DNA of 64,000 bases from Yuukianura sp. NJ FZ-2021. Taxonomy: Eukaryota. The stretch covers positions 5,642,001 through 5,706,000 of the forward strand of contig CM102287.1 in the NCBI GenBank assembly GCA_046563655.1. The letters are read 5' to 3'. Under the pieces are notes generated by a model. It was not told where the DNA came from and made no database searches. It saw only the letters and a list, made by a program, of their open reading frames with translations. A program made the translations under genes and the position numbers. This document shows positions 1 through 64,000 of this stretch, one piece after another; the first letter of the stretch is position 1; each line of letters begins with the position of its first letter.

Positions 1-349
1 TCCTCTTGGTTTATGCATGAGTTGACAGTTGAGAGAAAGGGGAGAAAGTTAGGAGTTGATTGGAAGAATCAAATGAATTGATTCCCTAATGTATTGATTT
101 TCGTTAAGTATGGACAGAATTTAGCTTAAACGTTTTGGCGATTTCGAAATCGCACGAGTCATAATTTTGTTATGAAAATGATTTGCCCTCAAAATCCATA
201 ATTTCTGGGGATTTCGTAATTGTGAGTGCCACAATTCTCCGATTTCTATCAAAATTTCGGGAAGTCCGTTGCCTTCTGATTCGGTCGAATTGTTTTTAGT
301 ATATGTTTTATTGTTTTATTTATTATATTTATTTATTTACTAATTTCAG

Positions 350-3300
350 ATGAATCCAAGTTTCCGGATTCGCTTCCGAATGAGCCTTGGGGATACGAAG
401 TAGTTTGGTTTCAGTTGGAACCAGAAGATTCTTATGTTCTGCGCAATCGTCCAGCAACGCTCGTCTGTCGAGTAGCTTCAGCCCTTAAGGTATTTTAAAA
501 TTTAATTAAAAGTTAATTTCATAATTTCGAAAATTTTGAAACTTAATACTGAAAGACTGTCAGTGAAAGTGAAACTTCAAAAAAGTTGAAACTGCAACTT
601 TTTGAAAGTTGGACTTTGAGGATTAACTTTTTTGAAAATGTTTGCAGGTTTACTTCAAATGCAACGGTCAAGTGGTGCCTAATTCCAAACAAGTGTTTCA
701 AAGCTTTCAACATGAAAATACTGGAGCTCCAATTGTAAGCCAGAAGTTTACCAAATTAAAAATAAGTTTGACTTTTTAAATTCTCATTCTCTCTGCAGAA
801 AAAAAGAAAGGGAAAAGTTTATGTTCCAAAAATTTAATGGCGGAGCGAACTTTTGAAATTAATTTTTTGGGCGCGCATAATTTTACGATGCCGACACGGT
901 TATGTTCCAAAAGGAGGCCGAATAAGGATGCTCTTGATTCTGTTTTTGGCTTGAAGTCTTCATTCCGTTTCCTCCGTCCACCATAAGAACCATGGGGAAA
1001 GTGATTTCAAAAAGTCGTTAAGTGGAGACGTGCGTCTTGAAGCCACATTTCCTAGCAGCAGGAAGTCTTCACGCCTTTTTACCAACAAAAACAAAAATGA
1101 ATCCAAACTTTACAAAAGAGTCACCGCTTCAGATGAACAGTTTTTCAAAAGAAAACATTTTAAAACAATTGATCATTGAAATTCTTTAAATCAAAAGTCA
1201 CGCGTTCTGATTCAAAATCAGACGTCAGAACGCTTGACGTTTAATGAATTTTTTTTAACTTGCGAATGTTGAGTTCTTGTTTGTATTCCAGGAAACTTTT
1301 TAGAAAGTTCATAATGCTTGAATCTGTTTGTATTATTTTCAGACGGAAGTTCAGTTGAACGTGAGTCGGAAGGATATTGAGGACTTCCATGGTCCAGGAA
1401 GTTCCTTCAACTGTGAATGTGTCGCATGGAATAAACGCGGAAGTGAACGAAGTCAATCCGTTCGTGTAGAACTTGCCTGTAAGTTATCCTATTTTTCTTT
1501 GAATTCTGCAAAATCGCAAAATCTTTTAAGGAAGGATTTAGATTCTGATCTGACGAAAATGTTTAGTCTCTCCTTTTGTTCCTTTTTTAAAAACCCGAGA
1601 GCTCTTTATACGTTTTTAGGGCTTAGAATTCCGGTTGTGTTCATCATAAACTTTATACAGTTTAACTTAACTGTAAAAAAAAGAGACGCTGAAGGAAGAG
1701 AGGGAGAACGTTTATTCCTTCATGATTTTTACGACACAAATCTTCTTCATTTCATTATTATGATTTTCCTCATCTTTTCATCGTCTTCATCTCTTCCCCT
1801 TGCATTTCCGTCATCACCGTCTTCTCTTCCCATGCGGAGATCATTTTGACTAAATCCGATCATCGTATCATGAACCCGGTTTTTTCAAAAATAAAATTTT
1901 GAAAGTGGAACGTTTGCTCCAGTTTTCCAATTTTAGAAAACATGTTCCGGAGGATGGAGAGGCATAAAGTTTTTTCTGAAGAGCCCAATTTGTTCGGAAA
2001 GTAGTTTAAATTAGGATTTAGGAACTTTTGGATTTTTATTAGATTTTTTAACTTGAAAAGTTAGGTTTTTAGAAGGCTTGTTTGATCCATCCGTTCCTTA
2101 AGGGCCCCCTTAACTTTTTGACATCCTTGAGGACTAGAACTTACGTTAGAGGCCTTAGGGGTACTTATTTTCTGATCTTCTGTGAATTGGATCATAATTT
2201 AGGCCGTAAGTGGTTGAGAGCGTAATCCAGGACATTGGAAGTTTAGCGTTAGCTATTAAATGTGAAAGCATTTCCTACAACCTACGCTTGTTGTATTGAG
2301 CATTAGTTGTTTGAGCACATTACCATCTTAACGTTAGGAGCTAAGGAGGCAACAACTACTGCCTGGATACTGCCAAAGTATTATTTCGGAAACAGTTTCT
2401 GCAGCTGAGCTCCACTTTTTCTTCTTTTTTCGTGTAAAATCCTTTTTGAGAAAAAAGTTTGTTTGGGAGGCGAAGGCGAAGCTGTAGTTACTTCCGTCGC
2501 TGCACTTTTGTGGACTGGGAGAAAGTTGGCGTGATTAATGTGGTCGATTTCAATTTTTCTTTGGGAGAGAAAGGGCGGGAAGTCTTAGAAAAGGTTTTTC
2601 ACAGGGAAAGATTAGTTGTACCCTATTCTAACTTGGTTTTGGAAAGTCTAACTGTGCCTCTCTCCTCTTCCTTTCCCGGGAGAAAGTCAACGTTCAAAAG
2701 TCAAAGGCCATAAATAAGATGAAATTTCAATCGTGGATTTCTCCCCTTTTCTGTTCACAATTGAATTGTTTGGATTTCACTTTTTGTAAAATCACAAACA
2801 AAAAACAAGCAGCACATGCCCGCTTTCCTTTTCCGAGTAAAAAAAGAATCAGGGTGTATAAAGCATGGAGAAACAAATGAATTAAAAATGGGGAAAAAAC
2901 GTACAACGGATATTATTATTAGAAAATTAAATTAATGCTATTCCATCTATAGTAAGGTTAGGTTATGTTAGGTCTATTTTTAGAAGGCACAAATTTGTAA
3001 AAATTCTATACCCTTTATGGACCGCTAACATAGAAATTAGTAATTTTTTTAAAATTTTGTATATAAACGAAACCTAATGGCCGCTTTTGAAAAACTGAGT
3101 TTTCCCAGAATCGTCGAATGGAAGAGAAAAAAAACAACAAAAACAAAACGTGCCTTCTAAAAATAGATGCAATAATAACACAGGTAGTCCAATAATTATT
3201 TACCATTTGATGTTGCCTTTGAAACTAATTTTAACATCATCTTTAAAAGTACACTTGAAAAAATTATCTTCTAAACGACGCGGAAGTTTGGAAAATTAGC

Positions 3301-6300
3301 AATTGATCTGTAGCATATGAAAAAAGAATGACGATTTACATTTACACTTCGCATTAGAGTTTTTCAAAATTTTTCTTCGAAATTTAACCTGATAAGCGAT
3401 TTACTTTCCAAGAATGAGGCAAAGTTATGCTATGTTGGATTGTAAAGTTATTGTGGATTATTGTGCTTAAATTCATGTTATGGAGGTTAGTTTTAGCTTA
3501 CTTTGGGGGGTGTGAAACGATTAATTAAAATCAATATTTAGTGCTACATATAATTAGAAGGACTGTGAATGTGATTCTATCCGGAAGGAGGGGTATAATG
3601 AAGACTGATTTGAGTTTGTGTGCCATTAGGGAGATTGGGGCAGGGAGATAGTTCCACTGAAAGTGAAAGTGGAGAAAGCCTGTAAATTGGATTAGTTTAT
3701 GATTAGGAAATTATTTGTAGAAAATGAGTCAAGTGGGTGGATGAGAATAGAGATTGAGCATTCCTGGACATTTTCCCTCCCTGTAGTAATTTCAAATGTA
3801 AAATGTATTAATAGAACCCCCACCCTCTCCAATCTTTCTTGGAACATTTCGTGGTGGGTTGACATTTGGTGGGGGAAGTTTGGTAGTGGTGGGGCTAAGG
3901 ACGTAAATGTCACGAGAGCAATAGGATGGGGTTTGTGCCCCCTAAGTTAGGATTGTCCCCCCTCCTTTCTCCTCCGTGTTCTTTTCCGTGTAATTCTATT
4001 AGCGTTGTTCCACTTGTCATCTTGTTGAGGATAATTCCATAGTTTATGGCAAGAGGAGAAAACGTTTCTAGGAACAAATCAAAAGACGAACAAATCTGGT
4101 CTTTCCCTTGCTAACTTTGTGTTTCCGAGTAACAGGGATAGGTTAGGTTACATCATGGCCTTGTTACCGTTTCGTAGTAACACTGAAAAGTAGCAGGGAA
4201 ATGAAAGAAAACGGGGCCTAATCTTCTGGAAGCAGAAGGGATCCTATGGGTATAGAACAAGAACAAACTTTCTTGTTCTGAAAACCTGCTTCTTTCGTTT
4301 TTAGTTTGGAAAACAATTGACGGTAGAAAGAAAAAGAACAACAGAAGCTTCAAAAACCTTAAAATACGACGTGAACTCCCTCAACAAAAGCTTAAAATTT
4401 GAGCTCTGATCTTCCCTGAACTTTTCTGTCTCATAAAACACAAAGTTTATGAAATGAAACCGCCCCCAGAAAACTTCAAATTGAAAAACAAAACTAATTT
4501 TTTGCACCTTTTTTTCAAAATTAAAAACACTAAACACACCGAGATGGATTCGAACCGCCTTTGCATTTACTGAAGAATCAAGTTAATTTTGAATTTTTTC
4601 CACCATTTAAGCTGAAGCTTTTGGAAATGTTCGTGTTTAGGCGGAAGACTTCAAACAAGACCTTGATTTTTGTAAAAACTAAGCTAGGATATTGAAATTC
4701 TGTGGAAGTTTTTCGGAAGGTTAGTGAAAATGAAACGGAGAAAGTAGTAAGTGGTAGTCTGTAATTAGGAGATGCAGAGATGCGCTACTAATTGTAATAG
4801 ACTCAACTCCTGACTCTAAACTTGTTTCTTTCTCTAACAAACTTACTCTAGTCGTTCCCATCTTCTTTTGTCTAGAAAAGCGAATTAGACCCAAGATTTT
4901 AATGGAAATTAGAAGATGATGATGAAAGTTAGTTTGTAAAACTGGCTTTCCAACTCCATTATTTGCCCATCATCAAAATCCCTCATTTTCCCTGTACTAA
5001 CCAGTGTTTGTGTGTTCGGTGCACGTTTTGAACACAAACTGTTTTTCCTATTATTTCCTCAAAAAGTTAACAACGGCTCAAAGAACAATATCTTCCTGTC
5101 TTGGTTCAATCTTGTTGTGGATTCTTTAGATGGTCTTCCCAACATCAGAAAAGGATTGAACAAAACAGAAGGAAAAAGAGACACGAAAGTTTTATTACAT
5201 TTTAAGCAATACGATTATCCGCTGCCTCCATTTTCCTTTTAGGAAGAGAAAAAACTTGTTTTCCGCCCCATTGCATCTCGGCTTTTTATTATTTATTTCT
5301 CCTAAACACAATAACAAAACCACCTCCTCATCTTCTTCTTCGTTTTGATGCAATTTTGTTTTGTTTTACTACAAAAAGGGAAAAAAAAGTCACAAAAAAG
5401 TTGTTTTTCTACACATTTTTGCTGAGTTTTCTACAAAAACGGAGAGAGAAAAGCCTAACCTGGAGAAAAAAGTTTTTGTTTCATCTTTTATTGTGCGGAA
5501 AAGAGAAAGCTGTGTGGAGAATTTTCAAATTCTAAAAACGTACATGCAATTTCTGTGGTCGCAGATGGTTTCCTCGGTCTACAGGCTGCCTTTTCCTCGA
5601 AGATTTGCGGAGGAAAGTAGGTTTAAGTCTAAGGTTTGAAGAAATTTTTTTGGTTAGGTTTCCACGTCTTAGGTTGGTTAGGTTAACCTAATGCAGCACG
5701 TCCACGATGCACCGTACGTCGTACCGCATGAATGAAAACACAGTGAAAACTCATTTTTAATAAAATTATGCTAAGTAAGTGCCTGTTTTTGGTTCTTCTA
5801 ACCAAGTAATATTAGGAATCGCTTATTAAATTGAAACTCATTATGCGCGTAGAGAACTTTCTGTAATCAATATGAACACAATAGAGACATTCATCTCGCA
5901 TCTTGCGTGACGCTTTTGGAAGATCCTCCTTCTATAGTGGTACATTCATCCATCAATTCCTTAATCTCATCTTCCTTTTAGTCTACAGAAATTTAAGAAT
6001 CTCATTAGGACCAAGTTAGGCTAAACCTAAGTTCAAACAACGCCTAGCTCCTGGAAGGCTTCTATTCGTTTGGTGTTCAAAATTTCGAAAAAATTGAAAA
6101 TGCAAAATCTAAAAATCGGCTTTATTCCTAGTCAAGCTTTCAATAACAGCAGTCACTTTTTGGAATAAAGATTTTCCGGAAGAGGCGTGTCAAATCTGTG
6201 GATCTCCTCCACTATCTACTGTTTTTCCCATGGATTTTACCACTTTGGTTTTGTTCTTTCTCGGAAGTAACTTACTTTGCATTGGTAATTTCGTTAGCCT

Positions 6301-9300
6301 ATGGATTTTTGGAAAGTTTTGTGTGCAGTAAGAGCATTAGTCCGGAAGAACCAAGTTGCAGCATGGGAAATACCGTCACTCTTTTAGCATAAGGGCTTCC
6401 CTTGTGTCAAGCCTTGACACTTTGGAATATGAGGATTTAATGGAAAGGGGTACTGCACGGAGTGTCAGAAATGCGTTGATACATAATTCAAACCGGGAGA
6501 GGGTAGAATCCGCTTTTCTGCTGAGAGAGAGAAATGTAATATTGACGGAATTGAAGTTTTTGTTGAATATTTGAACACTTTGAAAACACAAATTTTGAAA
6601 ACAGAAGAAGCAAGACAAGGTTTGGTCAGCTTCCAGCAGTACTGCTTACGAAATGGAGAGCGTCTTGAATTAATGAGCTTATTTTCCATTTGTTTCCTTC
6701 TGGTTTAATGCACAAACAAGCAGAAGCAGTTGGGTAGTTCACACCTTTCAAGTTGGAAATTCAAGTATTTGGCCAAAGGATTACATAATTTAGGGTGCAC
6801 AGGGTTCAGAACACATGAAAACTTAATGTTTGGAAGACTCGTTTAGAACAGGACTCGATGGTTGTTTTAGAACAGCATTTGTGGATGTTTAGAACAAGGA
6901 AAGAGACGCTGGTTGGATACTGGTTGTGTTATGTTGCATTAGAGTGGGTTGTTCTGGAGGGTTTTTAGTGGATTGATGATAATTGAATGGAAGAGAGAGT
7001 AAATATTTGCAGAAGTTGTTTGTGTCTGAAGATGAGTCTGATTGAGTCATAACTGGGACAATGGGAACAATTGAATTCAATCTACTCAATTACTCACAAA
7101 ATTTAAGTTGTTTTTGGTCCTTTCACTCCCCTTGATCTTCAATTTAATATTGCAGAAAGCAGAATTTTTAGAATGTTTATGCCACTTTTGTGTTGGATTA
7201 GAAAAATATTGACTTGACGCCTACTGAAAACTTTATGAGCGAATTCTATGCTTTGTAGTTCAAAAAAAGCTGATGTTTCGAAGTCTTGTCGGAAATTTTA
7301 AAATTACAACTATTTTTTCATTAAAAAAAACGAATTTTGGGGATAAGGAACAACAAGAGCTGAGATTTTGGACAAAAAGTTCATATGAATTTTTGATTTT
7401 TTTTCAGTTTTGAAAAAGTATTTTGAGCAGTCGCCCTACTCGAAGAGCGTGGAGATGGACTCTCAAACGGAACTTCGGTGCATTGCTCCCGACGGAATGC
7501 CGCATCCCGCGATCTCTTGGCTCCGGGACGGGAGAGTCCTGGAGCGCGGAGATTCAGCCAATTCAAATCACATCATTACGACAGACGGTCACTTTCTCAT
7601 TGCTCAGACGAAACTGTCGGATATGGGGGTACATTTCAAATGAATTACACATATTCTTTTACTACTAACGTTTACTTCTCCTCCAGAACTACTCCTGTGT
7701 CGCTGAGAACATTGCCAGTCGACGTGTCAGTGAACCAGCACTCCTCACGGTCTATGGTAAGCATTTCCCAGCATCTCCTTCATCTTTTATGTATACGATT
7801 GACGACTAAGCAAACAGCAGGGGGACGCACAGGGAAAGCAGACTTTCACCACCACCAAGAAATCATGATCATAAAAAGTGCTGAGAATTACATACGTAAC
7901 GGAACGACTCAACAGTTTCCATTTCATTGAACTTGCATTGGAATGCCCTTGGGCGAGAAAGTTGGCAATGGAAACCAATGGCTTCATATGCGAAGTTCAT
8001 AACTTTTGATGACGCGCCGGGGAACCACTTCCGTCCAAAACTATTTCCAAAACGAGGTTTCAGATTTCAAAATTTTAGTTTTTTATATATTTCCTTTTTG
8101 CATAGAAAGAAAAAAAATGTGTCGCCAAATGTCAAAATTTGGCTTCCAAGGCATCTTGTTTTTTCAAAATGAGGTCAGTGACCTTTATGAGCAAACTTCG
8201 ACTGCTCATGCGCCATTTTTTATTTGTATTTTGGCTCATTTGAAATTCTGCTCTTTGACCTGTTTAGCATTTATCCCTCCAGTTTTTCTGGAAGAGAGTT
8301 TCGGGATAAGAATTTTTGTGGAAGGAAGCCCATAACTCTTGGGAATTCTTCTGGTGGAGAAAGTTAAGGACGAGTTTTATTTGAGAGTCAATGGGAAATT
8401 GGCGTGGCGGAATGAGGCATGTAATTAAATGCGTAATCGTAGGGGATATTTATGGACACTTTTTCCGGCAGAGATGACTTCTCTCATCATTTTTACTTTA
8501 TTCTTAAGTATTCAGGATGAGCCAAGTACTAAACTTTAAAAGTTAAAAACATAGCTATGAACAGATGAGTTAGTAGTACTAAGAAGAAGAAGGGTTTATG
8601 AGCTAACAAAAATTTTCAAATAAGATTCTAACTTTTTTAAAACTTGAGGAATATGAAGGAGGATGAGCAACCTCATTTCCTTACGATCTTGGCAAATTAT
8701 GGACGCACAAGAGTCGTTTTTTGGAGGCAGAACATGCATGAATAATTGAAATTGACATTTATGAGGAACGTTATTGAGTAAAAGTTAGTAGAACAAAACG
8801 CTAGTCTAAAGTTTGAGCTGTTTGAACTAATCGTAAGTGGAAGTTTTCAAAATTCGGTTTTCCAATTCCACGAACTCCCGGAAATGAAAAGTTTTCATTA
8901 TTTTTGTTCGAAAAGCGTGCAATTTGTATTAAAGTTTCGGAATTTAAGCTCCTTTTGTTTTTCTAACAAAAACAAAGTACGAAAAAGGAAATTAATAGAA
9001 AAACGACAACTTTTCCTCGAAAATTCGGAAAAACCTTGTTAATTTGTTTACAAATTTTGCAATAAAAGTTCTGAGAGTTTGCCAAAAAATCGAATTACGA
9101 TAAAACTTCCACCGTTCCTCATCAATTTTCAAACCCAAAATTCTTTGTTCACTGAAATTTTAATACACAAAACCGTTGTAGTCGTCGAAAAAGTAAGTTC
9201 AGGAGGGAACTGAACAGCACAAATTTTACACGTGTAATCCATCGGATTTGTTCAAACAGAACATCGTTCCAGTACAAGTATTTTGGCATCCAAAGTGCAA

Positions 9301-12300
9301 ATATCCTGAGAAATTGGTTGTTGAAGATTGGAGATATTTGATTTCCTGCTCCCTGTTACCTAACCCATGTTCCTCAACCTCATAAAATGTAAAGAACCAC
9401 TCCAAAGTCCCAGTAGGGAATCCGCTCTTCCATCATAATCTTCTTATTTACATTGGAACACAGCAGTACTTCCAGTACAAGTACGTATAAACTGGGAATA
9501 AAGTGATGGAGGACCAACACAGTTTGAAGCATCTGCACCGTGTGCCGTTTTGAAGAAGCTTGTGCCTTGATGAGGTCTCAGGAGACCTTAGCTTGCCAAA
9601 AAGCAGCAGCAGAAGGTTCTAAAGCTAAAGACGTTCCTGGGGGTGTGGAGCTAGAAGAATAGAAAATGAAGTGAAATGAAGATTGATCACTTTTGTTTTG
9701 TTTTTTCCTTGCAGTCAATGGAGGGTGGTCCCCTTGGTCCTCCTGGGGCGAATGTCAAGGTCAATGTGGCAAAGGGTTCCAGAAAAGAACGAGACTCTGT
9801 AACAATCCGGCACCGCTCAACGGTGGACGACCGTGCAGCGGCGGACCGTCGTTTCAAAAACAAGACTGCTACTTGCCCTGTCCACGTAAGGGAATATTTT
9901 TCCGAATTCTGGTATCTTACTGTTTAAAGAAGCATGTTTTAGTATGGACGGAGTCTAATGGACGAGTCACTTATGGACGGTTTCTGATGGACGTAAAAAA
10001 ATCTGTCCCAAGAATGTCCGAAAGTGGTCGTCCATGTGTAACCGCTCGGTATTGGCTCGTCCATAAGCGTCTTTTCACTTTTGTGAAACTTTTTTTTTCC
10101 TTACGCAGTCGTTTTTCACAAATTTTTGACGCTTTGTGCTTCGTCAGCGCTTTGTCAACTGAAACTTGATCTCTGGATGTGGAATATTTGTGAAATGGAT
10201 TAACTGTCAACTGAGTCACTAATTAAATAAACGTCTTCAGTCCCCCCTCAAACAGTGGGGGACACTACACGAAGTACTTTTCTAAGGGCATGGTTAGGAT
10301 TGTGCTGAGAAGCAAATTTCCCTAGGAAAAATATGTCCTTGTGAACAAATTTCTGGAGGGAAGGGAGGGAAAAACAATGTGAAAGCTTCTCTTTTTTGAA
10401 AAAAGATTAGGAAATGGAAAGTTTGGGGAAAGGAGTTTGCCACCACCCGCCGCCGCGGCGTGTCAACGCAATCAGTTTCCTCCCTTCCCTCATCCTCAGC
10501 AGTGCACAGATCAAATTGATTCCTAAATCTCTCAAGTACCCACTTCTGGAACACTTCAGTTCCCCCTGCATTTACACCAAATTAAAATAAGATCTAGATT
10601 TAGGGACAGAATAGCATATGGGAACCACTGGAGGATGCTGTGCTATCGAGGTCACATGTCACATGTTGTTATTAGATGCTCAGTTTTCATAGTTTTCTAA
10701 GAGAGCCGTTGACCCCATGGGCAGTGTTTTCTTTGTGACGATGTCTCTGGATTTAATATAACTGTCATCCAAGTAGATTGTCACCTCAAATTCAATTAAG
10801 ACTGACAACTTAATTCGCACTTGAAAATCTCAAGCTGCCACTTGTGTTTGCTCTTATTGTTTATCTGTTCGCGGGTCTGGCTTCTTATTCTGGTTCCCAA
10901 TTGCCATTCTTGGACATATTTCAACAGAAGTTTTCTAGAAACTTCTTTTTGCAGATTTCATACATATCCTATAGGTTTTCAGGTCTAAGTTTCTCATTGG
11001 TCGATTTTTGTTGTAGCGAATGTTGTGAGATATCTCGATTAGAAAAACTAGAGAACGTGAAATGTCAAATGATGCATTAGTTTTATTATTTGTTGCTGTT
11101 ATTATTTGTGTAAGGCATGTGGGTGATAAGATTTGGAGGAAATGGGAAAGCGAGTGTTGGCTGGAATGGGCGTGTGAGGAAGTTGCTTTCACCGGATCTC
11201 TTGTCCTTTGATATGGCCTTTACCTACAGTTTCTTTTAGAAATAGGGAACGTGTAGAATTCTGGAACTAGGGAATGGAACTGAATTTTTGGTTAGGTTAG
11301 GCAACATTGGATGTAATCCAATGTTGGAAGGTGGGGAGAAAAGGTAATGTGTCACTCTGTCCCACTACATCACAATCACCAGCCCGAAGAACCTACTTTC
11401 ACCCTGTGCTTTCCCCATAGTCTTCGAGATTGGATTCTGGAGGAGATCCGTTCCATTTCATTTCCATGAAGACGTCGAATCTAATCCACTTAAATGGGAC
11501 ACTGGGGCTCACCGTGAGGCCTCGACAGGTCACAGGTCACGCAGTACAAAACGCCGTTCACAACTTTCTCTGAATTCTTAGGCGGGCTTTTACCTTACTT
11601 CAGTTTCTCACAGTTAAAGGGGGGATCTATGTCTGCTATTTCATGTTGTTTTTTTTATTTCATAAACACAATTAATTTGACGCAAAGACTTTTCATATTT
11701 GTTCGAAAATGCATTTGCCAAACTTTTTTTAAGCAGGAAGAGAAAGGCGACGCTTTGGATGAATTTTTTCTTATCCCGCTGAAAATGTGAATTTGAAAAG
11801 TTCCGTTTGACAAAGGATAAAAAGCTGGAAGATTCCCAATTTTTATAATAATGTTGTTGTAAATGCCTAAGAATAAGAATGAATAAAAGGAATTGTGTTT
11901 GGCTGCTGCTGTATTGAAGATCTGATGCTGACACTCGCCTCTCTTCCCCTCTGCTCCATCTTCTTTTGAGTACTTGCACAGAATTGAATGGAATAATGAA
12001 AGGTTTCCATAAAAACATCTCAAGTGATTCCCCTCACCCATAAATCAGAACAAAAAGGGAGCACTTAAGCAACATTATGTTTATGTTCAGGATTTTGTTT
12101 AGACGCAACTAGGAAAAGGGAGGCTCAGGTTGTACTACAGTTGAAGCGCCTTTTAAAATCAAACTTTCTATCTTCCACTTTCCAACTGAGAGCTGAGAAA
12201 AAAGCGTTAGGTCTCTGCTGAGGGGTTGGATTTCATTGAAGGGAGACCGAAAAACCCGAATTCCTTTGATGGATTTTTAAACCCTCATCCGAAAAGTAAA

Positions 12301-15300
12301 CTTTGTTTCTTCAAGTGCTGTTTCCCCCCTCTGCGCCCTTAGCTGCTGCCCTTATTTTTTGAATGATGCCTTAGAATAGTCACAGTAACCTCCATCAGAA
12401 ATGGATTTGGATTTCAATGTTTTATGAAATTTTGAAATATGTTTTTCAGCTGTCGATGGGAGATGGTCAAGCTGGTCTAGTTGGTCCATTTGTGGAAGCG
12501 ATTGCAAGCAACAGCGTCGCAGATCATGTAGCAACCCGAGTCCGGCTAATGGTGGCAAGCTATGTCCAGCTGGAAAAGATCTGATGACGGCTAACTGCAC
12601 TGGAGGACTATGCAAAGGTCAATTTTTTTACTTTAACTTAACAATTTTGACATGCGCAAACGCAAATCATAAATCAACTTACCATAACCTAACCTAATTC
12701 AATGCAAAGCTTAACTATTTGCGACCAAACTGCTGTCCTCATGTGAATTCTAATTAAGTAGACTAATTGTGGTGGGTTAGGGAGCTAGAAGAGAAAGTGA
12801 GTGAAAGTTCCGCTTGTCTGGTTTCTCCTGTTTTCTCCAATGTTAGGTTAGGTTTTTGGCCATTACGTGATTCAGCGTCCCAAAGAAAGTGTAATTGGAT
12901 TAAGAAAGTAAGAAGAAGAATGGGGGACTCAAGGCCTGTCAGTTCCTTCAAAGAAAAGGCCTCTTCTCTTCTTCTAATTAAAAATCCAAGTAATGGGATC
13001 ATGCCTAAGAGAATCAGGAAACAAGCGGAATCATCTTCTCTCTTTCCTGATTTTAAGGAAAACCATTCTGATTGACTCTGGGGATTACTTTCTAACTGCA
13101 CCGATTTTTGCTTAGTTCCAGAAATTGTTCTGTAAGCTGATTTTTTTTAAACTTTCTAACTTTTCAGAAACTAATCCTTCATCTTTCTTATTCTTGATCC
13201 AATTTGTTTTCACTTTTTAATGGATTTCCATTGTTAAATTTTTTAACAAAATTCCTCACTTTTAAGTTCTACATAATTCCGAATCTAGATTTGAACACGA
13301 GTAATTCCGAAGCAACAATTTAATTTTTAAAAGTTCGGCATAGAACTTTGTTTATGCTTGGTCAATCCAATGCTGAAAAAAAAACTTTTGTAGTTGTAAA
13401 ATACGGTTTCAGTATTCAAAGAATTCTTTTCGAAAAAATATTAAATTTAGGTGTTAAATTTAAATTGAGTTAAAATGAAATTTGGTTTTTGAGAGTTGAT
13501 TCATTTAGCCTAATTGAATCACAAGAGTTAACATAGATTGAATTAGAATTAGGAACTCAGAGTTGAGAGAAACAAGTAAAAGGTTGGGACGTTTTTAGAC
13601 AGATTTTGTGGGAAAAGAAAATAAGTGAATTGCGGATTGTAAAAAAGTAAAAACACTTTTCCAGTTAGTTTTTTGCTTAGCTGAAGCCGTAAGCCGTAAA
13701 GCTGAAGAGCAGGAGAAAGTTAGGGAAGTAATTCCAGAGAAACAGAGTAAGGATTTTGTTAATCCGAATTGGTCCTGCCGAAAAGTTTTGGAAGAGACTC
13801 CGCTGGCCATAATAGACTTTCTCTCTGTTCTATTTGAAGCATTCTTCTCTCTTTAAGTTCCCTCTGTCCTCAAATTCAAAATCACAAAAGACCTTAGTAC
13901 TAAAGTAGAAAGAGGAAACATGATGAAAAACGGGGAGGAGAGAGACTGTCTTGGATTCATTTTAATTTAATGCATTTATGCATCCTAGGACATTCCACTT
14001 GATTTCCTCTAAAACTCTCCCACTGGAGAAAGTCTAGCAAGAACGTACTAGAAACCTCTAGTTCTAGTAGTAGAACCAATCTTCCCAAAAATAACTTTCT
14101 TCAACATAAATCCTCCTACCCAATAAGCTCTAAAAAGTTTTGTGAAATGATGGGAGTTCCTAAAGTGATATTGTTGACGACTGCAATTCTTACAACCTAA
14201 CAATTTTCAAAGTTTTCTCCACCGTGTTTTTCATTTCTTGACTTCAGAGGGGTGTAATTTTAAACCAATTTGAGCATTTCGTTATTTTTCCATAGTTTAT
14301 ATTGGTTTGTCAATTTTTGAAGCCTTTTTTGCTTATTACATGATTTTTGTGTAACAATTTTCTGCATTTGTTTATTTTTTGAAGTATTTTTCTTGTGTAA
14401 TATTTCTTTCTGCATTTCTTGTTGAATTCTTGGAGGTATTTATTTTATTTTTACAAATTGGAAAGCTTAGCTTGTTGTGTGTTTTTTTGAAAACCAATTT
14501 GTGCGTGGGTTATTCCAAGCGTTTTTTCTTCTAATTCTGCGTTCGTTTGCAGTGTTCATTTTAACGTTAAACTCTGTTGCGGCGTTAGTTGTTACTGTGA
14601 AAAAATTTGTTTGGTTGGTTTGATTTTTTACGAGAGCAATTTTGAAAATGAAACGAATTGGCCTAAACGTAAAAGAAGGATCGGAGGAATTGAATCATTG
14701 ATTGGTTCAATCTGGAAAGTGAAAGTCAAAGTTCCTGAACAAAATTGACTTTGAGTCCATTAGATGTCCTGGAAAAGGTCGATTTTCTCTGTTCTTTTTC
14801 CAATCTAATTTTGGTTCTACACTAGAAAACCAAAACCACTACCACAACAGAGGTAGAATTTTAGTAGCCCCGCAGCTTACGTCTTGGCTCCAAATTGTAA
14901 ACAGAAATTCTAGCCACCACGACAGAGAGAAGAAAACAACGAAAATATTTTGGCTAAAAGTTGAACCTAAAAAATAATTCCTGAAGCTTTTCCAGAGGCT
15001 TTCTCCCTGTTTACTTCTTGGTGGAATCTCGAGGTCTTTGTCCTCTGCAGAAGCTTCTCGTGCGTTAGGTTATGTTAGGCTAACCTAGTGTAGGAGCAAA
15101 CTTTCTTTGTGGAAGTTGAGAGATGCTGGAAGATGATCATTGAGGAAGACTGGAGGCATAATGTAATGGATTGCGTAATACAGTTGGCGCTTTGGGTTAC
15201 GCTAGGCCTAAGTCTAACGTTTTTTCTTATCCGAACTCTCTAGATGCTGGAATTGACGGAGGAACTGTTGCAGGAATCCCACTATCTGAATTGGATTTGG

Positions 15301-18300
15301 ACAGAGAAGTTCCAGTGGTAGAGACGAGTGATCAAGGTAAGAGAAACCTCTGTTTCCTAAGATACTTTTTATGGGATCCATTTCTCGGAATGATTTTGTG
15401 GTGGAGCTATTTACTACTTTCATTCACTATATACTGTGTACTTCCACGCTGATACTCTTCTTATAACTTGTACTTCTTCGACTAAGAACTGTAGACGATT
15501 ATTTAATGTCTAACACGCAAGTGCATTTCACAACTACAATGGAATTTATACTTTCATTTCCTCCAAAAACATGTTGGATGCTACTGCTGCGTTTTGAAAG
15601 AAGAATGGAATTGCCGGTGGTGGGATTCGAACTGGCGGAGGAGGGGAACGGACAAGCACGTAGGAACCATTGGACTTAAATTCTAATTATGAATTTTGGA
15701 GATTCATTTCCCGTACTGTTCCAGTGCAAAGCCTTGTGTTGAGTGTCAGAGATTCCTCTGGAGGCTTCACGGTTTAATAACGGGTGAAAGTCGGTGTGGA
15801 AGCTGGACAGGCGAAGGCGTAGGCAGTGAAAGTGGGATTTGTGTGAAGACCACCTGCCTCCTGCAGACAGATCGCTTTTACTCTAATGTTAAGATTTCTC
15901 AGTAACAGGACACTTCTGGACGGACTCGAGTGTACGGACTATGTAAGAACATCACCTCTCTGGGCAGTGATTTATGAAATCCGAGAGGTTCTACTTCCAG
16001 TAGAATGCAATTGATGACTGACTCTCCATGAAAATTTACGGCCGCGATTAGGCCGTGCAAGAGCGTCCTGGACTCTGTTTTGCCTGAGCAGGAGCAGGAC
16101 GAGTGAAAGTGATGGGAAATTTCACGGCTGTTACCAGCCTTACGTCCAAACATGATCCTCTTTACAGCTTCTGCTGTCTAGCAGTTCTGGGAACCAAAAG
16201 CTCCTAATTATGAGCTTTGTGTTTCCTTAGTACTCATCAGTTTCTTGTATTAAAGAGGACATGGAAAGAGCATTTGGACGCTGGCTCCTTGAGACTTCAA
16301 AATCTTCCTCCTTCAATTTGAAGAGTTTCTCTTCAAGAATATTGAAAGTTCCATTCTAATCCTCCTTGAGAAGGGAGAAAGAAGGATTTTTCCTTTCTTT
16401 TGTACTCTTACGTCTCCCGCCATACGCTGGAACAACTGGAGAAAGTTGGGGGGACTTTTGGTTGAGAATTGACGACTCGACTTTCACTCGTCGTTTCTTT
16501 ATTAAAGAAAGGGATTTTTTTCTCGTTGTTGTGTTGTCGGAGGAGATAAGTCATCCAGCATGGATGCTGGAAAGTGAGGCTGGAACGCTGGAAGACGCTG
16601 CGCGGTGAGCATCCAGCATCGAGCCGTAACTGCCTAACCTAAAGGACTTTCACTTTAGGCAGCGGGAGAGACTGGGGAAGGCGGAAAGTGAAAGTCATTT
16701 GGAATCTGTTGGTGGTCTCGCACTGTTCGAGTGAAAGTCTAAACCCCCTTCATTTCATTACGCAAAAAAGAGCAGAGAGCGAATGGAAGAAGGAATTTAG
16801 GAACTTTGGCACCCGCAGAAAGTCATTTGGATTCTGCATAATGCTCCTCCACTAGCTCCAGCTTCTGCTTTTTGGAGCCTATTTTTCATTTAGAAAATTA
16901 ATCTAAAAGAGGCATGTCATTCCGCACAGGAGATTTCAAAATGCTGCTGATTTTGGGGAAAAATGAAAGAAGAGGAAGAGTAGAATGTAAAAGGTGGAGT
17001 TAAAATTTTGAATTTGAATTTTTGAAAAATTGGAATGATTTGGGTCGGTTCTCGAAATGAGCTTTGTGGCGCATGAAAATTTTTCGAATTGGGAGTTTAT
17101 CCTACAGTTGAAGCTTGTTTGTTCCAACGCAGGATTGAGTTCGACGTAAACTGAAAAAGAAAATTGAATTTTCATAGTCGAATTACATTGTAAACTAAAA
17201 AATTGAATTTACTAATTTTGCATAAAAGCTAAAGTTTTATGAAAATGTACAAATATAATTCGGGATTATTATTTCTCATTTCAAAATTGATTTTTTATAA
17301 ATGAAATGAAATGAGAGTTTAGAGATTTGCACTTAATTATTTTGAGACAGAAGATTGTAATAATTTGGGAGCTAAAGCTTTGGTAGTATCTGAGCTTATT
17401 TAATTATCTTCTCCAGGTTTTTTCCCTCTTTATTTTGAATATTTGCGGGTAGAGAGAGTCTGTTTGTGGTGGTTGTAGTGTCTACGGTAAGATCCCTGGA
17501 GTGGTGGGTGATTGGTTATTGGATTTTGTATTGTGTGGGATGAGGCTTGGGATTTGGGATTGAGAAGTGAAAGTCCATTAGAACACGGTTCCATGACTTC
17601 CCTCTGCCAAATGAGAATCGGAACGGATGAATGGAGAGATTTCAATTTTCTATTATTCATTTCCATCCCATACTCCAAGTACAAAGCACAATGGAACACT
17701 GCCCAATTCCACACTCTAGCATAGCTCAGTCTATGTATGCGTAGCCTAGAAGAACGATAAGTATTTATGAGCAGACTTTCACCAGGAAATCCCAAATTAT
17801 CAACTTTCTCCTCCTCTCACTCAAATCCCAAGGAATAAGTCCATCTCCCACAATTCTACTGTTGTTGTACAAAACAAGAAAAAAGATCCGTCCACGTTAT
17901 GTGGGAAAGTTGCCGTGACCTTAGTATTACCTGGGAGGTAGGTCAAAGTTCAATTGAGAAAATTTCATGTTAAAAAAAGAAATAGAGAAAGACGAAGACA
18001 ACGAGAATCAGATCAGCAAAAGTGAAAATTTGGAAATAGTTTTATATCATAAAACTACCATCAATGGACCATTCCGAAACCTGAAGTGATTCATAAAGTT
18101 AATACAAACTAATTTTAAATTTTACAGATGACAGTGGTAAACGTAAAACTCTTCCATTTTTCGAAAACGGAAAAAAACATCGACCAAAAAGTAAAAACAG
18201 AAGAGGATTCCTTTAGTTTTACGAAACTCTGCCAAATTCAATTGAATTTCCCAATCTCCAAATGACTGTTCGTACATTGTTTGTTCTTTTTGTAGTTTTT

Positions 18301-21300
18301 TGTTTTGTTTTGAGGGCTGTATCTTTAGTTGGTTGTGTTTTGAGTGACATGGCAGATGATGGTCGTGATGTCTGAATGCCACTGTTTCCTTTCGGAACTT
18401 TCACTCCACTTTTTCCATTTCCACGCTCTTCAACCTCGACTGTTCCATTTTTCTTGTACTTTTTCCCTTGTTTGCAGGATTTTTTTTCGTCTTTAGGGTA
18501 GTGGTAGTGCTGATACGATGGATTGCTTTCTCTTTGGTCGGTGGGGATAAGAGGGGTTCCCATCCATGTCACCGACAGGTTCCCAAGATAAACGGCCTTC
18601 CATTGTTGTCTCCTGCGCTACTACCTACGAAGACCAACCATCAAGCGCCTTACAATTTAACGCTTTCCCCGCGTTCAATGGTTCCCCCTTGGACCCCGTT
18701 TGCTTTCACTTTTTTTGAAAAAGAGCGGGAAAAGTAGGGAATATGAAAAGTATGAAAAGGGGCTGCGAAGACGTACGAACCCCATTTATGCCAACTGTGA
18801 AAGACGACTGGCAAATTAAAAACTTTTTTCAACTTTTCGGTGTAACTTTTTGAAAAAAGAAAAAAATTTTACAAGAGTTACGGAGAGATTTTTAGAAAAC
18901 GTGCAGTTGGAACGCCTTGCATGAGAAAGTCAGGTTATTTGCCGAGTCGTTTTTTTCTGAGAACGATAGTTTTCGAGATTGACATTGTAAAGATTTGTGT
19001 ACAATGCATTTCCGGCGCAGGTTTTCAAAGTTACTGCGGGTTCGGACTTATGTTGACCCGGATTATGGGTTCCATGTCACGATTTCCCCATGGGGTAATG
19101 GTTTCCATGAAAGTTTGTGAGGGAAAAGAGCGCCAAAGAAAGTCAACTTTCACTTTCTCTACTTGTTCAACGTTCCGCTTCGGTTCCCACAAAGACTTGA
19201 AATTTGACGGTGGGAGTCTCGATACGTCTGTCCAGAAGTCCAGAAGAGGGATTTAACCATTGTCAATGTGTCAGAGGAGCTATTGATTCTGGTCAACTGG
19301 TCAAAGTGACGAGGCATGACATGCTTCTCCGAGGTAGCCATCCGAAACTATTGAAACAGAAGAGACATGAGGGAGTTCAGTTGGAAGGAACAGTAGCAAG
19401 TTTTTGGAAGAAAAGATTGGAATTCCAGAATTTGTAAAATCTTGTCGGGAACTTTGAAAAGTTGTTGTCTCTTTGATCTTTTCCTTTTGAATGAAGATGA
19501 AGATGTTGAATTCGGGGAATTTGTTCTTTTGGCGGGTATTTTCGGGAAGAGAGAGGGTGGATTCCTTGGAATTATGAAAGCGAGTAGCAGGGGATGAGTC
19601 AGAGCTTTCTGTTTTCTCCGGATTTTAGTCTAGCCTAACTTTTGGAAAAGTGGAGAATGACACTGGGGAAAGTGACAGGAGTGAGGAATGGGATGATTTC
19701 TGGCATTCCCACTTTGACTTTTGCCTTGTTTCCTTTGAGTGTCTCACTTCTTCATCTTCGGAAGTAAGTGGGGGATGCTAAGAACCATTTCTGTGTGATT
19801 TTGGATCTTCTCGAAGCTCCATGTCTTTTTGGGGGATGATTTCTGGCAGTTCTGGCGGGAGGGATGATGGACGGAATGTGTTTCCCCAACTTCCGTTTCA
19901 CCACAAAGTGAAACTTTTTGTGTTTGAGAGAGACACAACTTTTGTATCTAAAGTACTCTCGTGGATGGCATGTTTTACTTTTTCTGATCGTACATGTACT
20001 TCCCAAGTATGCAATAGCTGGATTCACGACAATGGTTTGTGTCACACTTTGGTTCTTTTTATGGACCATATCTTCTTCTGTTCCGAAGTTTTACGTTCGA
20101 TGGGCGCCATTTTGAAGCTCACGGAATGTCATCTGGAAGAAAGATCTTGGCAAAAATTGAGCCGATTTCCAAAATTAGGTACATGGATAAGGAAGTTACT
20201 GCCGACAAAGAAAGTAAACAGAACAAAGGTATTTGCAACTTTGTGCAAATAAAAAAAATCTACGACTTTTTTTGTGGGAATTTGATTTTTTTAACATTGG
20301 AATTTTAAGTAGAAACGTTAGTGTCGCGTGAAACAAAACGATGAAGATCGGTATATTTAAGCGGAAGCGATTTTCAAAGTTAGCAAAAAGTTTTGTTCAG
20401 TAAGAACTTGTCTTTTGTTTTGTTTACCAAACTCGTGTTTTTGTTTTCTTATCCAAAAATTTTAAGTTTTTGTTTTGTTCGCTCTGCTGAAGAAAGCAAG
20501 GAATGTGACTGAAAAGTCAAATTTTGGAACCCCAACGATTATGTAAAAGATTTCATTTTATCTCTGCTTCTCCGGTTGTCTCAGATCCATTAGTTGCTTC
20601 ATTTGGGCCTCAGCCAAGATGTTTCTTCATCCTGCTCCAGTTTCCAAAAACTGTTTTAAGAACATGCCAAAAGTAGCTTCCTGCAGTTCAATTTATTGAA
20701 CAAGGGACGACATTGTAGCTTTTCTGCTTCTGCTTAGGCTAAGGGACCCCCACTTCCTCATCTGGCACCCCTTATTGTGAAGTGCTGTCCCTTGGAATAT
20801 AAATGCTCAACAGTTGCAACGGATGGAGCACTTAGGCTTTCACGCTTCCCTTGAAAACTTGGTTAGTTACTTCCTTCAAAAACTAGATTTTTAGTTACTC
20901 CCTTCAACAACTAGATTTAGTTACTCCTTTCATTAGAATTTAGTCTTAGTTATTATTTTAAACGTCTCCAGAAACTAAGGTTTAGTTACTCCATTGAAGA
21001 CTTAGGTTTAGTTACTCCCTCCAACAGCTAAGCGTAATGACGAAATAAGTGTAGTTACTCCCTTTAAAAACTAGGTTTAGTTAATTTTTTGCAAACTGGT
21101 CTTAGTTACTCCGTCCTTAATTTACTGTAGTTATTATCGTTACTGATGTGCATAGTTACTCCCTCCAAAAAAAACTAGTTTTCACTTTAGGTGCTTTAAA
21201 ATGTTAGTCCTTGGACTATTTGTAGTTACTCCCGCCATTTCTCTTTTCTCTTTTTATTCAGCTCAGCTGGAATTCCCATCCAGATTTTCGATAAAAAGTC

Positions 21301-24300
21301 CGTTTTTGTGTGAATTTTGGAGAAACAGTTTCCAAATTGGAAGAGAAAGTGAATGGAGAACGGTGCGAGGCGGAATGTCCCGTGGGAATACTGGATCCGT
21401 CAACGGTTTGGTCTGGTGGTAAAACACGGGCGAGTCACAAGGACCCACGAACTTTCGAATCCACTTACTTACCCCGCCACTCCCGCTGCCTAACCCACCG
21501 TCCTTTTGTTGAGAGTCGTCCGGGTAAAAGCCAACGGCATGAAATGGTCCCCTGGGACAAGGCAGAACGGAGCATACAGTCTTAAGCCCCATGAGATCCA
21601 AAGGTCAATTTGGGTCTATTCAAAACGGAGAATGATGAATTCTGTTCATTAGCCTCCCAAGGGCTTTCACGGCCATCAATTTCCCGTCTATTTCCCTAAC
21701 TGCACAAAGGGAGATGTCAAAGGAAAAGTTTCACTTTTTACTTTCACTTTTCTAAAAAGAAAGTTGCCTAGCAGCACAAAAAAAGTAATGACTCTATGCA
21801 TAAACTTGGATTCACATAAAGTTATGCGTTTTGGGAGAAAGTAAACTTGTCTTACTGTGGGGATTGAAAGCAAGCTGGAGACAGTCTAGGCCGGTTCAGC
21901 AAAACGCGGGAAAAGTTGGAAACAGTCTGTGCCGGACGCAGTGAAAGCTAACCGAAACGACGAAAAGTAGCGAGAGGTAGTTGATCTTCTCCTGACAGAA
22001 ACAAAGTTCATAAATTCGGTTATAAAAACCGACTCAAGTACTTTTTTTTGTGCAGAACCTCGTAAAATTTTTTGTTTTAAGTCTTTTCCAGACAAAAGGG
22101 AACGGAGGCGGTTGACTTTTGTGAGGGAAAGCTTTCTTGCTTTCTTCGCTTCGTTGAATTTTGTCCTCATCTCCGTCTTGTCCAAAGTTCTGGAAAGATG
22201 CGTCTAAGTTCGCATGTTCCAGAACTTCAAAAATTCAGTTCCCAACTTATCTCATCGTTCTTTTTATCTTCCCTGCTGAAAAATGATAATCGGGACTATT
22301 GGGGGAAGATAGGAGAGTATAGTCCTTAGGTTTGGCAAAGAAGTCTGTCCATGACAGTGCTTTCTCCGCCCCTCCCAAAACATTAGCCCCCCTTCACTTA
22401 CTCATTCCTTCACACACCACTAACCTCTCTCCAGCTTCCGAAAATGCCTACTTTCCCCATTTATTCCAAAGCGGCAAGGCAGTTAACGAGTTAGCTGCCT
22501 CCGCCTCACTTCAACCTCACTATGTTGCACGGTGGCAGGGAGAAAGTAAGGAAGAAAAAAATTATCATAAAATGTTCATTTTTTGAAGTAGTCGTATGTC
22601 TTCCGGCCGTGAAGACAAGGACTAACCTAAGCGTGAACGTTCCTGAAACTGTAGTTCGACATAACACAACGTTAACTAAATGTTAACGTAACAGCCTATG
22701 TTCTTTACTGTTGCTACCGTATGTGTAGCTTACGTCTTAAGCCGAGTAAAAGCAAAATTTCATAAAAAAGTGTAACTGTGGTGCGTTGATGATGATGGGC
22801 TTGGCGTGTGATGATGAATTTGATGAAATTTTTTTTCAAATGATACACTCTGGCTGCCCTGTCAACAGTGTTCGGCCTGTTTCTAGGTGGGACGTGGGAC
22901 ACCGCGGCGGTGGGGCGACTCTATGAAACCCGTTTCCGCTCCATTTGACCCCCTTCCTTCCAAAGCCGAAGGAAGCGCCGTGTTTTGATGGGTAGAGGAT
23001 CTTGTTCGGAGTGGCAGCGGCGGAAGATCCAAAAGCACCGCTTTTTGCTCTTTCGGTTTTCCTATTCTTTGATAGTAGCAGACTCAAAGATGGGCTGAGA
23101 GAAGGAGAAAGTTTCTATTTAATGGTTCTGTTGTACTTAATTCCACTTGGATGGAAACGGAGGAGCAAGGAAGTCTCGGCATATAAAAATTAATGTTTCA
23201 GTTTGTTTTTATTCAGAAAGAAGCGGAAAAATACGAAACGACTTGTTTTGGATTTTAGACGAAGTGATTTCTATTTTTGATTTTGAGTTTTGGATTTTTG
23301 AAGAAAAAAAGCAGGGAGAAAGTGGAGCCAGATTTGGAACAACCTTAATAGTTCCACTTTCTCTTTTGTCTGGAATTGGAATCTCGATTTTTTTGAAATT
23401 GAACTTTTTTCTTTCACTTTTTTGCAAATGGAAAAAAAGTCTTGAGTAAAGGGAGAGAAAGTTGTGAAAGTTGAAGTACCACTGAATGCCATCAGAAATT
23501 GGTAGTCTACTCCACACCACAAAATTGTACTTGAAATTTCCAAAGTTCGAGTCTGATACTTTGGAGATTTTTTTCTCTTCTCCAGTTCCACTTGAAACTG
23601 AAATGCGGTGAAAGCAGACAGACTTTCACCATGAGTTTTAATATCATGAAATTTTGAGATCCTCCTAAGATTCTGAAGGGAGATTCTCCAAGAGGGAGAA
23701 AGTGTCTGTTCTGCATAGAAATGACTTCGTTAATGTGTGTGGTTGTGTGATCTTGCCTCCAAGGTGGTTTCTCATTAAGATCTTGTCTTGTCTAGTTAGG
23801 TTAAGAAAACGACTTTCACCTTATTTTCAGTTTGTTTTAGGCTACCGTTTCCAGATTGTTTTTCTCTTTGGAACAAAGATTGATCTCCAGAAGAAACTTG
23901 ACGATTAGAGGCAGTTAGGCTAGGTTAGGCTAACTAAAATTGATGATTTGGGCACAGTTAGGCTAGGTTTGAGGTGAGGAACGTTTGGACGCAGTTAGGT
24001 TAGGTTTTTCTTTGTGTGTTTGTCACTGAAGAAGAGTGCTGATTACTTGGCTGTCAGAAGCACAGAAGTGAATTAGAGGTTCTTTTGGGTGAGGTAAGAA
24101 TGAGCAAAAGGCGGACAAAAGACTCGAGGTTTCGGAAGGAGATTAATTACACAAAATGGGAACTTTCTTCGCTTTTACTTTTGCTTTCACCTTGTCTATT
24201 TCTTAAGAACAAAAATGCAGGCATAGTCTAACCACCACCACCACCATAGAGTACAAAGTAGACGGGCGCTTTCGCAGTAGTTTCCATTGTGTTCTCAAAA

Positions 24301-27300
24301 ACCTATTGTATTTTGGTCTTTTTACTTTGGAAATTGCAGCTACTCGAACTGCCACTGAAACGGATGTGGTTCTGTACATTGGACTGGGTGTGGCCATTGT
24401 GGCGCTGACCATCATGGGACTCGTTGTTGTCAAAGTCATGAGAAGAAAAGGACGAAATCATGTCATGTACGACATGGCTCCAAGCGGTAAGTTCAAAATT
24501 TCAAAATTTCCTTAAAAGTGTTTTTTTATGCACAATTCATCGTGAACACGAAGTTATTTAGGTAATGCAGGAATCAAAGTCGTTTATGTTTTTTATTCAT
24601 AGTTAGTGCGTTTTTTTTAAATTGCCAAAGTTCTTTGTCGCTTCCTCCGTACTTCACATCATCGTTACTATTCAATTTTTTTTTTATATATGATGCATAT
24701 GGAAATTGAAAAGTTGTTTTTATTTTTTCTATTTTTTTCAGGTTTTGTTTGCACAAATTTTAGTTTTAATTTTGGTCGTGACAGGCGAACCACATTTTGT
24801 GTCACCTCTTCCTTCCTAAGCGCTCCGCTTTTCGGAGCCTTTGCTCCCTTCAAAATTTGGAATGTCTTGAGAAAAGCGTCGGGTCGCTTGACTTTTTAGG
24901 CAAATATTTTTGTAAAAGTCAGTTGACAGCTGAGAGACGTTAGGAAAAGCGTCTCTCCCAAGTTGGTTTTGCTTTTAAAGGAAGTGGAAAGATAAAGTTT
25001 GGAGACGTGGGTGCTAGAGATGCTGCAATGTTTGAAACGATTAGTCTAGCAACTCGCAGCGTTCTTATCGGATGAATATGGATGGAAAATGTTGGGAAAG
25101 AGGATTCTGAGGTTACCCGTCACTTTTAAATGTCAACCAGCCAACCTTAGACACTAGAGTACTTTAGACTCCAATCCCTTCGTTTCACTTGGTCCATTAT
25201 CCCATTATCCACTCATTATCTTAAGAAGAAGACTTTGGAGAGCATCTTTGCGTTTTGAGAGGGCAGATTTCAAAGTATTTCCATCCCAGCATCTTCATCT
25301 TCCCACTTTGCTCAAAGCTTTACTTTGAAGATGAAGTTTCTGGCGCTATCTCCAGAACCACTTTTAAAATTTCAAAGTGTACAAGGGAGGAGGGAGGGAT
25401 GTGCTTTTAGTTTTTGAACTTGATGAATGAGCCGAGTAGCCAAATGAGTCAAAATGACTGTTCTGAATAGACTTATTTTAGCACCCTGCAAGATGAAAAG
25501 ATGAATTGGAATTTACATGGGGGTAAAGCAACCTTGTAAATCTCGCTACTTTTCCTACTTTTACTTTTACTTTGGAAAGCTACGCGGGTGTTCTTTTCAG
25601 TTTTAGTTTTAGTTACTTCCTCTATTTTCCGTTACTTTTCGTTTTAAGTACAAAGTGTATGCTCCAATTAGACTAATTGGCCACGAACTTAGTACAATGT
25701 TAGGGTAGGATGCAATTTTAAGGCTAGTTTTAGTCCGTATTTCACTAAAACAGGCAACTTCCCTTCATAAATTTTTATTTTACGGGCTTTTCTTACTTAA
25801 AATCACAAGGAAAGGGGTTGGAGAGGGCAAAAAGGAGACTGGCAATTAATCTTTTAGTGAAGTATAGGCAACTGGTTGAGAAATGGAAACTGCTGTAACG
25901 TTAGACACAAAAAGTAGAACTTAAGATTAGGTTAGGCATAACCTAACTTTAGCCTAACCTTAAGGAAACAATAAGGGCCTGCATAATTCAGCTCCCTGAG
26001 CTCTGGAATCCCAATATCGTTCGTTTCCAATCCGAAATAAAGTGGACCAAGCGCTGGACGCTTTCGGTTTTTCCAGCGTTCCAGCGAAATTCAGCTCCAG
26101 GAGAGTTCTAGAGGTGATTTGTGTTTGGTAGTACGTGGTTAGAGCTGCTACTCACTCCAGCATAGGGTAGGGCATGCCTTGAACTAATTAGAATCCGGAA
26201 GACGGAGCACTTTGGCATTGGAAATTGGTGTTTGGGGACTCACTAAAGTGTGTTCTGGAAGGCTCACTTTTTCACAGTCCGTCTTCTCACGGAGGTAATT
26301 GGTCATAAAGGAATTCCAGTTACAGAAGAAAGCAGTTCTTTTCTGAAATGGAGATGAAATCTTTAGTTTTTCAGTTTAAGAGGAAGTGGGAGGGGAGAAA
26401 TCAATTAGAAAGTTTTTGTCAAGTCAACTTTTGGTGTGGTGGTGGGGGAATACTAGGAAGTGGACCGTGGCTTTCCTTTGTACTTTTCACATTGGGATCT
26501 TTTGGCTTTCTGATTTGAGAAGGAAAGAAGGGAGAAAGTTGGAATTAATCTTGTTCACTCTCGAAGAAACAAATTTTGGCAGGGAAATTGTGTAGGGAAG
26601 TGGAAATTTTAGTATGGTTGAAAATAGACACAAAAGGAGATTTGAATCAAGTAGTCAACAGAGGGATAGACGAGATACTTCGCCTGTCAGGAAGATCTCC
26701 TTCCTTCCTCTTGCTGCTGATTCTCGTCAAATCATGCTGATTCATCAATAAAATTTAGTCATCTAAACTTTATTTTATTTCACAATTTCCAATTCAATTT
26801 GATCTTGACGATTTCTACACAATTTTTACTTTATTTTCATCTTGCGACGCTTTTGTGCCAAACAATATTCAAGTTTTGTCAGGGTATGCGAAAATTTAAA
26901 AAATTGAAAGTTTAGAAATTGACATGCCATGTCAGATCCTGCCATCCTAGTGTTAAAGAAAATTTTTTAAAATTGTTTTCATTTTTGTATTTATAAGTCT
27001 GTTCAAGTTATCTTCAAAAGTTTGCACAAAAAAAAAAAGAATTCATTCTTAGTTCGAATATTCCCGTTTTGCTTTTTTTTGGCGTGGCCTGTTTACAAAA
27101 TCTTGAAACCAGATTTGTTTTTTCATTCATTTCTAAATCCGTTGTTGTTGAAATTTCATTTTTTTAGTTTAGTTGAAGTGAGGTACATCTTCGTAACTGG
27201 TAATTTCTGAATTGTGGAAGGAAAACGTCGTTAGGTCATGCTGAATTCATATCCGACTGTTCCTGGGATGATGAATTGTGCTGTCGTTCCGCTTCCTTTC

Positions 27301-30300
27301 TCCAGCGACCATTAGGCAGCTTTTGTCGATTAACTCCCTCTCTTCTCCTGTACATTTTGTCCATAAACATGGTTATGTAATGCACAAATTCTGAGATTCA
27401 GAGCTGACTTTATCCAGATTTCATTCCAAGCAGTCAGTGAAATTCTAAATGAAAAGATCTCAGTGTAAATAGAGAAAGTCACCCTATGGAGGCGGAGGAA
27501 TTCTTGGTTCGATGACTTAATCTCTTACGAGGATAAATCTTTGCAATTAGGGCATCTGGTGAAGGCATTGACGAATTTAGCAATTGATATATGCTTATGT
27601 GCTTTCTAGACTATTAGTCACTTCCAGAAACTAAAACTTATTTCCAAATCACAAACATACCATAATTCAACATGTAGACTAACAAAAGAACTTTCTCCAT
27701 TGTTTTCTGCTTTCTTGGCTTCCAATGTTCCAGTAGTGGATCTAATGGCCCTGTGCCTTGTTTTCCCCCAAATTGTCCATTGAGTGCCGAATGACTCATG
27801 TCGAACTCCTCCCGTTTCTAAACCATTTTCGCAGAAATCGTATAATTTGGCCCATGGTTCTCCGCTACTGACTAATGCAAAAACTTTTGGCAGTTCCGGA
27901 TAGGAAGTGGAGTGAGAACGATTCGGTTTTTGCTTTGAAAATGGAGAAGATGAGACCCATTGACTCTGCTTTATGGAGCGACTCACTTGGTGACAGATAA
28001 GACTTTCTCTTCAGTTCAAATCCAGAACCCTCCAGCTTTCTCTACTTTCCCTAAGCATTAACAACTCGCAAGACATAAAAACAGAAGGAAATGGCCAAAT
28101 AAAAACTTGTGAGTAAAGTCTTTCCAATTTGTCCTCATGAGACATTAGAAAATGGAAGAAAAAACAGTATAACGAAAGACAGAGACAGCAGTAGTAGTTA
28201 CTTCCTCCATCAGACCAATAAATCTCTACTTTCAACTTCCTCCATTTTCAAATATATGGACTTGGCCTTTTCTAAAAAAAAGTTCGCCTTCTCCCCAGTA
28301 TCCACTTTTCTAAAAACGATTCTAGACTGGGCTGCTGATAAATTGGCATAATTTTGACCCCTCACGAGGATTCCTATCTTCGTTTTTTTTTTGGAAGAGG
28401 ACAAATTGGAGTCGTCCACGTCTAGAACCAAAAAAAGTGATGTCGTCGCCTATCTGATTGAGTCACAAAGTCAAATATTGTCCAGTCGGAGCAGACAAAT
28501 GGACACTTTAGATTTCAGGGCTATTCCGTTAGAATCTCTAAGTTCTTAGAAGCAGTTTGTGTGTGTCGTGAAAGTGGACCTGTCACGTCTCTATTCAAGA
28601 CAAATGGTGCGTACAGTGCTTACGAAAGCACAAGTTTCAAATAATTTTGGCAAAGAACAAAATTTGTTTAGAATTCCAGGATGACTGCGACTCAGGCAGT
28701 GTAGGCGGCTAGAATTGGAAAAGCGGGTAGTAGCAGAAGTGCCTTGTACAAATGTTAGTAATGGATTTTGGATTGGTGTGGCCCGTGACAGGTTGACATT
28801 CAGAGAGAAATAGTGCATTTGTCACCTGAGAACGCTGGGAAAGTATACTGGCTGCATTGTTTTTGAAAATGTGCATTCGGATTGCAGTGGAGGACCGGAA
28901 ATAATGGGATTCTTGTTTAGATGTCTTAGGAAATTGTTATAAATCCTCCAATTCCATTCCTGTGCAGGCCCTGTCTAATTAATCTGGATCTCTTCAGGAG
29001 AGCTACAACGCTTTACTTTAGTAGAAGTCCTGGAAGGGATCTGGATATATCCAGCGTAGTAACATTTCTGCTCATGGCATCCAATTCCGTTTTTCTGCTT
29101 TTGAAACCACGAGGACCACATAAATCAAAGAGTGAAGGCGAGGAAGAGTAATGAGGAAAACAAAGGGCTTTGTGTCTGTTTTTCGGTTTTTTCGGAGTGG
29201 ATAAAAAGGAATTCGGATGTTTTGGATTAGTTGTGGAGGCTGTTAATGATGAATGAAGGGGACAAGTGGCTGTGGCTTGTTAGGTTAGAAGGACATCCAG
29301 AATCCAGTACTGGATGTAGCATTGGACATAACAGTTCCTAAGTGGATCTGGAATTTGTTAGTGACGGAAGAGAAAGTGAGAGTAGTTGGCCCTTAAGTAC
29401 CAGGAGACACATTTGGTTTTATTTGTTGTAATAAAAGTGAAACTAAGCAAACCACTAACTTTAGTTCAAACTGGAACGTAAGTAGTGAATTCAATTTCAA
29501 TTTCTTGGAAAAGTGGTGCAGGGGCACAGAGGTGGCTGAAAAGGCTTTATCGGTGTGCTGGATTTAAAGTGATCTAGCGCTGGATCTGCAGCGATGCCAC
29601 ACTATTCCTCTGAAGTTTGTGAAGGATTGTTTATTTCCGTTTAACTTTTTAGATTACCCGCCTGGTTACTTTCCGGATCCATCCAAGAAGCTAGGGATTC
29701 AGCCTGACTTGACAGTTGTAAGTGGCTCAGGGGGAGGAGGTGGTGGTGGCGTCGTCGGTGGGGCAATGAATCCCACGGGACACACTCTCTGCTATGAGTA
29801 CACTTACCCGGGTTCCGGAATTCCAAATAAGGACAATCCACCACTTACACCAGGTTAGGCTCAATGAATTACAACACAAATTCCAAAATCTTATAAATCC
29901 TAGCCTAGCCTAACATAGTAAATGACAAAAATCTAACATTTTACATACTCAAGCTTACTAAAATTCCCTATTTTAAGAAAAATTTGAAAAACCTACAAAG
30001 TAACCTGAAATCCTTGCTCGCAATTCGGAAAAGTGAAAGTCTATTTCTGTGAAGAAGTGAAAGTCAAAATATTCTTGAAGAAAAGACGCTCCAATCCAAA
30101 ATCTTAGAAAGTAGAAATCCTTGCTCACTAATTTCAATTTTTAGTTTTAACTTTAACTAAAAAACTAAAATTTCGAAAATTCTAATTTTGATTTTCTTTT
30201 TTTTTCTCCACAGATACAAGTGAGCACCACTACGACGTCCCGCATTTGCATCTTCAGCAACAATCGGCAATCATTCGAGCTGCCGGCGTGGCAGGTCTGA

Positions 30301-33300
30301 CCGGTTCACCGTCGTCAGAAGACAACTGTAAAAAGAATTCGTTTCGACTGTTGGGCCGAAATGGACCTGGAATCGGTAGAGGTCAACCGGAAAAAGGAAT
30401 CTTCATGTCCACTTCACTTGATAGACGATCGGCCTCATCTCAGAGCATTTCAACCTCATTTTCGTCATGTAAGCCCATCAATTGATTTAGAATGACAAAA
30501 AAACTGACAGTTCGGAAGTTTCTGACAACGTCAAAAACTGCCGAACCAAGGCAAAAGGTGTCAAGTCGAGAAGTTCGCTGATTTAATGAAGGTGAAGAGG
30601 CAAAGATGAGCGGCTGACAAACTGTCATGGCCTTTCTTACGCTGAAATTGCAAGGAAATGGTGCAAGTTTGGAAAGGCTTCAACTTCTTGAGTGTTGTTT
30701 CTATTTGAGGATATGCAGAAAGGCGTTTTTGAGTTCTTGACGTTACTGCTGAACGTGCTTTATCGCTGGGAGATCTTCCAGTGCTTTTGCTTCTTCAAGT
30801 GAAGACAACTGCTCTTCAAAAAGTGACAGATTGGGAGATAGGGCTGAAAGAATTGAAGCGCCACTTCAGCAGGAACAGAGTGAAAGTCAGTCTGAATTAT
30901 TTACGGAACAAAGGCCCAGTAGAAAAGAAACCTCAATTTCCGTTTCGCTGCAAATGGCTTCTTCATCAAAATATCAAAAATTTGATACAAAATAACAGTT
31001 TTTAATGAATTTTTAATTTTTGGTTTTGTTTTTACAGCGGAGGGCTCCGGCTCAAACTCTGTGACCTACGAAGGGGGCGAACAAGGACGAGAACAAGATG
31101 GCCTCACAAATCCGTTCAGAGACTCCATGACCTCGACTACTTTTCTGCTTGACGGCCTTGACCCGGAGCATCTCACTTGGGCAGCAGCAGATGCCGCTGG
31201 ATGTCGCCTGTCCCTTAAGGACTCGGCCCTTAACCTAACAATTCCGGAGGGAGCCCTTCAAACACCAGAGGAACTCTACTGTGCCATCCTGTCTGATGAA
31301 AGAGACCGACCAACTTTGAGTGGTACTTTTTAATTAAGTTAAATTAATTAGTTTTAATTGAAATTAATATGTTTTAAACCATTTTAGATGGACAAACTCT
31401 GCTAAGCCCTGTGATTTCCTGCGGCCCTTCGTCAGTGAACCTCTTGAAGCCAGCGATTCTCAGCTTTCAACATTCAGCGGCTCTCAAGTTCGGTGGCTGG
31501 AAGGTGTCACTCTACCACTTCCCTTCTACTTCAACGCTTGACAGCAAAGACAATAATCACATCACGAAGTGGAAGGTCAGTTGACATTCCGCATTCGGTT
31601 AGGTTGTGTTAGGATATCGTTTTACACAAAAGTTAGTTTCCATCAAGGTTCCTATAGCAACGAAATAGTTTCTCTTTAACAGATCAGGCAATAAGTCCCC
31701 TCTTTCCAAAAATGTCGCTGCAAACATTTTTCCCCGCCCTGAAATTGTTTATCGCTCTTTTTGTGCAAAAATTCAAAAGTTTGCATCAAACTGGACGTTC
31801 AAAATGAAGAAAAGAAACTTTTGGAGCAAGAATTCCCAAGGAAATGAGAGTTGCCGTTATGCCCTTTAATTTTTAAGATTGATTGCGAGGAGTAAAACAT
31901 ACAAAAGCGACTTATTGCCTAACCTGTTAAAGAAAAAACTATTTTCTTGTTTACAAACCTTGGTTTCTATGTCCCTACTCGCTAATGTGTTTTTTAATTT
32001 GCAGAAGCTGACTACTGTTGGAGAGGAGACAATTGATACCCCTGTGTTCATACAACTAGATTTAAGTCAAGTATTCTTAGTAACAGATCGTCTCGAGAGA
32101 TTTGCCTTAGTTGGAGAGTCTGAACCTGGAAAACAAGCGGTCAAGACACTAAGAATTGCCGTCTTTGGACCAGCAGTTGCTCAGCAACTGTTTACAAGCC
32201 CCAAAACAGTTACAGAGTACAACATTCGGGTTTATGTCATGGATGATACCGTAGCAGCCCTGGAGGTTTTTACACAAAATTCATATCATACGAAAAAAAA
32301 CAACCAACATCCGCATTTTGAATTTTGTTTTGAATTTTCAGCGCGTTTTGAATTTGGAAAAGAAACTGGGAGGACGCGTTCTGGATAAGCCGCGGAGCCT
32401 ACTTTTCCAGGACATTTCGCAGAACTTGTGCGTGTCACTGGAAGATGTTGGTTCCGGTTGGAGGTGTAAATCCCAAGGAAGCTACCAGGTACGCCGCTTT
32501 TTTTGAAAAGTTGTACTTTTTTTGAAAAGTTATGCTAGGTAAGCTAAAAGCACCTATTTTTCCTCTAAACAAACTTTTTAGGCTGCCCTGCTTGCCCTAA
32601 ACTTTCTCCAGGGAAAGTTATTTTTGATGCAATTCAATAAAAGGGCAAAAGCATTCCTCCACCCACCGGCACAAACTCCTGTTTTTGTATCAACAAACGA
32701 CAAAAACTTCCGACTTTTCAAAAAAATGCTTGTTGAGATAAAATTTCCTTTTTCCAAAAGCGCTCTTTTGTATAACTGACAGGGAAAAGGCTTTCAAAAA
32801 AGAGAAAGTTTGAGAAAGTGAAATGAGTTCTCCACTTCAACTCCTTTTTGTTATCTTTGAGATTTTGAAGACTTTTTAAAAATCAAACTTTTCCAATTTT
32901 AAAAGATCCTATAGGAGTTTAGGAAATAGAAGCATTTGTGCAAGAGAGGGGAGAGTTTCAGCGGGGAGAAAGTTGGATTTTCATAAAAAGTTGAACGTTG
33001 AAATTGATTTGTTTTTCTTTTGTTGGTCCTATCGCTTTCTTTAGGAGATTCTGTTTAGTCAAATCTGGAGTTCCAAACAACCGCATTTGGTAACGATTCT
33101 GACACTGGAAAAAACTGAGAGAAGAATTTCCCCAATTTGTTTTCGACTGCTGGCCTTCCAATATGGAGTACAATTACAGCGACAGACATTCCGAATTCGG
33201 ACTGACCTCAACCCATCCATGGTAACAACTTTGACCTCCTCTAATTTTCAATTTTGAAGTATGGCTTGAGCTCGAATTTTCAATTTGATCGCTGGAGCAC

Positions 33301-33866
33301 GGATTTTGAATTTTGAAGTATCGATGGAACAATCTGCAAAAATAATCAGAAATTAATGTCATTTTTGAACCATTTCAGAAATCTAGAGGAAATGGATCTG
33401 CTAGTGGAATTTTGACGAGTTCCTCACCCGAAGTGACGCTTGTGCCAAAATCATCTACGGTGACAATGAGTAGCGGTTGTAGTTCTATGGTGACACTGGA
33501 AGCGACGAGCCCGCCCTTCAGACTTCCTCAGCCCTTGAAGAAAAAGCTTTGCCAAATGCTTGATCCACCTCATCCAAATGGCAAGGACTGGAGACTGCTT
33601 GCACAAAAACTAGGAGTCGACAGGCAAGGAATCCTAGGATCAAAATTATTAGAAACTTTAGACTTTGAAAGTTAAAACTTTACTTTTTGTGTAGATTTAC
33701 AAACTTTTTGACAATGAAATCCAGCCCGACGGAGTACATTCTGGACTTATGGGATGTAAAAAGTCGGAAACCGGAAGGCGTCACTGACCTCCTCAATGCC
33801 CTGCGCCTAATGGAACGCCAAGATGCTGTAGCACTGTTTGAGAAGGAGATGGGCCCTTGGATATGA
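350..33866 (+). CDS. unc-5: Netrin receptor UNC-5 family (Ig-Ig-TSP1-TSP1-TM-ZU5-UPA-death domain); 5' partial, signal-peptide exon(s) upstream of the window
   Basis: Phase-consistent exons read by eye. Ig1: 350-489, 648-734, 1343-1478 ([32 protein letters not shown]). Ig2: 7408-7628, 7687-7756 ([31 protein letters not shown]). TSP1: 9715-9885 and 12450-12617 ([20 protein letters not shown]). Candidate exon 15244-15336. TM: 24340-24486 ([22 protein letters not shown]). Linker: 29653-29853, 30214-30468. ZU5: 31038-31322, 31388-31575 ([18 protein letters not shown]). UPA: 32005-32265, 32342-32488, 33045-33221. Death domain: 33379-33623, 33695-33866 ([21 protein letters not shown]). This domain order is diagnostic of UNC-5. 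Confidence 0.95.
9944..10067. repeat. Palindromic ATGGACG/CGTCCAT motif cluster (possible MITE relic)
   Basis: Four ATGGACG (9944, 9958, 9973, 9987) facing two CGTCCAT (10029, 10058); CTTATGGACG/CGTCCATAAG is a 10-bp inverted repeat. Confidence 0.55.
15244..15336 (+). CDS. unc-5: Candidate 93-nt symmetric (phase 1-1) exon of unc-5 in the juxtamembrane stalk
   Basis: CTAAC branch-like motif, pyrimidine tract and TAG acceptor (15241-15243); strong AG|GTAAGA donor. The frame is open and encodes [31 protein letters not shown], compatible with both flanking phase-1 junctions. Confidence 0.65.
20861..21235. repeat. Degenerate minisatellite with TAGTTACT(CC) core in an unc-5 intron
   Basis: Nine copies of TAGTTACT plus several degenerate ones, often as units like TAGTTACTCCCT..AAAACTAG.TT at ~26-50 nt spacing. 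Confidence 0.8.
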
Positions 33867-33957
33867 GTACTTAAGCCAATCGAATGGTTGCCTAAAATGC
33901 TTTGTACACTTTTTGTACTTCTAAAGACCTAACAGATTCTCAAACTGCTCTAATGTT

Positions 33958-33963
33958 AATAAA
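33958..33963 (+). terminator. Putative polyadenylation signal of unc-5
   Basis: AATAAA about 90 nt after the TGA stop at 33864-33866. Confidence 0.5.
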
Positions 33964-34133
33964 TCATTAAGTTTTTCTTTAATTAATTATTGATAAAAAC
34001 AAGTTATACACAATTTAATTTAAATTAGAAATTTCCTGTTGTTAAAACCTCCGGATCAGTCTTGAGATGTTTTCTCCGGATCGGTCATATTTAATACCCG
34101 TTAGGTAACATCCACAGCTAATTCAGAATACTG

Positions 34134-35564
34134 CTATAATGCCAGAGGTCTTCTCTTGACAGGCGAAGCTGCCGATGCTATCTTGAATCTAGAACTGCAT
34201 GTAAAAGGAAAACCAATTATATAAAAAGAGCAACTAAAACATAAAGTTAGTTTTACGGGAGAAGGAATAGAGTGTACTCACCCGCAAGTGGTGCAAATAG
34301 GAGTGAATTTACAAAATACTAGAAAGAAATACCAGAATTAGAAAATCAAAACCGCAATTTGTATGTAATTTAAAATTAATTGAATATTGACGCAATGAAT
34401 AAAAGAAAAAGAAGAATTACTTGATAAACAGACGCTGCATACGAAACCTTCTGAGATGAGCTGTCGATGACAAAAGCAAGCTGCTCGATAGTCAACTGGT
34501 TCGGCTGGAGGAAGCGTCAGTGCTTTGCGCATGGACACATCAGGAAGGAATACCCACTGAAAGGATCATAATTAATTAGATTTGCTCAAACAATTGAATT
34601 AATTGAGAAATTATTTAACACTTTGTACCAATAAGTGTTGCAGAAGCCCAACTGGTCCCCCTGGAGGCTTGAAGTAAATTCCACCGGTTATGTCAGCGCC
34701 TTGGTTTAGCAGCGTTGCGTAAGGACCGAGGACACAAGCGTCAATTGTGATTCCCTGAAAGAATTGGGTTATTCCAGTAGTAATGCATAATCAATCATTG
34801 ACGTGTTTATCCATGAAAGAAGAACTTTACCTGTTTTTGAGCAGCGAAGAAAGCATTGTTGAAAGCCATATATTGAGCAGTAGATTCACAGCTTCCGGAA
34901 ACTATTAAAATCCTAGAGCAAAGCTTCTCGTCCACGGCCAGTTTCCTTTCCTTCCTAAATTACGAAGCACGTTTAAAAAAAGGTTTTCAAAACGTTTTGA
35001 ATTGGTTTTATCATCACCAACAGGTTTATGTATGTTAGTGCCATGATGAGAGTACTGGCAAGGCATGTACTCAGGCCTTCTTCGTCCGAAATCTTCTGAG
35101 GAACAAATCGTTTGTCAGCAGTTAAGACTTTCATATTCCTACGGATGAGAAGTTCCACGGCTAAAAACTGCTCGTACTGGCCGTCTTGTTGATGTAGAGA
35201 CTGTGAAGTGTCTCCAGGTGCCTTCTCGATAGGATACAGCATGTGACTGAAAAAAGAAAGAAACATAATCGGTGACAAACGATAATTGCATATGTATCAC
35301 GTAGAAAATATAAAACTAGATTGAACTCCCTTACCTTTCTGTAATAGTTGATGCATAAAAGGCAACTTGATTCGCGCTATTCAGTAGAACGTGAGCATTT
35401 GCAAAAGCCACCAGGGCATCGGTTACTTTGTACAGTGCTCCAGGATCATCTCGAACATATTGTTGAGCCGGACTGGCGTCAATTATGATTATCAGTAATT
35501 GTGAGGTGTGAATAACATTCGATTCATTGTCTTTCAGATTCTGCGGAATAATCGAACCCGACAT
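34134..35564 (-). CDS. GTF2H3: General transcription factor IIH subunit 3 (p34/Tfb4), ~312 aa
   Basis: Exons (minus) 35564-35335, 35246-35022, 34954-34831, 34754-34629, 34556-34421, 34318-34282, 34194-34134, total 939 nt. vWA-like N-terminus ([24 protein letters not shown]), [24 protein letters not shown], and the C-terminal Zn motif [38 protein letters not shown] characteristic of Tfb4/p34. Confidence 0.93.
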
Positions 35565-36014
35565 GACGTCCCTTCCCGGTCAAGCCGAACGCAACCGTAA
35601 TTCTCTTGTTTGTTTTAGTCTGATAAAAAACAAAACAAATATCCTGTAATTCACTAATCCAATTAGCTTTAGCTTTAAAGTAATTCACAAAGCACATAAA
35701 TTCTCGAATTGCTTATGCTTACACTTTTTTACGTTTTGATTGTAAAATCAAAATCCACCGGACAAAAATGACGAGAACGAACCGACGACGTGTACACTAG
35801 GCTGAACTGCATCGATTGACGAATTCGGCGGACAGTGATGGCAACGATGGTAAGACGATGGTTAGTCTTAGTGATCGACCAGTGATAAAAATTAAAACCC
35901 GAATAACCAATCAATCATCACATAAAGAATGAACGATTGATGATGAACGAAAGAGCCGAAATTAATTAAACTCTTGGCTAAAGTAGAGATTAACGAACAC
36001 CATAGTGTCACACG

Positions 36015-36174
36015 TGTAGCCACCTTTATAGCTACAGAATAAATGCTGGTGTAGCTGCATCCGAGTGGCAACATTTTTTGTAGCCGCTTTAGCTTAACCA
36101 AACCTTACATAAAGTGGCAACATAAGTAGCCGAATAGGGTAGCTAGCCATTGTAGTAGCCGTAAGGTGGCTACA
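36015..36174. repeat. Inverted-repeat-bounded GTAGC motif cluster between the divergent GTF2H3 and ZAD-ZNF genes
   Basis: TGTAGCCACCTT (36015-36026) / AAGGTGGCTACA (36163-36174) form a perfect 12-bp inverted repeat, with several internal GTAGCC/GTAGCT/GTGGCAAC motifs. Confidence 0.55.
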
Positions 36175-37174
36175 AAATTCAACTAGGATTGTTAAGCCTT
36201 ACTCCAACCACCGTTTATTGTGCATCGAATATTCAAAAAGCTTTGCCGCGCTTTATGTGAAAATATGAACTTCGCGGGGTTTTGTTATCTCAATGCCCCA
36301 ATTTGAGAAAACATAGACCGTGGGAAAATACTTTCAGTTTCGACGCAATAGTGTCTCACTCTCTTGGTCTACAGCAGAGTTTGGAATTTTGCACTGGGAA
36401 GAGCGCAATAACACTACTCAAGAAGATACGATTTCCCCATGAACAGAGAAAGAAGCGGCTGAATGAGAAAGTGGGGGATTTGGCCATCGCTATTGGCTCC
36501 CTCGCTTCTTCTGGAAGGAGACGCCGCCAACAAGGGGGAACCTCAGTCGATGGAACAACAACACACGCACAAAAAACTAAGAACAAGAACTCAAACCAAG
36601 GCGAGGCACAACTTACTACACAAGGACATTCATCAAACATTCTAACCTCTACTTAACTGATTAATCATCCACCGAGTCATTAATCAGCACAGGTCACTTT
36701 CTCGGTAGTCAGTCACCAGGTCATAACAGGTAAGGACTTTCGCTGGAGGTCATTGTCACTCATAATCTAAAATACTAGGCCTATGCTTTTACTAAAATCC
36801 AAGAACAATTCAATAGCCATTTTCTCTCGCTCCTGGCCTATTGACTATAACTTCCCCTTCACCTTCCCTCTCATGCTCATGTACTCATCTTCCTTATAAA
36901 AGCCCCTTATTGTCTATACTTATTTTTATCACAACAGTTGACGATATCGTTGTTTTCTAGGAATTTGCAGGTTGTCGGTGGTCACTTTCTTGGTACTTGA
37001 GATGTAAGTTACAAATTTAAGTAGGTTTTATCGATTGGTCATCGGATAAGGTGTAAATAAGGTTATCTAGAGGAGAAGATTCATGACAAGTGTGTTGTTT
37101 GCACTTGTAGAAACAATTGGTGAATCAACAATTGGCTTTGGAGAAAACAAAGTGTGAATTGGATTGGACCAGTA

Positions 37175-39396
37175 ATGAGTTCACACTCCAAGAAGAAAGT
37201 AGACGCGAAAGCGAAGATGAAGGAACCGGGGAAGGCGAATGGAAGGTCAACTGGACCCTTAACGTTTCGGCTAGATTCGTGTCTCAATTGTGAGATAGCG
37301 TTGGGTCAAGTAAGCTAACATTCAATAATAATAATATTATATTGTTATTAATATTCGTTTTATGGTTGAAGTAATTGCTTCTGACATTTATAATTCCGGA
37401 TTACCGGATTTTTCTTTTGGACATTACAGGGCACAACAAAGGTGGCCGAATTCATGCTGTCATTTTCAGAGACCAGTAAACGAACATTTTCTGTATTAGA
37501 AGCACTAACATCCATCTTCGAGCTTTCCGACACCAACAGCAAGTTCTTCCCAATGCTAACGTCGAAGAATCTTGTAATGTGTCCGAATTGTGCAACAGTA
37601 CTGGCCAATTTATACAAGTCATACGTAGAACTAATGCAGCTGTCGAGACCTACGGCCAACATATGTAAACTCGTTGTCAAAGCGGAGGTAATTGTTGTTT
37701 CAATTCTTTTTGTGTTAAAAGATTTGAAGAATTCACTATTTAATTTGACTTTTAATCCATTTAGAAATGGCACGACTCGAAACGGGACTTCTTGACCACC
37801 ACTTCCAACACAGCCCCTTCCCCATCAAGTGAAGATGATGACGATGAGGAGGACGAAGAAGACGATTCGGATTCTGAAGTAGAACAAAAGAAAAGAATCA
37901 AGAATGAAAGAAAAAGCGACGATGACGACGGCGAGGATGAGGACGAGGATGAATACATTGTACCGAATGGCAGGAGCGCTAGAAGTCGCGCTTCTGGATC
38001 TGCTGCTAAAACCAAGAAACGCAAGGCAGCAAGAGCCAGAAATGGTTTGTTGTCAATCACATACAGCTTACCAATTTAAATCCAATGCTTCTGGTGTTAA
38101 CCCGGAAGACTTTACGTCGAGAGTGATTGATTTATTTTGACATATCTTGTTTCAGGAAGTTATTATGATGATGATGAAAGTGATGAGGAATATCGCGGAC
38201 CAAAGCCGAAAAGGAAACCCCGTAGCTCACAGCCCAAGGGTACTGGACGCGTCGACAGAAGTAGAATACGCGAAAGAATCACACTAGCTCTCGACGGTAC
38301 ACCAAGAAAGCGAATTCGCAGACGACCATCTCAGACACGAGAAGACGATTACAAATGTCTCGAGTGTGACCGAATCTTCAAATTTGAATGTCGTTTGATC
38401 AAGCACATGAAGACACACTTGGAGAAACAGCGAACCCAATGTGAAAGCTGTGAAAAAACGTTTCCTTATTCCTGGATGTTGGAGAATCATGTTCTCGCTG
38501 ATCATGAACACGTCAAGCCCAAAGTCTGTAGCGTTTGCGACCTCGTGTTCTACAGAACAGAAATTCTTGAAAACCACTTCTGCACTCCGAAAGATCAACA
38601 GGCGGCTGAGAGAGCAGAAAAACCGCACCGATGTGAACTCTGTGGCAAGGCCTTCCAGAAACTGGCTCATTTGACACTCCATCTTCGTTCTCACGAAGAC
38701 GAGAAGCCTATGAAATGTCCCCACTGTGCCCAGAAGTTTAGATATGAAAAATGTCTCTCGAAGCACATGCAGGTTCATGAAACGGCACATATTTGTCCAC
38801 TTTGCCACAAGGAGTTCCAAGCAAAGTCAAAATTGAATACGCATATGCAGAGCCACGACGTGGAGAAGACCTATCCCTGTCCTAATTCAACTTGCGACAA
38901 AGTGTTTCGTCAGGCTACGGCTCTTCACCGTCACTTGAAGTCGCATGGTGGAGACGCAGGGGCTGGAGGTGACGAAGGAGTCAGATTTGGCTGTGACAAT
39001 TGCCCGAAATCATTCGGCCGGAAGTCGGATCTGAGTCGACATGTTCGTAACCAAGTGTGTATAAAAGAAGAGGGTGTGGGCAAAGGCGGGGATGATGAAG
39101 ACCAGGATGGAACGGACAAAGAAGCTACTTCTGATGAAGAAGAGGCTGAAGGTCAAGGTTCCGATGGAGATTCGATGTCGCCCGGAGTCAATTCGGATAA
39201 TGAGAATACTTTACCTTCATCTCCATCACCACTACCGTCTCCGCAGCTTAACCTTTCAGAAGAAGATTCCAATTCTGCACCGGCAGTAGCCTCTGTTACC
39301 AAAATTGAAAAAGTCGAAGGGGATGAGATTGTACTGGCAATGAAGAGCACTCCAACTCCGGTCGCAGATACGGACGATTCGTTTCTTTCCGAATAG
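37175..39396 (+). CDS. ZAD (zf-AD)-type C2H2 zinc-finger protein, ~637 aa
   Basis: Exons 37175-37309, 37430-37687, 37765-38044, 38156-39396. N-terminal CLNC...CPNC pair (ZAD-like), an acidic/basic linker with NLS-like runs, then 8 fingers (6 C2H2, 2 C2HC variants) and an acidic tail. The start codon is inferred; upstream 5'-UTR exons are likely (donor ACAG|GTAAGG near 36729). Confidence 0.85.
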
Positions 39397-42300
39397 ATGC
39401 CACTAATACCTTGTCGGACTCGGAGTCGGGACTGAAATCACATTTTTACATTCATCACATCGTAACCGACAGGTTCACAATATCACAATTTTATCCGACA
39501 ACGTAACCACTTCGCTCTACACAGCGTTACTCCAACTTTGCAGTTTAAGTGACACTTGATTTATGTGTTCACAACTTTCACTTTCCCAGCACCTTGTTTT
39601 CTTTTTTTCAGTTTCGACAATTCGATTTGTGAGAGCTGCTGGGATTGATAAGAACTCTTCCTTGGGGTATCGTCTTTTACTTCTTTCGTCTTAAAAGTGG
39701 GACTTTAATTACTTTTAATGTTACGTGACATGCTAGGACGCTGTAAATTGACGTAAAAATGACGAAGGTCAACTAAGATAGAGTAAGGAACAAAATTATG
39801 ACTAAAGATTCCATATTTATAAGGAAAATGTATTTATTAGGTTGGTTTGAATTTAATAAGTTGGTCAATTCAAACTTTTACTTTCACATTCACTTGTACA
39901 AATTCCTGTTTTAGACTTTAACAAAAAGTCGAGTGGTAAAAAATTTCCAATGTACTAAATTTTGTTAGTAAGTACTGTATGCTAGTTATTTATATAAATT
40001 GATACAAATCATGTTTAATTAATACAAATAATTCATTTTATAAGATATTTTATTATAAATAGACCAAACAAGGTGGAAGAGTTGACTATAATTTTAGTTT
40101 TTAGTTTAATGTGTAACTATGATCATGAAAATGCTTTAGAACAGGGAAAGTTAGACTTAACTTTTACTAAAAACTTGGATTAGATCCGCAGTACTACGAT
40201 GAATCTAAATTTATATGGAATTGGGTTAACTTAATTCTAACCAATTGTTATAATCATGTTAACAAAACAAATTGGAGAACGTAGTGGGGCTTGGTCAAGA
40301 AGATGCGTAAGTTTATCTTATATGAAAAGTAAATTCGAGAAAGTTAGTTTTAAAGTAAGATGTATTCATAAGGGAAAAAATAATAGGAAAAACCATGTTA
40401 TCTGTTTTCTTATGATTTTTGTTAGTCTCTCGTAGTCTCCTTCCCCCCTCATCTTGCAAATTTTTTGCAAAAACGCATTTTTGTCTTTATAAGATACACA
40501 CTGAATAATTGTTGTAATTAAAGTGAGACTCAAACTTTATTCTGCAAAACACTCACAGTTTCGGTACAGTTTTGAGAAGTGTACTGCTTTACAAGCAACA
40601 GAAGATCACAGAAAAGATGTTTCTTGACAAAGAAGAAACTGATTTTTTAGCTTGGAGACAAATGTGGAAGAGTTAAGTAGGATTTTAGGGAATCCGGAAG
40701 TAGCACTTTACACAAATGCATCTCATCTTTGTTTTACTTTATCTTATACCGTAAATCCTCAAATAAGAACCCCTGGGTGCTAATTTACACGCACGTTTGC
40801 ACGCGGGTAGGAATATTTGGGCATTATTTGGAAGTGGAATTCTATTTGAGCATTTACGGTACAGTACTTGGCACACAGAATCACGCATAGTTTTTTTTCG
40901 TTTGGGGGAATTATGGTATAAATCAAGTCCTAAATCTGACAATTACTTGAGGTCACGCCTCAAGCATTTGTTTGTCTTTTGTATTTAGGAACTTAGGCAC
41001 TAAATTGTTAATTTTTAGCAAAGTTGGATTTTACATAGATTTTTTTTTGCCGCACATCTTAACATACAAAGATTCGAAGCCTTTCCGGTGACTATTTCCG
41101 CTCTTAATTTTTAAGACCTTAATGATTTTTGTTAATTATTCTGGTGATACAGTGTGTAAGTTGACAATGAATTGCGTTAAGGAGGAAGGTGTTAATAGAG
41201 CAGAGCAAAGTCTAGGACTTTGGAGAAGAATTGGTGCGTGAAGTTAAATAATTTTTTTAGCACGTCCCTTGACATATAGGCGGGTCAAAAGTTGCGTGTA
41301 ATTGTGGTAAGAACTGGGCTTAACGTAAGACTATTACCACCGCAAACACGTACGTACCGGACGAGTAACTTAAAGTCTCAAATATTTCATAATCTTTATT
41401 CGAATACGAAAAAATTATAATCTAATAATTGTTTCCTTACTTGTTACTTCCTTGATCAAAATAAAATTCAAAACAAAAAGTGACAACTCCAGCAAAGAAC
41501 TTTTTAGCTTCTTAGCTGTAAAAGTTTTTTTTTCAATAACTTTAGAGAAATTGGAATCTGAGGGAGTTACGTAAGTTAATTTAGAAATTTGAAATTAGAG
41601 CACAAGAATGATGCCCAAGATGTGCAGACATTTTTGACAGGTTTTCTGACATGGGAAGACGCGCCTTCCGCATTTTGACGACTAATCACAATGATTGTCA
41701 TTTTTTAAGACATGCACATTAACAGCAGAAGTAAGTTAATAAAGTAAGGTTTAGTCAAAGTTCGTATTGTTTTCGACGCTTCGGCCATTTCGCAATGTGG
41801 CACTTTGAGTCAATAACTTCAAATGGTCGAAAATTTTTGTTTTACCTGCTTTTTCGTATTACGGTTTTTTGTTTTTAGTCAGAATTTAATAAATTTTAAT
41901 TTAATTGTTCTTATTTAATGAATTCATTTTGTTTTGTATTGCTTTGTTGACCTAAGGACGACGACGTGTAAGAAAAGCGCCGAAGCATAACGAAATTATG
42001 AACGTTTTACGTTACTCTTTTAAATTGTACCAAAATGTCGCAAAAGTTTGATGTCAAGGTGGACTGTTACACTTATCATGTACAATTGAATAACAAAAAT
42101 AAAGGGATTGCCAATATCTGACAAAAATTTTGAACATGGAATTTTTTATTTCACAATTTACTTGTCAACCTTAAGTGAAATTTGGATTTTTTTCAGAAAA
42201 CAGCGCATTTTACTCAATAACTGGCAAAGTGACCTCAACTGAATGCAAACTTCCTAAATTCTACCAACATTAAAAATGCAAGGAAATGTCAACATCTTTG

Positions 42301-42894
42301 CCGCCCAAGCCTTTAATATTTTCTTTTGAAATTTAAAATCTGTAAGACCAAGATTACTTATTATTCATGCAAACTTGAACAAACAAAATCTTATATGTTA
42401 TTGAAGCGTTGAGAAATCAAAAATCATTCATTTTTGTTAAGTTATTTGAAATAAGTTATTTCATTTTCATCACTAAAAAGAAAGAAGCAAGTCGTGATCA
42501 ATTTGGTTGTCACTGTCTGTCCATAAGCGATTTTTTGGATTGACGGCAATTGACATGTGTGTGACATGTTGCGTTAACATTTGAGTAAACAAGATGTCGA
42601 AAGTGACATAACGTCAAAGCGTCAAAGACGGACACGACTTGATGCTGGTGGTCATCACGCTAACATGTTACAGCACAGACCGTACTCAAAAGCATCTCGA
42701 TTGATCCCATTTCCAACTTCATAGGGAAATACTAATGTTTCCTCCAACCTGAATTTTTGCAATTCTTAGAATCACGTTCATCCGGGCGCCGTGGGTCGTT
42801 GAGCATTGAAAAGCAAGGAGAGGGAATGTTTAGTACGAATGCTGGTGATTTTGGTTCAAAACATTTGCAAATGTGGTTGGTGCGTCCAAATCTT

Positions 42895-42900
42895 TATAAA
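42895..42900 (+). promoter_or_regulatory. Putative TATA box of the Gly/His-rich peptide gene
   Basis: TATAAA about 120 nt upstream of the ATG at 43016. Confidence 0.45.
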
Positions 42901-43015
42901 GACCAAGTCTTCATCCTGTAGAGGAACAATTGAGCTTTTACTGAGGACTTAAACGCATCTCAACGGATTCTGGCAACAATTGAACAAAGTGAAAGTGACG
43001 CCGCACGTTAAGAAG

Positions 43016-43757
43016 ATGAAACACGCCAAAGTGATCCTGAGCCTCACACTGGCTCTAATATTCATTCAAGCTTCTATTACCTCTGGTGAGATTTCATGGA
43101 TTTAAAAAAATAATGAAAAATTGAAATTCATTTGAAGTGGAATTCTGAAATTCATGTGAATTTTGAAACTAAAAATTAATTTTTCCAAAAATTTGGTTGT
43201 AGCGTCATCAGAAGAACATCAGCCGACAGAAGTAACAAAAAACCAACCAACTGAAGGTAGCATTTCGAAATTATTTTGAAAATTTTGAGGTTTAGGATAT
43301 ATTTCAAACCCGTTTTCTAAAAAAAATGTCTTGTTTTTTGGCAAGTTTTTCTTTTTGAATCAGTTTAGTATTGGTGAACATGCATATATGGCTTATTTCG
43401 AATTATTGCAAAAGATATTTCAGTTAAAAACGATTTTCTGAAATTCGCATCGGATTTTTTTTTAAACTTGAATAACATAAAACCACATTTTAGCTGAAAA
43501 GTTTTAAAAAGAATTATTTTTTTGAAATAGTTCATCACAGAAGTAAGCGTTCTCCGTATGATCCACTAATTCCTGCTCTTCTTCTTGGTAAATCTGCCTT
43601 TCTCCTTGGCACCGTTCTTGGTCCACACTTGCTCCACCGTCCTTACCCACATCGTCGCGGCGGTCACCGCTCGTTCCACGGTGGTCACCACGGTGGATTC
43701 AGTCATGGACACGGTGGTGGCTATAGCAGTCATGGATGGGGCTGGGGCTGGAAGTAG
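43016..43757 (+). CDS. Small secreted prepro-peptide, Gly/His-rich, 116 aa
   Basis: Exons 43016-43085, 43203-43256, 43531-43757 (GT-AG, phase 1, 351 nt). Translation: MKHAKVILSLTLALIFIQASITS-ASSEEHQPTEVTKNQPTEVHHRSKR-SPYDPLIPALLLGKSAFLLGTVLGPHLLHRPYPHRRGGHRSFHGGHHGGFSHGHGGGYSSHGWGWGWK*. Signal peptide, acidic pro-region and RSKR furin-type site. Not in the supplied ORF track. Confidence 0.82.
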
Positions 43758-44554
43758 GTTGCCCCTGGAAGTCTTCTGTTCGTCAGAGCAATGCCAAAGT
43801 ACACACAAACAGACATGACTGAAATTCACACTGACGTTTCGGATGACCTACGGCGACATTTCCGCAGAGAAAGTTGACGTTGACCCACATTTACTTTTTA
43901 CAAATTAAAACAATGCCCTCAGAGCTTTTAGCCAAATCTTCAGTTTCCACTTCTTCTTCAAATGTTCATTTAAACACTTACTTCCGGACTTAATCCTTTC
44001 TTTGATACTGCACGATATGCCTTTCATATCAACTAATTCAAGTACTTGACACCCCTTGCTTAATTAATTTCTACACTTTTTACATACACACTTTGTTTTC
44101 TAATTTCTGAAGTCAGTGTCAATGTCTCTCTTGCCACAGTTCTGTGTAAACCTCAAATAATTTAAGAAATCCGTTATTCAAATTAAGTGAAATTTCAAAT
44201 TGCTTATGAATTACATGAAGAGATGGGTAAATAAAATTATTTTGATACTTTTTGAACAAATTAAGTTGAAAAATCTGATTTTTCTGACAAGAAAATCTTT
44301 TTTGAAAAGCTTTTACTCTTTGTGGTCTTCAAAAATTTGTAAATGGACTGCACTTTTGATTGAATTTTGAATTCTGAAAGAATTTGGTTGAAATTCTAAT
44401 AGATTTTTAAAACAAAAATTTAATTTGTAAATTGAATCAATTTAAAAGGCTGAAGTTTGTTCTGATTTAGTTCAAAAATGGAAGTTACCGCCAGATTAGT
44501 GCCGATTTTGGGAATGTGTTATGAACTTTGACCATTTTTTTATACTAGACGAAG

Positions 44555-44981
44555 TTAACCAAATAAATTGGCGAGATTTGGCAGCTCTAATTTAAATCCA
44601 GGAAGTCCACCAGGAAGTCCAGGATTGCCAAAACCGGAACTTTGAAACGAAGAACTTGAAGTAGCTGTGGCACCCCCACTGCTTTTTCCTGTTAACAAAA
44701 TTCCCAAACGAAAAATTCTGCATTTCAAAAATATTTTTTGAATATTAAAAAATGGTCAGCTATTTACCGTAAATAGTTGACGTGGCTCCATTGTGCGTAC
44801 AGTACCATACTGGACAGCATCCGTCGTCTCGTTCATATTTCGGAGTGCACTGAGCTCCTGGAAGAGGCGGTGAGCAACTTACGTTTGGACATTTTGATCC
44901 ATCGGCTCCACCAGCGTTAGGCATTCCAGTGGATCTGGCAGCCAGTACTCCGAACAAGAACAAAATCCAGAAAATCTGCAT
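44555..44981 (-). CDS. Small secreted 6-cysteine protein (VWC-like half motif), 115 aa
   Basis: Exons 44981-44768 and 44688-44555, with a 5'-UTR intron 45062-44982 (GTAAGT...CAG|ATG). Translation: MQIFWILFLFGVLAARSTG-MPNAGGADGSKCPNVSCSPPLPGAQCTPKYERDDGCCPVWYCTHNGATSTIYGKSSGGATATSSSFQSSGFGNPGLPGGLPGFKLELPNLANLFG*. Confidence 0.8.
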
Positions 44982-45508
44982 CTGGATGACATGACAGAAA
45001 CACTGAATTGTGTTTTCAAAGTTTACAAGATGGAGGACGGAAGTAAATTGGAAGTGACTTACCTTCACGAGACTCAATTTATGTCACTTTCTTCTGTATT
45101 GGCGTCCCATCCTAGTTTTTGAACCTTTGGCAACTCCCGTGGCTCTAAGTACGTCAATTAACCACCAGGAAACAGACATGGAGACAATGGGACATTAAAA
45201 ACTTAACTGCTACATTAGTTAACTACCTTCATCATTTCTAAATCGGAACGATTGATCACTGTTAATTCCGGAATTAGTACCCAGAAACTAGAAATTATGG
45301 ACAGAAATATCACATCCGGTTTTCAGAATCTTCCTACCAAAACTGTTGTTGCTACTGGCAACACCATTTGTTATCATGGAGTCTCACAAAAGCAAAATAC
45401 TGCTGAAGTTCATTCGAAATCTTTGGAATTCAAGGTCAAAGGTCACAAATCCTTCACATCACTTTCAATTTTTTTGTAGTAAATTGTATTCGAAAACTTG
45501 ACATCAAA

Positions 45509-48500
45509 ATGGAGGAGGAGTCCGAAGCAGAATCTCCACCACACCGACGATGCAAACGACTTGAACGACTGGCATATACTAAGAAGAGGACCAAAGCTCA
45601 GCTTATGGCAGCATGGGAACGTCCATTCCGTGAAGGCATTTCAGCATGCTTTTCTTCTGGATCCATTTTGGAAAAAACCGGATTTTTGTCAGCAAAGGAC
45701 CGCCGTGCAACAGCCACGTCCGTACTGTCAAGGGCTTCCAAATTACGCATGTCCGATGCAGACCGGAGGAGTACCGCGCTGTTTCGGTACTCGTCGTACC
45801 ACAGAAGCACATCATCCGGAATGAGCCGCTCTTCAGCACGACGGAAAAGCACGGCAAGTAGTAAAAGTATCGAAGAGCGGGAACGAATTGGCCGAATTAC
45901 CGAAAACATTGTGACTCCTACGCGGTATCGCCTTTGCCTCAAGCCGCACTTGGAGACACTTAAATTTGATGGATCAGTTTTGATCGAATTTGGACCAATG
46001 AGAAGCTGGGACAGTCAGGACAGTCTGGACAATCCAGCTCCTTTATTCTTGTCACGACTTGTGCTAAATGCTTTGGATCTTCATATTGAGAAGGTAGCTT
46101 GGGCTGACGAAACGACGATGGACCAACAAGAAGCCTCGAGTGTTGTCATGGACCGGAAAACGGAACGTGTGACACTGGAATTTGACAAGCCTGTGACACT
46201 TCCTGGAGTCTTGATTATCAACTTCTCGGGTCACATCTTGGAAGGAACGTCTGGATTTTATAGATCAACGGTAACTACGTCAACTGGACTTACGACATAC
46301 TGCGGAGTCACAAAATTTGAACCTACGTTTGCACGAAAATGTTTTCCGTGCTTGGATGAACCCGGAACGAAATCAAAATTTGATTTGAGTCTTATTCTTC
46401 CGAAACATTTAACAGCAATTTCAAATCAGGTTAGAATGTTTGAAAATGTTTCCGAATTTTGGAATTTTGAAACTTCAATTTTGGAATTTTGAAATTGCTA
46501 GCCAATTCAAGCAATCGTTCCTCATCGTACAAACACACATCTCCACGTGATTGAATTTGAACCAACTCCACCTATCGCACCACATCAGTTGACCTTTGCC
46601 ATAGGCGAATTTGAGGTCATCGAAGGTCACGCCGATTCGGCTCCAGATTTCGTCGACATCAAAATTCATACCAGCGGAAACAAAACCGGGAAAGCTCAGC
46701 TTGCTCTGGAATGTGCCCAAGCTTGCCTCGAATTCTATCACTTTTACTTTGAACTTCCGCTTGAAATGAGAAAACTTGACCTGCTCAGCTTGACCTCTCA
46801 TGTGGACTCTGGCGTGGGAAACTGGGGCGTAGCGACTTTTGCAGAAAATCAACTTCTGCAGAAACACGATGGTGACATTGAAGAGGGCGCTGACATAGCT
46901 CTCTTAGTTTCTCGTGAAGTTGCTCATCAGTGGATCGGAAGTCTAGTTGGCATTGATTGGTGGAGTCGACTGTGGCTCAGAGACGGTCTGGCTACACTTC
47001 TTGCATACATGAGCATCGACTATTTCGAACCAAAATTTCAAATTTGGCGGAAATTTGCTGGTGATGTAATGGCAAGGGCACTGGAAGCTGATGCTCTACG
47101 CAGTACACATTCACTTGAACCAATCGTCAGCTCTCCATTGGAAATCCAAACAATTTTTGACGACATTGCAAACGACAAAGGAGCAGCGATTATGAGAATG
47201 ATTCAGGGATTTGTTGGGGAAAAAACGTTTCAGACGGGAATTCAAACGTATTTGAAGCGATTTGGGTACAAGAGTGCCTCTACGGCAGACTTTCTTCTGA
47301 TTCTGGAAGAAGTTAGTGAGAAACCAGTGGCAACAATTTTCGAAACTTGGATCAAACGATCTGGATTTCCAATTATCAAAGTGGAGTCGTCGCAGCTTGA
47401 AACTGGCGGAGTTTCGCGTGTTGTGATCATCCGTCAAGAGCCGTTTGCGTTCTCCCTGGAACCGATTTATGCTACACCGAAGATGCGTCGTAGTGACAAT
47501 CACCGATGTCAGTGGATTATTCCGATTCATATGTCGCTGTCCAGTGCACCGTCGCAGCCTGTCAAGGAATTCATCATGGACAAGCCAGCACAAAAATTCA
47601 GAGTCAACGACACAAATCCAAATGACTGGTTCATGGTAAGCCTTTGGAATCCAGATTACTAAAAGTAATTCTAGAAGACTTAAAATTAGGTGTAATAGTG
47701 TTACTCCCTCCAGTTCAGCTACTTCTGTTTTAAAATTTGGCGAGAGTAACTGTTTAGCTGTAAACATGTTTGTCGAAGGTTGGCAGTTACTCCCTCTAGT
47801 TTATAAACTACCCCAAAGGCCTCGTTTGCTGACTGAAGGGAGTAACTATAAATATTTTAACTTCAAAAAAAAAATTTCCTACAAAAACTTCAGAGATTTC
47901 TTGGCTGGAGGGAGTAACTACTGGGAATAATTCACGATATGATTTTGTTTTTAAAGTTGAACCCGGGATTCGTTGGATTCTACCGTGTCAAGTATCCACC
48001 AGAAATGATTGGAAAGTTTTTGAAAGCAATTCGTCTGAAGCAATTTGCACTGGAAGATCGACTGGGACTTTTGAATGACCTCCACGCTCTGACCTCAGTT
48101 GGCGTATCCACCACAATGGAATTGTTCACAATGCTGGAATCATTTGTAGACGAAGATGAGTATTTAGTTTGGAAAGAAATCAACTCCGTTGTTGCAAGTC
48201 TCGACCTTCTGCTGCAAAGTGACGAATGTTACCCAAAATTCAAACTTTTTTCACAAAACGTTTTTCGTAAAATCCATGCAAAACTGGGATGGAAGGCCAA
48301 AGCAGATGAAAGTTCAGCAGATAAAAAGTTGCGCTTGATGGTTCTTCAGCGTCTGCTTCGATTTGGGAAGAAAACGTGTGTGGAAGAAGGATATCGACAG
48401 TTTCGTCAATGGCTGAATGGGGCGAGCATCGAATTGCCCCAAATTGCATTTCAGGCTGGAATCGCTGATTCCGAAAACCACGACGAAGTTTTCCGAACTC

Positions 48501-49041
48501 TTGTCCGGGTATGCTAACTTTTTTTTTGTTCAAAACGAAGAATTTGAACATTTTTGTTCCAAAAGTGTACTGAAAAACCTTTCTTTTCTAGCATTTCAAA
48601 GACTCGAAATATTTTAAAGAAAAAGCAGACATCATTCAAAGTTTTGGATTTGCTGAAACCGAAGAAGCCATCATGGCAATTTTGGATTTTACAGTCTCCG
48701 ACGTAGTTAATACTGAAGAGACTGTTGTGATCATGGACGGTCTAATGCAAAACGCTATTGCGAAACCACTTGCTTGGACGTTTTTCAAAAACCATGTTGC
48801 GGTTTTTCAAAAACGATTTCACGGAGTAAGTGATTTGGAAGGTAAACTGATTCAAACTGTGACAAAGTACTTGGCCACTTCAGCCAAGCCTTCAGACGTG
48901 GCAACTTTCTTCCAACGTCACAATTTCAATGGAACTGAAAATATTGTTCAAGAGAGTTTAGACAAAATGAAGTTGTATGCTGCGTGGTTCAAGCGAGACA
49001 AGCAACAAATTGAAGAGTACTTGGGTCCTTACGAAGACTAA
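45509..49041 (+). CDS. M1-family (puromycin-sensitive aminopeptidase-like) protein with degenerate catalytic motifs, ~1018 aa
   Basis: Exons 45509-46429, 46502-47635, 47957-48508, 48592-49041 (3057 nt, open frame). M1 hallmarks: VTPTRYRL, GFYRS, FEPTFARKCFPCLDEP, AISN, WIKRSGFPII, LNPGFVGFYRVKY and an ERAP1-C-like tail. GAMEN reads GVGN and HExxH-x18-E reads RExxH-x18-D. No signal peptide or TM segment seen. Confidence 0.9.
47700..47918. mobile_element. MITE-like inverted-repeat element in aminopeptidase intron 2
   Basis: Perfect 14-bp inverted repeat GTTACTCCCTCCAG (47700-47713) / CTGGAGGGAGTAAC (47905-47918), with an inner inverted pair AGTTACTCCCT / AGGGAGTAACT. This intron (321 nt) is much longer than the gene's other two (72 and 83 nt). 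Confidence 0.6.
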
Positions 49042-52000
49042 AAAACTATGTTTCAAAAACCTACTTTTCATTGTTGAACTTTTACTTCAAAATTCCTTGT
49101 TTGTTGATTACTTCGCTGAATTTCAACATTCAGTAAATTATTGCTCTTTTTTCATTTAATGAATTTTTCCTTATTTCGAAACTTATTTTTGGACAACCGT
49201 GGGAAATAAATGAAATTACCAAAACAAAAATATCCGCACCGTTAAAACTGCTGTATAAAAAATAGTTCACTATTTGTTAGTATAAACTTCACTTTTTAAT
49301 TCAAGGTGACATGAAGTGACGCTCAGAGGATGGATGACAAAGTTCAATCTATCTCGATCTATACACGTATCTGGATTTTTATCTTGAAAATGGAGGTGTC
49401 GTAAGGATTGATTTGTAAGTGTTAATCAATTTCATTTTTTCATGATATGATTTCAGTAGTTAATCATACGTCCTTCATTTGCTGGGCGAAGTCAAAAAAT
49501 TACGTTTCAGATTTTATTCCATTTACTAGCTAAGTATTCGTCATGAATAAGGAAAACAGGCTTTTCATTTCATTTCTTATTTGCAATGCCCTGATTGGTG
49601 GAGCAGTTGGGCAATACGATACTCCGTTCCTTGGCAAAGTTTATGGCGACACAGATCCAGTAGGGGTTGTTGTGAATCCCGACGGATATTCAATTTTCAT
49701 CTATGAAAACAGAGTGGTGGCAGCCGAGAGAAACTACGTAGCGGAAATTAAATACACTGGTAACATAAAAATTTTTGGTCAAGGGACACTAGATGTTAAA
49801 AAAAAATTGTAACTTCAAAAAATCCTAATAATTTTTGAAAATTATTGAAAATTTGAAAAGGGACTGACGTGCCCACTGTTTCGCTCATTGAGGGAACTGG
49901 AACTAAACCTGAATTGCGAATCGTTAGAGATGCAAATGTTGGTGGAAAATTTTTCCTGGAACTTTTAAATCAACTGGATTATGAAAACCGTGGGGCGGGT
50001 ACTTGGAGCATACAACTGGATCCGAAAGCTCCGAATTCCTTCATAGTGTCTCCACTTGACATCGACGACATGTAAAACAATCGAAACGAGCTTTACCTTA
50101 ACATTTTGAATAACTTATGTGTTTCAAATTTTTGTTTTTGAAGGGACCCTTTCTTCACAGAGTATGCGCTGACGGCACTAAAGGCAGATGAAGGAGACTT
50201 TAGCAGCGACAAAGTTTTGTTCACTTACAAAGCTACCGATCCAGATACGGTTGATGTGGGGAAACTAGCATACGCTCTAACGGTAGACATCAAATAATAA
50301 AAAAAACGAAACAAAACGTTTAGGTTACGTGGCGTGAATTCTTAAATTTGATTGAAATACATTCAGGATTTAGATAATGGCGCCAACACGCCATTTGTTA
50401 TCGACTCCATTACTGGGGAACTGAGACAGACAGCGGCATTGGACTACCAACTTCAATCAGTTTATAGGCTCCAAATGACCGTGACAGATTCCGATGGGGT
50501 TAACGCCATGCCTGCACCTTCGGTTACTTTAGTCAATGTCAATGACCTTCCGAACCAACCTCCGCGGTGGGTATCGGTCAACCCCGTCCTTCAAGTTGCA
50601 GAAAACAACGATCCTAATACAGTAAGGATGCCAGAGCAAGAACTAAATTACACTGTGTAACTTACTACGTATGAAATATTTTTAGGATCCGGCAGTGTTC
50701 AAGTATGGCGCAGTCGATGGAGACACGATGGTCAACAGTCCAATGAAATACTACCTGGAGGGCGGTAATGTATAAGATGTTTTAAAATTTCAAATTTTTT
50801 CAAAAATTGGCTTCCGTTTGATTTTGTAACATTAAGCAATCGGTTTTCTTGATTTTAGTTCCGGTGGATCCAATAAGTTCTACTCCGTATTTGACAATCG
50901 GCGAAGCTTCCGGAGAAATCCGAGTGAATGTAGTCTTGGATGCTGAACAAATAGAAGATTCGACATTCACTTTTCAAGCTGTGGCAGAGGAAGTGATCAA
51001 TACCGTTCCGAATTTGAAAATTAAAGAAACCGTTACGTTTTTCATTTTGGACCAAAACGATAACCTTCCTATATTTGATGACGGAGAGTCTGAGAAACCG
51101 TTTCAAGTTGTAATTGATGAGAACACTTCCGGTTCACTACCGGGCTTGGAGGAACTGATTATCATTGACAAAGACAGGGTTAGCCAATTTTAATATAAAT
51201 TAAGAGGAATATGCTTATTGTTGTGTTCTGGCGAACAGGATTTGGCGTATAGTGAATATGTAGCAAGGTTGAAGGCAGATGACCCCGACACGGAAGTGTG
51301 GGTGAACGAAATGTTTTCAGTGACTCCGTCAAAGGGTTATGGCGGCGGTACTTTTGTGGTTCAAATTAAGCCCAGTACGGTTATCAACTATGAAGATGCA
51401 CAATGGCAGAAACCCATACAATTTTATGTCACTGTAGAAGAAGCCAGTGACCCTCAACGATTCGCTAGAGGAGCGATTTCATTGACAGTGAAGGTAACTT
51501 CAATGCAACTACTAATTCTCATTCTACATTTGCTAGCCAATCAGGTTTCGAGTTAATTGGTCATCAATTTGTACGTTCCATTTGTAACCTCTAGGATTTG
51601 AACGACAACAGCCCGGTATTTGGTGGAGTCGACGCAAACGGAGAAATCGTAGTTGAAGTTTCCGAGGGGATTCTGATTGGTCAAACTGTTACGACAATTC
51701 TTACCACTGACGCAGACATTTCCCCAGGATTTGGAACAGCCAGCATTAGGTAATTCTAAATACTAATCATTTTTAACTTTTGATATGATTTTCAATGAGC
51801 GACATGTTGCATCAAAAAAATTTCAGATTTCCGAAATTGAAAATTTGAAATGAAATTTTGAAATCCTTTTAATTTGAAATTCCAGATACTTTTGGGGTGT
51901 ACCAGCACCTAACGACTTGGCAATCGATGAGGTCACTGGCATAATTACGACCAAAACAAACTCCCCGTTTGACCGAGAGTTGATGCCACAAGAGGTGTAC

Positions 52001-55000
52001 ATTGTAAACGCAATTGATTCTGAAAATGCGCCAAACGCACGAAAGACGTCTACAATTCAGCGATTCGTCATACAGGACGTTAATGATGAACCACCACTCA
52101 TTACCGCGGTAAAATCGGACTAAATACTGAAAAACTTTCAGTATCATTTTGTATCACATTACGATTTTGTTTGTTTTTGAAGACTTCGCGTCAAATTACA
52201 ATTCAAGAAAACACAGAACTGGATTTCGTTTTCGAAGGAATTCAAGTGACCGATCCAGACGAAAAGCCTGATTTGGAGATTGAGTGTACTGTTGGGGGAC
52301 CTACTGAGACTCAAGGGTTTGTGTCAATGTCACCTTTGATTTTTTTTTGAAAAATGTTTCAAGTCGTAATTTTGAATTTGGAAATTTTAGTTGGTTTAAA
52401 TGTGAAAGCACGAGACATGAACCCGGTGGAATGTTGATGGCCAAGATTCTTCTTGCTGGTATTGAACTTCCGGACTACGAAATGACAAACAGGGTGGACA
52501 TTGAAATGAAGGCATCTGATGGTGTCCATTCCTCTATTGAAGTGTTTACCGTCTTTATTACAAATTTGAACGACGAGTATCCAGTTTTTGATGAGATTGG
52601 AGAAATTTTCTACACAGAAACAGAAGCTTGTGTTGGAAATGACTGCGAAAGTGAAAGTAGACGTGAAATTCATCAGTTCCGTGTACAAGATAAGGACTCT
52701 CCACCAAGCGAAATTGAATTCAGCATAACGTAAGATTTCAACGAAAATTCAAAACATTTTCAACAGAAATTCTCATTCCTTCCCGAATTTGGCCATTTTA
52801 GATCCAAGGTTCCTGGAACTCTTGATTTGGTTGAAATCAATCCAACCAGCGGCATTTTAAGCCGAAAAGTGGGGGCGGTGATTGACCGTGAAAAAACAGA
52901 CATCCTGTATATCGACGTAACTGCACATAACCTCATATGTGACGACAATGGTTGCACTCATGACCCAATAATATTTACAACTGAAGAAGACGTAAGTTTT
53001 TATTATTTCGAATAAATGTGGTTTTCAATACAGCGTTTCTATTTGAGTAAATCTATATTTAGGTACCGATTAACATTGAGGATATTAACGACGAGTTTCC
53101 AGTTTTCGAGGATAGTCCCACTGAATTTACAATAGAAGAGAATGAATCGAGCGGTGACATTCACCAATTCGTTGCAACAGATAAGGACGAGGGTTAGAGA
53201 AAAAAATCACAGTAGTGTTCCACAAAATATCAAAAAAAAATCAAGTATTGTGAAATTTTGCAGGAAGATTTGGACAAGTAATTTATTTTTTGGATGAAAA
53301 TTATTTGGAGGGACACGGCCTTGACAAATTTGAGATCAACGAAAACACAGGCGTGTTGTCAATTAAGGCACAGCTTGACCGTGAAACGGATGCGCAGTAT
53401 GGACTTCGTATTGTGGCTCGAGACAACGGAGGCAGTCAAAGTAACTTTCACAATTGAATTTACAACAAAAAAAATCTAAACTGTACTCTTGACTATTTTA
53501 AAATTTAAAAATTTGAAAGGTAATTCCAATGATGGCGAGAGATTTATCACCATTTTGATTAAGGATGTGAACGACAATGCAGTAAGTACTGCTATTTCTT
53601 TTATGACTAATTGTTTTGTATTGAATTTCACGTTGACAGTATGTCACCAATTCGTTCTTTTTTAGCCACAAATCTCAAATTTTGAGTTTCATAGTCAATT
53701 TGAGGACCAAATTTCACCAGAAATGGAATTGGGAAAGCTTCAATTACACGGTATATTTGACTTGGAACTTTTTAAACACAAATTCAAGAAACACCTTAAT
53801 TTTTTTTTTAAATCTAGATATCGATGAACCGGATACCCAGAATTCTCTCGTTGGCGCCGAATTAATTGGCGTAACGTATGTAGATTGTCCGAATTGTGAT
53901 ATGCTGATGATGAATTGGAGGGATCACTTTGAGGGTTTGTTCGAGGGTGCAACAAATACGTTCAGAATTTACGCCAAAACGAATTTGTACCCGTATTTTG
54001 GAAAGTACAGCTTTGAAATTTTCGTAAGCACAGTTATAGATTTTGGATTGAATTATGGAAACATATTGAGCTAACATTGTCAATAGGCCTACGATTACGG
54101 TACACCGATGGCTCACTTTACTGATACAGTTGGTCCATTCGAAATTACTGATGTCAACGATCATACGTAAGATTTAGAAATTTTGGAAAATATAAGTCCA
54201 AATCCGAAAATTTTGAAAGTATTATAATATTTTGTTTGCTCTTAACTGTAGCCCAGTTGTATTCTTTCCCACGGCGAACGAAAACACGCATGTGTACATT
54301 GCTGAGGTAAGTCTACTACAACAGGAACAGTTTCAGTTTGGCCTAACCCTTGCTGTCAGGTTAAACTAAATTCTGAATGTAATATTGAAAGTCATACTAA
54401 TATGACCGTATTATAATAATATTAATAATATTAAGTTATATTATTATACTCAAATACTATTTCATTTCTCTTAGAATCATCCAATACTGGGCCAAGGTAA
54501 CGACGTTGCCGCTAGGTTGACGGAGTGGGACAATATACAAGTACGTGCATTAGCAGGCGATGACCTCGGTAACATGAATTTAATTTAAAGTTTTAAACTT
54601 TTTGTTAAGAAAATATTGACAAGGATGATTTTGAATTTTGTTGTTTAAATCGTTTCAGACGATCCAAACCTTGGAAATGGTCAAATCACGTTTTTGGTTG
54701 ATCCAAATGGAGAGGGTGAGTTATCGATTACGTCTTATAGTGTTTGCTGGACAATAAGGGTTAAGTACTCAACTAACAAATTTTAAATTAAATATATATG
54801 TTTATTTGTACTACACAAAAAGACCAACTTTTAGCTTAATTATAATTACAGTATTCGATCCTAAAACGCTTTGTTCACTTTACAATAGGATACGAATACT
54901 TTGTCGTTGTTCCCGGCGATGAGGACGGAATATTTTATATAGCAGTCAAGGCCCAACTGGTTGTAGACGAACAAGGGGTACCGTTGCGGGTAAGTTAACA

Positions 55001-56220
55001 TATTTTTAAAAAAATTAATTCTGTTTCGAATTTTAAAAGTTTTTATTTTTCAAAATTTTCATTTTAGGTAGGAATTATTGCGAAAGACAATGGAGCTGCT
55101 CCGAGACAATCAGAGCCACAGATAATGCTCATCAGCGTCGTACCTGAATCCAACCAAGAACCAATATTCGTTGGAGAAAATGCTCAAGTACACATCCAAG
55201 GTTTACGCTTTAGTCATTATACGCTACTGTAAAACATGTTTCCAGTTCACTGTTCACTGGTTGAATTTTTAGTATAATAATTTTGAATATAATTAATATA
55301 AATAACTCTAATTTTAGAAAATGCAACTCTGCCAGCACCGATTGTTCTACTGGCAGCTTCCGACCTGGACACAATTGGAGACGCACCTCTGGACCGCTTT
55401 GGAAACGACATTTGTTACTACATTATAGGTATACAAATTTCAGTTTTTAGTTAGAAAGCACGATTTTTTGTGCATGATATCGATTATTATATTTTGTATT
55501 TTATGTTTCTAGCTGGTGACACGACGCAATCGTTTCAATTGGACCCGTACACGAACAAGCTGACTTTAAAACAAGGAATAGTCCTGGATCGCGAGCAAGT
55601 TCCTACGTACCAATTATCAATTCTGGCTAAGAACGACAAACCAAATGCTTGCCAACCTCCTACTACCATACCTCCGCTGGACTCACCCAGTGTTCTCAAT
55701 GTCCAGATCATCGTAGATGACGTCAAGGACACTGCACCTCGGTTTGTTGACCTTGGTACTTGTTCTGGCGGAGTTCGTACCTCTACAGCAGAAATCGGCA
55801 GCTCAACTTCTATTGTTCTGCTGGGCGAAGAGGATGACCTCAATGACCCCACCACGTTTACCATCGATGACAAAACACTTGAAAGATCAGATCCATCGCT
55901 AGCTGGAATCCAGGATCCTGTTTTTACAATCAGCGAAACTAACGAAATTCTGATCAACTTCCAAGCTAATGAAGCTATGAAGGGATACTTTACGTTTACG
56001 GTATTCCTGACAGATTCTGGTAAGCATCAAACAGCAAATTTTCCTCGGCTTGTCAACTTCTGCTTTTAAGCTTTACCAAATTATGCACTCTGAGACCAAA
56101 ATTTTGAAATTTTGTTTGTAGTTGGAATGCTAGCAACTCAAATGTGTAAAGTGTATCTCACTCACGAGCACGACTCCATATAACTACGTTGAATTTCAAT
56201 TTGACGATGGTTATGAAGAA
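48986..56220 (+). repeat. Tandem segmental duplication, copy A (~7.2 kb)
   Basis: Runs from the last ~56 nt of the aminopeptidase CDS through the intergenic region and cadherin exons 1-26. Colinear and near-identical by eye, including most introns, with 56225-63530. Confidence 0.95.
49543..56183 (+). CDS. Cadherin paralog 1 (BtR1/Cad88C-like), C-terminally truncated and predicted secreted, ~1458 aa
   Basis: 26 exons with canonical GT-AG sites and a continuous frame (4377 nt): 49543-49759, 49861-50071, 50144-50282, 50367-50621, 50686-50764, 50859-51178, 51239-51493, 51595-51749, 51886-52108, 52183-52316, 52391-52729, 52802-52991, 53063-53192, 53264-53440, 53520-53581, 53666-53750, 53818-54023, 54087-54166, 54252-54306, 54475-54568, 54659-54715, 54889-54989, 55068-55200, 55318-55428, 55513-56019, 56122-56183. 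Signal peptide and ~12 EC repeats (LDYE/LDRE, DxD, DxNDxxP motifs). Ends VYLTHEHDSI* with no TM. Confidence 0.85.
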
Positions 56221-56224
56221 GACA

Positions 56225-56280
56225 GGTTCAAGAGAGACAAGCTACAAATTGAAGAATACTTGGGTCCTTACGAAGACTAA
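56225..56280 (+). pseudogene. Duplicated 3'-terminal fragment of the aminopeptidase CDS
   Basis: GGTTCAAGAGAGACAAGCTACAAATTGAAGAATACTTGGGTCCTTACGAAGACTAA matches 48986-49041 (FKRDKLQIEEYLGPYED* vs FKRDKQQIEEYLGPYED*). It is followed by a copy of the 3' UTR with AATAAA at 56450-56455 (original at 49205-49210). Confidence 0.92.
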
Positions 56281-59200
56281 AAAAATATGCTTAAAAAAAC
56301 TACTTTTTCATTGTTGAATATTTACTTCAAAATTCGTTGTTTGTTGATTAATTTACTTCGCTGAGTTTCAACATTCAGTAAATTATTTATCTTTTTTCTT
56401 TTAACGAATTTTTTCTAATTTCGAAACTTACTTTTGGACAACCATGAGAAATAAATGAAATTACAAAAAAAAAATATCCGCACCGTGAAAACTGCTGTAT
56501 AAAATAGGTCACTATTTGTTAGTACAAACTTCACTTTTAAATTCAAGGTGACATGAAGTGACGTTCAGAGGACGGATGACAAAGTTCAATCTAATATCTC
56601 GATCTATACACGTATCTGGATTTTTATCTTGAAAATGGAGGTGTCGTAAGGATTGATTTGTAAGTGTTAATCAATTTCATTTTTTCATGATATGATTTCA
56701 GTAGTTAATCATACGTCCTTCAGTTGCTGGGCGAAGTCAAAAAATTACGTTTCAGATTTCATTCTATTTAGAACATTTCGCAATGAATAAGGAAAACAGT
56801 CTTCTGATTTTGCTTCTTATTTGCAACGCTCTGATTGGTGGAGCCGTTGGCCAATACGAAACGCCGTTCCTTGGCAAAGCTTATGGCGACACAGATCCAG
56901 TAGGGGTTCATGTGAATCCCGACGGAAATTCAATTTTCATCAATGAAAACAGAGTGGTGGCAGCCGAGAGAAACTACATCGCGGAAATTAAATACACTGG
57001 TAACCTAAAAAAAAATTTCGATGATGAAAAAATGAAAACTGGATTTTTTAAAATTATATTTTCCGAAATCCTAATAATTTTTGAAAATTTTTGAAAATTT
57101 GAAAAGGAACTAACCCGGAAGTGCCCACTGTTTTGCCCATTGACGGAACTGGAGTTAAACCTGAATTACGAATCGTTAAAGACTTGGCTCTTGGCAAATT
57201 TTTTCTGGAACTTTTAAATGAATTGGATTATGAAGACAAAGGGATTTGGTACATTAACTTGGATCCAACAGCTCCTGCGCCTATCTTAGTAGCTCCAGTT
57301 GACATTGACGACATGTAAATCAAATTAATCGACCTCAGCTAGGTTAAATTAACCTATCGTATTCTTAAATGCTTTTAATACAACATTGGCTTTGTTTTTG
57401 AAGGGACCCCTCCTTCACGCAATATGCGACTGCACTAGACTCAGATGAAGGGGACTTTAACAGCGACAAAATTTTATTCACTTATAAAGCGACCGATCCA
57501 GATACGGTTGATGCGGATAAACTAACATACGCTCTAACGGTAGACATGAAACCATTAAAAAAACGAAACATTTAGGTCACGTGACGTGACTTTAAGTAAC
57601 TCACGATTTAAATTCGATTGAAATACATTCAGGATTTAGATAATGGCGCCAACACGCCATTTGCCATTGACTCGACTACTGGGGAATTGAGGCAAACAGC
57701 GGCATTGGATTACCAACTTCAATCAGTTTATAGGCTCCAAATGACCGTGACAGATTCCGATGGGGTTAACGCCATCTCTGCACCTTCAGTCACCTTAGTC
57801 AATGTCAATGACCTGCCGAACCAACCTCCGCGGTGGGTATCGGTCAACCCCGTCCTTCAAGTTGCAGAAAACAACGATCCTGCTACGGTAAGGATTACAC
57901 AGGAAAAACTAAATTAACCCGCATAACATGAAATTTTGTTTAGGATCCGGCATTGTTCAAGTATGGCGCAGTCGATGGAGACACGATGGTCAACAGTCCA
58001 ATGAAATACTACCTAGAGGGCGGTAATGTTCAAACTGTTAATAATTTTCAACTTTTGTCAAAATTGTTTATCTTTTGATTTTGCAACATTAAGCAATCGG
58101 TTTTTTTTTATTTAAGTTCCGGTGGATCCAATAAGTTCAACTCCGTATTTGACAATCGACGAAGCTTCCGGAGAAATCCGAGTAAACGTAGTCCTGGACG
58201 CTGAACAAATAGAAGATTCGACATTCACTTTTCAAGTTGTGGCTGAAGAAATGATCAACACCGTTCCGAATTTGAAAATTCAAGAAACCGTTACGTTTTT
58301 CATTTTGGATGAAAACGATAACCTGCCTATATTCGATGACGGACAGTCTGAGAAACCGTTTCAAGTTGTAATTGATGAGAACACTTCCGGTTCTCTGCCG
58401 GGATTGGAGCAACTGATTATCATTGACAAAGACAGGGTTGGACAATTTTTGAAATTTTGTGTAAATTATGGGGAATGCTTATTGTAATGCGTTTTGATGA
58501 ACAGGATTTGGCGTATAATGAATATGTGGCAAGGTTGAAGGCTGATGACCCCGACACGGAAGTGTGGGTGAACGAAATGTTTTCAGTGACTCCGTCAAAG
58601 GGTTATGGCGGCGGTACTTTTGTGGTTCAAATTAAGCCCACTACGGTTATCAACTATGAAGATCCAGAATGGCAGAAACCTATACAATTTTATGTCACCG
58701 TAGAAGAAGCCAGCGACGCTACACGATTCGCCAGGGGAGTGATTTCGTTATCAGTCAAGGTAATTTTATAAAGTTAAAACTTATTTTTCATTCCAATTTT
58801 GCTAGGTGAAGCTAGCCAATCAGGTTTTGCTCATGAATTTGTACGTTCCATTTGTAACCTCTAGGATTTGAACGACAACAGCCCGGTATTTGATGGAGTC
58901 GACGCAAACGGAGAAATTGTAGTTGAAGTTTCCGAGGGGATTCTGATTGGTGAAACTGTTACGACAATTCTTGCCACTGACGCAGACATTTCCCCAGGAT
59001 TTGGAACTGCGAGCATTAGGTAATTCTAAATACTAATCATTTTTAAGTTTTGATACGATTTTCAATGAGCGACCTGCTGAATCCAAAAAATTTCAGATTT
59101 CCGAAATTGAAAATTTGAAATGAAATTTTGAAATCCTTTTAATTTGAAATTCCAGATACTTTTGGGGTGTACCAGCACCGAACGACTTGGCAATCGATGC

Positions 59201-62200
59201 GGTCACTGGCATAATTACGACCAAAACAAACTCCCCGTTTGACCGAGAGTTGATGCCACAAGAGGTGTACATTGTAAACGCAATTGATTCTGAAAATGCG
59301 CCAAACGCCAGAAAGACGTCAACAGTTCTGCGACTCGTCATACTAGACGTTAATGATGAACCACCACTCATTACCACGGTAAGATCGGACTGAAATCTGA
59401 AAAACTTTCAGCAACAATTTGTTTCAAATTACGATTTTGTTTTTTTGAAGACCTCTCGTCAAATTACAATTCAAGAAAACACAAAACTGGATTTCGTTTT
59501 CGAAGGAATTCAAGTGACCGATCCAGACGAAAAGCCTGATTTGGAGATTGAGTGTACTGTTGGAGGACCTACTGAGACTCAAGGGTTTGTGTCAATGTCA
59601 CCTTTGATTTTTTTTCGAAAAATGTTTCAAGTCGTAATTTTGAATTTGGAAATTGTAGTTGGTTTAAATGTGAAAGCACAAGGCATGAACCCGGTGGAAT
59701 GTTGATCGCGAAGATTCTTCTTGCTGGTACTACTGAAACTGAACTGCCGAACTACGAAGTGACAAACAGGGTGGACATTGAAATGAAGGCATCTGATGGT
59801 GTGCAGTCTTCGGTTGAAATGTTTACCGTCTTTATTACAAATTTGAACGACGAGTATCCAGTTTTTGATGAGATTGGAGAAATCTCCTACACAGAAACAG
59901 AAGTTTGTGTAGGAAACGACTGCGAAAGTGAAAGTAGACGCGAAATTCATCAGTTCCGTGTACAAGATAAGGACTCTCCACAAAGCGAAATTCAATTCAG
60001 CATAACGTAAGTTCAACTCAAAATTCAAAACATTTTCAACAGAAATTCTCATTCCCTCCCGAATTTGGCCATTTTTAGATCCAAAGATCCTGGAACTCTT
60101 GATTTGGTTGAAATCAACCCAACCAACGGCATTTTAAGCCGGAAAGTGGGGGCCGTGATTGACCGTGAAACAACAGCTACTTTGCACGTCGACGTAACTG
60201 CACACAACCTCATATGTGACGACAATGGTTGCACTCATGACCCAATAATATTCACAACTGAAGAGGACGTAAGTTTTTAATATTTTGGATAAATGTGGTT
60301 TTCAACACAGCGTTTCAAATTTTATTTGAGTAAATTCATATCTAGGTACCGATTAACATTGAGGATATTAACGACGAGATTCCAGTTTTCGAGGATAGTC
60401 CCACTGAATTTACAATAGAAGAGAATGAATCTAGCGGTGACATTCACACATTCGTTGCAACAGATAAGGACGAGGGTTAGAGAAAAAATTTACAGTAGTG
60501 TTGTACAAAATAGCGAAAAAAAAATCAATTATTGTGAAATTTTTGCAGGAAGATTTGGAGAAGTAGTTTACTTTTTGGATGAAAATTATTTGGAGGGACA
60601 CGGCCTTGACAAATTTGAGATCAACGAAAACACAGGCGTGTTGTCAATTAAGGCACAGCTTGACCGTGAAACGGATGCGCAGTACGCACTTCGTATTGTG
60701 GCTCGAGACAACGGAGGCAGTCAAAGTAACTTGCACAAATTTCATTGAATTTTCAACAAAAAAAAATCCAAACTGTAACTCTTTACTAATTTAACATTTA
60801 AAAATTAATTTGAAAGGTAATTCCAATGATGGGGAGAGAATTATCACCATTTTCATTAAGGATGTGAACGACAATGCAGTAAGTACTGCTAATTTCATTT
60901 CATTACTAATTGTTTTGTATTGAATTTCACGTTGACAGTATTTCACCAATTCGTTCTTTTTTAGCCACAATTCTCAAACATTGAGTTTCCGAGTAAATCT
61001 GAGGACCAAATTTCACCAGAAATGGAATTGGGAAAGCTTCAACTAAACGGTTATTTGACTTTGAAATTTAAAACTTAAAAAGAAATTTTTAAAAACTATT
61101 AGAAGAATCACTTAATTTTTGAAAATATCTAGATATCGATGAGGCGGATACCCCGAATTCCCTAGTTGACGCCGAATTAGTTGGCGTAACGTATGTAGAT
61201 TGTCCGAATTGTGATATACTGATGATGAATTGGAGGGATCACTTTAAGGGCTTGTTCGAGGGTGCAACAAATACTTTCAGAATTTACGCCAAAACGAATT
61301 TGTATCCGTATTTTGGAAAGTTCAGCTTTGAAATTTTTGTAAGCACAGTTATACATTTTAGTTTGATTCGGCATTTTATGGAAACATATTGAGCTAACAT
61401 TGTCAATAGGCCTACGATTACGGTACACCGATGGCTAACTCTACTGGTACAGTTGGTCCACTCGAAATTACTGATGTCAACGATCACACGTAAGATTTTC
61501 AAATTTTGGAAAATATAAGTCCAAATCCGAAAATTTTGAAAGAATTATCATATTTTTTTCCTTGTAACTCTAGCCCAGTTGTATTCTTTCCCACGGCGAA
61601 CGAGGCCACGCATGTGTACATTGCTGAGGTAAGCCTACAACAGGAACAGCTTGAGTTTGACCTAACCTTTGCTTTCAGATTAAACTAAATACTGAATATA
61701 ATATTGAAAGTCATACTAAATATCATATGACCATATTATAATATTAATAGCATTAACTATATTATTATATTCAAATATTTCATTTCTCTTAGAACCATCC
61801 AATACTGGGCCAGGGTAACGACGTTGCCGCTAGGTTGACGGAGCATGACAACACACAAGTCCGTGCATTAGCAGGCGATGACCTCGGTAAGTTGAATTTA
61901 ATTTAAAGGTTTAAACTTTTTAGCCGTTAACAGAATATTGACTAGGATGAGTTTGAATTTTGTTGTTTAAATCGTTTCAGACGATCCGAACCTTGGAAAT
62001 GGTCAAATCACGTTTTTGATTGATCAAAATGGAGAGGGTGAGTTATCAATTACATCGTAGAGTTTACTGGACAATAAGGATTAAGTACTTAACAAATATT
62101 AAATTAAATATTATATGTTTATCTTTATATGTACTATATAAAAAGACTAACTTTTAGCTTAACTACAGCATGCGATCGATCGTTAAGCGCTTTGTTCACT

Positions 62201-63530
62201 TTACATTAGGATACGAATACTTTGACGTTGTTCCCGGCGATGAGGACGGAATATTTTACATAGCAGTCAAGGCCCAACTGGTTGTAGACGAACAAGGGGT
62301 ACCGTTGCGGGTAAAACTCGAAAAATTTAATTTTGAATTTTAAAATTAAGTTTTTACTTAAAAATTTTTGTTTTAGGTAGGAATTATTGCTAAAGACAAA
62401 GCCGCTCCTCCGAGACAATCAGAGCCGCAGATAATGCTCATCAGCGTCGTACCTGAATCCAACCAAGAACCAATATTCGTTGGAGAAAACGCTGAAGTAC
62501 ACATCCAAGGTTTGGCACGCTTTAGTCATTATAAGCTGTAAAAACACGTTTCCAGTTCACTGTTCACTGGTTGAATTTTTAGTATAATAATTTTGTATAT
62601 AATTAGTATAACTAACTTCAATTTTAGAAAATGCAACTCTGCCAGCACCGATTGTTCTACTGGCAGCTTCAGACCTGGACACAATTGGAGACGACCCTCT
62701 GGACCGCTTCGGATATGACATTTGTTACTACATTATAGGTACGCAAATATCTGTTTTTAGTTAAAATAGAATACGATTTTTTGTGCATATCGATTATTTA
62801 TGTATATTATATTTTGTATTTTATGTTTCTAGCTGGAGACACGACGCAATCGTTTCAATTGGACGAGTATACAAACACGCTGACTTTAAAACAAGGCATA
62901 ATCCTGGATCGCGAGCAAGTTCCTACGTACCAATTATCAATTCTGGCTAAGAACGACAAACCAAATGCTTGCCAACCTCCGACTACCATACCTCCGCTGG
63001 ACTCACCCAGTGTTCTCAATGTCCAGATCATCGTAGATGACCTCAAGGACACTGCACCTCGGTTTGTTGACCTTGGTACTTGTTCTGGCGGAGTTCGTAC
63101 CTCTACAGCAGAAATCGGCAGCTCAACGTCTATTGTTCTACGGGGCGAAGAGGATGACCTCAATGACCCCATCACGTTTACCATCGATGACAAAACACTT
63201 GAAAGATCAGATCCATCGCTAGCTGGAATCCAGGATCCTGTTTTTACAATCAGCGAAACTAACGAAATTCTGATCAACTTCCAAGCTAATGAAGCTATGA
63301 AGGGATACTTTACGTTTACAGTATTCCTGACAGATTCTGGTAAGCATCAAATAGCAAATTTTTTGCATCTTGTCAACTTCTGTTTTTAGTTTTAACAAAA
63401 TTATGCACTCTGAGACCAAAATTTTGAAATTTTGTTTGTAGTTGGGGAGGAGGCAACTCAAATGTGTAAAGTGTACCTCACTACTCCAGACAACTACGTT
63501 GAATTTCAATTTGACGATGGTTATGAAGAA
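56225..63530 (+). repeat. Tandem segmental duplication, copy B (~7.3 kb)
   Basis: Colinear with 48986-56220. Homology ends after GATGGTTATGAAGAA (63530), beyond which only this copy continues into the membrane-proximal and TM exons. Confidence 0.95.
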
Positions 63531-63985
63531 TTCACTGACTCAATTATATCCCAAGTAGAAACTATCATGTCTGAAAACTATGGATACCTCTGCAACATTG
63601 ACAAAGTACGCAACACGACTGATGAAAATGGAAACGCATTTGCTGGAAAAACAACAATTGAGACACACTTTATCGATGAAAGCAAAACCGAACCTGTCCC
63701 GAGCTACTTAATTACGGAGTAAGCTCTAACTTTTTTAAGCTTTTGTATATTAATTGACGTTAACTTTTTAAATTTATTTAGTCTACCATACGATGAACCT
63801 GAAAAGTTCATTAACCTCACAGCGGCTCTCCAAGATATTGGACTCAACCTGGACATAAAATCATACTATGAAGAACCGGTAGATGAAACACAAGGAATTT
63901 TGACCTACATTCTCGTCGGAGCTGTAATAGTTCTCACAATCGTCGTTGTCATTGTTTCAGTCAGTTGCTGGTTCAACTCTAGACG
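56783..63985 (+). CDS. Cadherin paralog 2 (BtR1/Cad88C-like, membrane-anchored); 3' partial, cytoplasmic tail beyond the window
   Basis: Same exon series as paralog 1, then a full membrane-proximal domain (VYLTTPDNYVEFQF...YGYLCNIDKV...IETHFID, resembling the CNIDQV...HFI motif of lepidopteran BtR1-type cadherins). Exon 63782-63985 encodes the TM helix ILTYILVGAVIVLTIVVVIVSVSCWF and ends at a GTAACT donor. Confidence 0.9.
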
Positions 63986-64000
63986 GTAACTGCGAAGATT

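Follow-up and report, generated by a model that had tools for sequence, protein, structure and literature searches.

Partial tandem duplication of a cadherin gene in Yuukianura sp. and the probable secreted ectodomain encoded by its upstream copy

Cadherins of the Bt-receptor kind have been studied mainly as receptors whose loss leads to Bt resistance. The truncating cadherin alleles that confer this resistance are loss-of-function alleles of a single receptor gene. Drosophila Cad88C is cited as the fly gene nearest to the AgCad1/BT-R-type cadherins, and AgCad1 itself, according to the sections of the cited work used here, binds Cry4Ba, a fragment of it synergising toxicity (PMC8402332). Partial and chimeric tandem duplicates are described, in the portion of a review drawn on here, as a source of new genes (PMC3449122).

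Here, we analyzed a stretch of 64,000 nucleotides from Yuukianura sp. NJ FZ-2021 (contig CM102287.1, positions 5,642,001 to 5,706,000; hereafter the window, whose own numbering is used throughout), where a partial tandem duplication has given rise to an intact and, as judged from its substitution pattern, selectively kept upstream cadherin copy. With moderate confidence, we propose that the most likely product of this copy (copy 1, encoding paralog 1) is a secreted 12-repeat ectodomain standing beside the membrane paralog 2 encoded by copy 2.

The duplicated unit and its junction

The two copies lie head to tail on the forward strand (Table 1). They are 88.9% identical by blastn (7406 columns, 147 gap openings) and 91.0% identical by MAFFT (7147 aligned pairs), and a direct-repeat search returned 18 families of two copies each, with a spacing of about 7.24-7.33 kb. 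This 7.24-kb unit is a non-homologous tandem duplication. Copy 1 contains the last 56 nt of the CDS of an M1 aminopeptidase, the 3' flank of this gene, the cadherin promoter region, exons 1-25, and a partial exon 26. The left breakpoint falls inside the last coding exon of the aminopeptidase (48592-49041, C-terminus WFKRDKQQIEEYLGPYED followed by the stop), which the preliminary description of this DNA had missed, and the right one inside cadherin exon 26 of copy 2. At the junction, a filler separates the cadherin exon 26 (ending in GGTTATGAAGAA) from the duplicated aminopeptidase tail. With its head-to-tail copies, defined junction, breakpoints within genes, and a 5' copy that has a promoter and an open frame, the locus belongs to the partial tandem duplicates that form chimeric new genes; the tandem duplication already proposed in the preliminary description is thus borne out by both alignments, the direct repeats, and the chimeric junction.

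Read-derived contigs carry the same junction. Record 15 of the X2 contigs, corresponding to 56002-56498, spans it with 219 nt on one side and 274 nt on the other. Among the X4 contigs, which come from a separate study under a different organism label, record 27 (56191-56496) reaches across it with an overlap of 30 nt on the left, i.e., 1 below the 31-letter matching rule. Copy-specific contigs for both copies are present in both read studies, those of X4 being specific to copy 1 at 50082-50615 and to copy 2 for the others.

Table 1. Features of the cadherin locus, in window positions
Feature	Position	Strand	Basis and remarks
M1 aminopeptidase gene, visible exons, upstream of the cadherins	45407..49041	+	Pfam Peptidase_M1_N, Peptidase_M1, ERAP1_C; ORF list
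Duplication unit, copy 1	48986..56220	+	blastn, alignment
100-nt block identical in both copies (100/100)	49342..49441	+	alignment; 100-200 nt upstream of ATG
Paralog 1 CDS, 26 exons, 1458 aa	49543..56183	+	gene model; hydropathy; linker motifs; Pfam
Putative signal peptide of paralog 1, MNKENRLFISFLICNALIGGAVGQ	49543..49614	+	hydropathy window KD 1.61
Paralog 1 exon 26 stub, (V)GMLATQMCKVYLTHEHDSI and stop	56122..56183	+	sequence, alignment
10-nt insertion relative to copy 2	56163..56172	+	alignment; sequence; placement ambiguous by a few nt
Junction filler GACA, 4 nt	56221..56224	+	blastn, alignment, sequence
Duplication unit, copy 2	56225..63530	+	blastn
Duplicated aminopeptidase coding tail, FKRDKLQIEEYLGPYED and stop	56225..56280	+	ORF 56134-56280; alignment
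AATAAA	56450..56455	+	second copy of the 3' signal of the aminopeptidase (49205)
Paralog 2 CDS, part inside the window	56783..63985	+	27 exons, at least 1599 aa, continues past the window
Paralog 2 exon 26	63442..63718	+	alignment; holds the right breakpoint of the unit, 63530
Paralog 2 TM helix, ILTYILVGAVIVLTIVVVIVSVSCWF, exon 27	63897..63974	+	hydropathy 3.07; conserved in outgroup contig L001

Gene models and family membership

The CDS of paralog 1 (4377 nt) is interrupted by 25 GT-AG introns of 60-173 nt and has no internal stop. Exon boundaries are homologous in all 25 exon pairs of the two copies, and the only length differences of copy 1 are -3 in each of exons 2 and 3 and +9 in exon 11, all in frame. 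The predicted protein consists of a signal-like N-terminus, whose cleavage between AVG and Q is a rule-of-thumb reading, and about 12 cadherin-repeat-length modules, without the membrane-adjacent domain or a transmembrane (TM) segment. Hydropathy over paralog 1 reveals no hydrophobic segment besides the N-terminal one, i.e., neither a TM nor a hydrophobic C-terminus. The protein ends in KVYLTHEHDSI, directly behind the last cadherin repeat; its terminus falls on the last strand of that repeat, immediately before the domain aligned to a PCDH15_12th-like one. The gene model, the exon lengths, and hydropathy agree here with the preliminary description, which had reported 25 intact GT-AG introns, no stop or frameshift before the last exon, indels in multiples of 3 in exons 2, 3, and 11, and an end without TM where paralog 2 has one.

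Most of the membrane-proximal domain missing in paralog 1 is encoded by exon 26 of paralog 2, for which the alignment partner in the protein P0113 is the PCDH15_12th-like domain; the TM helix of paralog 2 sits outside the duplicated unit. Since the outgroup contig L001 encodes a full-length protein complete with membrane-adjacent domain and TM, the truncation of paralog 1 is derived.

At the very end of paralog 1, the 10-nt insertion, not noticed previously, shifts the frame to a TAA at 56181-56183; L001 shares the frame of copy 2 at this site. The exon 26 stub shows 9 mismatches to copy 2 over 52 positions, an intron-like level, with a 5-nt mismatch cluster in two codons. Because of these intron-like mismatches and the 10-nt frameshift, the stub could be an unused exon and not a dispensable tail, and such an evolution counts against the truncated-product reading. 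The duplicated aminopeptidase tail represents the ancestral chimeric C-terminus and stop of paralog 1, since it is in phase with the paralog 1 frame as it was before the insertion. The AATAAA behind it is the sole canonical hexamer 3' of the paralog 1 stop; read contigs of both studies carry A>G variants at 56451 and 56455, inside this hexamer, another observation that counts against the truncated-product reading. On the 5' side, the block identical in both copies may reflect conservation of a promoter/5'UTR or, alternatively, a recent conversion, intergenic mismatches amounting to 33/493 vs 310/2202 in introns (Fisher p = 3e-6).

Both copies belong to the cadherin superfamily. PF00028 is above cut-off in three of the five cadherin ORF chunks scanned in the two copies (50352-50660, 55455-56069, and 62739-63389) and in 2 of 16 copy-1 exon translations scanned (exons 4 and 14), exon 25 lying just below (28.6 vs 28.8 bits), and each copy carries nine linkers of the D-x-[ND]-D-x-x-P type spaced by about 110-125 aa. 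The closest named relatives are pancrustacean, i.e., shrimp 'cadherin-AgCad1' and insect 'cadherin-23-like' (automatic names), at 24-28% identity. Paralog 2 aligns end to end with Penaeus 'cadherin-AgCad1' in a single HSP (query 1-1556, 27% identity, E = 1e-84). The tree, built from automatically named members and from a set without Manduca BT-R1, Anopheles AgCad1, and Drosophila Cad88C, gives a grouping with this Penaeus protein (support 0.848) and with insect cadherins of 1500-1730 aa, apart from the cadherin-23/'Cadherin 2' clade. No lepidopteran protein was found among the 20 relative clusters looked up, and the lepidopteran BtR1 framing initially given to this gene pair is not supported.

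Constraint on copy 1, gene conversion, and competing readings

Copy 1 behaves, in all sequence comparisons taken together, as a maintained coding sequence under purifying selection. The two copies diverge by p = 0.067 in exons (289/4303) and p = 0.141 in introns (310/2202), the latter with 45 gap events, 34 of which are not multiples of 3. Pairwise omega is 0.289 (bootstrap CI 0.228-0.374; dN 0.046, dS 0.161, the latter close to the intron distance of 0.156), and the top of this interval lies below 0.5, the floor for pairwise omega if copy 1 were neutral. By segment, omega reaches 0.28 in exons 1-7 (CI 0.20-0.40), 0.26 in exons 8-15, and 0.33 in exons 16-25; divergence peaks in exons 1-3 (dN 0.128, omega 0.42), with a CI of 0.25-0.68 for omega that includes 0.5. 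Exons 1-25 of copy 1 contain no disabling hit vs about 46 expected under neutrality (12.5 nonsense and 33.3 frameshifts), and all 25 splice-site pairs are intact vs 7.8 expected losses. With the frameshift confined to the terminal stub, copy 1 does not have the features of a pseudogene. Polarization with 17 outgroups assigns 55 derived replacements to copy 1 and 41 to copy 2, with 34 ties, i.e., no significant excess in copy 1 (p = 0.18), and the longer protein branch of copy 1 (0.077 vs 0.043) hints at some relaxation. Among the 40 read variants listed out of 730, 13 fall in copy-1 exons (8 missense, 5 synonymous, 0 nonsense). The preliminary description had considered paralog 1 as maintained and not as a dead copy, and had suggested dN/dS between the paralogs as a check; the pairwise value of 0.29, the absence of disabling and splice hits, and the replacements without significant skew all speak for its view.

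Divergence between the copies is mosaic, a feature that the preliminary description had overlooked. Introns differ by 0.19-0.23 for introns 1-7, 0.07 for introns 8-15, and 0.13-0.14 for introns 16-25 (chi2 = 113.8 over 25 introns, p = 1e-13), and around exons 1-7 the JC distance of the flanking introns is 0.27 for a dS of 0.24. The longest identical intron run, of 75 nt, was matched in 15/5000 permutations. Moreover, X2 and X4 contigs switch between homologous positions of copy 1 and copy 2, and 4 of the 13 copy-1 exon variants among those listed carry the copy-2 base. From this mosaic and these switching contigs, it follows that gene conversion is active and raises similarity in parts of the unit. 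It does not explain the open frame, because disabling hits are absent from the most diverged segment too: exons 1-7, the least homogenized, have none vs 7.8 nonsense and 16.1 frameshifts expected if copy 1 were neutral. A copy 1 that would be a non-functional partial duplicate, kept open only by conversion resets from a functional copy 2, would fit the heterogeneous silent divergence, the identical intron run, and the copy-switching contigs and variants. However, about 24 disabling changes would then be expected in exons 1-7, where omega is only 0.28, and neither the intact 25/25 intron boundaries nor the replacements, not significantly skewed to copy 1, are in its favor, so that we hold it for improbable. 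Still far less credible is an assembly artefact in which two divergent haplotypes of one gene would have been set in tandem: the sample is highly polymorphic, with contigs 1-5% off the window, but the junction is a specific chimera of cadherin exon 26, GACA, and aminopeptidase tail recovered in X2 record 15 and crossed by X4 record 27, both studies hold contigs specific to each copy, and the 9-11% divergence is distributed in a coding-aware manner.

Another way to account for constrained exons 1-25 followed by an exon 26 stub decaying like an intron is read-through splicing, exons 1-25 of copy 1 being joined to copy 2 and not translated as a truncated protein. Joining exon 25 to exon 26 of copy 2 would put an alternative ectodomain on shared membrane-adjacent, TM, and cytoplasmic exons (a variable/constant-like organization), and joining it to exon 2 of copy 2 would produce a membrane cadherin of about 24 repeats. 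Either join preserves the reading frame: with their 4315 nt, copy-1 exons 1-25 end in phase 1, exon 26 of copy 2 is the homologous phase-1 acceptor, and exon 2, behind an exon 1 of 217 nt, takes phase 1 as well; the poly(A) hexamer behind the stub is also variable among read contigs. Yet, the stub acceptor TTGTAG is intact at 102 nt from the exon-25 donor, vs 1.1 and 7.4 kb for the alternatives, the stub is followed by a duplicated 3' flank with AATAAA, and copy 2 carries a conserved upstream region of its own. We consider read-through unlikely, while giving it some weight. As to function, paralog 1 might be a secreted decoy for pore-forming toxins or microbial ligands whose receptor is the membrane paralog, or might modulate these. 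The complete set of repeats, the last two among them, is kept without an anchor, the family includes Cry-toxin-binding cadherins, and the N-terminal exons 1-3 are those that diverge fastest; on the contrary, receptor function is not transferable at 24-28% identity, and in work cited by PMC8402332 a soluble fragment raised toxicity and did not block it. The decoy function is speculation, to which we attach a low probability.

Proposed origin and comparison with known systems

In the scenario that we favor, a 7.24-kb unit was duplicated, with its left break in the last coding exon of the M1 aminopeptidase and its right break in exon 26 of a cadherin of the AgCad1/BT-R type. The upstream partial gene retained its promoter region, signal peptide, and all of the about 12 repeats, but no membrane-adjacent domain, TM helix, or cytoplasmic tail. 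The newborn frame at first continued in phase through the duplicated aminopeptidase tail, from which it took its stop codon and 3' flank, until a later 10-nt insertion placed a stop immediately after the last repeat. Purifying selection has since preserved exons 1-25 and every splice site, while the copies have at times undergone gene conversion. The sequence itself shows the structure, the junction, the open frame, and the constraint. Paralog 1 thus probably encodes a secreted ectodomain, and we infer that it is transcribed, secreted, and works extracellularly beside the membrane-bound paralog 2.

If true, this anchor-less maintained copy constitutes a natural experiment on a soluble receptor ectodomain, of a value limited by the non-model host and the low identity to characterized receptors. 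The locus also shows with unusual clarity how a gene can arise by partial duplication, as breakpoints, filler, in-frame capture of the neighbor's stop and 3' flank, and 10-nt trim can be read from the sequence. A bolder proposal, which we regard as doubtful, is that an arthropod keeps, beside the membrane form and under purifying selection, a secreted full-ectodomain cadherin of the Bt-receptor type as a decoy or modulator for gut-lumen ligands, pore-forming toxins for example, or else that the pair is a first step to a variable-ectodomain/constant-tail locus.

Within the window, paralog 2 has the AgCad1/BT-R1-type architecture, i.e., signal peptide, about 12 modules, membrane-proximal domain, and a single TM, its tail lying beyond the window. 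Paralog 1 has none of the parts by which the receptor form is defined, namely membrane-proximal domain, TM, and cytoplasmic tail. The Bt-resistance cadherin alleles and the recombinant Cry-synergist fragments are also TM-less or truncated cadherins of the same broad kind; unlike these resistance alleles and laboratory peptides, paralog 1 is an extra copy beside an intact receptor-type gene and shows long-term constraint. As in the partial and chimeric duplicates treated in the consulted portion of the review (PMC3449122), both breakpoints lie in genes, the 5' copy keeps its promoter, and foreign 3' sequence gives the stop and terminator; here, however, what was recruited is the tail of the upstream neighbor, in frame and within the same unit, and this chimeric tail was later replaced via the 10-nt insertion. 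Finally, the locus resembles clustered protocadherin loci by its tandem ectodomain blocks with their own upstream regions ahead of TM/tail exons, in phases that would permit joining. It differs from them in that their variable region is one exon with its own TM, whereas only two blocks of 25 exons each are found here.

Structure of the cadherin locus

The cadherin gene lies in two head-to-tail copies, whose units are 88.9% identical by blastn (7406 columns, 147 gap openings) and 91.0% identical across 7147 aligned pairs by global MAFFT. A repeat search of the window also returned 18 two-copy direct repeat families, with a spacing of 7240-7327 nt. Reading the junction base by base, we found that the cadherin exon ends on its left side in ...GGTTATGAAGAA, is followed by a four-base filler, GACA, and then by a repeat of the final 56 coding nucleotides of the gene upstream (GGTTCAAG...GAAGACTAA) together with all the sequence downstream. 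This upstream gene encodes an M1 aminopeptidase. Since the junction and the repeat limits read in this way, the duplicated unit starts within the last aminopeptidase exon and stops within cadherin exon 26.

The gene models come from a splice-aware dynamic programme that uses codon bias, splice scores and between-copy conservation, and five places were corrected by homologous splice sites. An initial 20-exon splice model, which missed real exons, was rejected. Copy 1, the upstream copy, has 26 exons, 25 GT..AG introns of 60-173 nt and a 4377-nt coding sequence with zero internal stops; its sole hydrophobic stretch is an N-terminal signal-like segment. Copy 2 shares the first 25 of these exons and has, in addition, a complete exon 26 and an exon 27 that encodes a strongly hydrophobic helix (mean hydropathy 3.07). 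All 25 common exon pairs have homologous boundaries, and lengths differ only in exon 2 (-3), exon 3 (-3) and exon 11 (+9). In a Pfam scan, neither copy 2's membrane-proximal exon 26 nor its counterpart in L001, a related outgroup metagenome contig, matched any family. The preliminary description had drawn a tandem cadherin duplication in which copy 1 lacks the transmembrane segment (TM) and ends in VYLTHEHDSI*. The duplication was confirmed by the alignment, the gene models and the junction contigs, and the gene description agreed in every respect with the exon, intron, frame and TM data.

That the tandem arrangement is a mis-assembly of two haplotypes is very unlikely, because the chimeric junction and copy-specific sequence are both present in read-derived contigs. 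Indeed, four runs from two studies (contig sets X1 to X4) cover both copies with copy-specific sequence. Record 15 of X2 bridges the junction; record 27 of X4 also crosses it, with only 30 letters to the left of the filler, thus missing our 31-letter rule by one. X4, which comes from another study and another organism label than X1-X3, further contains one copy-1-specific contig and several copy-2 contigs. X1-X3 may derive from the assembled sample and are then not independent of the window, and all runs consist of fragmented contigs, X4 being without cover in 3 of 30 bins.

The neighbouring features are collected in the table. The UNC5-like gene spans about 26 kb with long introns, in contrast with the short cadherin introns. 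By eye, the aminopeptidase ORF has no N-terminal signal-like segment and ends in ...EEYLGPYED without a hydrophobic tail, so that it does not resemble toxin receptors of the GPI-anchored APN type; its protein search gave matches of at most 33% identity.

Features of the window and of the cadherin junction
Feature	Position	Strand	Basis or content
UNC5-like netrin-receptor gene	7389-33675	+	Pfam I-set, TSP1 x2, ZU5, UPA, Death
Tfb4-like exon	35331-35579	-	Pfam
Multi-C2H2 zinc-finger ORF, 421 aa	38131-39396	+	Pfam
Small Cys-rich ORF	44760-45083	-	zero Pfam match
M1 aminopeptidase	45407-49041	+	Pfam Peptidase_M1_N, Peptidase_M1, ERAP1_C
Upstream unit	48986-56220		blastn
100-nt identical block	49342-49441		homolog about 56587-56686
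Copy 1 coding sequence	49543-56183		gene model
Copy-1-specific contig	50082-50615		X4
Junction-bridging contig	56002-56498		X2 record 15
Exon-26 stub of copy 1	56122-56183		gene model
Clustered differences at stub start	56126-56135		
Read-through ORF	56134-56280		
10-nt insertion in copy 1	about 56163-56172		
Stop codon TAA of copy 1	56181-56183		
Junction-crossing contig	56191-56496		X4 record 27
Filler GACA	56221-56224		
Downstream unit	56225-63530		blastn
AATAAA in borrowed 3' flank	56450-56455		homologous to 49205
Exon 26 of copy 2	63442-63718		gene model

Origin of the copy 1 terminus

Copy 1 carries a 10-nt insertion relative to copy 2 that shifts its frame onto the TAA. The other frame is open across the junction (...NYVEFQFDDGYEE-DR-FKRDKLQIEEYLGPYED*), and the stop and frame of this read-through ORF are the aminopeptidase's own. 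Since the open alternative frame ends in this way, what the duplication first created was a chimeric tail, in frame and with its stop and 3' flank borrowed, and the insertion trimmed the protein later. The borrowed flank contains an AATAAA, the only canonical hexamer past the copy 1 stop. Contigs of X1, X2 and X4 show A>G at 56451 and 56455, so that this borrowed poly(A) signal has not reached fixation.

In an alignment of 19 sequences, the last residues common to the two copies, KVYLT, match the final strand of the last cadherin repeat, and copy 2 past this point aligns to a PCDH15_12th-like region (Pfam) of the Anopheles protein P0113. Copy 1 has thus kept every repeat, and what it has lost is the TM, the tail and the domain next to the membrane. 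L001 (1-4250) holds the orthologues of exons 23-27, split by introns at the same positions, in the full-length form and with a conserved TM (54% identity in exon 25), which makes the truncation and the insertion derived. An alignment-based scan found this one contig; a metagenome scan with the single protein query P0002 found no relative. The exon-26 stub appears unconstrained, with 9 mismatches in 52 positions besides the insertion. At its start, 30 nt before the insertion, five nucleotide differences fall within two codons (EE in copy 2, ML in copy 1), which looks like a complex mutation event.

Constraint, gene conversion and the status of copy 1

The exons of the two copies differ at 289 of 4303 positions (0.067), with 5 gap events, every one a multiple of 3; the introns differ at 310 of 2202 (0.141), with 45 gap events, of which 34 are not multiples of 3. 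By the Nei-Gojobori method, dS is 0.161, near the intron distance of 0.156, and dN is 0.046; 1302 of 1434 aligned residues are identical. The preliminary description had proposed computing dN/dS between the paralogs, and the pairwise omega is 0.289 (bootstrap CI 0.228-0.374). A copy 1 neutral since the split would give a floor of about 0.5, a value that lies above the upper confidence limit. Neutral decay of exons 1-25 would also have produced an expected 12.5 nonsense and 33.3 frameshift changes at intron-derived rates, and 7.8 splice-dinucleotide hits; none was observed in any of these classes. Evolutionary maintenance of copy 1 is thus supported by these comparisons, in line with the earlier view of its open frame as that of a maintained and not a dead copy. 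Divergence is fastest in the N-terminal exons 1-3 (dN 0.128, omega 0.42, CI 0.25-0.68). Between read contigs and the window, all of the 12 indels listed, out of 71, lie outside exons; the substitutions listed are 40 of 730.

Among 130 amino-acid differences usable for polarisation against 17 distant outgroups, 55 are copy-1-derived, 41 copy-2-derived and 34 ties (p = 0.18). When only sites conserved in half or more of these outgroups are counted, the result is 5 against 6, and two of the five lie in the frameshifted tail. L001, which covers only exons 23-27, gives about 4 and 2 by eye. In the FastTree tree, copy 1 has a branch of 0.077 and copy 2 one of 0.043. Apportioning dN by the branch and polarisation ratios, without a fitted model, gives an omega of about 0.33-0.37 for copy 1 and 0.21-0.25 for copy 2, which suggests a mild relaxation of copy 1, far from neutrality.

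Silent divergence is a mosaic, about 0.19-0.23 in introns 1-7, 0.07 in introns 8-15 and 0.13-0.14 in introns 16-25 (heterogeneity chi2 = 113.8, p = 1e-13). The longest stretch of identical intron sequence, 75 nt, was equalled in 15 of 5000 permutations. Contigs of X2 and X4 pass from one copy to the homologous position of the other, with joints within 49815-62814 (forward skips of about 7.29-7.33 kb, backward joints of 7.24-7.31 kb); they may be mosaic haplotypes made by gene conversion or unequal exchange, or contig chimeras. Upstream of both start codons, the 100-nt block is identical at 100 of 100 positions and the adjoining intron 1 is 25% diverged; the block is explained either by conservation of a core promoter/5'UTR element or by a conversion tract of very recent date.

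Conversion could in principle hold a dead copy open, but that copy 1 is such a relic seems improbable: in exons 1-7, the segment where the copies are least homogenised (intron JC distance 0.27, dS 0.24), none of about 24 expected disabling hits is seen and omega is 0.28 (CI 0.20-0.40). As this segment is intact and constrained despite the least homogenisation, conversion alone is insufficient to explain the open frame. Splicing of copy-1 exon 25 into exon 2 or exon 26 of copy 2 is unlikely, if a little less so; exon 25 ends in phase 1, both acceptors take phase 1, and the decay of the stub would be accounted for. Such read-through would give a cadherin of about 24 repeats, or an alternative ectodomain on common TM exons. 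Copy 1 is probably a maintained gene whose transcript would encode a secreted 12-repeat ectodomain. The locus clearly illustrates how a gene can be born through partial duplication. The putative decoy of the preliminary description, a sub-case of the secreted ectodomain, is quite doubtful.

Relationship to known cadherins

Searched exhaustively with HMMER, 1.84 billion representatives gave 91 proteins that matched exon 25 at E <= 1e-3; a word-index protein search with the same exon scored none of 854 candidates. Names, taken for 20 clusters among these 91, include 'cadherin-AgCad1' in Penaeus, 'cadherin-23-like' in mosquito, wasp, copepod and Limulus, 'Cadherin 2' in Anopheles, and assorted automatic names in beetle, cricket, sandfly, ostracod and myriapods. 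The lepidopteran/Bt framing of the preliminary description was not established, nothing among these 20 clusters pointing to Lepidoptera. None of the titles listed in our literature searches reports a BT-R/AgCad1-type cadherin with a tandem paralog that lacks the TM. Copy 2 aligns end to end with several named relatives, in single HSPs at 24-28% identity. In the tree, it pairs with the Penaeus AgCad1-named protein (support 0.848), within a clade of insect cadherins of 1500-1730 aa that is separate from the cadherin-23/'Cadherin 2' clade. Because of this place and this identity, the gene is of the AgCad1/BT-R kind, only distantly. According to one report, Cad88C is the fly gene with the greatest similarity to lepidopteran Bt-R, at 17% identity (PMC9977296); according to another, AgCad1 is a Cry4Ba-binding cadherin, a fragment of which synergises toxicity (PMC8402332).

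Follow-up and report, generated by a model that had tools for sequence, protein, structure and literature searches.

The question raised by this locus is what kind of gene results when a tandem duplication starts in one gene and ends in its neighbour: a fusion of two proteins, a decaying fragment, or a working gene of altered build. The window (the whole 64-kb stretch of DNA analysed here) holds a 7.24-kb direct tandem duplication, and pairwise alignment, which an earlier note on this DNA had proposed for the breakpoint regions, recovers its two units, both on the forward strand, at 48986-56220 and 56225-63530 with 88.9% identity in blastn (7406 columns, 553 mismatches and 147 gap openings). 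The pairing was also checked by a global alignment of both copies, and the duplication itself is far beyond chance. Its left breakpoint (48986) cuts the final exon of an M1 aminopeptidase-like gene (45407-49041, forward strand), 56 nt ahead of the stop codon, and its right breakpoint (63530) cuts exon 26 of a cadherin gene of the BtR/AgCad type. The first unit carries the end of the aminopeptidase gene with its 3′ UTR, then the intergenic promoter region, and after that the first 26 cadherin exons, the last of them only in part; no other copy of the aminopeptidase-like gene was found upstream in the window.

At the junction, the cadherin-derived side ends with GGTTATGAAGAA at 56220 and the aminopeptidase-derived GGTTCAAGAGAGAC begins at 56225, where it pairs with 48986. 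Between them is a 4-nt filler, GACA (56221-56224, forward strand), which matches neither parent, and the full string GGTTATGAAGAA-GACA-GGTTCAAG occurs once in the window. Both blastn and the alignment confirm the filler junction described in the earlier note, and they bear out that it places, behind the first 26 cadherin exons, the last 56 coding nucleotides, the stop codon and the whole 3′ UTR of the aminopeptidase, including AATAAA. A metagenome scan for the 24-nt junction string gave no match, and in a full-text literature search no description of a duplication junction between a cadherin and an aminopeptidase gene came up. The event would have been a non-homologous tandem duplication of the end-joining type, 7.24 kb in length, with one break in the terminal exon of the aminopeptidase gene and the other in exon 26 of the cadherin; it would have left, in order, the whole aminopeptidase, a cut-short cadherin copy 1, the filler junction, an aminopeptidase tail with its 3′ UTR, a promoter, and the whole cadherin copy 2. 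GACA is seen again 11 nt downstream of the filler (AGAGACAAG); we make no claim of templated repair from it, a 4-mer match that close being weak evidence.

The exon models of the two cadherin genes were curated by hand and checked by translation. The truncated copy 1 (49543-56183, forward strand) is built of 26 exons that run from ATG 49543 to TAA 56181-56183 and code for 1435 aa, while the full-length copy 2 (56783-64000, forward strand) has exons 1-27 in the window, among them exon 26 (63442-63718) and exon 27 (63782-63986), the latter with a transmembrane segment, and continues beyond it. The Pfam Cadherin profile (PF00028, cut-off 28.8) gave 29.3 bits (1.2e-06), 39.7 bits (6.7e-10) and 28.6 bits (1.9e-06) for the copy-1 exons at 50367, 53266 and 55515, respectively, with weaker matches on three further exons, and the cadherin linker motif D-x-[ND]-[DE]-x-x-P is present seven times in each copy. 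In the hydropathy profiles, copy 1 contains only an N-terminal hydrophobic segment, whereas copy 2 has another at residues 1542-1575. A transmembrane helix and cytoplasmic tail following the repeats are thus missing from copy 1 and present in copy 2 as far as the window reaches. The truncation would have cost copy 1 approximately 110 residues next to the membrane, along with the transmembrane helix and cytoplasmic tail, and would have spared the promoter, the signal peptide and all cadherin repeats. Most likely, its 1435-aa product is a cadherin ectodomain that lacks an anchor and is secreted, with secretion predicted from hydropathy alone.

Relatives of these cadherins were found by a full HMMER protein scan, and the alignments of copy 2 with arthropod proteins named cadherin-AgCad1, cadherin-23-like and Cadherin 2 of Anopheles gambiae run from end to end. 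By blastp, copy 2 is 27.5% identical over 1630 columns (query 1-1531 against 44-1554) to P0116, the 1759-aa cadherin-AgCad1 of Penaeus, 25.5% identical to P0064, and 23-24% identical to the Anopheles Cadherin 2 cluster. A word-based search of longer proteins with the copy-2 exon-25 ORF yielded 1051 candidates, none of which scored, and a metagenome scan found no relatives of exon 25. Like the BtR/AgCad-type cadherins (Anopheles gambiae Cadherin 2, Penaeus cadherin-AgCad1 and Aedes AaeCad; see also PMC7018227), copy 2 has a signal peptide and many repeats, followed by a membrane-proximal region and one transmembrane helix, although it shares only 24-27% identity with these proteins; copy 1, in contrast, ends before the membrane-proximal part and so has neither helix nor cytoplasmic tail.

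When copy 1 is aligned with copy 2, a 10-nt insertion, CACGAGCACG (56163-56172, forward strand), is found as the lone frameshifting indel of the copy-1 coding sequence; no second copy that could have served as its template was found in the window at two or fewer mismatches. Because of this insertion, the frame ends at TAA 56181-56183, 38 nt upstream of the junction, and the coding part of the terminal exon (56122-56183, forward strand) encodes VGMLATQMCKVYLTHEHDSI followed by the stop. Since this stop precedes the junction, no cadherin/aminopeptidase chimeric protein is encoded, and an ORF with coding sequence of both parents appears in the window haplotype only when 56163-56172 is left out. 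With these 10 nt removed, we could reproduce the frame given in the earlier note, ...DDGYEE-DR-FKRDKLQIEEYLGPYED, which stops at 56278-56280 in the aminopeptidase's own frame (the C-terminus of the parent reads WFKRDKQQIEEYLGPYED, stop 49039-49041). The in-frame fusion claimed there is therefore valid for the reconstructed state, but fails for the sequence as it stands. Since copy 2 lacks the insertion, copy 1 may well have been born with an in-frame 19-residue tail; the insertion most likely occurred later than the duplication or during the same repair, and it is from the comparison of the copies that we infer its place after the duplication in the order of events.

Taking the locus as a whole, we consider it fairly probable, with real room for doubt, that an end-joining duplication gave rise to a maintained, anchorless cadherin copy 1 with an untranslated 3′ end derived from the aminopeptidase. 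The explanation that comes closest to it, and which we regard as possible but clearly less probable, is that copy 1 was born as an in-frame chimera, that its translated tail and captured stop and poly(A) signal gave a stable mRNA and were of importance for its survival, and that the insertion is a late or polymorphic lesion. The insertion-free copy 2 and the entry of the restored frame into the aminopeptidase frame and stop speak for it, as does the close match of the aminopeptidase-derived 56 nt (56225-56280, forward strand; 17 whole codons plus TAA 56278-56280, lying within the copy-1 3′ UTR in this haplotype) to its parent, with only 3 differences in 56, two of them synonymous. A frame match, however, is expected by chance in one case out of three, and it carries little weight because all three frames stop ahead of AATAAA, 11, 21 and 33 codons past 56215-56217. 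The ready-made stop emphasized in the earlier note is real in that the aminopeptidase stop and 3′ UTR were joined to the cadherin, but no luck was needed, as every frame would have been closed within this short distance. Moreover, translation now stops short of the tail, whereas constraint persists over the rest of the gene, and the copy-1 piece of exon 26 has 9 substitutions in 88 aligned nt (10.2%) in addition to the only frameshifting indel of the gene. This piece appears to evolve as if unconstrained, which argues against a maintained function of the chimeric tail.

The variation of the captured poly(A) signal among contigs also speaks against the chimeric reading. The captured aminopeptidase 3′ UTR (56281-56455, forward strand) ends, as the earlier note had stated, in AATAAA at 56450-56455, which is the paralogue of the hexamer at 49205-49210 (forward strand), 164 nt past the parent stop. 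Independent DNA was available as Logan contigs, not raw reads, in four sets (X1-X4), and in other contigs the hexamer reads AGTAAG owing to A>G changes at 56451 and 56455 (AGTAAG depth 72.1/150.6 in X1, 17.3/17.3 in X2, 0 in X3 and 3.4/3.4 in X4). AATAAA is therefore not a fixed element. Other hexamers lie nearby (AGTAAA at 56377 and TATAAA at 56498), and these or read-through may be factors in the 3′ end of copy 1. On the preferred reading, an anchorless cadherin with a borrowed gene end, the aminopeptidase-derived piece is untranslated and would most likely serve only as 3′ UTR and terminator of copy 1, for which we infer the use of the captured signal.

The strongest evidence for a maintained copy 1 comes from its coding sequence. 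All 25 shared exons are open in copy 1, all AG/GT splice sites are kept, and wherever the exon lengths of the two copies are unequal, the difference is a multiple of 3. A pairwise comparison over 1412 codons gave a dS of 0.162, a dN of 0.045 and a dN/dS of 0.28, a constraint not apportioned between the two copies. The shared exons contain four indel events in 4246 nt, all of them multiples of 3, against 46 events in 2333 nt of intron, 34 of which are not; the intron rates predict about 31 frameshifts per lineage in the exons, and the probability of observing none is about 4e-14. When the protein rates were compared against 13 outgroup cadherins, 48 of the 134 differences were copy-1-derived and 38 copy-2-derived (p=0.33), and the two copies appear to evolve at similar protein rates. 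Copy 1 would thus have been kept since the duplication as a working protein-coding gene.

These data also bear on the reading of copy 1 as a dead or dying partial duplicate that owes its intact look to gene conversion by copy 2, which we find quite improbable. A truncated gene with a frameshift in its last exon would fit such a reading, and dS, which is 0.41 at the 5′ end, drops to 0.04 at the other, with values of 0.04-0.15 in the 3′ half. Such a gradient is a sign of gene conversion acting on that half, and conversion by itself could account for its intact look; the switches between the copies that contigs make, at joints of about 7.3 kb, could likewise be conversion, or mere collapse of the assembly graph. 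The most diverged 5′ third, however, with a dS of 0.41 and introns 11-33% diverged, still has open exons, three in-frame indels and a dN/dS of 0.32. Since this part is old, recent gene conversion cannot explain its intactness, and the absence of rate asymmetry between the copies and the conservation of the promoter region also stand against a dying gene.

The latter region, the intergenic, putative promoter and 5′ UTR sequence of the cadherin genes (56470-56782, forward strand; paralogue 49231-49542), has 15 substitutions in 305 aligned nt, or 4.9% against 14% in the introns, and TATAAA is present at 56498 and 49254 in the two copies. Transcripts of copy 1 would end about 40 nt ahead of the TATA-like box that precedes copy 2, in the way that the original terminator would have served the ancestral cadherin. 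Copy 1 might alternatively be expressed mainly as the 5′ part of conjoined transcripts, in which transcription runs on beyond the captured terminator and the exon-25 donor (56019) is then spliced to the copy-2 exon-2 acceptor (57182) to encode a double-length anchored cadherin. Exons 26 and 2 both start in phase 1, so this splice would keep the frame, and the copies are only 0.6 kb apart with a varying AATAAA between them; but the splice is purely conjectural, the stretch removed would hold the conserved promoter and exon 1, and we judge this arrangement very improbable.

The junction is crossed by Logan contigs from two studies. Record 15 of X2 (467 nt) covers 56002-56498, differs from the window over that whole span by 4 letters and 30 gap letters, and is the sole contig across the 10-nt insertion site. 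Record 27 of X4 (314 nt), which has a different study and organism label, covers 56191-56496, with 30 cadherin letters and the 4-nt filler on its left side. Since 56182-56220 is identical between both cadherin copies, a 31-mer unitig is expected to start at 56191, and from this start the X4 run appears to contain the path across the junction as well as that of copy 2. An assembly error that set two haplotypes in tandem could be suggested by the many variant contigs in X1 (n=748 records; 382 at ⩾99%, 293 at 95-99% and 73 at 90-95% alike), but is a close to negligible possibility, as the copies are 11% different, each with its own indels, and the contig-crossed junction lies within an exon and contains a filler and an aminopeptidase fragment. 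Contig joints of about 7.3 kb occur in both directions at equivalent places of the two copies; we do not take these as a sign of gene conversion or of alleles with a single copy, because contigs built from a 31-mer graph pass from one paralogue to the other where the two share identical sequence.

Tandem duplications with breakpoints in neighbouring genes have been described in a 2017 study, with 76 chimeras among 1116 duplications (PMC5460883). As that study presents its chimeras, the geometry is the same as that found here: same-strand neighbours, the 5′ end of the downstream gene joined to the 3′ end of the upstream gene, and both parents left whole. Here, in contrast, the event is old (dS 0.16 overall), the product seems to have been kept by selection, and the second parent gives 3′ UTR only and no coding sequence, the case being known from DNA sequence alone. 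As with the partial and chimeric duplicates that recruit flanking sequence, in the terms of Katju 2012 (PMC3449122), the new gene has a novel exon-intron structure and a 3′ end from neighbouring DNA, but the recruited sequence is a ready-made gene end instead of non-coding DNA. The locus is thus a clean but ordinary case of a partial duplication making a gene, and leaves the known picture of such origins unchanged. It is nevertheless well resolved, with one imprecise tandem duplication giving a gene both a new architecture, the anchorless ectodomain, and a 3′ end at once, and it is a possible teaching case. Purifying selection appears to have acted on the truncated copy over a long period (dS 0.16-0.41), and this truncated, constrained copy is a stronger result than the in-frame fusion.

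Soluble receptor forms arise by loss of the membrane anchor, and recombinant cadherin-repeat fragments bind Cry toxins. Like such anchorless receptors, the predicted copy-1 product has no anchor and comprises the complete ligand-binding ectodomain; unlike them, it is fixed in its own gene and does not depend on alternative processing or laboratory work. Copy 1 could accordingly be imagined as a selectively maintained secreted decoy of a BtR/AgCad-type cadherin in an arthropod other than an insect, perhaps a springtail, which soaks up pore-forming toxins or other ligands of its membrane-bound neighbour or modulates it, a role that we consider improbable. If it were true, copy 1 would be a natural counterpart of the experimental cadherin fragments used with Cry toxins, and its birth would have needed only a breakpoint just ahead of the membrane-proximal region, beside a ready gene end. 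The locus is in any case a candidate for work on soluble toxin-receptor-type cadherins.

In addition to the cadherins, we have also checked the aminopeptidase-like parent of the borrowed tail, which comprises ORF pieces at 45407-46492, 46502-47662, 47918-48517 and 48592-49041, with TAA at 49039-49041. In the M1 zinc aminopeptidases, GxMEN is the exopeptidase motif and HExxH the zinc-binding motif; a pattern search of ORF 46502-47662 found neither, and by eye the aligned places read GVGNWG and REVAH. A word-based protein search with the aminopeptidase ORF gave 14 matches at 23-33% identity. The three-domain architecture (M1_N, catalytic and ERAP1_C) is present, with Pfam matches to Peptidase_M1_N (8.3e-30), Peptidase_M1 (1.3e-52) and ERAP1_C (5e-37 and 7.1e-18).

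In a single blastn alignment of the two halves, 48986-56220 pairs with 56225-63530 over 7406 columns at 88.9% identity, with 553 mismatches and 147 opened gaps. The repeat unit thus takes in, at its start, the final 56 nt of the aminopeptidase coding sequence; its other end lies within a cadherin exon. Directly 3′ of the M1 aminopeptidase-like gene (45407-49041, forward strand) there is a many-exon cadherin gene (Pfam Cadherin) present twice in tandem, as a truncated copy 1 and a full-length copy 2. At the junction, the cadherin-derived part terminates in ...GGTTATGAAGAA at 56220, the 4-nt filler GACA (56221-56224) matches neither parent, and GGTTCAAGAGAGAC... from 56225 is a copy of 48986 onward. 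The junction string occurs once in the window, and the breakpoints flanking the 4-nt filler share no repeat. An end-joining type of tandem duplication would have given rise to copy 1.

That the junction is an assembly quirk was ruled out by two contigs crossing it. Support came from Logan contigs, rather than raw reads, of four DNA runs (X1-X4) in two studies. Record 15 of X2 (467 nt) spans 56002-56498, where 4 of its letters differ and 30 are gaps, and record 27 of X4 (314 nt), from another study and under another organism label, spans 56191-56496. To the left of the junction, the latter has 30 letters of cadherin and then the GACA filler, being one below the 31-letter rule when the filler is left out. 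Since 56182-56220 carries the same letters in copies 1 and 2, 56191 is the obligatory start of a junction-unique 31-mer unitig; with record 27 starting exactly there, the X4 run appears to contain the path through copy 2 as well as the one through the junction. Variant contigs are numerous over 48500-64000 (382 X1 records are at least 99% alike, 293 are 95-99% and 73 are 90-95%), and contigs jump about 7.3 kb, in either direction, between equivalent sites of copies 1 and 2. This may stem from pooled or highly heterozygous material, or from the paralogues collapsing in the graph.

The exon models were curated by hand and verified by translation. Copy 2 (ATG at 56783, forward strand) has 27 exons in the window and runs on past it; all 27 are open with AG/GT borders. 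These include exon 25 (62833-63339), exon 26 (63442-63718) and exon 27 (63782-63986), the last of which encodes a hydrophobic helix (residues 1542-1575; the partial product has 1575 aa). Projection of the copy-2 exons through the alignment gave 25 exons for copy 1 (49543-56019), all open with AG and GT kept, and with lengths that match copy 2 exactly or are off by 9, 3 and 9 nt. Exon 26 of copy 1 starts at 56122 and reads ...VGMLATQMCKVYLTHEHDSI, followed by a TAA at 56181-56183, 38 nt 5′ of the junction. Exons 2 and 26 have the same starting phase (phase 1), so a read-through transcript with copy 1 exon 25 (56019) spliced to copy 2 exon 2 (57182) would be in frame, and a double-length cadherin is a possible alternative isoform. 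Just 5′ of both cadherin start codons, a 176-nt stretch (49350-49525 and 56595-56770) is 98% identical, much better conserved than the introns, and is probably the core promoter plus leader; a possible short 5′ UTR intron (GTAAGT...TTTCAG) can be seen in it by eye.

The earlier note had described the junction as an in-frame cadherin/aminopeptidase chimera with a captured stop and poly(A) signal. All of its sequence statements proved correct on re-checking, while its interpretation is partly supported. A 10-nt insertion in copy 1, CACGAGCACG at 56163-56172, has no counterpart in copy 2. When it is taken out, the frame reads DDGYEE-DR-FKRDKLQIEEYLGPYED up to a stop at 56278-56280, in the aminopeptidase's own frame. 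The AATAAA at 56450-56455 is paralogous to that at 49205-49210, which follows the aminopeptidase stop (49039-49041). In the present sequence, however, the insertion makes exon 26 stop at its TAA upstream of the junction, so that no chimeric protein is encoded; in its present state copy 1 is not a chimeric coding sequence in the strict sense, and the 56 nt from the aminopeptidase are 3′ UTR. Since copy 2 is free of the insertion, this came after the duplication or in the same repair event. We consider it rather probable that copy 1 was born with an in-frame tail, but very unlikely that this tail ever mattered. It is untranslated now while the gene body is constrained, meaning that the aminopeptidase peptide is dispensable.

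What stands is the capture of a complete gene end at the DNA level, a consequence of the duplication's geometry. The remainder is weaker. A frame match across the junction is a 1-in-3 event, and an early stop did not depend on it: read across the junction, the three frames meet stops after 21, 33 and 11 codons, each of them 5′ of the AATAAA. The hexamer itself is variable, reading AGTAAG in some contigs with G at 56451 and 56455 (G depth out of total depth: 17.3 of 17.3 in X2, 3.4 of 3.4 in X4 and 72.1 of 150.6 in X1), while G is absent at both sites in X3 (0 of 76.7 and 0 of 106.9).

The proteins of copies 1 and 2 are 91.1% identical over 1412 aligned codons, for which the Nei-Gojobori method gave a dS of 0.162, a dN of 0.045 and a dN/dS of 0.28. 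Substitutions amount to 319 in 2271 aligned nt (14.0%) in the introns, with 207 further gap columns, and to 15 in 305 (4.9%) in the promoter/5′ UTR (49231-49542). The sharpest contrast between exons and introns lies in the indels: 2333 nt of intron hold 46 events, 34 of them not a multiple of 3, whereas 4246 nt of exon hold four (3, 6, 3 and 9 nt), all multiples of 3. At the intron rate, about 62 frameshifts would be expected in the coding sequence over both lineages, or about 31 per lineage, and for one lineage the probability of none is near 4 × 10−14. When both copies were aligned with 13 full-length arthropod cadherins as outgroups, 48 of the 134 differences between them looked like derived changes on the copy-1 side and 38 on the copy-2 side (binomial p=0.33), giving no sign of a faster decay of copy 1. 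The exception is the short exon-26 piece of copy 1, where 9 of 88 aligned nt are substituted (10.2%) and the gene's only frameshifting indel lies, a pattern expected of unconstrained sequence.

Gene conversion has to be weighed as another source of this intactness. From 5′ to 3′ (49543-56019 against 56783-63339), dS drops steadily from 0.41 in the first 150 codons to 0.04, and the introns are diverged by 3% to 33%; this suggests patchy conversion between the tandem copies, which probably homogenised parts of the 3′ half. It is no explanation, however, for the intactness of the old 5′ part of copy 1, where the frame is open, with a dN/dS of 0.32 and the three indels all in frame.

Copy 1 retains the promoter, the signal-like N-terminus and all cadherin repeats. 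Missing from it are about 110 residues next to the membrane, together with the helix and the cytoplasmic tail. Since its only hydrophobic segment is N-terminal, its predicted product is a 1435-aa secreted ectodomain. The 3′ UTR copied from the aminopeptidase sits between the copy-1 stop and the TATAAA of copy 2 at 56498, and would terminate copy-1 transcripts just 5′ of the next promoter, the original playing a presumably parallel role between the aminopeptidase and the ancestral cadherin. We regard it as quite improbable that anchorless copy 1 has been maintained as a soluble decoy of a cadherin of the toxin-receptor type.

A HMMER scan with exon 25 returned 91 proteins at E⩽0.001, 11 at ⩽1e-10 and one at ⩽1e-30. 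The top two matches were unnamed fragments (55% and 48% identity); named relatives include Anopheles gambiae 'Cadherin 2' and cadherin-23, a Wyeomyia cadherin-23-like protein and Penaeus vannamei 'cadherin-AgCad1', and Lutzomyia, Agrilus and Diachasma have entries as well. Copy 2 aligned end to end with the named relatives at 24-27% identity (for example, residues 1-1531 with 44-1554 of the 1759-aa Penaeus protein, P0116). By sequence, it is grouped with the BtR/AgCad-type arthropod cadherins, although distant from every named one, insect and crustacean alike.

The mechanism agrees with that of the Drosophila yakuba chimeric genes (2017, PMC5460883), and partial duplicates recruiting flanking sequence are the subject of a review (PMC3449122). 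The locus is a new case, old and selectively maintained, of such duplication-born chimeric genes; a literature search on this cadherin/aminopeptidase gene pair found nothing.

The window is eukaryotic DNA of 36-43% G+C, and its introns measure 60-170 nt. The aminopeptidase-like gene matches three Pfam M1 domains (Peptidase_M1_N, 8.3e-30; Peptidase_M1, 1.3e-52; ERAP1_C, 5e-37 and 7.1e-18). Neither HExxH nor GxMEN, which are catalytic signatures of this peptidase family, turned up when the ORF at 46502-47662 (forward strand) was searched for these patterns. By eye, the equivalent sites read REVAH and GVGNWG, with RDG for the NEG further downstream, and the gene may be a non-catalytic pseudo-peptidase. 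Upstream, a long unc-5-type netrin receptor gene occupies about 1322-33675 (forward strand; Unc5_NetrinR_N 1e-08, TSP_1 4.5e-08, ZU5 2.2e-05, UPA 2.6e-06 and Death 6e-06), and a single 421-aa ORF at 38131-39396, also on the forward strand, encodes several C2H2 zinc fingers (zf-C2H2, 3e-26).
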